DNA from: an uncultured Methanosarcinales archaeon
GTDB lineage: Archaea > Nanobdellota > Nanobdellia > Woesearchaeales > CAZOXR01
Assembly (NCBI GenBank): GCA_964583885.1
Contig: CAZOXR010000002.1
Coordinates: 1 to 25,841 of the forward strand
Direction of reading: 5' to 3'
Length of the DNA stretch: 25,841 nucleotides
A program made the position numbers and the translations under genes. The notes under the pieces were generated by a model, which saw only the letters and a program-made list of their open reading frames with translations, ran no database searches and was not told the origin of the DNA. Numbering within the stretch: position 1 is the stretch's first letter; every line of letters starts with the position of its first letter. Of this stretch, positions 1 through 25,841 are shown one piece after another.

Positions 1-2
1 TA

Positions 3-638
3 TGCAATGGAACCCCTTATCTTCTTTGCCTTAATGTTGCAGTAACTGAGTGTGCAGATAACGATCTTTGCTGTCCATCTGCCTGTGTTTATGACACTGA
101 TAAGGATTGTGAAAAACCAATTATTTGTGGTGATAATAGCTGTGAAGCAAATGAAACAAGTGAGAATTGTTGCAATGATTGTGGTTGTGCAGATGGTTAT
201 GAATGTGTTGAAGATAGTTGCCAGAAAACAAAGGAAGCTATTGCTAAAGAAAGTTTAGAAGTGAATGAAGATTTTAAGAAGAATGAAGATGAATTAATTA
301 TCAAAGGATTTAGCTTGAAAGAAAGCTTATTTTCAAAAACAGCAACAGGGTTTAATTTTGAATATGTTTATGTTAATGGGGATAAAGAGAGAGCAATAAA
401 GGGGGTGATGGATAACCAAAATAATGTTAAGTATATTGGTATTGAAGGAGGAGCACCTGTTTTGCTGTATATTGTTATTATTGTTTTGGTATTTTTGATA
501 ACTATTGTTGGTTTATCACATTATAGGAATATCAGGCATAAAAAAGAAGAGAAAAAAGAAAAGGAGAAAGAAACATATTATGCAAAGTTATTGCAACAAA
601 GAGCTCAGAAACCTAAAGGACCATTTTACCGAAGATGA
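3..638 (+). CDS. 3' part of a Cys-rich, C-terminally membrane-anchored surface protein (5' end outside window)
   Basis: Frame 3 is open from the window edge: CNGTPYLLCLNVAVTECADNDLCCPSACVYDTDKDCEKPIICGDNSCEANETSENCCNDCGCADGYECVEDSC (15 Cys in 73 aa). It runs without a stop into the track ORF 261..638 (GTG is internal), then a TM helix (LLYIVIIVLVFLITIVGL) and a basic tail. Confidence 0.85.
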   Translation, partial: CNGTPYLLCLNVAVTECADNDLCCPSACVYDTDKDCEKPIICGDNSCEANETSENCCNDCGCADGYECVEDSCQKTKEAIAKESLEVNEDFKKNEDELIIKGFSLKESLFSKTATGFNFEYVYVNGDKERAIKGVMDNQNNVKYIGIEGGAPVLLYIVIIVLVFLITIVGLSHYRNIRHKKEEKKEKEKETYYAKLLQQRAQKPKGPFYRR

Positions 639-1263
639 TTGTACCTAATCTTACCATATTTGCACCTTCTTCTATGGCTATTTTATAGCTGTGAGACATT
701 CCCATTGAAAGAATTTTCATTTCAATATTTTTTATTTTTAATGTTTTTATTTCTTCAAATAATGCTTTCATTTCTTTGAAATAAGACCTTGTTTTTTCTG
801 CATCTTTAAAATAAGGGGCCATTGTCATAAGGCCTTTTATTCTTATGTTGTTTAGTTTTGATACATCTTTTACTAGTTCTATTGCTTTTTCTGGCATAAC
901 CCCTGTTTTGTTGGGTTCTTTTCCTATGTTAATTTCTATTAGTACCTCAATTTGTTTTTCTGCTTCCTTATCTATCTCTTTGGCTAGTTTTAATGAGTCT
1001 ATTGTTTGAATCATGTCAAAGATTTTTAATGCTCTTTTTACTTTATTTGTCTGTAGATGCCCAATTAGATGGAATTTTACTTTGCCTTTCAGTTCTCGGT
1101 ATTTGGTTTCTGCCTCCTGTGCATAATTTTCTCCAATGATGTCTATGCCTGCATCTATTGCTTGTTTGATATCATCTATTGCTCTTGTTTTTGTTGCTGC
1201 TATTAATGTTACATCAGAAGGAATTTTTGCTCTCATCTTTTCTATATTTTCTTTTATGCTCAT
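613..1263 (-). CDS. yggS: YggS/PLPBP family pyridoxal-5'-phosphate-binding protein
   Basis: Family motifs LIAATKT (PLP lysine), GENYAQE, HLIGHLQTNK, GLMTM, LSMGMS, MVRLGTIIFG. Confidence 0.95.
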   Translation of the reverse strand: MSIKENIEKMRAKIPSDVTLIAATKTRAIDDIKQAIDAGIDIIGENYAQEAETKYRELKGKVKFHLIGHLQTNKVKRALKIFDMIQTIDSLKLAKEIDKEAEKQIEVLIEINIGKEPNKTGVMPEKAIELVKDVSKLNNIRIKGLMTMAPYFKDAEKTRSYFKEMKALFEEIKTLKIKNIEMKILSMGMSHSYKIAIEEGANMVRLGTIIFGKMVL

Positions 1264-2237
1264 TTTTTTAGATTTTCTAGTTCTTCTTTATCAATACTAT
1301 CCAATCTTGCTCCTATCTGCTCAACAACTTTTGCAGCATAGTAACTTCCAATTTTTCCTGCAATCTTTAAATCATGGCCTTTTGATATGCCATAAAGAAC
1401 TCCTGCTGCAAACATATCACCAGCGCCAGTTGTGTCTATCGCATTTGCCTTATACCCTGTAATTTCATGTATTGTATTGCCTTGCTTGATAAATGAGCCT
1501 TTTTTGCCAATCTTGACTATTACTGTTTCTGTTAATTTTGAAATTTCATTTAATGCTTCTAATGGCTCTAATCCTGTAAGTGCTTTTGCTTCGTCTTCAT
1601 TTGCAAAAACAATATCTGCGTATTCTTTTAACATCTGCCCGATATCTGACTTATTTCTGGAAACTATTCCTGGGTCACCCAAATCAATGCTGATTTTTAT
1701 GTTGTTTTTTTTGGCAAATTGCATTGCATGCAGTGAAACATCTCTTAGATTTTTATCTTCTAATTGATAGCCTTCAATATGCAGGATTCTGCTTTGCTTT
1801 AAATCCTCAAAAAAAACATCCTCTTTCTTTAGATGCATTGCAGCTCCAAGATGAACAGCGAAAGTTCTTTCAGAATCTGGAGTTATGAATGTTATGGCAT
1901 GACCTGTTATTTTTTCTGAACGCTCTATTTTATGCTTTACTCCGCTATTAAGCATTTTTTCTTCGTATATATCACCATGCTTGTCTTTGCCTACTTTGCC
2001 GCAGAAAACTACTTTGCTTCCGAGCAATGCTGTTCCATAAAGTGTATTGGCTGAGGAACCGCCCGGAGCTGTTTTTACTTTGTAATTTTCAAGTTTTTTT
2101 AGTAATTTCTTTGAATGTTCTTCATCAATTAAGTGGAATTGCCCTTTTTTTAGATTAATTTCTAATAATTCATTATGCTCTACTTCTATAAGAAAATCCA
2201 TTAATGCAGAGCCTATACCAAATATATCATATTTCAT
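1260..2237 (-). CDS. PfkB/ribokinase-family kinase, adenosine-kinase-like
   Basis: GIGSALMD N-terminus, PGGSSANT, GKVGKDKHG, ERTF, FANEDEA, anion hole DTTGAGDMFAAG; 4-bp overlap with the yggS start. Confidence 0.9.
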   Translation of the reverse strand: MKYDIFGIGSALMDFLIEVEHNELLEINLKKGQFHLIDEEHSKKLLKKLENYKVKTAPGGSSANTLYGTALLGSKVVFCGKVGKDKHGDIYEEKMLNSGVKHKIERSEKITGHAITFITPDSERTFAVHLGAAMHLKKEDVFFEDLKQSRILHIEGYQLEDKNLRDVSLHAMQFAKKNNIKISIDLGDPGIVSRNKSDIGQMLKEYADIVFANEDEAKALTGLEPLEALNEISKLTETVIVKIGKKGSFIKQGNTIHEITGYKANAIDTTGAGDMFAAGVLYGISKGHDLKIAGKIGSYYAAKVVEQIGARLDSIDKEELENLKK

Positions 2238-2257
2238 ATTAGAAATATTGAAAAAAG

Positions 2258-2280
2258 GAGTATATATAAAACTTATTCTT
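2258..2280 (-). promoter_or_regulatory. Putative archaeal TATA-box promoter for pfkB-yggS (leaderless transcript)
   Basis: Minus strand AAGAATAAG-TTTTATATATA, with the TATA element ending ~24 nt upstream of the ATG at 2237. Confidence 0.5.
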
Positions 2281-3245
2281 TAATTCTTCCAGTTCCAAAC
2301 CCTGTTGAATTCCTCCAGAAATTTATTTGCTATGCCTTTATCATGTATTATCAATAGGTTCTCATCATTTTTGTAATTGCCAGAGCCAGTTGGATTGTAA
2401 GAGCCAGTTATGACAACTTCACCATCAATAATAAACACTTTGTGGTGCATATTATACTTGTTACTGTCTTTTTTAACATCTAAGCCAAAACCATTGAGTC
2501 TATGGTATTGCGAGTACTGGCTTCCTGCCTGTGTTGTTTCAAAAACACCTTTGATTTCAATATCATCCTTAAACAGTATAGCATCTGCTATATCTTCATC
2601 TGTAAATGAGAATGTCATAAAATAAATACTATTTTTTGCTTTTCTTATCTCATTTATTACATGTTGCTGGCAATTATCTTCTGGACAGAAATAGTTTTCA
2701 ATTTTTATGTGGTTATAATATATAATTGGGGTTTCTATTTTATTGCCTTCTCCATATATTTCATTCCATAACTCATCAAATTCATCTTCATAGTTCTTTG
2801 CCAGTAGTTTTGAATGAATAATTAAGAGGTTGTTATTATTTTTATAAGCCCCTCTTTCTGTGGGGTTAAAGCTTCCTGTGCTTATCTTTTCTCTATCAAT
2901 TATGCAGAACTTGTTATGGGTCAGCTGGCTGGTACCATCTTGTTTCACACCTGGGCCTGTTATTTCACCATAATTATTATTATCCACAACAAGCTTGACG
3001 TCTACATCACTGCTCTTTTTTCCTAAAGTGTTTATAACCTCTTTTAAGTCAATATCAAATAAAGCGCAATGCGCTGAGGTTTGCGCTGAGCTGACGAAAT
3101 CAGTTAATATTTTGTTGCAATCATCTGTTGGGCAGAAATAAATATCTATTGGCTTGTTGGATTCTTTTGGTATTTCTTTTGTTGTTTGGCCTGTAATGCT
3201 GCAGGCAGTTAAAAAGAGAAATAGTATTAGGAATACTTTCTTCAT
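2280..3245 (-). CDS. Phospholipase D superfamily protein (two HKD motifs), probable lipoprotein
   Basis: HNKFCIID...TGSFN and HHKVFIID...TGSYN; N-terminal signal with lipobox-like LTAC. Confidence 0.9.
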   Translation of the reverse strand: MKKVFLILFLFLTACSITGQTTKEIPKESNKPIDIYFCPTDDCNKILTDFVSSAQTSAHCALFDIDLKEVINTLGKKSSDVDVKLVVDNNNYGEITGPGVKQDGTSQLTHNKFCIIDREKISTGSFNPTERGAYKNNNNLLIIHSKLLAKNYEDEFDELWNEIYGEGNKIETPIIYYNHIKIENYFCPEDNCQQHVINEIRKAKNSIYFMTFSFTDEDIADAILFKDDIEIKGVFETTQAGSQYSQYHRLNGFGLDVKKDSNKYNMHHKVFIIDGEVVITGSYNPTGSGNYKNDENLLIIHDKGIANKFLEEFNRVWNWKN

Positions 3246-3832
3246 TTTTTATTTAATATTTCTTTCATCTGTTCACCACTTCTCAACAAACTAAACTTTG
3301 TTTCAGGGTATTTCTGCTCAAGTGTATCAAGCATTTTTTTGATATCATTATTCTTCTTATTCTCCTTAAAATCAATCTTATTTATTTTTGCAAATAATCC
3401 TGCTTCTTTATCTGTTATAGTTACCAATAATCTGATATATTTCTTGTTTAATCTCTTATTTTTTTTAGCGAAGAGATTATCAAGGAAAAGATTTGCTTCA
3501 TCGTCTAATGTCCATAGAATAACAACCTTATTGATTCTATCTTTTTTGAGCTTGTTTTTAACTGCTTTTTTTGATAAATCCCTAATATCCATATTTTTTA
3601 AGGATATCTTGGCTGGCAGCTCTTTTATTATGCCTTTTACAAGAAAAAAGCTTAGATTGTCAATAATTAATATTCTATCATTTTTTCTGAAGATTTTATT
3701 GATTCTGATGTATTTTCTTACTCTTTTCTCAATTATTTTGGCAAAGCAGCTATCGCAGACATCTTTTATATGGGGCAAATTAACTAATACATTGCTTTTC
3801 TTGCATTTTATACATGTTTTTTTTGTCACCAT
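3242..3832 (-). CDS. Degenerate TtuA/Ncs6(Ctu1)-like protein with N-terminal CxxC...CxxC Zn site and no PP-loop
   Basis: CIKC...CDSC then FAKIIEKRVRKYIRINKIFRKNDRILI, resembling TtuA/Ncs6 N-termini, but SGGKDS is absent; 4-bp overlap with the PLD start. Confidence 0.6.
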   Translation of the reverse strand: MVTKKTCIKCKKSNVLVNLPHIKDVCDSCFAKIIEKRVRKYIRINKIFRKNDRILIIDNLSFFLVKGIIKELPAKISLKNMDIRDLSKKAVKNKLKKDRINKVVILWTLDDEANLFLDNLFAKKNKRLNKKYIRLLVTITDKEAGLFAKINKIDFKENKKNNDIKKMLDTLEQKYPETKFSLLRSGEQMKEILNKK

Positions 3833-3959
3833 TTTGTTACTACTTTAAAATGCTCTTGCTTACGAAACATTTATATATCTCTTTGTATCTATTCATGCGT
3901 GAAGATATAAACTATCTTAGCTTAGCTAGGGTAGGGTTATTATCTATCACCTCTTTTTT

Positions 3960-3992
3960 CCCAGCAGGACACTCTTGAGTGTTCTAGCTGGG
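3960..3992. other. Intergenic stem-loop
   Basis: CCCAGC-AGGACACT-cttg-AGTGTTCT-a-GCTGGG: 14-bp stem with one G-U pair and one bulge, in the 178-nt gap 3833..4010. Confidence 0.55.
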
Positions 3993-4010
3993 TTTATAAT
4001 CCTATAATCA

Positions 4011-5090
4011 TTATTTTTTCTTCTTGGCTTTACTTTTCCTACTTTTTTTGGATAATCTTCCAGTTAAGAACCCCAATAATAGACCTATGCTAAATAATAT
4101 TACTGCTTTTACTATTATCTCTTTATTTGTCTTTTTTTCTATGATGATGTGGGGCTTTTCTTTGAAATACATGTCTAGGTTGCTGAGTTCTAGAGCATAT
4201 TCCAGATAAAGCAAAGTAGAATATTTATCAGATTCTTTTAGTGAATCAGCATACTCATAGTAACTATAACCTAAAACAGGAAAGATGTCTTTTTTTTGCT
4301 GCTTAGCAAGATTTCTTTTTATTATCTTTAGTTTCTCTTCAATTAAAATATCAATCTGGTCTTCTCCAATACCAACAAGATTGAGTATGGAATCTGCTTC
4401 TGCTTTTGTTTTGCTTGCTTTAAACAGGCAAAGCTCATAATTGCTATTATAAAAATCTTCATAAGCCAGATTAAGCTCTTTTTTTATACTTTCAATATTT
4501 AGTATAGATAAATCAAGATATTGATATCTTTCTTCTGCTTCTGATAATTTGTCCTGGCAGGATTTTTTTAGAATTTCTTTATTCATGTTAAATTCTTTGC
4601 CTCTATGATCAAAGAACGCAAGCCAGAGGTATGCTGAATAGACCCTTTCTGCAGCATATACTAAATCATTAATATCTGTTTCATTTAAATTTTCTTCAGC
4701 TTTTTCAAGATAATCTTCAGCTTCTATAATCCTCTCCTTTACTATAACATATGCTTCAAGGTCAGTTATTGTTTTGATTTCTTTTCTGCTTATTGCCTTA
4801 TTCAATTCATCAATATTCCCTCTTGCTATCGAGATTCTTGTTTCTTTATTATTCTTTGATAAATTTTGAAGCATATTCAAAACATAGCTAAATTTTGTAT
4901 TTGCCCCAAAAAAATAGCTTGCAGAAGAATAATGTCTTTTTTCCTTGAATACTTCTTCTCCTTTTTTTGTAAGATTAATAGCTGTTTTTTCTATTTCTTT
5001 TAATTCTTCATTTTCTTCTTCTTTGATTAATGAAATACTTTTTTGCAATTTGTTGCTTCTTTTATAAAGATCAATTGCCAATTCCTTCAT
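4011..5090 (-). CDS. C-terminal part (helical region plus C-terminal TM anchor) of an interrupted Lon-like S16 surface protease
   Basis: In frame with 5118..5780: ...YSE*VIDQKYLETMKELA...; helical region, TM (IIVKAVILFSIGLLLGFLTG) and a Lys-rich stop-transfer tail. Confidence 0.75.
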   Translation of the reverse strand: MKELAIDLYKRSNKLQKSISLIKEEENEELKEIEKTAINLTKKGEEVFKEKRHYSSASYFFGANTKFSYVLNMLQNLSKNNKETRISIARGNIDELNKAISRKEIKTITDLEAYVIVKERIIEAEDYLEKAEENLNETDINDLVYAAERVYSAYLWLAFFDHRGKEFNMNKEILKKSCQDKLSEAEERYQYLDLSILNIESIKKELNLAYEDFYNSNYELCLFKASKTKAEADSILNLVGIGEDQIDILIEEKLKIIKRNLAKQQKKDIFPVLGYSYYEYADSLKESDKYSTLLYLEYALELSNLDMYFKEKPHIIIEKKTNKEIIVKAVILFSIGLLLGFLTGRLSKKSRKSKAKKKK

Positions 5091-5117
5091 TGTTTCTAAG
5101 TATTTTTGGTCTATTAC

Positions 5118-5780
5118 TTACTCGCTGTACTCCCTTTCTATTCTTTTTCCTGTGAACTCGTAAATAACGCTATTAAGGTTAGAAACTTCTTTTATTTCAA
5201 TTCCTAGCTCTTTTCCATACTCAAAGATATCTGTTTTATTTGTAGAGTTTGTTATATTTAAGAAATCCTCATCAGAAAACCTCTCTCCAATAGGTATAAG
5301 AACTTTTTTTATGTTTTGCTTTTTTGCAGCATCTATCTTAGCTTTTAAGCCGCCAATTGGCCCAACTAGGCCGCCAGAATTGATTGTTCCTGTTATTGTA
5401 ACATTTTCATCCAGAGCAATATCTTTTAACATTGCTATTGTTAATGCTGAGACTGCTGCTCCTGCTGATGGCCCTCCAATAATTGCTGATTCTGCTGTTA
5501 TTTTATAGATAAAATCAAAGTTATCACAGTTTATATCCAAATAATCACACGCAACCTGTTTTGCGAATCTTGTAGACATCTGTGTGTCTATTTTTGTCAG
5601 TGGAAAGATTTCAATAAAGACTCTGCCAGAACCAGGCTGTATTTCCAGATAAAGATCTGCAGGGCTTCCTTCATACACTCCATTTGCCTCTTTAACTGCC
5701 AATAGTTTTAGATGCCCTTGCTTTGCTGCTGCTAAAGGTATTATCAGCAATAAGATTATCAGCAGGATTGTTTTTTTCAT
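5118..5780 (-). CDS. Secreted Lon-type (MEROPS S16) protease domain without AAA+ module; N-terminal part of an interrupted ~589-codon gene
   Basis: Signal peptide MKKTILLIILLLIIPLAAA; GPSAG serine and GGLKAK lysine 43 residues apart, as in E. coli Lon S679/K722; TGTI...G.VGPIGG motif. Confidence 0.85.
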   Translation of the reverse strand: MKKTILLIILLLIIPLAAAKQGHLKLLAVKEANGVYEGSPADLYLEIQPGSGRVFIEIFPLTKIDTQMSTRFAKQVACDYLDINCDNFDFIYKITAESAIIGGPSAGAAVSALTIAMLKDIALDENVTITGTINSGGLVGPIGGLKAKIDAAKKQNIKKVLIPIGERFSDEDFLNITNSTNKTDIFEYGKELGIEIKEVSNLNSVIYEFTGKRIEREYSE

Positions 5781-5799
5781 TTGGTATGTGGAGAAATTA

Positions 5800-5820
5800 C
5801 TGATATTTAATCTTTATGAT
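5800..5820 (-). promoter_or_regulatory. Putative TATA box for the Lon-like gene
   Basis: Minus strand CATAAAG-ATTAAATA about 24 nt upstream of ATG 5780. Confidence 0.35.
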
Positions 5821-5870
5821 TTTAAAATTTAGTAGAATAATCTATTTTATGGACCTTAATTCTTTGTTTT

Positions 5871-6677
5871 CTATTTATTTATACCATCATCTTCTCTGAA
5901 ATTGCCTCTGTTTATCTCCTGTTTAGGTGTTTTTCCAAATAATCCTTTTAGCATGGTCTTAAGTCTTGGGTCTTTGTATTCTTCTCCGATTAAAGCAGCA
6001 GCCAGTTTTTTGTACTCAACAGTCGCATCCGATTGTTTATGTAAAGTACTTGGAATATTTTTTGATAATGCTTCTAAGATATTTACTTCATGAGGAAGAA
6101 CAGCCAAAACATTACAATCAGCAGCTTTTTCTATTTCATCTAAACTTAATTCAAAATTTTTGTTATATACTTTATTGAGAATTAAGCCTGTTATGTTTGT
6201 TTTTCTTTGCTTAGCCAGTTTAACAGCCCTTAGGGTTGTGCTTAATGTAACATGGTCTGGAGTTGTAACAACAAACAACTCATCACTTGCTATCATTGTT
6301 GCCAAAATTTCCTCATTTAATGTTGGCGAAGAGTCTATTAAGACAACATCATAGTCATCTTTTAATTGTTGTATTTTATATTTCAATCTATGAGGATTTA
6401 TCTTTTTATAGAGCAATGCTCCAGGCATTATGTGAAAACCATGTTCTGTTTCATAAATAGCTTCATTAGCATTGGCTCTGTTGTTTAAAACATGATGCAA
6501 AGTAACCTCAGGATTTACAAAACCCAAATGTAGGGCTAAGTTTGGAGCAGAAAAATTAGCGTCTATTAGTAAAACTTTTTGTTTGAATTCATTAGCTAAT
6601 GCAGCACCTAGCGCAGTTACAGTAGAAGTTTTTCCAACCCCTCCTTTTATAGAGATTATCCCAATAGTTTTTCCCAT
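5871..6677 (-). CDS. minD: MinD/ParA-family ATPase (MinD-like)
   Basis: Deviant Walker A KGGVGKT, LLIDANFSAPNL, VLIDSSP, VVTTPD, ILNKV; near-C-terminal amphipathic segment LKTMLKGLFGK resembling a membrane-targeting sequence. Confidence 0.85.
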   Translation of the reverse strand: MGKTIGIISIKGGVGKTSTVTALGAALANEFKQKVLLIDANFSAPNLALHLGFVNPEVTLHHVLNNRANANEAIYETEHGFHIMPGALLYKKINPHRLKYKIQQLKDDYDVVLIDSSPTLNEEILATMIASDELFVVTTPDHVTLSTTLRAVKLAKQRKTNITGLILNKVYNKNFELSLDEIEKAADCNVLAVLPHEVNILEALSKNIPSTLHKQSDATVEYKKLAAALIGEEYKDPRLKTMLKGLFGKTPKQEINRGNFREDDGINK

Positions 6678-6678
6678 T

Positions 6679-15600: not shown

Positions 15601-17292
15601 AGAATCATATAATGTTCCAGTTGATGTTGTAAACACAACTGACAAGTTATTCTGCATAAAGTCATAAACTTCACTTAGTGTTCTTGTTTCATTAATCAGG
15701 ATACTTCCACCATAGCTATAGACAAAGGTAACATCAGAACCATTTTGGTTATCATTGAACCAAATTTCACCTGTGTCGTAGCTTATATTGAATTCACCAT
15801 TATCATCAGGCGCGCCTGTAACTTCTGTTAGTTTAGTTCCGTTTGTAGTATTATCCCAACCAAAGACAGCAAAGTATTCTGATTGTGTAATCGGATAATT
15901 GTCTATTGTACAATTATCTCCACAGTCAGACTTAATCTCGCTTCCGTAACTGACTTTTGTTGGAGCTGTGTACGTAATTCCAGTCTCATTTCCTGCGCCA
16001 ACAACGAATGCTGCAACTCCTAACTGGACTTCCTCAGATGTTTTTGCAGTTAAGATCTTAAGCGCTTCTGTGAATGATTTCTCAAAGTACCTTATGTATA
16101 ATGTAAATGGTCCTACGTCAGTAGAATTACTTAGGGTAGTTGCATTATAGGTAACAGATGTAAAGTTCTGAGTAACTATCTCGCCTTTTGGGCTGAGCTG
16201 AGTTATAACATCAAATACAGTATCTCCTGATTCATCAAGTAATTTAGCACTGACATTAGCTATGCCAACACCTGCAGTATCAGTTACCTTAAGATCATAT
16301 GTATATTTTCTATCAAAAGAGCCATTTTCAATCCCTATCCATGTAAAGTTCCATGTGGTTGAGTCAATATTTCTTATGCTGCCTCCAGCACCATCAGATG
16401 ACCATCCAAAGCCCTCCTTGAAGTTCAATGTCCTTGTGCTGGATTCTAAGATATCTCCACTCTGAGTTCCACTATCCCCTAAAATAATGTCAACATAAGA
16501 ATCATATAAACTTCCAGTTGTGGTTGTAAACACATCAGACAGGTTAGCCTGCATATAATCATATATATTTGACAAAGTCTTCTCTCCAGTAATCCTTATA
16601 GAGCCACCATAACTGTAAACAGCCCTTACTATAGCCGTTTCATAACCATCATCAAATGTAACATTGCCTGTTGCATAATCAATAGTATACTCACTGGATG
16701 GAATCTTTTTACCAGTTGAGTCATTGTACACATTAAAGAACTCTGATTGTGTAACAGGGATATTGTCCAATATAATGTGATCATCTGTACCAACTGTTTC
16801 ATTCTCTCTACTATCATAACTAACTTCAGTTGGAGCAGTATAATTAGTCCCATTCTGAATAGATGCATTTACTAAAGTTAAAACTGCAAATGCATTAGTA
16901 GATAGCTGTGTTTCTTCATCAGTCTTTGTACTTAACACCTTATATGCATCAACAAAACTCTTTCCGTAGGTCTTTATCTTCTGAGTAAATGGACCAATGT
17001 CAGTCATTGTGTTAGAATCAGAATACACATAAGTGCCATATGTAAATATCTGGCTAGGTATCTTACCAGAACCATTTGTAAGCTCATTGAATACAAGATC
17101 GCCATGCAAATCCTTAAGGTTAATAGTTACATTTCCAAGAGCAGTACCGCCAGTGTCAGTTACAGTCAGATCATATGTATACTTTCTAAAGAAAGTGTCA
17201 TTATCTGCTTTCCATGTAAACTGCCATGTATCTGATTCAACGTTTATTGTAGTGCCGTTAGCACCTCCAGCTGACCATCCAAAGCCACTATC
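6679..17292 (-). CDS. Giant multidomain surface protein lacking its own N-terminus: repeated ~295-aa modules, Ig/MG2-like domains, helical stalk, TM helix and ~600-aa cytoplasmic E/K/R coiled coil
   Basis: Frame is open from 17292 (after TGA 17293-17295) to TAA 6679. The track start 17109 is an internal TTG (same codon reads ...NLKDLHGD... in the second copy). No signal peptide; TM YWPIILIILSVLTIFAYLV at ~8530-8590; many N-x-S/T sequons. Confidence 0.85.
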   Translation of the reverse strand, partial: DSGFGWSAGGANGTTINVESDTWQFTWKADNDTFFRKYTYDLTVTDTGGTALGNVTINLKDLHGDLVFNELTNGSGKIPSQIFTYGTYVYSDSNTMTDIGPFTQKIKTYGKSFVDAYKVLSTKTDEETQLSTNAFAVLTLVNASIQNGTNYTAPTEVSYDSRENETVGTDDHIILDNIPVTQSEFFNVYNDSTGKKIPSSEYTIDYATGNVTFDDGYETAIVRAVYSYGGSIRITGEKTLSNIYDYMQANLSDVFTTTTGSLYDSYVDIILGDSGTQSGDILESSTRTLNFKEGFGWSSDGAGGSIRNIDSTTWNFTWIGIENGSFDRKYTYDLKVTDTAGVGIANVSAKLLDESGDTVFDVITQLSPKGEIVTQNFTSVTYNATTLSNSTDVGPFTLYIRYFEKSFTEALKILTAKTSEEVQLGVAAFVVGAGNETGITYTAPTKVSYGSEIKSDCGDNCTIDNYPITQSEYFAVFGWDNTTNGTKLTEVTGAPDDNGEFNISYDTGEIWFNDNQNGSDVTFVYSYGGSILINETRTLSEVYDFMQNNLSVVFTTSTGTLYDSYVDIILGDEENGTGILNESATRTVNFEDGFGWSAGGANGTTINVESDTWQFTWKADNDTFFRKYTYDLTVTDTGGTALGNVTINLKDLHGDLVFNELTNGSGKIPSQIFTYGTYVYSDSNTMTDIGPFTQKIKTYGKSFVDAYKVLSTKTDEETQLSTNAFAVLTLVNASIQNGTNYTAPTEVSYDSRENETVGTDDHIILDNIPVTQSEFFNVYNDSTGKKIPSGEYSVDYETGNVSFDDGYETAIVRAVYSYGGSILVTGNKTLSQIYDYMQANLSDVFTTGTGSIYTSYVDLILGIGSSNKTLIFDSQADWNVGTFSHTNTTPGGSVTLNMTGGEYASNGTFTSQIFDANSSADWKNVTWDNVSVPKTNVTFQLRSCYDVSCTGSVFVGPDNTNTTYFINNTGEDLSAIGNISDNQFFQFRAFLKTNDSDLTPQLLWVNVSYKKFQQVGRIKEPSAKTLNFEDGYGIGGTNTSSYSVNLQSSDWQFTWKGPTNGTFYQQYSFKLKVIDSAGNAIEDANVSLTDSAGNLVFSKLTNEGGNITEYEITYATYNYTNGSDATTFTPHVLSITKTSYVTSSGQVVVTSPQDLLYTLSTSCDPDSDYNYALLYPMTFNNVTEKITVWGSNGSDGHTAIGSNESDPITFEHIFQFGKAKYGSCAVTNPASGTYAVLVPLDIGNTTSELNTTYVKTSGQSVDFAKQVRMLPNARLISGLLSEDENPYSGSTLSFSGVDTWNVSEEGQLYLLNDSYLELYDSFLLHKLIVNESNYSMLYWWGDIIAKRSSFENWWTIRFLSDNNTLEDIVITNVGEGFYPAINQTGTLDTIKSRKTEEEGVYFAYGVDVNITDLTITETNGSHVRVLNYTGTANLLNPSLNWSNITWTTGSFSGTINRKYTYDLTTTDSAGSALPNVSIKIIDVKGDSLFDLKSDSDGEIPQQTLTRSIFDYTYKTGNDQGPHTLYLKKYGKSFQEIAKEFSAATVETTQLADNPFTTSDRTEVQAKNISGIVFNPPGVISYEDEVYTNFTKTGDLNNTPITQSEFFTVFGWDNVTNGTKLTLVTDTPDANGEYSINYETGRLTFFNNQSEQDTNVIPAYSYGGNITIVTGTASADCITMQDLYDFMQANLSDVLTTVDGTAYTSYVNLIIGNITTKGGCIKDSTKSLSFEDGYTYSFSSVGGYIDLLGTTSGSGSGGLPLNIFDDVGTQFNPGDMVRIFSTTVDSDGALVAADVTVTVYYPNETTLSTGSSTSISTGRFRYNFTLPSTVPTGTYRVDIDATYSDDEVYDNLAFKVEAASSGGGSTGGLPLNIFNTMGHSYQPGADVIISSTTVNSSGHLVNASVNITIKKPDGTTQVSSWSDLQSTGRFEYSFEAAASPQGTYTADISANYSGYEIHDTEAFIVSVNAGSGNASFPPRVHVEAPAVIEVNTPFNIVVLTTDEDGVVTDCSSNTSNITIRDTMNNTKVVDDQPMDKFGTGLYNYSYSTPKQSTYVAIAECTVSAVEYIGIKEFSTEDVSSSGGSGSSTGGLPLNLFSSVGPFYSPNDEIAVFATITNSSGVLVNATVNVSVFYPNSTTLNSSQATELALGRYKYNYTLPSSAPIGTYEVRIDANYSGSEMHDTLTFIVSSAIEDIKANLTQIIDAIDNTIIPYLQDINKTVNDSYNYLQNTIFPKVNDANSTISDVLNKWGTYNASTIYIKINDTYNDTRNLLTKWGTYNAELLYNVSNLTYTQTISIYNDMATASALANVQTNVTWLINNVATEENITTIISKIDIIDSNVSTLITRTDCSNPTNSVLCDYLNDINTTVDWLKDNVATQSNISDIQSNLTEIITRLTEINTTTQNSYDYLQNTIYTSLNETWNNTERILSYIGTPSDSESANTLFGEHAYTQNRIADIQVNLTDLKTIVTQINVTTFEINNTVSSILTTVNNLTDLHQCLADPNSTICSILNSIESTVDSLQLGVTIVDFEIDSLAAVSPRYASEEVQIEATFSYSNGSLASPASYNLTVLYPNGAVWFSYNTGFNDDNNDGVYIWDEVSLSDDPTTGAYSVHLWANDSSGREASKAAMFRVATGGPYSVTLDCPTSSDVGSSLGCTLTIIDEGDFEVESTCDVWVDTDKNEQRDTGEPQKRDSQETDPEENVTKVYSMDVPSSHPTGTYLAWVSCSYAGSAQPPSTAYDSLILTSAAAPEEAPAPSGGPGKKIIKAIVIEEEEVPEEITLFDVKIKILPRYTEIPAGSALAAEISIYNIGEISTKEKDTKVTYLIKDLDGKIVVSDDETIAIKDKVEFVKEISVPKDLESGEYTFVVEIRYEDKFAIGSARFNIIEEISIEKPAPPKAPSYWPIILIILSVLTIFAYLVHETKKRRDESEPETEITHKFRPKKRLERDVSIKTLKELYIKSEEEELKKELEKERRKTEELRKREEKERRRDEERLKKEVQVELRRQEERKKFEEEEIKAEELKRREESTRIEEQKKRDNEERLKKQLEEEKRKQEELRKEEELIKQIELRKLEKHKRKLTEQIKLEEERKAREEMLKKELEEERRKQERLRKQEELIKLEELKRLEKGSIMAEELRKQVEVKRIEEDEIEDEEERLKKELEDELRKQEDLRKQVVVKRGKEERTSEDDRRKAEELRKEEEFKKVEEEKRKQEERRKQEELKKREELIKLEELKKLEEEKRKVEERGAKEELEEVKTTLEELRKQEEERLKKELEDERRKQEELKKQEEEKKKLEELRKQEEEVKAREENLKKELEEERRKTEELRKKQEEERKAEEQRKQEEEIKAREENLKKELEEEKRKQEELRKLEEGRLKKEIEEEKTKQEEIRKEEESRKQEELKKIEEEKRKADEESLKKELEEERRKTGELRRRQQDEKKAEDERKIVGERKTREEKLKKELEEEKRKQEEIKITEEQKRNEDEKKRDEEERLKKEIEVEKGKEYKPLTTKVIEEAHPKRIERAHDNKGLVSKLKEVYA
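6689..6695 (-). promoter_or_regulatory. Shine-Dalgarno site for minD inside the 3' end of the giant gene
   Basis: AGGAGGT 11 nt upstream of the minD ATG; the giant-gene TAA (6679-6681) is 1 nt from that ATG. Confidence 0.7.
6790..8420 (-). repeat. Imperfect coding repeats in the E/K/R-rich cytoplasmic tail
   Basis: About 12 copies of an LKKELEEE(R/K)RKQEEL-like motif; a 41-aa duplication (123-nt offset, 7224 vs 7347); an exact 30-bp copy at 7591 and 7921. Confidence 0.85.
10453..10551. repeat. 21-bp exact direct repeat encoding KWGTYNA twice (78-nt period)
   Basis: AGCATTATAAGTTCCCCATTT at 10453..10473 and 10531..10551. Confidence 0.85.
14927..15516. repeat. 590-bp perfect direct repeat, copy 1
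   Basis: Base-for-base identical to 16697..17286 (offset 1770 nt = 590 codons); similarity continues with mismatches to about 14710/16480. Confidence 0.95.
16697..17286. repeat. 590-bp perfect direct repeat, copy 2
   Basis: Identical to 14927..15516; identity ends abruptly after AAAGCC (17286), followed by ACTATC here versus GTCCTC in copy 1. Confidence 0.95.
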
Positions 17293-20200
17293 TCAGAAGA
17301 ATTTGCCTGTGAATAATCAGTTCCATCTGAAGTTGTTATCTGGCACTTTACAACATCTTCTGCTGATGTCTCATCACTAACCAGAGTGAACTGGTCTTTT
17401 TGGTCAGAATATATAGCATATATCTGTGAAGCAGACAGGCTTCTGTTAAATACCCTCACTTCGTCTATTAAGCCATCAGCATCTCCTCCATGGTCATCTA
17501 TTCTTGACCCAATAACACAACTGACAGTAGCAGAAATAGCAGTATTGAAAGCATCATAAGTCACATTTTTATCTTTTGTGCCATTAAGATACATAACAAC
17601 ATCCTTGCCATTATCTAATGTAATAGCAACATGAGTCCATACATCTAAAGTGACATTTGACTTCCATTGGAATGCAGTTGCGCCCCATCTTTCAATGCCT
17701 AGTGTCTGGAATGTTCCTGCAGGACCTCCAGTAATAGAAAACATCTTGTAAGTATTTGTTGTGCCATAAGAGAACCAAGTATCATAGCCTCCCATTGCTC
17801 TTGGCTTCATCCAAAACATTATAGTTCTTGAACTGTTGCCTGTTGGAAGGTTTGATGTTCCGCAGTCTATATAGTCATTACTGCCATCAAAGTCATAAGC
17901 TCCAGAGCCATTAATGCCTCCTGTCTTGTTCCACGAAGAGCCATTTATCCATCCATGATTGTCTTCTCCGCTAAAATCATAGGTCCAGTTAGTAGAATTA
18001 TGCTTTGTATCAAAAGACATATGTAATTGTGTCATTGAGATATTGTTAATAAACCAGTTATAGCTGTTAAATAATGCATCATCATCTTCATCTGATTGTG
18101 TTGTATTGATGCATGTCAGATTAGCATAGGTCATATTCTTTGGGTGGGTTGTTGAGTTCAATTTTGGCGCAGAGATTGTTGGTGGCTCATTATAATCCAT
18201 AGTGACATTCAGAACATACTCGCTGAATAACTTATCTTTTGAAGTTAAGCTTACATTATACTGCACAAACCTTGCTTCTGGATTTGTTGAAGCCTGAATC
18301 CAATCAGTATACTTCAAAGCAGATGTTTCATAAAGTTCTTTTACTTCTGTTGTTGTCAAAGATTGGTTGAATACCATAACTTGGTCTATTGAACCGTTCC
18401 AATAACTTCCCACTGTATTTGGTCTTCTTCCAATACCTACATCTATAACTGCTCCAGGAATATCTCCACCAGCATTATTCTCACTATTAGTTTGTAGTCC
18501 GTCATAGTAAGTATAATAATCATCACCGTTTCTGACACCGCAATAATGATGCCATTCATCTGTTACAGGAGTTATTCTAAAACCAATATTTGCACCATTC
18601 CTATTAAAGTAAGCACAACCTACTGAAGAACACCTAATTATTTGTTCATTAAGTCCTGTACTACCATCTGTTTCTACAATGTTTCTTTCAGTTCCATCTA
18701 ATCCATTAGCATTCGCCCAAGCACAATGAGTATAGTTACTTGAACCTACAATTAAATTATTGCTGTCTGATACTAAAATCCAATCATTTACACCATCAAA
18801 ATCACACCCAGCATCAATGAAGCCTGTTGTGTTCTGGCAAGTTGCACCTAATATTTCCCCATGATTTTCGTAGCCTGAAGAATCTAAAACATGAGTTCCA
18901 TTAAAGTAAGCTGTTCCATTATCCATGCTCCAAAAGCCGGTTAAGTTCTCAAGATTAACATTAGAGCCATTATAGATTGGAGAATAGCTATCTGTTGCAT
19001 TGCCTTCTGAAACTCTTATTTTGGTTACTGTTGCGTTTGCAAAAGAATCATAGTCTGGATGTGTGCCATTTGTTGCATTAAACATCTCTGAAATCTCTGT
19101 TGCTGATAATGAATAATTAAAAATCATAGTTGAATCTATTGTCCCATTAAAACTTGAGCTGCCTCCTTCTGCACCAATCCATAAATTTCCAGTAATATCA
19201 TTTGAACTTAGATTTCCTCCTCCACTTCCCTCTAATACTCCATCAACCCAAATCTGTCTGCCTGTTCCATTCCAGATAAAAACAAGATGATACCATTGTT
19301 CTTTATCAAAAGCTCCTGCTGCACCTGCATATAACCAACCTGCATCAGTATCCCATATCCCTACTTGATCTGAATTATCATAACCCCATATTATTCTTGG
19401 TGTGTCTGAACTATATAATCCCAACATAGAATTGGATGAGCCTGATAGAGTAGGGTAAACCCATTGACTTATACTTATAGCGTCTCCATTAAAAACAGGT
19501 GAAGTTACAGTAATAGAATTACCACTACCCCCTTTAAAATTCATTCCATATTCCCCATTATGTGCATCGCTAGTAAATGTTGCACCAGTGATTGTTCCGT
19601 CATTACTATAAGTACTTTCATCATAAACTGTTGAGCCAGAACCTTCTTCAAATCTCCATAAGCCAAGAATAGAATCATTTACATTAAAGTCTCTTGAAGA
19701 GTTTAAAGAAACATTAAGGATCTTTCTGTTTGTGCCTATGTCTAATGGTTTTGCAACAGAGAACCATCCAGATGTAAGTGACTCATTTATTGTAACAGAG
19801 TAATCAGGTGGTGACTCACGCCAGTCTTTTCCAAAGTAAAGACCAGTATAGCCTGTTGTATTAGAGTCAATAACTTGTATTACTGTTGGATCAACAATAT
19901 AGTCAAACTCAACAGAATCACCAACAATCTCTAAATCAAATGTTGAATAACTGTCATTCAAAGCAGTTAAATAAACCTTATAATAAGATTCCGCTGATAT
20001 ATTATTGAATGTAGCTATTAACTCATTTCCTTGCTCAGTATAGACCGCTATACTAGAGCCTGAATCAGACCTTGCGTAAATTGTAATATCTTTAGAACTA
20101 TCAAGCGCTTCTTTGAAAGTAGCCCTTACATAATGTCCAGCAGGTATTGGCTCTGACCAATAGTCATCCTGCGCCTTCACATGTTCATAAATATCAGATA

Positions 20201-22073
20201 CAAAGTTTCTATCTGAATCCAGATGCTCTGCAGCGCTAATCTCAATAATTAGCTCATATGTCTGGCTGGATAGTGAAGGAACAACCCATTCAATATAGTC
20301 AATCAATGAGTTACCATTAGTGTCATAAGCATCAAAGCTGGCTACTTCTCTGCCAGAATCCTTTAGCCAGTAAAGTTTAATTTGTCCTTCTCTTGCTTCT
20401 GTTGGAAGTGAAGTATAGGCTAGAATGTTAGTATAATGCACTGAAGAGCTAATTACAACCTGTTTCCTGCTAGAACTGATTTCTTCTTCAACTGCTTCTG
20501 GAGCTGGTGTTTCATACTCTATTTCAACTTCATCTACTTCTTCTTCTATTATTAATTCAGTAGTATCTTGAGATGCAACTGTATCAACTACTGCAGAAGC
20601 AGTTATCAAATTATAAGTATCAACATAATTAACCCTGTTCTTTGTCTTTATTTTTGCTTCCTTTACTTTTTCCTTTACCCTCTTATAAACAAACTTGTTA
20701 ACAGAAACATTAGTTGCTTCTTTTGGTAAGATCACAGTAAGGTTGCTTGTTTTGTTTGCAAGCTTAACAATCTTCTTCCATTTGACTGGCTTGCCAATAA
20801 CAGCACTATACTGTATTACTTCTTCTTCAGAAACAGTGGCATTACTAACCTTAGCCAAACTTACAACTTCAAGCTCTTCTAAAACAGAGTAATCAACACT
20901 GTCAATCGCTAAAGTAGCATTAGAGACATTAAATATCAATGTATAGAATGTCTCATTGAACCCAGATAACAAACAAGTATCAACACAAACATCATTAAAG
21001 CTTATCCTATCATCAGAGAAAGTTGCATTCAAGCTTCCCCATTCTGAGTTATGTATATCTGAATAAGGGTTCTCCAAACTAGCATTATAATCAACATAAA
21101 GCACTTGAGAAGAAATAACATTATTAACAGAAGCTCCATGCTGGCTATACGCAGATAAAAAGTCTTCATCCCATTCCAAAGATGTAGGCATTAATCCAAT
21201 AAAGTTACAGCATGCCTCAGCACCATAACAAACAGTTGTTATCTCTTCATTATCAGCTGAATAAGTCTCCCATTTTGTACAAACCTTAGAAAAGTCAACA
21301 TTCCAGCTAAAGTCAGTATTCTCAACTGTAAAGTCAATTATACCATCACTTGCCTCAACACCATCATCATCTGGATCATATGCAGTACCAGAAGCATAGT
21401 CAAGATTAATTATTATATTTTTAGTGATATTTGTTTCATTTATTGGTATAGTTTCATTTATTATTGATATATTTTCTAATGGTTTTGTCTCATTGATTGT
21501 TTCGTTTATTGGTATTGTTTTATTGGTTTGATTTGTTTCATTGGTTATTTCACTAGTTTCATTTGAAACAGCCAATCCAGTTATGCCGGCAATCCATTCC
21601 CCTACTAGGGTATCACTATCAAACACAACATACTTAACGCCTTTATGCAGGACATAAACCTGCGCATAACCATCCTTGCTAATAGAACCACTTATTTTTA
21701 ATGATCTCAAATCACCAGGATTCTCTAAGAACCAAGCATGTTCAGAATTAGAATCAATTACTAAACCCAAATCCTGCGTATAATTGTTCTCAACAGTTAT
21801 CGTTGTATATCCTGTTAGTGCTGGCTTAAAGACAAAGAACCCTACAGCTAAGAATATAATAACTAACAAAGCTAGGGGTATCTTTAGATGCTGTTGGCTT
21901 CTTTCTTTGTTTTCATAAGAATCAAGGTCTTTTTGTGATTTAGAAATATGCTCATTACAAAAGTCAAGCTGATCATTTAACAGAACCATCTCTGCTAAAA
22001 TCTTTCTTTTTGTGGATAAACCTAACTGAATATCTTTCCTCAATTTGTCTCTTTTTTTATTTACTGAATGCAT
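17244..22073 (-). CDS. N-terminally membrane-anchored surface protein with three LamG/concanavalin-like domains; probably the N-terminal part of the giant gene
   Basis: TM IPLALLVIIFLAVGFFVF after a charged N-terminus. LamG signatures LGLWRFEEGSG...W.H.VFIW...IDSTMIFN.SLS, LTGFWSMD...FDGVNDWI...IDQVMVFN, and HMSFD...FDGSNDYID...IDEVRVFN. The last ~14 codons are an out-of-frame reading of repeat copy 2. Confidence 0.85.
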   Translation of the reverse strand: MHSVNKKRDKLRKDIQLGLSTKRKILAEMVLLNDQLDFCNEHISKSQKDLDSYENKERSQQHLKIPLALLVIIFLAVGFFVFKPALTGYTTITVENNYTQDLGLVIDSNSEHAWFLENPGDLRSLKISGSISKDGYAQVYVLHKGVKYVVFDSDTLVGEWIAGITGLAVSNETSEITNETNQTNKTIPINETINETKPLENISIINETIPINETNITKNIIINLDYASGTAYDPDDDGVEASDGIIDFTVENTDFSWNVDFSKVCTKWETYSADNEEITTVCYGAEACCNFIGLMPTSLEWDEDFLSAYSQHGASVNNVISSQVLYVDYNASLENPYSDIHNSEWGSLNATFSDDRISFNDVCVDTCLLSGFNETFYTLIFNVSNATLAIDSVDYSVLEELEVVSLAKVSNATVSEEEVIQYSAVIGKPVKWKKIVKLANKTSNLTVILPKEATNVSVNKFVYKRVKEKVKEAKIKTKNRVNYVDTYNLITASAVVDTVASQDTTELIIEEEVDEVEIEYETPAPEAVEEEISSSRKQVVISSSVHYTNILAYTSLPTEAREGQIKLYWLKDSGREVASFDAYDTNGNSLIDYIEWVVPSLSSQTYELIIEISAAEHLDSDRNFVSDIYEHVKAQDDYWSEPIPAGHYVRATFKEALDSSKDITIYARSDSGSSIAVYTEQGNELIATFNNISAESYYKVYLTALNDSYSTFDLEIVGDSVEFDYIVDPTVIQVIDSNTTGYTGLYFGKDWRESPPDYSVTINESLTSGWFSVAKPLDIGTNRKILNVSLNSSRDFNVNDSILGLWRFEEGSGSTVYDESTYSNDGTITGATFTSDAHNGEYGMNFKGGSGNSITVTSPVFNGDAISISQWVYPTLSGSSNSMLGLYSSDTPRIIWGYDNSDQVGIWDTDAGWLYAGAAGAFDKEQWYHLVFIWNGTGRQIWVDGVLEGSGGGNLSSNDITGNLWIGAEGGSSSFNGTIDSTMIFNYSLSATEISEMFNATNGTHPDYDSFANATVTKIRVSEGNATDSYSPIYNGSNVNLENLTGFWSMDNGTAYFNGTHVLDSSGYENHGEILGATCQNTTGFIDAGCDFDGVNDWILVSDSNNLIVGSSNYTHCAWANANGLDGTERNIVETDGSTGLNEQIIRCSSVGCAYFNRNGANIGFRITPVTDEWHHYCGVRNGDDYYTYYDGLQTNSENNAGGDIPGAVIDVGIGRRPNTVGSYWNGSIDQVMVFNQSLTTTEVKELYETSALKYTDWIQASTNPEARFVQYNVSLTSKDKLFSEYVLNVTMDYNEPPTISAPKLNSTTHPKNMTYANLTCINTTQSDEDDDALFNSYNWFINNISMTQLHMSFDTKHNSTNWTYDFSGEDNHGWINGSSWNKTGGINGSGAYDFDGSNDYIDCGTSNLPTGNSSRTIMFWMKPRAMGGYDTWFSYGTTNTYKMFSITGGPAGTFQTLGIERWGATAFQWKSNVTLDVWTHVAITLDNGKDVVMYLNGTKDKNVTYDAFNTAISATVSCVIGSRIDDHGGDADGLIDEVRVFNRSLSASQIYAIYSDQKDQFTLVSDETSAEDVVKCQITTSDGTDYSQANSSEIVALDGQLEVLTALQ

Positions 22074-22103
22074 CTATATGCCTCTCTCAGTGGATCTATT
22101 TTA

Positions 22104-22145
22104 CTTTACAAACTTGAGTATCTCTTCCCTTATATTATGATATTT
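22104..22145. repeat. 42-bp exact copy of the start of the wHTH gene (22328..22369)
   Basis: CTTTACAAACTTGAGTATCTCTTCCCTTATATTATGATATTT at both positions, offset 224 nt. Confidence 0.9.
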
Positions 22146-22180
22146 ACTAGGAACATCAGTATGTCTCTCTTTTAGCAGAC

Positions 22181-22372
22181 CTATTTTACTAACCATAAAT
22201 TTACACCTGCTTTTTTCAGCCTGTCAACTTTTCCTTCTATAACCAGCTCTAGCATGTATTTATCAGCTGTATTCCACGAAATCTTGAAATGAGAAGCTAG
22301 TTCAGAAGTAGTTACCACTCTGTTTTTCTTTACAAACTTGAGTATCTCTTCCCTTATATTATGATATTTCAT
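22181..22372 (-). CDS. Small winged-helix DNA-binding protein (stand-alone wHTH, DeoR/FaeA-like)
   Basis: IREEILKFVKKNRVVTTSELASHFKISWNTADKYMLELVIEGKVDR: HTH pattern followed by a wing. Confidence 0.8.
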   Translation of the reverse strand: MKYHNIREEILKFVKKNRVVTTSELASHFKISWNTADKYMLELVIEGKVDRLKKAGVNLWLVK

Positions 22373-22375
22373 AAG

Positions 22376-22436
22376 TTATTACATATCTTATTACATATGA
22401 ATATTCATAATATTGAGGAGTATTTAAATCTTTCTG
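22376..22436 (-). promoter_or_regulatory. BRE/TATA promoter with candidate operator upstream of the wHTH-giant gene unit
   Basis: Minus strand AGAAAG-A-TTTAAATA (TATA 22421-22428); perfect 14-bp palindrome TATGAATATTCATA (22396..22409); 11-bp direct repeat TTATTACATAT at 22376 and 22388. Confidence 0.6.
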
Positions 22437-22457
22437 AATGGGTAGAATTCTAGGGAT

Positions 22458-22486
22458 CAAAAATTAGAAAAAAAATAAGAAAATAT
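22458..22486 (-). terminator. Possible oligo-U archaeal terminator after the TM-JAMM gene
   Basis: A run of U-rich tracts on the minus strand immediately after the stop at 22495. Confidence 0.35.
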
Positions 22487-22494
22487 ATCATATC

Positions 22495-23826
22495 TTACCT
22501 GACTTCCCACTTGATTGCACGAAAATCAAGAGCTTCGTGTTCCCCAGGCATAACTAGGATATAAATTCCAGTATCACAATGAATGGCATTAATAATGGGC
22601 TCAGGGTTTTTCATTTCCCCCCACGAGAATATATCATCTTGTGATGGTTTACAATCCCCATTAATGTGGGAATGAATCGAACCCAATGAATTCTCTGTTT
22701 GGCAAGCAGGATCCTCATGTGAGATTACAACATCTTCTCCCTGGTGGAATAATTCTGGTGCTATTAGGTCATTGACATATATCTCATTATTAATTTTATC
22801 TCCAATCAAGCAAAAAAGATACTCCCCTTTATTTGCAGAGTATTCATTGTTTAACTTATCTAAGACTTCTTTTGTGAAAATAACAGACGTATCATCTCTA
22901 TACACCATAATAAAATCAGATTCTTCTACTTCCTTTACTTGGGGAGCAAAATAGTGGGTAATAAAAGAAAAAAGCAGATAGAGTGTTAGCAGTAATATGG
23001 TAATTGCGATGATTGTTATAAGGAATACCCTTCTGCTTTTCTTTTCCTGTTTCTCAATACCTGCAGTAGATCTTAAGAAATCTTTCATTAGCTGATTCTG
23101 ATAGAAAAACCCATAGCCTAATACTATGTAAGTTGAAAGCCAAAAGATTTCAATGATATCACCAGAAAGATAGGAACTGAAATTAAAAGCAAAGTAAACA
23201 TCAAAAATAAATACCGGTATAAAGGCAATTGCGATTATTAACCACCCAATAGATAAAGAACCTTTTTTAAATGCCAAAGAAGTCTTTACTAAAAGGAAAA
23301 TCCCAAAAAGAAGAACAAAATCAGCCACAATGTACCCATTATTAAGCACATTCTCTAATAGTGATGCTCCTCCGAAAACGACTGGAATAATATTCAGATA
23401 GATAATAGCGAAAATTAAAAATATTATAAATAAATAAATAAATTTCTTTCTCTGTTTTCTTAATTCTGGATCTGAAATAGAAGAAACACTAAAAAAAGCC
23501 AATATTAAGGGAATATACCCTAAAAACCTTAATAACTCAGAGTAATAGCGTACAGATTGGGAGAATATAATCCAGATTAATTCTGCCAGAAACCAGCTTG
23601 CAATTCCCAATACTATTAAAAATAATGTTTTTCCTTGCAAACTTTTTAATGAGTATATCCTTACAGCATATATTCCTAATACTGCTGCTGAAAAAGAATA
23701 AAAAACAGCTAAAAAGTCGGTTAAGAAAATATAGTTATCACCACCAAATCTTGTAAGATACATTACAATGGTAGCTAACAAAACTATGGCCATTACAATA
23801 AAACCTTTCTTATTATTATCTATCAT
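22495..23826 (-). CDS. Polytopic membrane protein (~9 TM, sensor-like) fused to a C-terminal JAB/MPN+ (JAMM) metalloprotease domain
   Basis: About nine hydrophobic segments in aa 1-295. C-terminal GEYLFCLIG (Glu) and HSH-INGDCKP-S-QD-D give an exact E...HxH-x7-S-x2-D JAMM motif. Confidence 0.8.
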   Translation of the reverse strand: MIDNNKKGFIVMAIVLLATIVMYLTRFGGDNYIFLTDFLAVFYSFSAAVLGIYAVRIYSLKSLQGKTLFLIVLGIASWFLAELIWIIFSQSVRYYSELLRFLGYIPLILAFFSVSSISDPELRKQRKKFIYLFIIFLIFAIIYLNIIPVVFGGASLLENVLNNGYIVADFVLLFGIFLLVKTSLAFKKGSLSIGWLIIAIAFIPVFIFDVYFAFNFSSYLSGDIIEIFWLSTYIVLGYGFFYQNQLMKDFLRSTAGIEKQEKKSRRVFLITIIAITILLLTLYLLFSFITHYFAPQVKEVEESDFIMVYRDDTSVIFTKEVLDKLNNEYSANKGEYLFCLIGDKINNEIYVNDLIAPELFHQGEDVVISHEDPACQTENSLGSIHSHINGDCKPSQDDIFSWGEMKNPEPIINAIHCDTGIYILVMPGEHEALDFRAIKWEVR

Positions 23827-24569
23827 TTTGCTTTAACATACTTTCCGTATAACTCCCTTGTCTGTTTCTTTGCATTTTCAGGTCCAACTAATTTTGATAA
23901 AATAGTTTCGAATTCGTTTAAAAGTAATTCTGGTTTTTTTTCACGGGATTTCTTTATTATCTTACCTGCGTTTGCTCCAAACAAATTCTCCATTAGCTTG
24001 ACAGCCTCTCCTTTAGCCAGGGACACTTTAGCTCCCAAGTTAGTTACTTTATCTACAAGCATTTCTATTTGTCCAACAACCTTTTTCCCATAATCATTTT
24101 CCAACAGCAAAAAGAATATCTTTTTCTTATTGACCCTTGCAAACATTATCAGGTCTTGGATATATCTGTACATAATTGGGTGGTTGCCATACAGGAGGAT
24201 GTTAGATAAAGAATCAAAAATAATACCATCAACACCAGCATTCAAAGCTTTTTTTGCTGCTATATTGATTTCAGTATATGCTTGAGGAGAAGACACATAT
24301 ACTACATTGCCCTTTTCTTTGGACTTGCCTTCTTTTTGTGAGACACAATCTATAAATAAAATCTTATCTATGTCTATCTTCTTTTTCTTTAAATCTTTTG
24401 AGAAATTGCTATAGCTCTTGTCCAAAGATATTAAACCAAATTTTTTCCCCTTCTTCTTCAAATGTAGAGAAATTATTTTTTCTAGAAAGGAAGCACGTTT
24501 GTTAGGGGAAGAAACAAAAAGAACAATGTCATTTTCCATGCTCTTTTTAATAGTTGACTCGACTTTCAT
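23823..24569 (-). CDS. Inactive KaiC/RecA-fold ATPase-like protein with a small helical C-terminal domain
   Basis: RecA-fold strands (ISLDKSY, ILFIDCVS, IIFDSLSNILLY, MLVDKV) but no GxxGxGKT; ATGA overlap with the TM-JAMM gene. Confidence 0.7.
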   Translation of the reverse strand: MKVESTIKKSMENDIVLFVSSPNKRASFLEKIISLHLKKKGKKFGLISLDKSYSNFSKDLKKKKIDIDKILFIDCVSQKEGKSKEKGNVVYVSSPQAYTEINIAAKKALNAGVDGIIFDSLSNILLYGNHPIMYRYIQDLIMFARVNKKKIFFLLLENDYGKKVVGQIEMLVDKVTNLGAKVSLAKGEAVKLMENLFGANAGKIIKKSREKKPELLLNEFETILSKLVGPENAKKQTRELYGKYVKAK

Positions 24570-24615
24570 AGGATTATTCCAAGGATATTAAAATTGTCAA
24601 ATTCTTTAATGAAAT

Positions 24616-25806
24616 TTATCCTTTTTTCCCAATTTCACCATATATTTCCTGTTCTGGATAAACCTCTATACCATCATCAGTTATCTGCATAGCAACTATC
24701 TTTTTTTGGTGTTTTGCTCCTCTAAGCTTTAATACCTCAATTGCGCTTTCCCTTATATTTCCTCTTTGTATGTTGTACAAAACAACTACACCATCTGCTA
24801 AAAACTCCTCTACACCTGATTCTGTTAGTTTAACAGGGATTTCAGTTGATTCTGTTATTAAAAATGAAGTGGCGCCTAATTCTTCAAAAAGCCTGAATAA
24901 CTGTTCAATGTATATTCTATAGGTCTCTTCTTTTCCAACAAATGCTGCTGCAATAGCAGATAAAGAATCCAGAATAACCCTGTCTGGCTTAAAATTGCCA
25001 GGAAATAAAACAGGTTTAACATCAATTAATAGCTCACCTTTTGCCTTTTCCAGCAAAGCTTCAACCTGCCTTGTTATAGCGAATGGGTCATATTTTTGGA
25101 TTACTAGTTTGCCCTCTCTTTCTAATTTGTCAGGATTCCAATTAAAATCACGCATATGCTCCTTTAATCTTGTTATCGATTCTTCAAATGTCATATAGAG
25201 GCATTTTTCTCCATTAATGGCACCATAGTTTAATGTTTGTAAACCAAATATTGTTTTTCCAGAACCAGGACCTCCGCAAAGTAATGTAGATGTACCTTTT
25301 GGGACTCCTTTTTCCAATAATTTATCAAAACCAGGAATTCCTATTTTCATCCACGTATTTTTTTTCTGCTTTTCTGGATGTTTGCTCTTTGTTATTATCT
25401 TTTTAATAACCTCTCTCTGTTCCTCAATCTGTTCTTCGTGCTCTTTTTTTGGCTGTTCAGCTATTTGTTGAACACTTTCAGTGTGTTCTTTTCGCTCCTC
25501 ACCCTCTTTTTCGACATCTTTTTTTGCGTGTTTAGTTGCCTTAATGACCCCTTTTATGAATCCCTGAATGCGCTTTTTTTGTTTCTTGATATGTTTTTTA
25601 TGCTCTTCCTTTTTTGGATGCTTTGCTTTTTTTATTATCTGCTTTTTTTCTTTCTTTGCTGGCTTCTTGTGCTTCTTGGTTTTTTTAACAATACCTTTTA
25701 AGAACTTACCAATAAAGTCTTTCTGCTTCTTTTTATGCTCTTTCTTTTTTGGATGTTTGGCTTTTTTTATGACGTGTTTTCTTTTTTTCTTTGTTTGTTT
25801 TTTATG
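24616..25806 (-). CDS. Single-domain KaiC-like (RecA superfamily) ATPase with a long Lys-rich N-terminal extension
   Basis: Walker A GGPGSGKT, MTFEE, Walker B VILDSLS, EEFLADGVV, EVLKLRG. The frame stays open 152 codons upstream of ATG 25350 to a TAA at 25807-25809 (...KHPEKQKKNTW-MKIGIPGFD); the same repeat continues beyond that TAA to the window edge. True start undetermined. Confidence 0.8.
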   Translation of the reverse strand, partial: HKKQTKKKRKHVIKKAKHPKKKEHKKKQKDFIGKFLKGIVKKTKKHKKPAKKEKKQIIKKAKHPKKEEHKKHIKKQKKRIQGFIKGVIKATKHAKKDVEKEGEERKEHTESVQQIAEQPKKEHEEQIEEQREVIKKIITKSKHPEKQKKNTWMKIGIPGFDKLLEKGVPKGTSTLLCGGPGSGKTIFGLQTLNYGAINGEKCLYMTFEESITRLKEHMRDFNWNPDKLEREGKLVIQKYDPFAITRQVEALLEKAKGELLIDVKPVLFPGNFKPDRVILDSLSAIAAAFVGKEETYRIYIEQLFRLFEELGATSFLITESTEIPVKLTESGVEEFLADGVVVLYNIQRGNIRESAIEVLKLRGAKHQKKIVAMQITDDGIEVYPEQEIYGEIGKKG

Positions 25807-25839
25807 TTAGTTTTTTTTATTATTTATTCCTTTAATGAA
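25420..25839 (-). repeat. Lys-rich coding repeats (45-48 aa period) in the KaiC N-terminal extension
   Basis: Units start FIKGI (25839), FLKGI (25704) and FIKGV (25560); IKKAKHPKK.EHKK occurs twice plus ITKSKHPEK; 39 of the first 82 residues after the TAA are Lys. Confidence 0.8.
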
Positions 25840-25841
25840 TC

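Follow-up and report, generated by a model that had tools for sequence, protein, structure and literature searches.

The gene at positions 22495–23826 (minus strand) of the window, i.e. the whole 25,841-nucleotide stretch of archaeal DNA analyzed here, encodes a single polytopic membrane protein that was born by fusion of two genes found adjacent elsewhere. It joins an eight-helix, sensor-like (8TM) module to a ninth transmembrane (TM) helix and a JAMM domain. Taken as a whole, we regard it as probable that this fused protein docks a cytoplasmic adaptor, carries an outward-facing JAMM protease, and is coupled to KaiC.

In the mechanism that we propose, the 8TM module, with its N terminus inside, would act as a sensor and transducer whose four Lys/Arg-rich cytoplasmic loops form the docking platform for a ∼65-residue four-helix adaptor. 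This adaptor would be the extension at the C terminus of DUF7090, a protein whose gene is translationally coupled to that of the fusion and lies beside the gene for an active KaiC-family ATPase. The ninth TM helix would return the chain across the membrane and expose a zinc metallopeptidase domain similar to AfJAMM and PfJAMM1 on the outer face, where it is probably held by two disulfides and may cut surface or secreted proteins at a peptide or isopeptide bond within an extended chain. Its activity would be coupled via the 8TM bundle to the KaiC/pseudo-KaiC pair on the inside.

Layout and integrity of the fused gene

The open reading frame was confirmed at exactly these positions and comprises 443 amino acids; full-length homologues exist. 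Hydropathy analysis revealed nine hydrophobic segments (residues 9–27, 33–51, 69–87, 99–117, 132–150, 166–184, 196–214, 224–242, and 267–285). The 8TM module (residues 1–242, positions 23101–23826), with a predicted cytoplasmic N terminus, is followed by a putatively cytoplasmic loop between the eighth and ninth segments (residues 243–266, positions 23029–23100), which contains 7 Lys/Arg residues and in which the two ancestral genes meet. The ninth TM helix (residues 267–292, positions 22951–23028) is the counterpart of the N-terminal signal-anchor in stand-alone TM-JAMM proteins and precedes a minimal MPN+/JAMM domain of 134 amino acids (residues 310–443, positions 22498–22899) that is predicted to be extracytoplasmic; all of these parts are on the minus strand. 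An AlphaFold2 model of the fusion protein has a mean pLDDT of 90.4 (94–98 for the C-terminal domain), and 412 matches to the protein were found in the sequence library at E ≤ 0.001.

A preliminary description of this DNA had listed eight TM segments, a charged loop, a ninth TM segment, and a complete JAMM motif, all of which are present according to hydropathy and translation. Three of the sequence patterns that it had named for the 8TM module were likewise located, W..AE.IW at residues 78–85, SE.LRFLGY.PL at residues 96–107, and Y..ADF.LL at residues 165–173. The fourth, W....Y, is also there, but with the wrong spacing, its real form being one residue shorter (W229-x3-Y233). The module furthermore keeps polar intramembrane residues, among others Asp-37, Glu-82, Glu-97/Arg-100, Asp-169, Asp-209, and Glu-226.

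The full-length fusion is kept in P0002–P0008 (53–67% identity) and in P0011 (35% identity), which derive from assemblies of ENA, JGI, Logan, and NCBI. The fusion is shared by about nine metagenomic homologues of independent origin (35–67% identity), whose frame is unbroken across a divergent linker. Moreover, a 1020-bp contig of runs X1 and X2, which belong to two studies, covers positions 22410–23429 with zero differences and spans the junction at 23029–23100. A split form was found at locus L002, where the 8TM gene (48% identity, E 2e-72) extends into the beginning of the TM-JAMM gene P0018 and is itself preceded by a DUF7090 homologue (40% identity); the 8TM and TM-JAMM genes are adjacent at locus L022, too. 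Such split forms with overlapping genes speak for a sequencing or assembly error that joined two adjacent genes, a possibility that the preliminary description had raised. However, the recurrence of the fusion in independent assemblies, the frame held over a divergent linker, and the contig common to two runs that bridges the junction without an indel do not support an error and make an artefact extremely improbable.

Each half is also common on its own, as a separate protein. Of 400 genomes sampled from the phylum, roughly 60 encode JAMM proteins anchored by a single TM segment; the fusion was found in the present genome alone. A profile scan of the genome contigs with alignment A1 gave zero confirmed relatives, and the same scan with alignment A5 gave two loci only.

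Fold and orientation of the JAMM domain

The C-terminal domain folds as an MPN domain in which the JAMM site is intact, as the preliminary description had supposed. Structural comparison of residues 310–443 gave Rpn11 as a match with a Z score of 14.9 (root mean square deviation of 2.3 Å over 121 residues), along with PfJAMM1 (Z 14.8), Caldiarchaeum Rpn11 (Z 14.7), BubCD (Z 13.9), and Cap3 (Z 12.4), and Foldseek returned an MPN match (E 3.6e-5, probability 1.00). The motif is complete and canonical, with the catalytic Glu-335 (codon at positions 22822–22824, minus strand) and the zinc-site core His-385-Ser-His-387-x7-Ser-395-x2-Asp-398 (positions 22633–22674, minus strand; motif as defined in PMC300881). 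The protein therefore combines the MPN fold with the E-x(n)-H-S/T-H-x7-S-x2-D motif of JAMM/MPN+ metalloenzymes (MEROPS M67; Pfam clan JAB). Residues Glu-335, His-385, His-387, Ser-395, and Asp-398, as well as Cys-392 and Cys-417, do not vary among 33 diverse relatives, whose mean column identity is 27%. With 12.6 bits (E 0.13), the match to the Pfam Prok-JAB profile fell short of its cut-off of 25, so that the curated cut-off (PF14464 or PF01398) was missed, and 21 of 146 relatives matched this profile at E ≤ 1 (best E 3.6e-5). Judged by its sequence, the domain is a divergent subfamily.

AfJAMM is the best sequence match in the PDB, and the alignment takes in a cysteine inside the zinc loop. 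In AfJAMM, the disulfide Cys-74–Cys-95 braces the zinc loop and is present although the protein is cytoplasmic; its counterpart here is Cys-392/Cys-417 (PMC300881). Like AfJAMM (AF2198; PDB codes 1R5X and 1OI0) and PfJAMM1 (PDB codes 5LD9 and 5LDA), the domain is a minimal MPN fold of ∼130 residues with the E...HSH-x7-S-x2-D motif, and it shares with AfJAMM the zinc-loop cysteine aligned with Cys-74 and the partner cysteine on the next strand. Unlike these two proteins, it possesses a second conserved cysteine pair and scores under the Prok-JAB cut-off. The only four cysteines of the fusion protein (residues 339, 375, 392, and 417) are all located in the JAMM domain, and they could bind a second metal instead of forming disulfides. 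AfJAMM and PfJAMM1 are soluble proteins of the cytoplasm, with SAMP2 as a substrate of PfJAMM1, whereas the domain described here follows a TM helix and is predicted to face outward. To our knowledge, every characterized JAMM enzyme acts inside the cell on ubiquitin-like (Ubl) tails, so that a peptidase acting outside the cell would be without precedent.

With moderate confidence, we take the domain to be a putative catalyst acting on a peptide substrate. A different role, as a ligand-binding sensor head or a non-peptide hydrolase that sits outside and reports to the KaiC pair via the 8TM bundle, would agree with the sensor type of the 8TM module and with the proposal that nucleotides or nucleic acids may be the substrates of some clades with the JAB or deaminase-like fold (PMC3239186), and a census of the neighborhoods of 44 stand-alone TM-JAMM loci yielded no protease substrate. 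However, the full catalytic set of Glu, His, His, Ser, and Asp is invariant at 27% mean identity, whereas it is usually lost from domains that only bind (MPN−), and the nearest structures are peptidases. We therefore consider a non-protease function unlikely.

Several features bear on the side of the membrane that the JAMM domain faces. The mean number of Lys and Arg residues in 119 relatives is 2.0, 2.7, 3.1, 1.65, and 1.2 in alternate loops and 0.35–0.6 in the others. The stand-alone TM-JAMM proteins (n = 44) carry a mean of 3.5 Lys/Arg before the TM segment and 0.8 after it, a bias that is never reversed, and exactly four cysteines follow the TM segment in 44 of 44. In the relative P0137, the last helix of the module is succeeded by two more TM segments and then by GGDEF and HD-GYP domains; therefore, the end of the module is cytoplasmic. 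The charge bias, the cytoplasmic outputs of relatives, and the four invariant cysteines argue strongly that the JAMM domain lies outside the cell, the orientation that the preliminary description had considered possible.

DSSP runs TM3 and TM4 of the model as a single helix (residues 63–118). The eight-helix topology that would result was rejected, given that both ends of this helix are Lys/Arg-biased and touch the same predicted cytoplasmic partner. Because loops 57–65 and 117–120 are both predicted to contact one soluble partner, residues 63–118 must form a hairpin.

The merger of TM3 and TM4 would, if real, change the helix parity and could place the JAMM domain in the cytoplasm, as a membrane-tethered desampylase or Ubl-deconjugase beside the KaiC proteins (cf. 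PfJAMM1, HvJAMM1, Cap3, and BubD). The nearest solved folds are cytoplasmic Ubl proteases, and the genome contains an E1-like ThiF gene and, on contig C54, a second but faint match to JAB. However, the charge bias of the 119 relatives and the 44 TM-JAMM proteins is opposite to this arrangement, as are the hairpin at residues 63–118, with its loops sharing one soluble partner, and the confinement of the four invariant cysteines to the JAMM domain. The cassette is also devoid of E1, E2, or Ubl genes, and ThiS/MoaD was not found in the organism's own genome (59% complete). A cytoplasmic JAMM domain is thus improbable. The protein also differs from the Ubl-deconjugating JAMM enzymes (desampylases, Cap3, and BubD/BilC) in its predicted outward orientation and in its neighbors, which encode KaiC, DUF7090, and a winged-helix protein. 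With the JAMM domain facing outward, as we prefer, SAMP or Ubl conjugates are unlikely substrates.

The 8TM module and its KaiC-type partners

The 8TM module is homologous to signalling inputs, as had been suspected from its sequence patterns. In a Foldseek search against AFDB clusters, residues 1–265 aligned with a “Histidine kinase N-terminal 7TM region,” histidine kinases, and a PAS/GGDEF protein (E 5e-6 to 4e-5), and P0137 (phmmer E 4.4e-9, whole library) carries the module ahead of its GGDEF and HD-GYP domains. Genes that encode only the 8TM module adjoin genes for DUF7504/KaiC-like proteins, PAS proteins, histidine kinases, and response regulators. The module thus resembles input modules of the HisKA_7TM type (PF16927 and relatives) in its helical-bundle fold, in the sequence motifs shared with a GGDEF and HD-GYP protein, and in its cytoplasmic end. 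In contrast to these, the PF16927 profile is essentially unmatched (one of 146 members, E 0.93, though spanning 4–218 of 224 profile positions), the fusion protein has no kinase or cyclase output and is predicted to pair with a separate KaiC-like protein in the cytoplasm, and the JAMM domain fused to the module sits across the membrane on the opposite side. Designed GPCR-like bundles were obtained as PDB fold matches of the 8TM part (Z 12.4–12.7) and were discarded as lying within the noise for helical bundles.

The start codon of the fusion gene overlaps the stop codon of the upstream DUF7090 gene (ATGA), which indicates translational coupling. DUF7090 (248 amino acids; positions 23823–24569, minus strand) is a pseudo-KaiC that consists of a RecA/KaiC-like core and a C-terminal four-helix adaptor of ∼65 residues (residues ∼183–248, positions 23826–24023, minus strand). 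Its core resembles FlaH, PH0284, and KaiC, with the Walker A motif missing. The best fold match is ArlH/FlaH of the archaellum motor (PDB code 4YDS), a KaiC-like protein of one domain that does its work while docked to a membrane machine, as is predicted here for DUF7090. However, FlaH binds ATP, whereas DUF7090 is without a P-loop; the partners differ, and the window contains no archaellum genes. The neighboring gene encodes a KaiC-family ATPase core (positions 24616–25350, minus strand; PF06745 match, E 2e-52) with an intact GGPGSGKT P-loop; its frame extends upstream as a Lys-rich extension, as does that of the homologue at locus L003.

Complex prediction of the fusion protein with DUF7090 gave an ipSAE of 0.73, against 0.02 for the best control, and three runs agreed in at least 94% of contacts. 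This score, which is the predictor's own confidence computed from alignments built in this analysis, was attained by 58 of 80 solved complexes and by two of 110 mismatched pairs. The pLDDT of the DUF7090 partner was at least 79. Residues 57–65, 117–120, 185–192, and 247–255 of the fusion protein (P0001) are predicted to contact residues 194–204 and 223–239 of DUF7090, so that the loops of the 8TM module on the cytoplasmic side would be precisely the binding site of the adaptor. The prediction argues fairly strongly for docking of the adaptor on these loops.

A Pfam search with the adaptor gave no match. A profile of the DUF7090 tail, run against 1601 frames, detected small open reading frames directly beside 8TM genes at loci L017 (E 4e-8), L016 (E 9e-7), and L001 (E 1e-5). 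The P0011 locus also has a small adaptor frame, with KaiC absent nearby. DUF7090 and the fusion share contigs at L003 and on the contigs of P0167/P0007 and P0171/P0006, and the gene order of the KaiC and DUF7090 cassette is repeated at L003 and L002.

It has been suggested that KaiC-like ATPases serve as the principal hubs of archaeal signalling, and we know of almost no receptor-level partners for them. Makarova, Galperin and Koonin reportedly described such hubs in mBio in 2017, together with inactivated KaiC paralogues and adaptor domains, and are said to have named neither a JAMM output or input nor the present 8TM partner. Like these hubs, the cassette holds in one operon an active KaiC-family ATPase and an inactivated paralogue, namely a homologue without Walker A (DUF7090/DUF7504), as well as an attached small helical adaptor and a putative membrane partner. 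The JAMM domain and the 8TM partner would distinguish it from these hubs.

Genomic neighborhood and implications

A gene for a 63-residue winged-helix protein (positions 22181–22372, minus strand) lies immediately downstream of the fusion gene. It separates the cassette from genes for giant LamG/Ig-like surface proteins that follow just downstream on the same strand (positions 17244–22073 and 6679–17109), and it is also found beside the split cassette at L002. At L017, where the 8TM gene occurs alone, the adjoining gene encodes a 5290-residue surface protein. As a special case of the preferred reading, the fusion protein might be a dedicated protease for maturation or shedding of the downstream giant proteins, timed by the KaiC pair. 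The proximity of the genes on one strand of the window, the surface protein at L017, and the recurrence of the small winged-helix regulator are consistent with this. However, the giant gene is absent from the DNA available at L002, L003, and L001, and no neighbor recurs across the 44 TM-JAMM loci, where no family was found in more than six loci and no functional lead emerged. We consider so specific a role rather unlikely. The link to the giant surface proteins and the direction of signalling are put forward only tentatively. Because the stand-alone TM-JAMM loci have no conserved neighbor, the KaiC link appears restricted to a narrow clade.

The fusion architecture is covered by no Pfam, NCBIfam, or Atlas family (NCBIfam gave one spurious sub-threshold match) and thus falls outside the known families, as had been surmised. 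An ESM Atlas feature search returned nothing usable, and an Atlas shape search returned JAB clusters only, the full-length architecture not being found. The literature searched for membrane-anchored or extracellular JAMM/JAB proteins contained nothing relevant, and a description of an 8TM module with an outward JAMM domain and a KaiC-type pair was not found; an earlier description is still possible. It is possible, but doubtful, that the protein is the first JAMM isopeptidase to face outward and, at the same time, the first transmembrane unit to tie a surface protease to a KaiC-type hub. Such an enzyme would sever isopeptide links or links in extended peptides, either in the giant adhesins of its own cell or in the envelope of a partner cell, in a small-genome and probably host-dependent archaeon, and the KaiC/pseudo-KaiC pair would control it or receive its signal.

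If this were true, the single-TM JAMM proteins of the phylum would constitute an unrecognized class of archaeal surface metalloproteases, and thus a family of enzymes at the surface of archaea with small genomes, a group in which cell–cell contacts are poorly understood. A conserved JAMM domain that looks catalytically intact and is exposed on the outer side of the membrane would broaden what is known of the chemistry and biology of this protease class. The cassette would in addition offer a three-protein unit in which KaiC is joined by an 8TM receptor and a pseudo-KaiC that bears the four-helix adaptor, with contacts predicted at residue level. By analogy only, the protein recalls the sensor-transducers BlaR1 and MecR1, which are polytopic and likewise distribute sensing and zinc-protease functions across the membrane. 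In BlaR1, however, the protease is cytoplasmic and the sensor outside, the reverse of the arrangement predicted here, and the folds are unrelated.

No RNA run is listed for the stretch, which is contained in marine and seawater runs.

Integrity of the fusion gene and its two halves

The gene at 22495–23826 (−) is a single 443-codon ORF whose start codon ATG overlaps, within ATGA, the stop codon of the DUF7090 gene upstream. Hydropathy places eight hydrophobic helices within residues 9–242 of its product (P0001), followed by a loop with seven Lys/Arg residues (243–266), a ninth helix (267–285), and an acidic 158-residue tail. This tail carries E335 and H385-S-H387-x7-S395-xx-D398, the exact JAMM motif EXnHS/THX7SXXD as defined on the basis of AfJAMM (PMC300881), and the complete motif seen behind the ninth helix in the preliminary description is thus in place. 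Three of the sequence patterns quoted there stand as written; “W....Y” is W229-x3-Y233, one residue shorter.

A word-indexed search returned full-length fused homologues of 444–474 residues from ENA, JGI, Logan, and NCBI assemblies (P0002–P0008 with 53–67% identity, P0011 with 35%), every one of which keeps the reading frame across a divergent linker. HMMER, run exhaustively against 1.84 billion representatives (412 matches at E ≤ 0.001), showed that each half is also common alone, either as 8TM-only proteins of ∼250–290 residues (the majority) or as a single TM helix with a JAMM domain (TM-JAMM, ∼175–210 residues). Locus L002 encodes an 8TM protein (48% identity, E 2e-72) and a TM-JAMM protein (P0018) in overlapping consecutive genes, and the two are adjacent in locus L022 too; natural fusion of two such neighbors therefore accounts for the window gene. 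The alternative that two genes were joined by an error is not borne out. A 1020-bp contig, recovered from two sequencing runs of two studies of marine/seawater metagenomes (one of these runs may be the source sample), covers 22410–23429 across the junction with zero differences. Because of this contig and the fused homologues, an assembly artifact is very unlikely. In another run (X3), short low-depth contigs resemble 23417–23449, with a one-base insertion behind 23430 followed by unlike sequence; they probably represent a related strain or another organism rather than an error in the window.

The AlphaFold2 model of P0001, built on a 146-row alignment, has a mean pLDDT of 90.4, rising to 94–98 in the C-domain. 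Structural comparison (Foldseek, VIA-align) of residues 310–443 with Rpn11 gave a Z of 14.9 and an rmsd of 2.3 Å over 121 residues, followed by PfJAMM1 (Z 14.8), the Caldiarchaeum Rpn11 homologue (14.7), BubCD (13.9), and Cap3 (12.4), so that the C terminus adopts an MPN fold in the model. By sequence, P0001 stays below the threshold of Pfam Prok-JAB (12.6 bits versus a cut-off of 25), a family that 21 of its 146 relatives match at E ≤ 1. The top PDB match by sequence is to AfJAMM; it is weak (E 0.22) yet aligns the entire zinc loop with its Cys. An alignment of 33 diverse members shows no variation in the catalytic E, H, H, S, and D or in two Cys, and almost none in another two Cys. C392/C417 of P0001 correspond to C74-C95 of AfJAMM, a disulfide that braces the zinc loop (PMC300881). 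Fold and motif place the C-domain within the JAMM/MPN+ superfamily, closest to the minimal archaeal AfJAMM/PfJAMM1 type.

The N-terminal module had been likened to the inputs of kinases and cyclases. Consistent with this, residues 1–265 match AFDB clusters annotated as “Histidine kinase N-terminal 7TM region,” histidine kinases, and one PAS-GGDEF protein, and in a sequence relative (P0137) the 8TM module is followed by two more TM helices, GGDEF, and HD-GYP. The Pfam HisKA_7TM profile gives essentially no match to the module, and we treat the relation as kinship in fold and, distantly, in sequence rather than as membership. We consider the module to work like the membrane inputs of histidine kinases and GGDEF proteins, to which it is distantly related. 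In two relatives, P0060 (530 residues) and P0086 (541 residues), the module is tandemly duplicated, giving 16-TM proteins.

Membrane topology and the DUF7090 partner

Four independent lines, drawn from sequence and modeling, put the predicted position of the JAMM domain outside the cell and favor the earlier idea of an outward-facing protease. First, Lys+Arg counts averaged over 119 relatives are 2.0 for the N-terminal tail and 2.7, 3.1, 1.65, and 1.2 for loops 2-3, 4-5, 6-7, and 8-9, versus 0.35–0.6 for loops 1-2, 3-4, 5-6, and 7-8. Second, P0137 has an even number of TM helices between the last helix of the module and the nucleotide-using GGDEF/HD-GYP; this puts the end of the module in the cytoplasm, and a single additional helix then exports the part that comes after. 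Third, every one of the 44 stand-alone TM-JAMM proteins taken from the phylum's genomes shows a clear TM helix, with on average 3.5 Lys+Arg ahead of it and 0.8 behind, a bias that is never reversed. Each of the 44 has exactly four Cys behind the helix, the same four that are the only Cys of P0001. Fourth, the predicted soluble partner, DUF7090, contacts precisely those loops assigned as cytoplasmic.

DUF7090 is encoded directly upstream of the fusion gene (23823–24569, −) and was assigned by family match. Its core resembles FlaH/ArlH, PH0284, and KaiC in fold and lacks a Walker A motif, with “VSSPNKRAS” at the GxxGxGKT position in a stretch that is not conserved among homologues. The C terminus (residues 185–247) forms four helices with the motifs LFGxxAxK and LVGPENAxKQ. 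Complex prediction with residues 1–295 of P0001 gave an ipSAE of 0.73 versus 0.02 for the best control, a mark that 58 of 80 solved complexes and 2 of 110 mismatched pairs attain; at least 94% of contacts are shared between runs, and the partner pLDDT is at least 79. The predicted contacts join P0001 loops 57–65, 117–120, 185–192, and 247–255 with DUF7090 residues 194–204 and 223–239, which supports binding of the DUF7090 tail to the putative cytoplasmic loops. On the P0001 model, DSSP joins TM3 and TM4; the two must form a hairpin, because both ends of the pair contact DUF7090.

A profile of the DUF7090 tail alone, run against 1601 stop-to-stop frames from all fetched loci, finds small ORFs (67–89 residues) beside 8TM genes: just upstream in L017 (frame 4750–4971, ORF 4771–4974, E 4e-8), just downstream in L016 (frame 5509–5772, ORF 5527–5775, E 9e-7), overlapping the start of the fused homologue P0011 in L001 (frame 4896–5201, ORF 4935–5204, E 1e-5), and, as a marginal candidate, in L014 (ORF 2314–2568, E 2.1). 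Homologous to the four-helix DUF7090 tail, these ORFs make up an unannotated, putative adaptor family, which no Pfam family covers. Adaptor and 8TM module thus travel together, with or without a KaiC-like core, and this adjacency gives independent support for the P0001–DUF7090 pairing.

Genomic context and proposed function

The gene order KaiC, DUF7090, fusion recurs in locus L003 and, with split genes, in L002; DUF7090 homologues lie on the same contigs as three other fused homologues. A 63-residue winged-helix protein is encoded downstream of the fusion (22181–22372) and again beside the L002 cassette. 8TM-only genes adjoin genes for DUF7504/KaiC-like proteins, PAS proteins, HAMP histidine kinases, and response regulators; one lies in an unrelated context. 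No recurrent neighbor is shared by the 44 stand-alone TM-JAMM genes examined. A match at E ≤ 1e-5 is present in 73 of 400 high-quality genomes sampled from the phylum (∼60 TM-JAMM only, ∼12 8TM only, and one with both, unlinked). In this survey the fusion was found only in the genome of the window (887 kb, 112 contigs, 59% complete), and 40 closer relatives yielded no case either.

Upstream of the KaiC ORF, its frame continues (25351–25839, −) in a very Lys-rich stretch with one TAA and no canonical start. The L003 homologue, called as 371 residues, has a similar Lys-rich N-terminal extension ending ...KHPKKANKGEW versus ...KHPEKQKKNTW in the window, which suggests that the 244-residue KaiC ORF probably lacks part of its 5′ end.

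The cassette agrees with the idea of KaiC-centered signaling in archaea, reportedly put forward by Makarova et al. in 2017. Neither the searchable literature nor the family libraries yielded a description of a JAMM that is TM-anchored or extracytoplasmic, of an 8TM-JAMM fusion, or of an adaptor–8TM pairing, in line with the initial impression that no characterized polytopic receptor–JAMM fusion is known. We therefore regard P0001 and its partners as an apparently new variation on known kinds, with a fair chance that they represent a novel functional class.

The simplest interpretation is that of a receptor-like unit, in which an outward zinc peptidase head would be linked mechanically, through TM9 and an 8-helix bundle with many buried acidic and basic residues, to pseudo-KaiC (DUF7090) and KaiC as a pair in the cytoplasm. 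KaiC might gate the protease, or substrate engagement might report inward, with the winged-helix protein as a possible output. The pockets of JAB domains take up a chain in extended form (PMC3239186); the likeliest substrate would therefore be a surface-protein tail or linker, or else a cross-link through an isopeptide bond. Proximity and a single parallel case are the grounds for a possible connection with the two giant surface proteins encoded downstream: in L017, a 5290-residue surface protein (1–3934, −; MG2, Big_13, CARDB) that echoes them adjoins a cluster of 8TM, DUF7504, histidine kinase, and response regulator genes. Downstream of the giant genes, also on the (−) strand, lie genes for a protein with only a Lon_C protease domain (5118–5780), a MinD/ParA ATPase (5871–6677), and a PLD-like protein (2280–3245).

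Its predicted location and its gene linkage both set P0001 apart from Ubl-deconjugase systems, and we place its C-domain outside them. The same genome has a separate cluster on contig C54 (ORFs 1–783, 787–2310, and 2310–3167), in which a 5′-open ORF with a faint Prok-JAB match (E 0.04) is followed by a 507-residue ThiF/E1-like protein (E 8e-16) and a 285-residue protein without a family. The cluster could be an operon for Ubl-type conjugation or defense in the cytoplasm.

Follow-up and report, generated by a model that had tools for sequence, protein, structure and literature searches.

It has been proposed that KaiC-like ATPases serve as the main native signalling hubs in archaea. Hubs that join such an ATPase to an inactivated paralog (iKaiC, MEDS-type) were reportedly proposed by Makarova, Galperin and Koonin in 2017. 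To our knowledge, a receptor for the archaeal KaiC-like ATPases has yet to be defined by experiment, and their connection to the membrane and the cell surface is largely unknown. Here we describe, by computational analysis, a locus located within a stretch of archaeal DNA of 25,841 nucleotides (the window), that encodes a KaiC-like ATPase, an iKaiC and a membrane protein ending in a JAMM domain. Like the proposed hubs, this trio has a single-domain KaiC-family ATPase together with a dead paralog, and its relatives occur near receivers and histidine kinases. Unlike in them, the dead paralog has a helical module of its own for docking, and its partner is an eight-helix (8TM) membrane protein with a JAMM domain that is predicted to be extracytoplasmic. 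The best reading of the trio is a variant of KaiC-hub signalling with a new membrane component. Neither the 8TM component nor the trio architecture was found described in the literature searched, which did not include the text of the 2017 proposal; searches on DUF names and on extracellular JAMM proteins in DPANN archaea returned nothing relevant.

Other described systems resemble parts of the locus. ArlH/FlaH has the KaiC-like RecA fold, acts at a membrane machine and provides the best solved match of iKaiC, but FlaH binds ATP whereas iKaiC lacks a Walker A motif, and the ArlI/ArlJ context is absent here. The minimal prokaryotic JAMM proteins (PfJAMM1, AfJAMM, HvJAMM1 and CBASS Cap3) share with our domain the fold (Z 11-15), the E..HxHx7Sx2D zinc site and the lack of Ins-1 and Ins-2. 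In contrast to them, the present domain is membrane-anchored, predicted to lie outside, bears four invariant or nearly invariant cysteines and is fused to a receptor-like domain, and Ubl, E1 and CD-NTase partners are absent. HisKA_7TM and MASE-type input domains form a similar multi-helix bundle in a signal-transduction gene setting; the 8TM domain differs from these in having no Pfam match and no fused kinase or cyclase, and its output would be handed to iKaiC or to a small helical protein encoded separately. As a functional analogy, FtsEX follows the same logic of cytoplasmic ATPase, membrane transducer and extracellular hydrolase, but it employs an ABC ATPase instead of KaiC, the folds are unrelated, and in the present case hydrolase and transducer are parts of one fused protein.

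Gene order and its conservation

The three ORFs lie on the minus strand: KaiC-like (24616-25350), iKaiC (23823-24569) and 8TM-JAMM (22495-23826). A spacer of 46 nt without a T-run of five or more (24570-24615) separates the first two, and the stop codon of iKaiC overlaps the start of the membrane-protein gene in an ATGA at 23823-26. Downstream of the trio, also on the minus strand, are genes for a 63-residue wHTH protein (22181-22372), a Laminin_G_3 protein of 1609 residues (17244-22073), an MG2 protein of 3476 residues (6679-17109) and an archaeal MinD (5871-6677). The initial annotation had described three co-oriented genes directly upstream of a wHTH-adhesin-minD unit, and the ORFs, the 46-nt gap and the ATGA could all be read as described.

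Three close co-oriented genes are by themselves within chance; it is the conserved order that carries the weight. The order KaiC/iKaiC/8TM-JAMM is repeated in six diverged metagenome loci, with membrane proteins 53-67% identical (L002, L003, L007/8/9, L010/11 and L004, the last being cut on one side), so the conservation of the neighbourhood on which the annotation had made its proposal depend was found. The trio is limited to a narrow clade, with some 15 proteins. Overlapping or abutting iKaiC and 8TM genes are also present in other lineages (the contig of P0015, G412, G182, G192), an adjacency that is repeated in other families of the order. The more distant 8TM-JAMM fusion P0011 (35% identity) has a small helical gene adjoining it, with neither KaiC nor iKaiC at the locus; therefore, KaiC is not obligatory for the 8TM-JAMM unit. 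When genome contigs were scanned with alignment A1, patterns were matched and no relative was confirmed among them, and a scan of metagenome contigs returned a single locus that was already known.

The KaiC-like ATPase, its inactive paralog and the docking module

The core of the KaiC-like protein (24616-25350, minus strand) is a single-domain ATPase of the RecA superfamily. It matched PF06745 with an E-value of 2.2e-52 (178.2 bits, cut-off 26.6) and contains GGPGSGKT (Walker A) at residue 26, FEES at residue 55 and ILDS at residue 126, with the Walker A, the Walker B and the catalytic Glu pair all intact. Judged by this match and these motifs, the first gene encodes a KaiC-family ATPase, as had been annotated. 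The NCBIfam KaiC models also matched, with scores under their cut-offs. The cyanobacterial clock KaiC consists of two tandem KaiC domains; only one is present here, and the scores of NF006799 (146, cut-off 408) and TIGR02655 (112, cut-off 546) agree in rejecting that identity. Membership of ArlH/FlaH, the family that the annotation had cited as its example, was not borne out, the ArlH model NF052589 scoring 34.3 bits, far under its cut-off of 215.

Beyond 25350 the KaiC-like frame remains open for 152 codons, without ATG, GTG or TTG, until a TAA at 25807-25809. Homologs of this Lys-rich repeat extension (25351-25806, minus strand) are present at the N-termini of the orthologs P0016 and P0017, with which it has the block ...EQRE.IKKII.KSKHP...W... 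in common. Given the open frame and this homology, the ORF does not begin at 25350. No ATG, GTG or TTG was found near the TAA in any frame, and a search of the extension for DNA-binding domains gave none. It may be noted that the contig ends at 25841, and that this end, a coverage of 3-5x and repeat ambiguity all bear on the placing of the start: public independent contigs, at 3-5x, reach 25773 and leave 25774-25841 uncovered, and they contain a repeat-induced alternative join at 25529.

The inactivated KaiC/RecA-like domain of iKaiC comprises residues 1-182 (24024-24569, minus strand). At the position of Walker A it has SSPNKRAS, and it lacks the catalytic Glu pair; GK[ST] was found in none of the 15 homologs of alignment A2. 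The match to DUF7090 was 24.7 bits (E 2.2e-5), under the cut-off of 27, and homologs have precomputed DUF7090 matches. When the AlphaFold model (pLDDT 80.8) was searched with Foldseek, FlaH (4YDS) was the best PDB match (E 2.3e-6), KaiC was matched as well, and PH0284 superposed with a TM-score of 0.56-0.60 and an rmsd of 2.6-3.1. The RecA fold together with the lost Walker A confirms that the second gene encodes an inactive KaiC paralog.

The protein ends in a helical module of about 60 residues (185-248; 23826-24017, minus strand), for which no Pfam family gave a match. A stand-alone gene for the same module, of 65-92 residues, is located directly upstream of 8TM genes in nine other distinct loci. 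Fused to iKaiC here and separate elsewhere, the module constitutes a fusion/fission link to the 8TM protein, newly recognized here.

Modelling of the paralog together with the membrane protein, which had been suggested as a check, docked it on the cytoplasmic loops with an ipSAE of 0.69, the best of three controls being 0.00; the model was made from unpaired alignments, and the score expresses model confidence only. When the tool was calibrated, 58 of 80 solved complexes attained this mark, as did 2 of 110 mismatched pairs; these counts are rough given the self-made alignments. On the iKaiC side the whole interface falls within residues 194-239, that is, in the helical module; on the membrane protein it involves the cytoplasmic loops 57-65, 117-120, 185-192 and 246-255, the linker included. 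A physical complex of iKaiC on the 8TM protein is likely to exist.

The 8TM domain and the JAMM domain

The third product (443 residues) consists of an 8-helix receptor-like domain (residues 1-245; 23092-23826), a basic cytoplasmic linker (…KQEKKSRR) with a ninth transmembrane helix, recognized by hydropathy and Lys/Arg counts (246-293; 22948-23091), and a JAMM/MPN+ metalloprotease domain (305-443; 22498-22914), all encoded on the minus strand. The structure model had a pLDDT of about 90-98 over the 8TM domain, whose helices resemble a 4+4 internal repeat. The value was lower (63-75) for the ninth helix (265-293), so its packing on the bundle is less confident. With eight helices and an intact JAMM domain seen, the annotation of a multi-pass receptor-like domain fused to a JAMM domain holds.

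Pfam gave no hit at E ≤ 0.1 for this protein and five 8TM relatives. Foldseek against AFDB matched the 8TM domain to membrane domains at the N-termini of histidine kinases and GGDEF proteins, HisKA_7TM included (E 5e-7 to 5e-5; TM-score by hit 0.65-0.72 for the small ones), a likeness to HisKA_7TM and MASE-type domains at the level of fold and embedding only, with no sequence profile match. Among solved structures GPCR-like bundles alone were returned (Z 9-12), a similarity that amounts to the common helical arrangement. The 8TM profile recovered 909 homologs, mostly stand-alone 8TM proteins. A histidine kinase, receiver, iKaiC or KaiC gene was present within 6 kb at 15 of 23 8TM loci. Receiver genes number just 1-4 per genome checked, yet in five of five genomes one was within 6 kb of an 8TM gene, and among relatives dCache-type sensor kinase genes immediately precede the 8TM gene. 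The annotation had noted that the window holds no kinase or receiver domain; this is correct for the window itself, but the 8TM relatives do adjoin both. As neighbours of the kinases and receivers that are so scarce in these reduced genomes, the 8TM family and its helical partner may be more generally useful than the trio.

The catalytic residues of the JAMM domain are well conserved: among 54 sequences, E335, H385 and D398 were present in all, S395 in 53 and H387 in 52, and C339, C375, C392 and C417 were invariant or nearly so. The closest structural alignment was with PfJAMM1 (Z 14.7, rmsd 2.4, 119 residues), followed by Rpn11 (Z 13.7), Cap3 (Z 12.4, 23% identity) and AfJAMM (Z 11.1). Foldseek recovered the MPN fold with an E-value of about 1e-5, and the family profile matched Cap3 (4.3e-5) and AfJAMM (1e-4) in the PDB. 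Against Pfam Prok-JAB/JAB the window protein gave no hit, while relatives scored up to 21.8 bits (cut-off 25). Among the 301 genomes of the class that were sampled, at least 40 hold a JAMM relative anchored by a single helix. Neither Ubl/SAMP nor E1-like genes were found near JAMM in the window or the related loci. Stand-alone TM-JAMM genes had no conserved neighbours within 1.5 kb and hence give no hint of a substrate.

Hydropathy and charge describe an N-in membrane protein in which every loop obeys the positive-inside rule. The JAMM ectodomain is acidic, and in all nine stand-alone relatives inspected basic residues precede the single helix. Because of this charge topology and the four invariant cysteines, the JAMM domain can be placed outside the cell, and not in the cytoplasm, with fair assurance. 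Against this placement weighs that all characterised JAMM enzymes are, as far as we know, intracellular.

Proposed signalling and its alternatives

We tentatively propose, at a little under an even chance, that the trio forms a membrane-tethered KaiC/iKaiC signalling complex whose membrane subunit exposes a zinc protease at the outside of the cell. The helical module of iKaiC would dock on four cytoplasmic loops of the 8-helix domain, and the ninth helix would take the intact JAMM domain across to the opposite side. In KaiC-type rings dead and live paralogs engage one another, and by this precedent the RecA-like domain of iKaiC would bind the active KaiC-like ATPase. The nucleotide or phosphorylation state of KaiC could then be relayed by way of iKaiC and the bundle of helices to the JAMM domain, which might cleave peptide or isopeptide bonds of surface proteins. 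We put such inside-out control of proteolysis at a little under an even chance, ahead of the reverse direction. The intact catalytic residues suit an effector role, and since dCache kinases upstream of 8TM relatives already supply a sensor, they too favour 8TM-JAMM as the effector.

An argument for sensing instead, from outside in, is the resemblance of the 8TM domain to input domains of kinases and cyclases. The 8TM domain, with or without a JAMM head that binds or cuts an external ligand, would sense and signal through the adaptor and iKaiC to KaiC, whose Lys-rich tail would act on DNA, RNA or other partners. Its nearest structural neighbours are input domains located at the N-termini of histidine kinases and diguanylate cyclases, the long basic extension is kept across the KaiC subfamily as a possible output arm, and KaiC ATPases as input-receiving hubs have been proposed in literature cited in PMC5847659. 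An enzyme with invariant catalytic residues would, however, be an odd sensor, dCache-bearing kinases already precede 8TM relatives, and the extension has no detectable DNA-binding domain. We consider this direction possible but rather unlikely.

It is improbable that the trio is merely syntenic in a narrow clade, its KaiC paralog, dead paralog and surface protease fusion being independent housekeeping proteins. The confinement to about six closely related lineages, the stand-alone TM-JAMM genes with no conserved neighbours and the P0011 locus agree with such independence. Against it speak that the helical module has undergone fusion/fission, that genes of the trio overlap translationally, that iKaiC and 8TM gave a specific complex model and that their genes repeatedly adjoin in other families of the order. 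Slighter still is the chance that the KaiC pair regulates a T4P- or archaellum-like platform, with the membrane protein as part of the apparatus. FlaH tops the PDB matches of iKaiC, a T2SSF (PilC/ArlJ-type) gene is located directly upstream of KaiC in L007/L008, and KaiC-family ATPases are frequent in archaeal T4P loci (PMC4858521), but the ArlH model fails by a wide margin (34 bits against 215), T2SSF adjoins in one of six lineages only and was not found in the source assembly (59% complete), and none of the loci has pilins or a secretion ATPase. An anti-virus module of ATPase and Cap3-like JAMM is hardly credible: Cap3 is among the top JAMM matches in profile and structure, but CD-NTase and E1/E2 genes are absent, the predicted location of the JAMM domain is extracellular and the neighbours are signalling genes. 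PADLOC identified no known defence system (JAB E 0.0039 with no passing stretch; mad8 2e-5, on the P-loop only).

Under the KaiC-controlled reading, the helical module of iKaiC, its docking on the 8TM domain and the outside JAMM are a candidate for the membrane end of archaeal KaiC signalling. The locus offers a concrete and testable architecture, in which a dead paralog with a docking module has a receptor-like 8-helix partner and a JAMM domain appears to act outside; a JAMM enzyme working there would widen the known JAMM/MPN+ biology. More broadly, small helical and 8TM proteins could form a widespread, hitherto undescribed archaeal transducer pair to iKaiC/KaiC and to two-component systems, with a KaiC-controlled extracellular JAMM as the case here, a generalization that we regard as somewhat unlikely. 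If it were true, these JAMM enzymes would be the first known outside the cytoplasm, the archaeal KaiC network would gain its first defined membrane port, and the protease might trim or release giant adhesins used by DPANN for host attachment. The source organisms are small marine DPANN-type archaea, episymbionts that live by surface contact, and a regulated surface protease could bear on their attachment to, or detachment from, hosts.

The tie between the trio and the adjacent adhesins is weak. The annotation had suggested control of the neighbouring surface apparatus, but the spacer between operon and wHTH gene (22373-22494) contains a T8 run 20 nt past the operon stop and TTTAAATA about 50 nt ahead of the wHTH ATG; read as an archaeal terminator and a TATA-like box, respectively, these would split the operon from the wHTH gene. 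Release by JAMM of adhesins attached covalently through a thioester was also considered and rejected, the CxEQ motif being in neither giant protein. Giant LamG neighbours are present in three of the six trio loci, and in two of these three they lie on the opposite strand.

Arrangement and conservation of the trio

The trio lies on the minus strand of the window and consists of a KaiC-like ORF (244 aa; 24616-25350), an ORF for an inactivated KaiC paralog, iKaiC (248 aa; 23823-24569), and an ORF for a membrane protein with an eight-helix (8TM) and a JAMM domain (443 aa; 22495-23826). The first two are separated by a gap of 46 nt, and the last two share an ATGA overlap. Further downstream, the same strand encodes a winged-helix protein of 63 aa, a Laminin_G_3 protein of 1609 aa, a protein of 3476 aa with an MG2 domain, and an archaeal MinD. 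The initial annotation, which had placed three co-oriented genes with these junctions upstream of a wHTH-adhesin-minD unit, was right on the evidence of the ORFs and the sequence. The window takes up the entire 25.8-kb contig (C2), part of a 0.89-Mb assembly, and marine and seawater metagenome runs contain its DNA. No second iKaiC of the same type was present in this genome, the assembly of which is 59% complete; a receiver gene is found on its contig C29.

Close homologs of the 8TM-JAMM protein numbered only about 15 among 5.8 billion clusters. Conservation of the neighbourhood, on which the proposal of a cassette had been made to depend, was observed: the order KaiC (with an N-terminal extension), iKaiC, 8TM-JAMM recurred at the loci L002, L003, L007/8/9 and L010/11, and also at L004, where the contig is cut inside iKaiC. 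The 8TM-JAMM proteins of the trio loci were 53-67% identical to that of the window; at L010 the called membrane gene stops after about 170 matching residues and may be frameshifted. A shorter clade of homologs was without the JAMM domain, and on one such contig an upstream 246-aa gene with weak similarity to KaiC overlaps the 8TM gene. P0011, an 8TM-JAMM protein of 35% identity at L001, has its start overlapped by an 89-aa gene, and neither KaiC nor iKaiC was found near it.

Some neighbours were seen in single lineages. At L007 a T2SSF (PilC/ArlJ-type) platform gene (1680-2564) lies directly upstream of the trio KaiC, in one lineage only. At L003 a gene for a DUF7121 protein (97-792) precedes the trio and two further short iKaiC-like genes (4608-5784) follow it, of which one forms a pair with a receiver gene.

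Properties of the three proteins

The KaiC-like protein matched PF06745 (E 2e-52) and retains the Walker A motif (GGPGSGKT), the FEES glutamates and Walker B, and so by its motifs fits the active ATPase predicted for the pair. Since it has a single KaiC domain, it is not a clock KaiC, and its score of 34 bits against the ArlH model, with a cut-off of 215, rejected that assignment as well. As read from the frame, the annotated ATG is internal to a longer coding sequence. The frame stays open for 152 more codons (25351-25806), up to a TAA at 25807-25809, and no canonical start occurs among these codons. They encode Lys-rich repeats with the units F(I/L)KG and KAKHPKK, and the repeat continues beyond the TAA to the contig end (25841). 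Public contigs cover the repeat region at 3-5x, end at 25773 and have an alternative join at 25529. In the orthologous KaiC proteins, homologous extensions (about 125-190 aa) share the terminal block '...EQRE.IKKII.KSKHP...W', and N-terminal extensions were also present on less closely related genes of this KaiC subfamily in two genomes (G192 and G030).

iKaiC scored slightly under the DUF7090 cut-off. In its model (pLDDT 80.8) residues 1-182 form a RecA-like domain, and the solved structures that matched best were FlaH, PH0284 and KaiC. At the Walker A position the sequence is SSPNKRAS, and GK[ST] was found in no iKaiC homolog of the alignment. The model, with its RecA-like fold and lost Walker A, thus agrees with the earlier view of an inactive paralog. 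Residues 185-248 form four helices, a module with the conserved pattern LFG..A....P.LL..F..ILSKLVGPENA.K...LY.KY that matched no Pfam family.

The 8TM-JAMM protein also had no Pfam match. Its model (pLDDT 90.7; alignment of 150 sequences) has eight transmembrane helices in residues 1-245, followed by a basic linker and a ninth helix (TM9), and a JAMM domain in residues 305-443. In AFDB the 8TM domain matched the membrane domains at the N-termini of histidine kinases, of PAS-GGDEF proteins and of 'HisKA_7TM' proteins; among solved structures it matched only GPCR-like bundles (Z 9-12), and such scores do not settle the matter for helical bundles. Because both halves of relatives (L051, 5912-6721; L052, 5337-6065) match one region of the HMM profile, the sequence suggests a 4+4 internal repeat. 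The JAMM fold matched PfJAMM1 (Z 14.7, rmsd 2.4 Å), Rpn11 (13.7), Cap3 (12.4) and AfJAMM (11.1), and the family profile found Cap3 (4.3e-5) and AfJAMM (1e-4) in the PDB. The residues of the E..HxHx7Sx2D motif (E335, H385, H387, S395, D398) and four cysteines (C339, C375, C392, C417) were invariant or nearly so in 54 sequences. The receptor-JAMM architecture first described for this gene is reproduced by the model.

Predicted docking of iKaiC and membrane topology

A complex of 8TM-JAMM with iKaiC was predicted with a score of 0.69 (0.68-0.72 in three runs), the best of three controls reaching 0.00. In the calibration of the method, 58 of 80 solved complexes attained this mark, as did 2 of 110 mismatched pairs, counts that are only rough here owing to the user-supplied alignments behind the model. 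The predicted interface comprises residues 57-59, 61-65, 117-120, 185-192 and 246-255 of 8TM-JAMM and residues 194-239 of iKaiC, that is, the helical module. The model supports, without demonstrating, the binding of iKaiC to the membrane protein, and the anticipated contact of the paralog with the cytoplasmic loops was found in it.

The 89-aa protein of L001 matched the iKaiC module (hhalign probability 82%, E 1e-5), and the module profile detected an ORF of 65-92 aa immediately upstream of the 8TM gene at nine distinct loci other than the window: L001, L021 (G207), L022/L053 (G271), L054/55, L056, L091, L092, L093 and L095. The docking module thus exists either as a gene of its own attached to the 8TM gene or as the iKaiC tail, and its occurrence as a separate neighbour elsewhere and as a tail here is classical evidence that iKaiC acts on the 8TM protein through it. 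It may be noted that the 8TM gene of L005 is the sole close relative with no adjacent module ORF; the 1.1 kb upstream (175-1276) holds no credible ORF, is apparently G+C-rich against its surroundings and may be a structured RNA gene.

Lys and Arg are concentrated in the N-terminus, in loops 2-3, 4-5 and 6-7 and after helix 8, the alternate loops having 0-1. This distribution implies an inside N-terminus and, with nine helices, an outside C-terminal JAMM domain. The ectodomain is acidic (29 D/E vs 11 K/R), and the complex model independently seats the soluble iKaiC on precisely those loops for which a cytoplasmic position was predicted. The JAMM domain is thus quite probably outside the cell. 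No characterised JAMM enzyme is known to be extracytoplasmic.

A profile of the membrane-JAMM family gave 909 matches among 1.84 billion representatives, mostly stand-alone 8TM proteins of ~260 aa; a second set consisted of single-helix JAMM proteins (~175-200 aa). By embedding, the clusters nearest to the 8TM family were Nitrososphaerota and Thermoplasmatota. The full profile was matched in 45 of 301 sampled genomes of the class (G000 included), and in at least 40 of these the TM9-JAMM part alone was covered. The stand-alone TM-JAMM proteins (L023-L049; G264, G154, G225 and others) have an N-terminal signal-anchor helix, an intact JAMM domain and the four cysteines invariant, and, in line with the topology given above, the basic residues precede the single helix in all nine inspected. 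Their genes had no conserved neighbours. This family may represent the first extracytoplasmic JAMM enzymes.

Signalling neighbourhood, proposed mechanism and adjacent genes

8TM genes occurred in 38 of 401 sampled genomes of the phylum, and at 15 of 23 loci a histidine kinase (HK), receiver (REC), iKaiC or KaiC gene lay within a ±6 kb flank. Tight operons included REC-iKaiC-HK-8TM, REC-HK-8TM, HK-8TM-REC-REC, and REC-iKaiC-KaiC adjoining 8TM-iKaiC. These genomes are reduced, and their very few kinase and receiver genes stand beside the 8TM gene, as at L091 (G321:C2:79600-92400), L104, L105 and L051-L053. In five of five genomes, each with 1-4 receiver genes, a receiver was found ≤6 kb from the 8TM gene, and in G321 the sole receiver gene is ~1 kb away. 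This proximity is not explained by chance, though related genomes are not independent.

The evidence for the system is computational throughout. In the proposed mechanism iKaiC would engage KaiC, and the state of the KaiC/iKaiC/8TM complex would control the extracytoplasmic JAMM domain. We tentatively favour such inside-out control because the enzyme formed by the JAMM domain is intact, because through the fusion a family of ectoenzymes that otherwise stand alone gains a regulator, and because the 8TM gene of relatives comes after kinases already equipped with dCache sensors. Sensing from the outside in would accord with the resemblance of the 8TM domain to kinase input domains and with the basic tail on KaiC; we consider it less likely. 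The claim of an undescribed system held in part. Pairing of KaiC with iKaiC had already been proposed as a kind of archaeal signalling, as cited in PMC4858521 and PMC5847659. The literature searched gave no description of the 8TM family or its helical adaptor, of the adaptor-iKaiC fusion, or of a membrane-anchored, apparently extracytoplasmic JAMM family.

Control of the adjacent surface apparatus by the trio, also put forward in the initial annotation, was not upheld. Giant Laminin_G_3 neighbours were seen in the window, L004 and L007 only, convergent in the latter two and akin to the window's protein through LamG repeats only; at L002 the surface protein encoded upstream is a different one. 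The trio-adhesin association is suggestive at best, these genomes being rich in such genes. Both giant proteins of the window were without a thioester motif. Separating the trio from the giant LamG gene, 22181-22372 encodes the stand-alone winged-helix protein of 63 aa (FaeA/DeoR-like HTH, E 3e-6), a gene not conserved beside the trio at other loci. A T8 run downstream of the stop codon of the JAMM gene and, ~50 nt ahead of the wHTH start codon, a TATA-like TTTAAATA box are a putative terminator and promoter, respectively. Immediately downstream of MinD, where the row of giant-adhesin genes ends, 5118-5780 encodes a 220-aa protein with the Lon protease C-terminal (S16) domain alone (E 2.5e-13).
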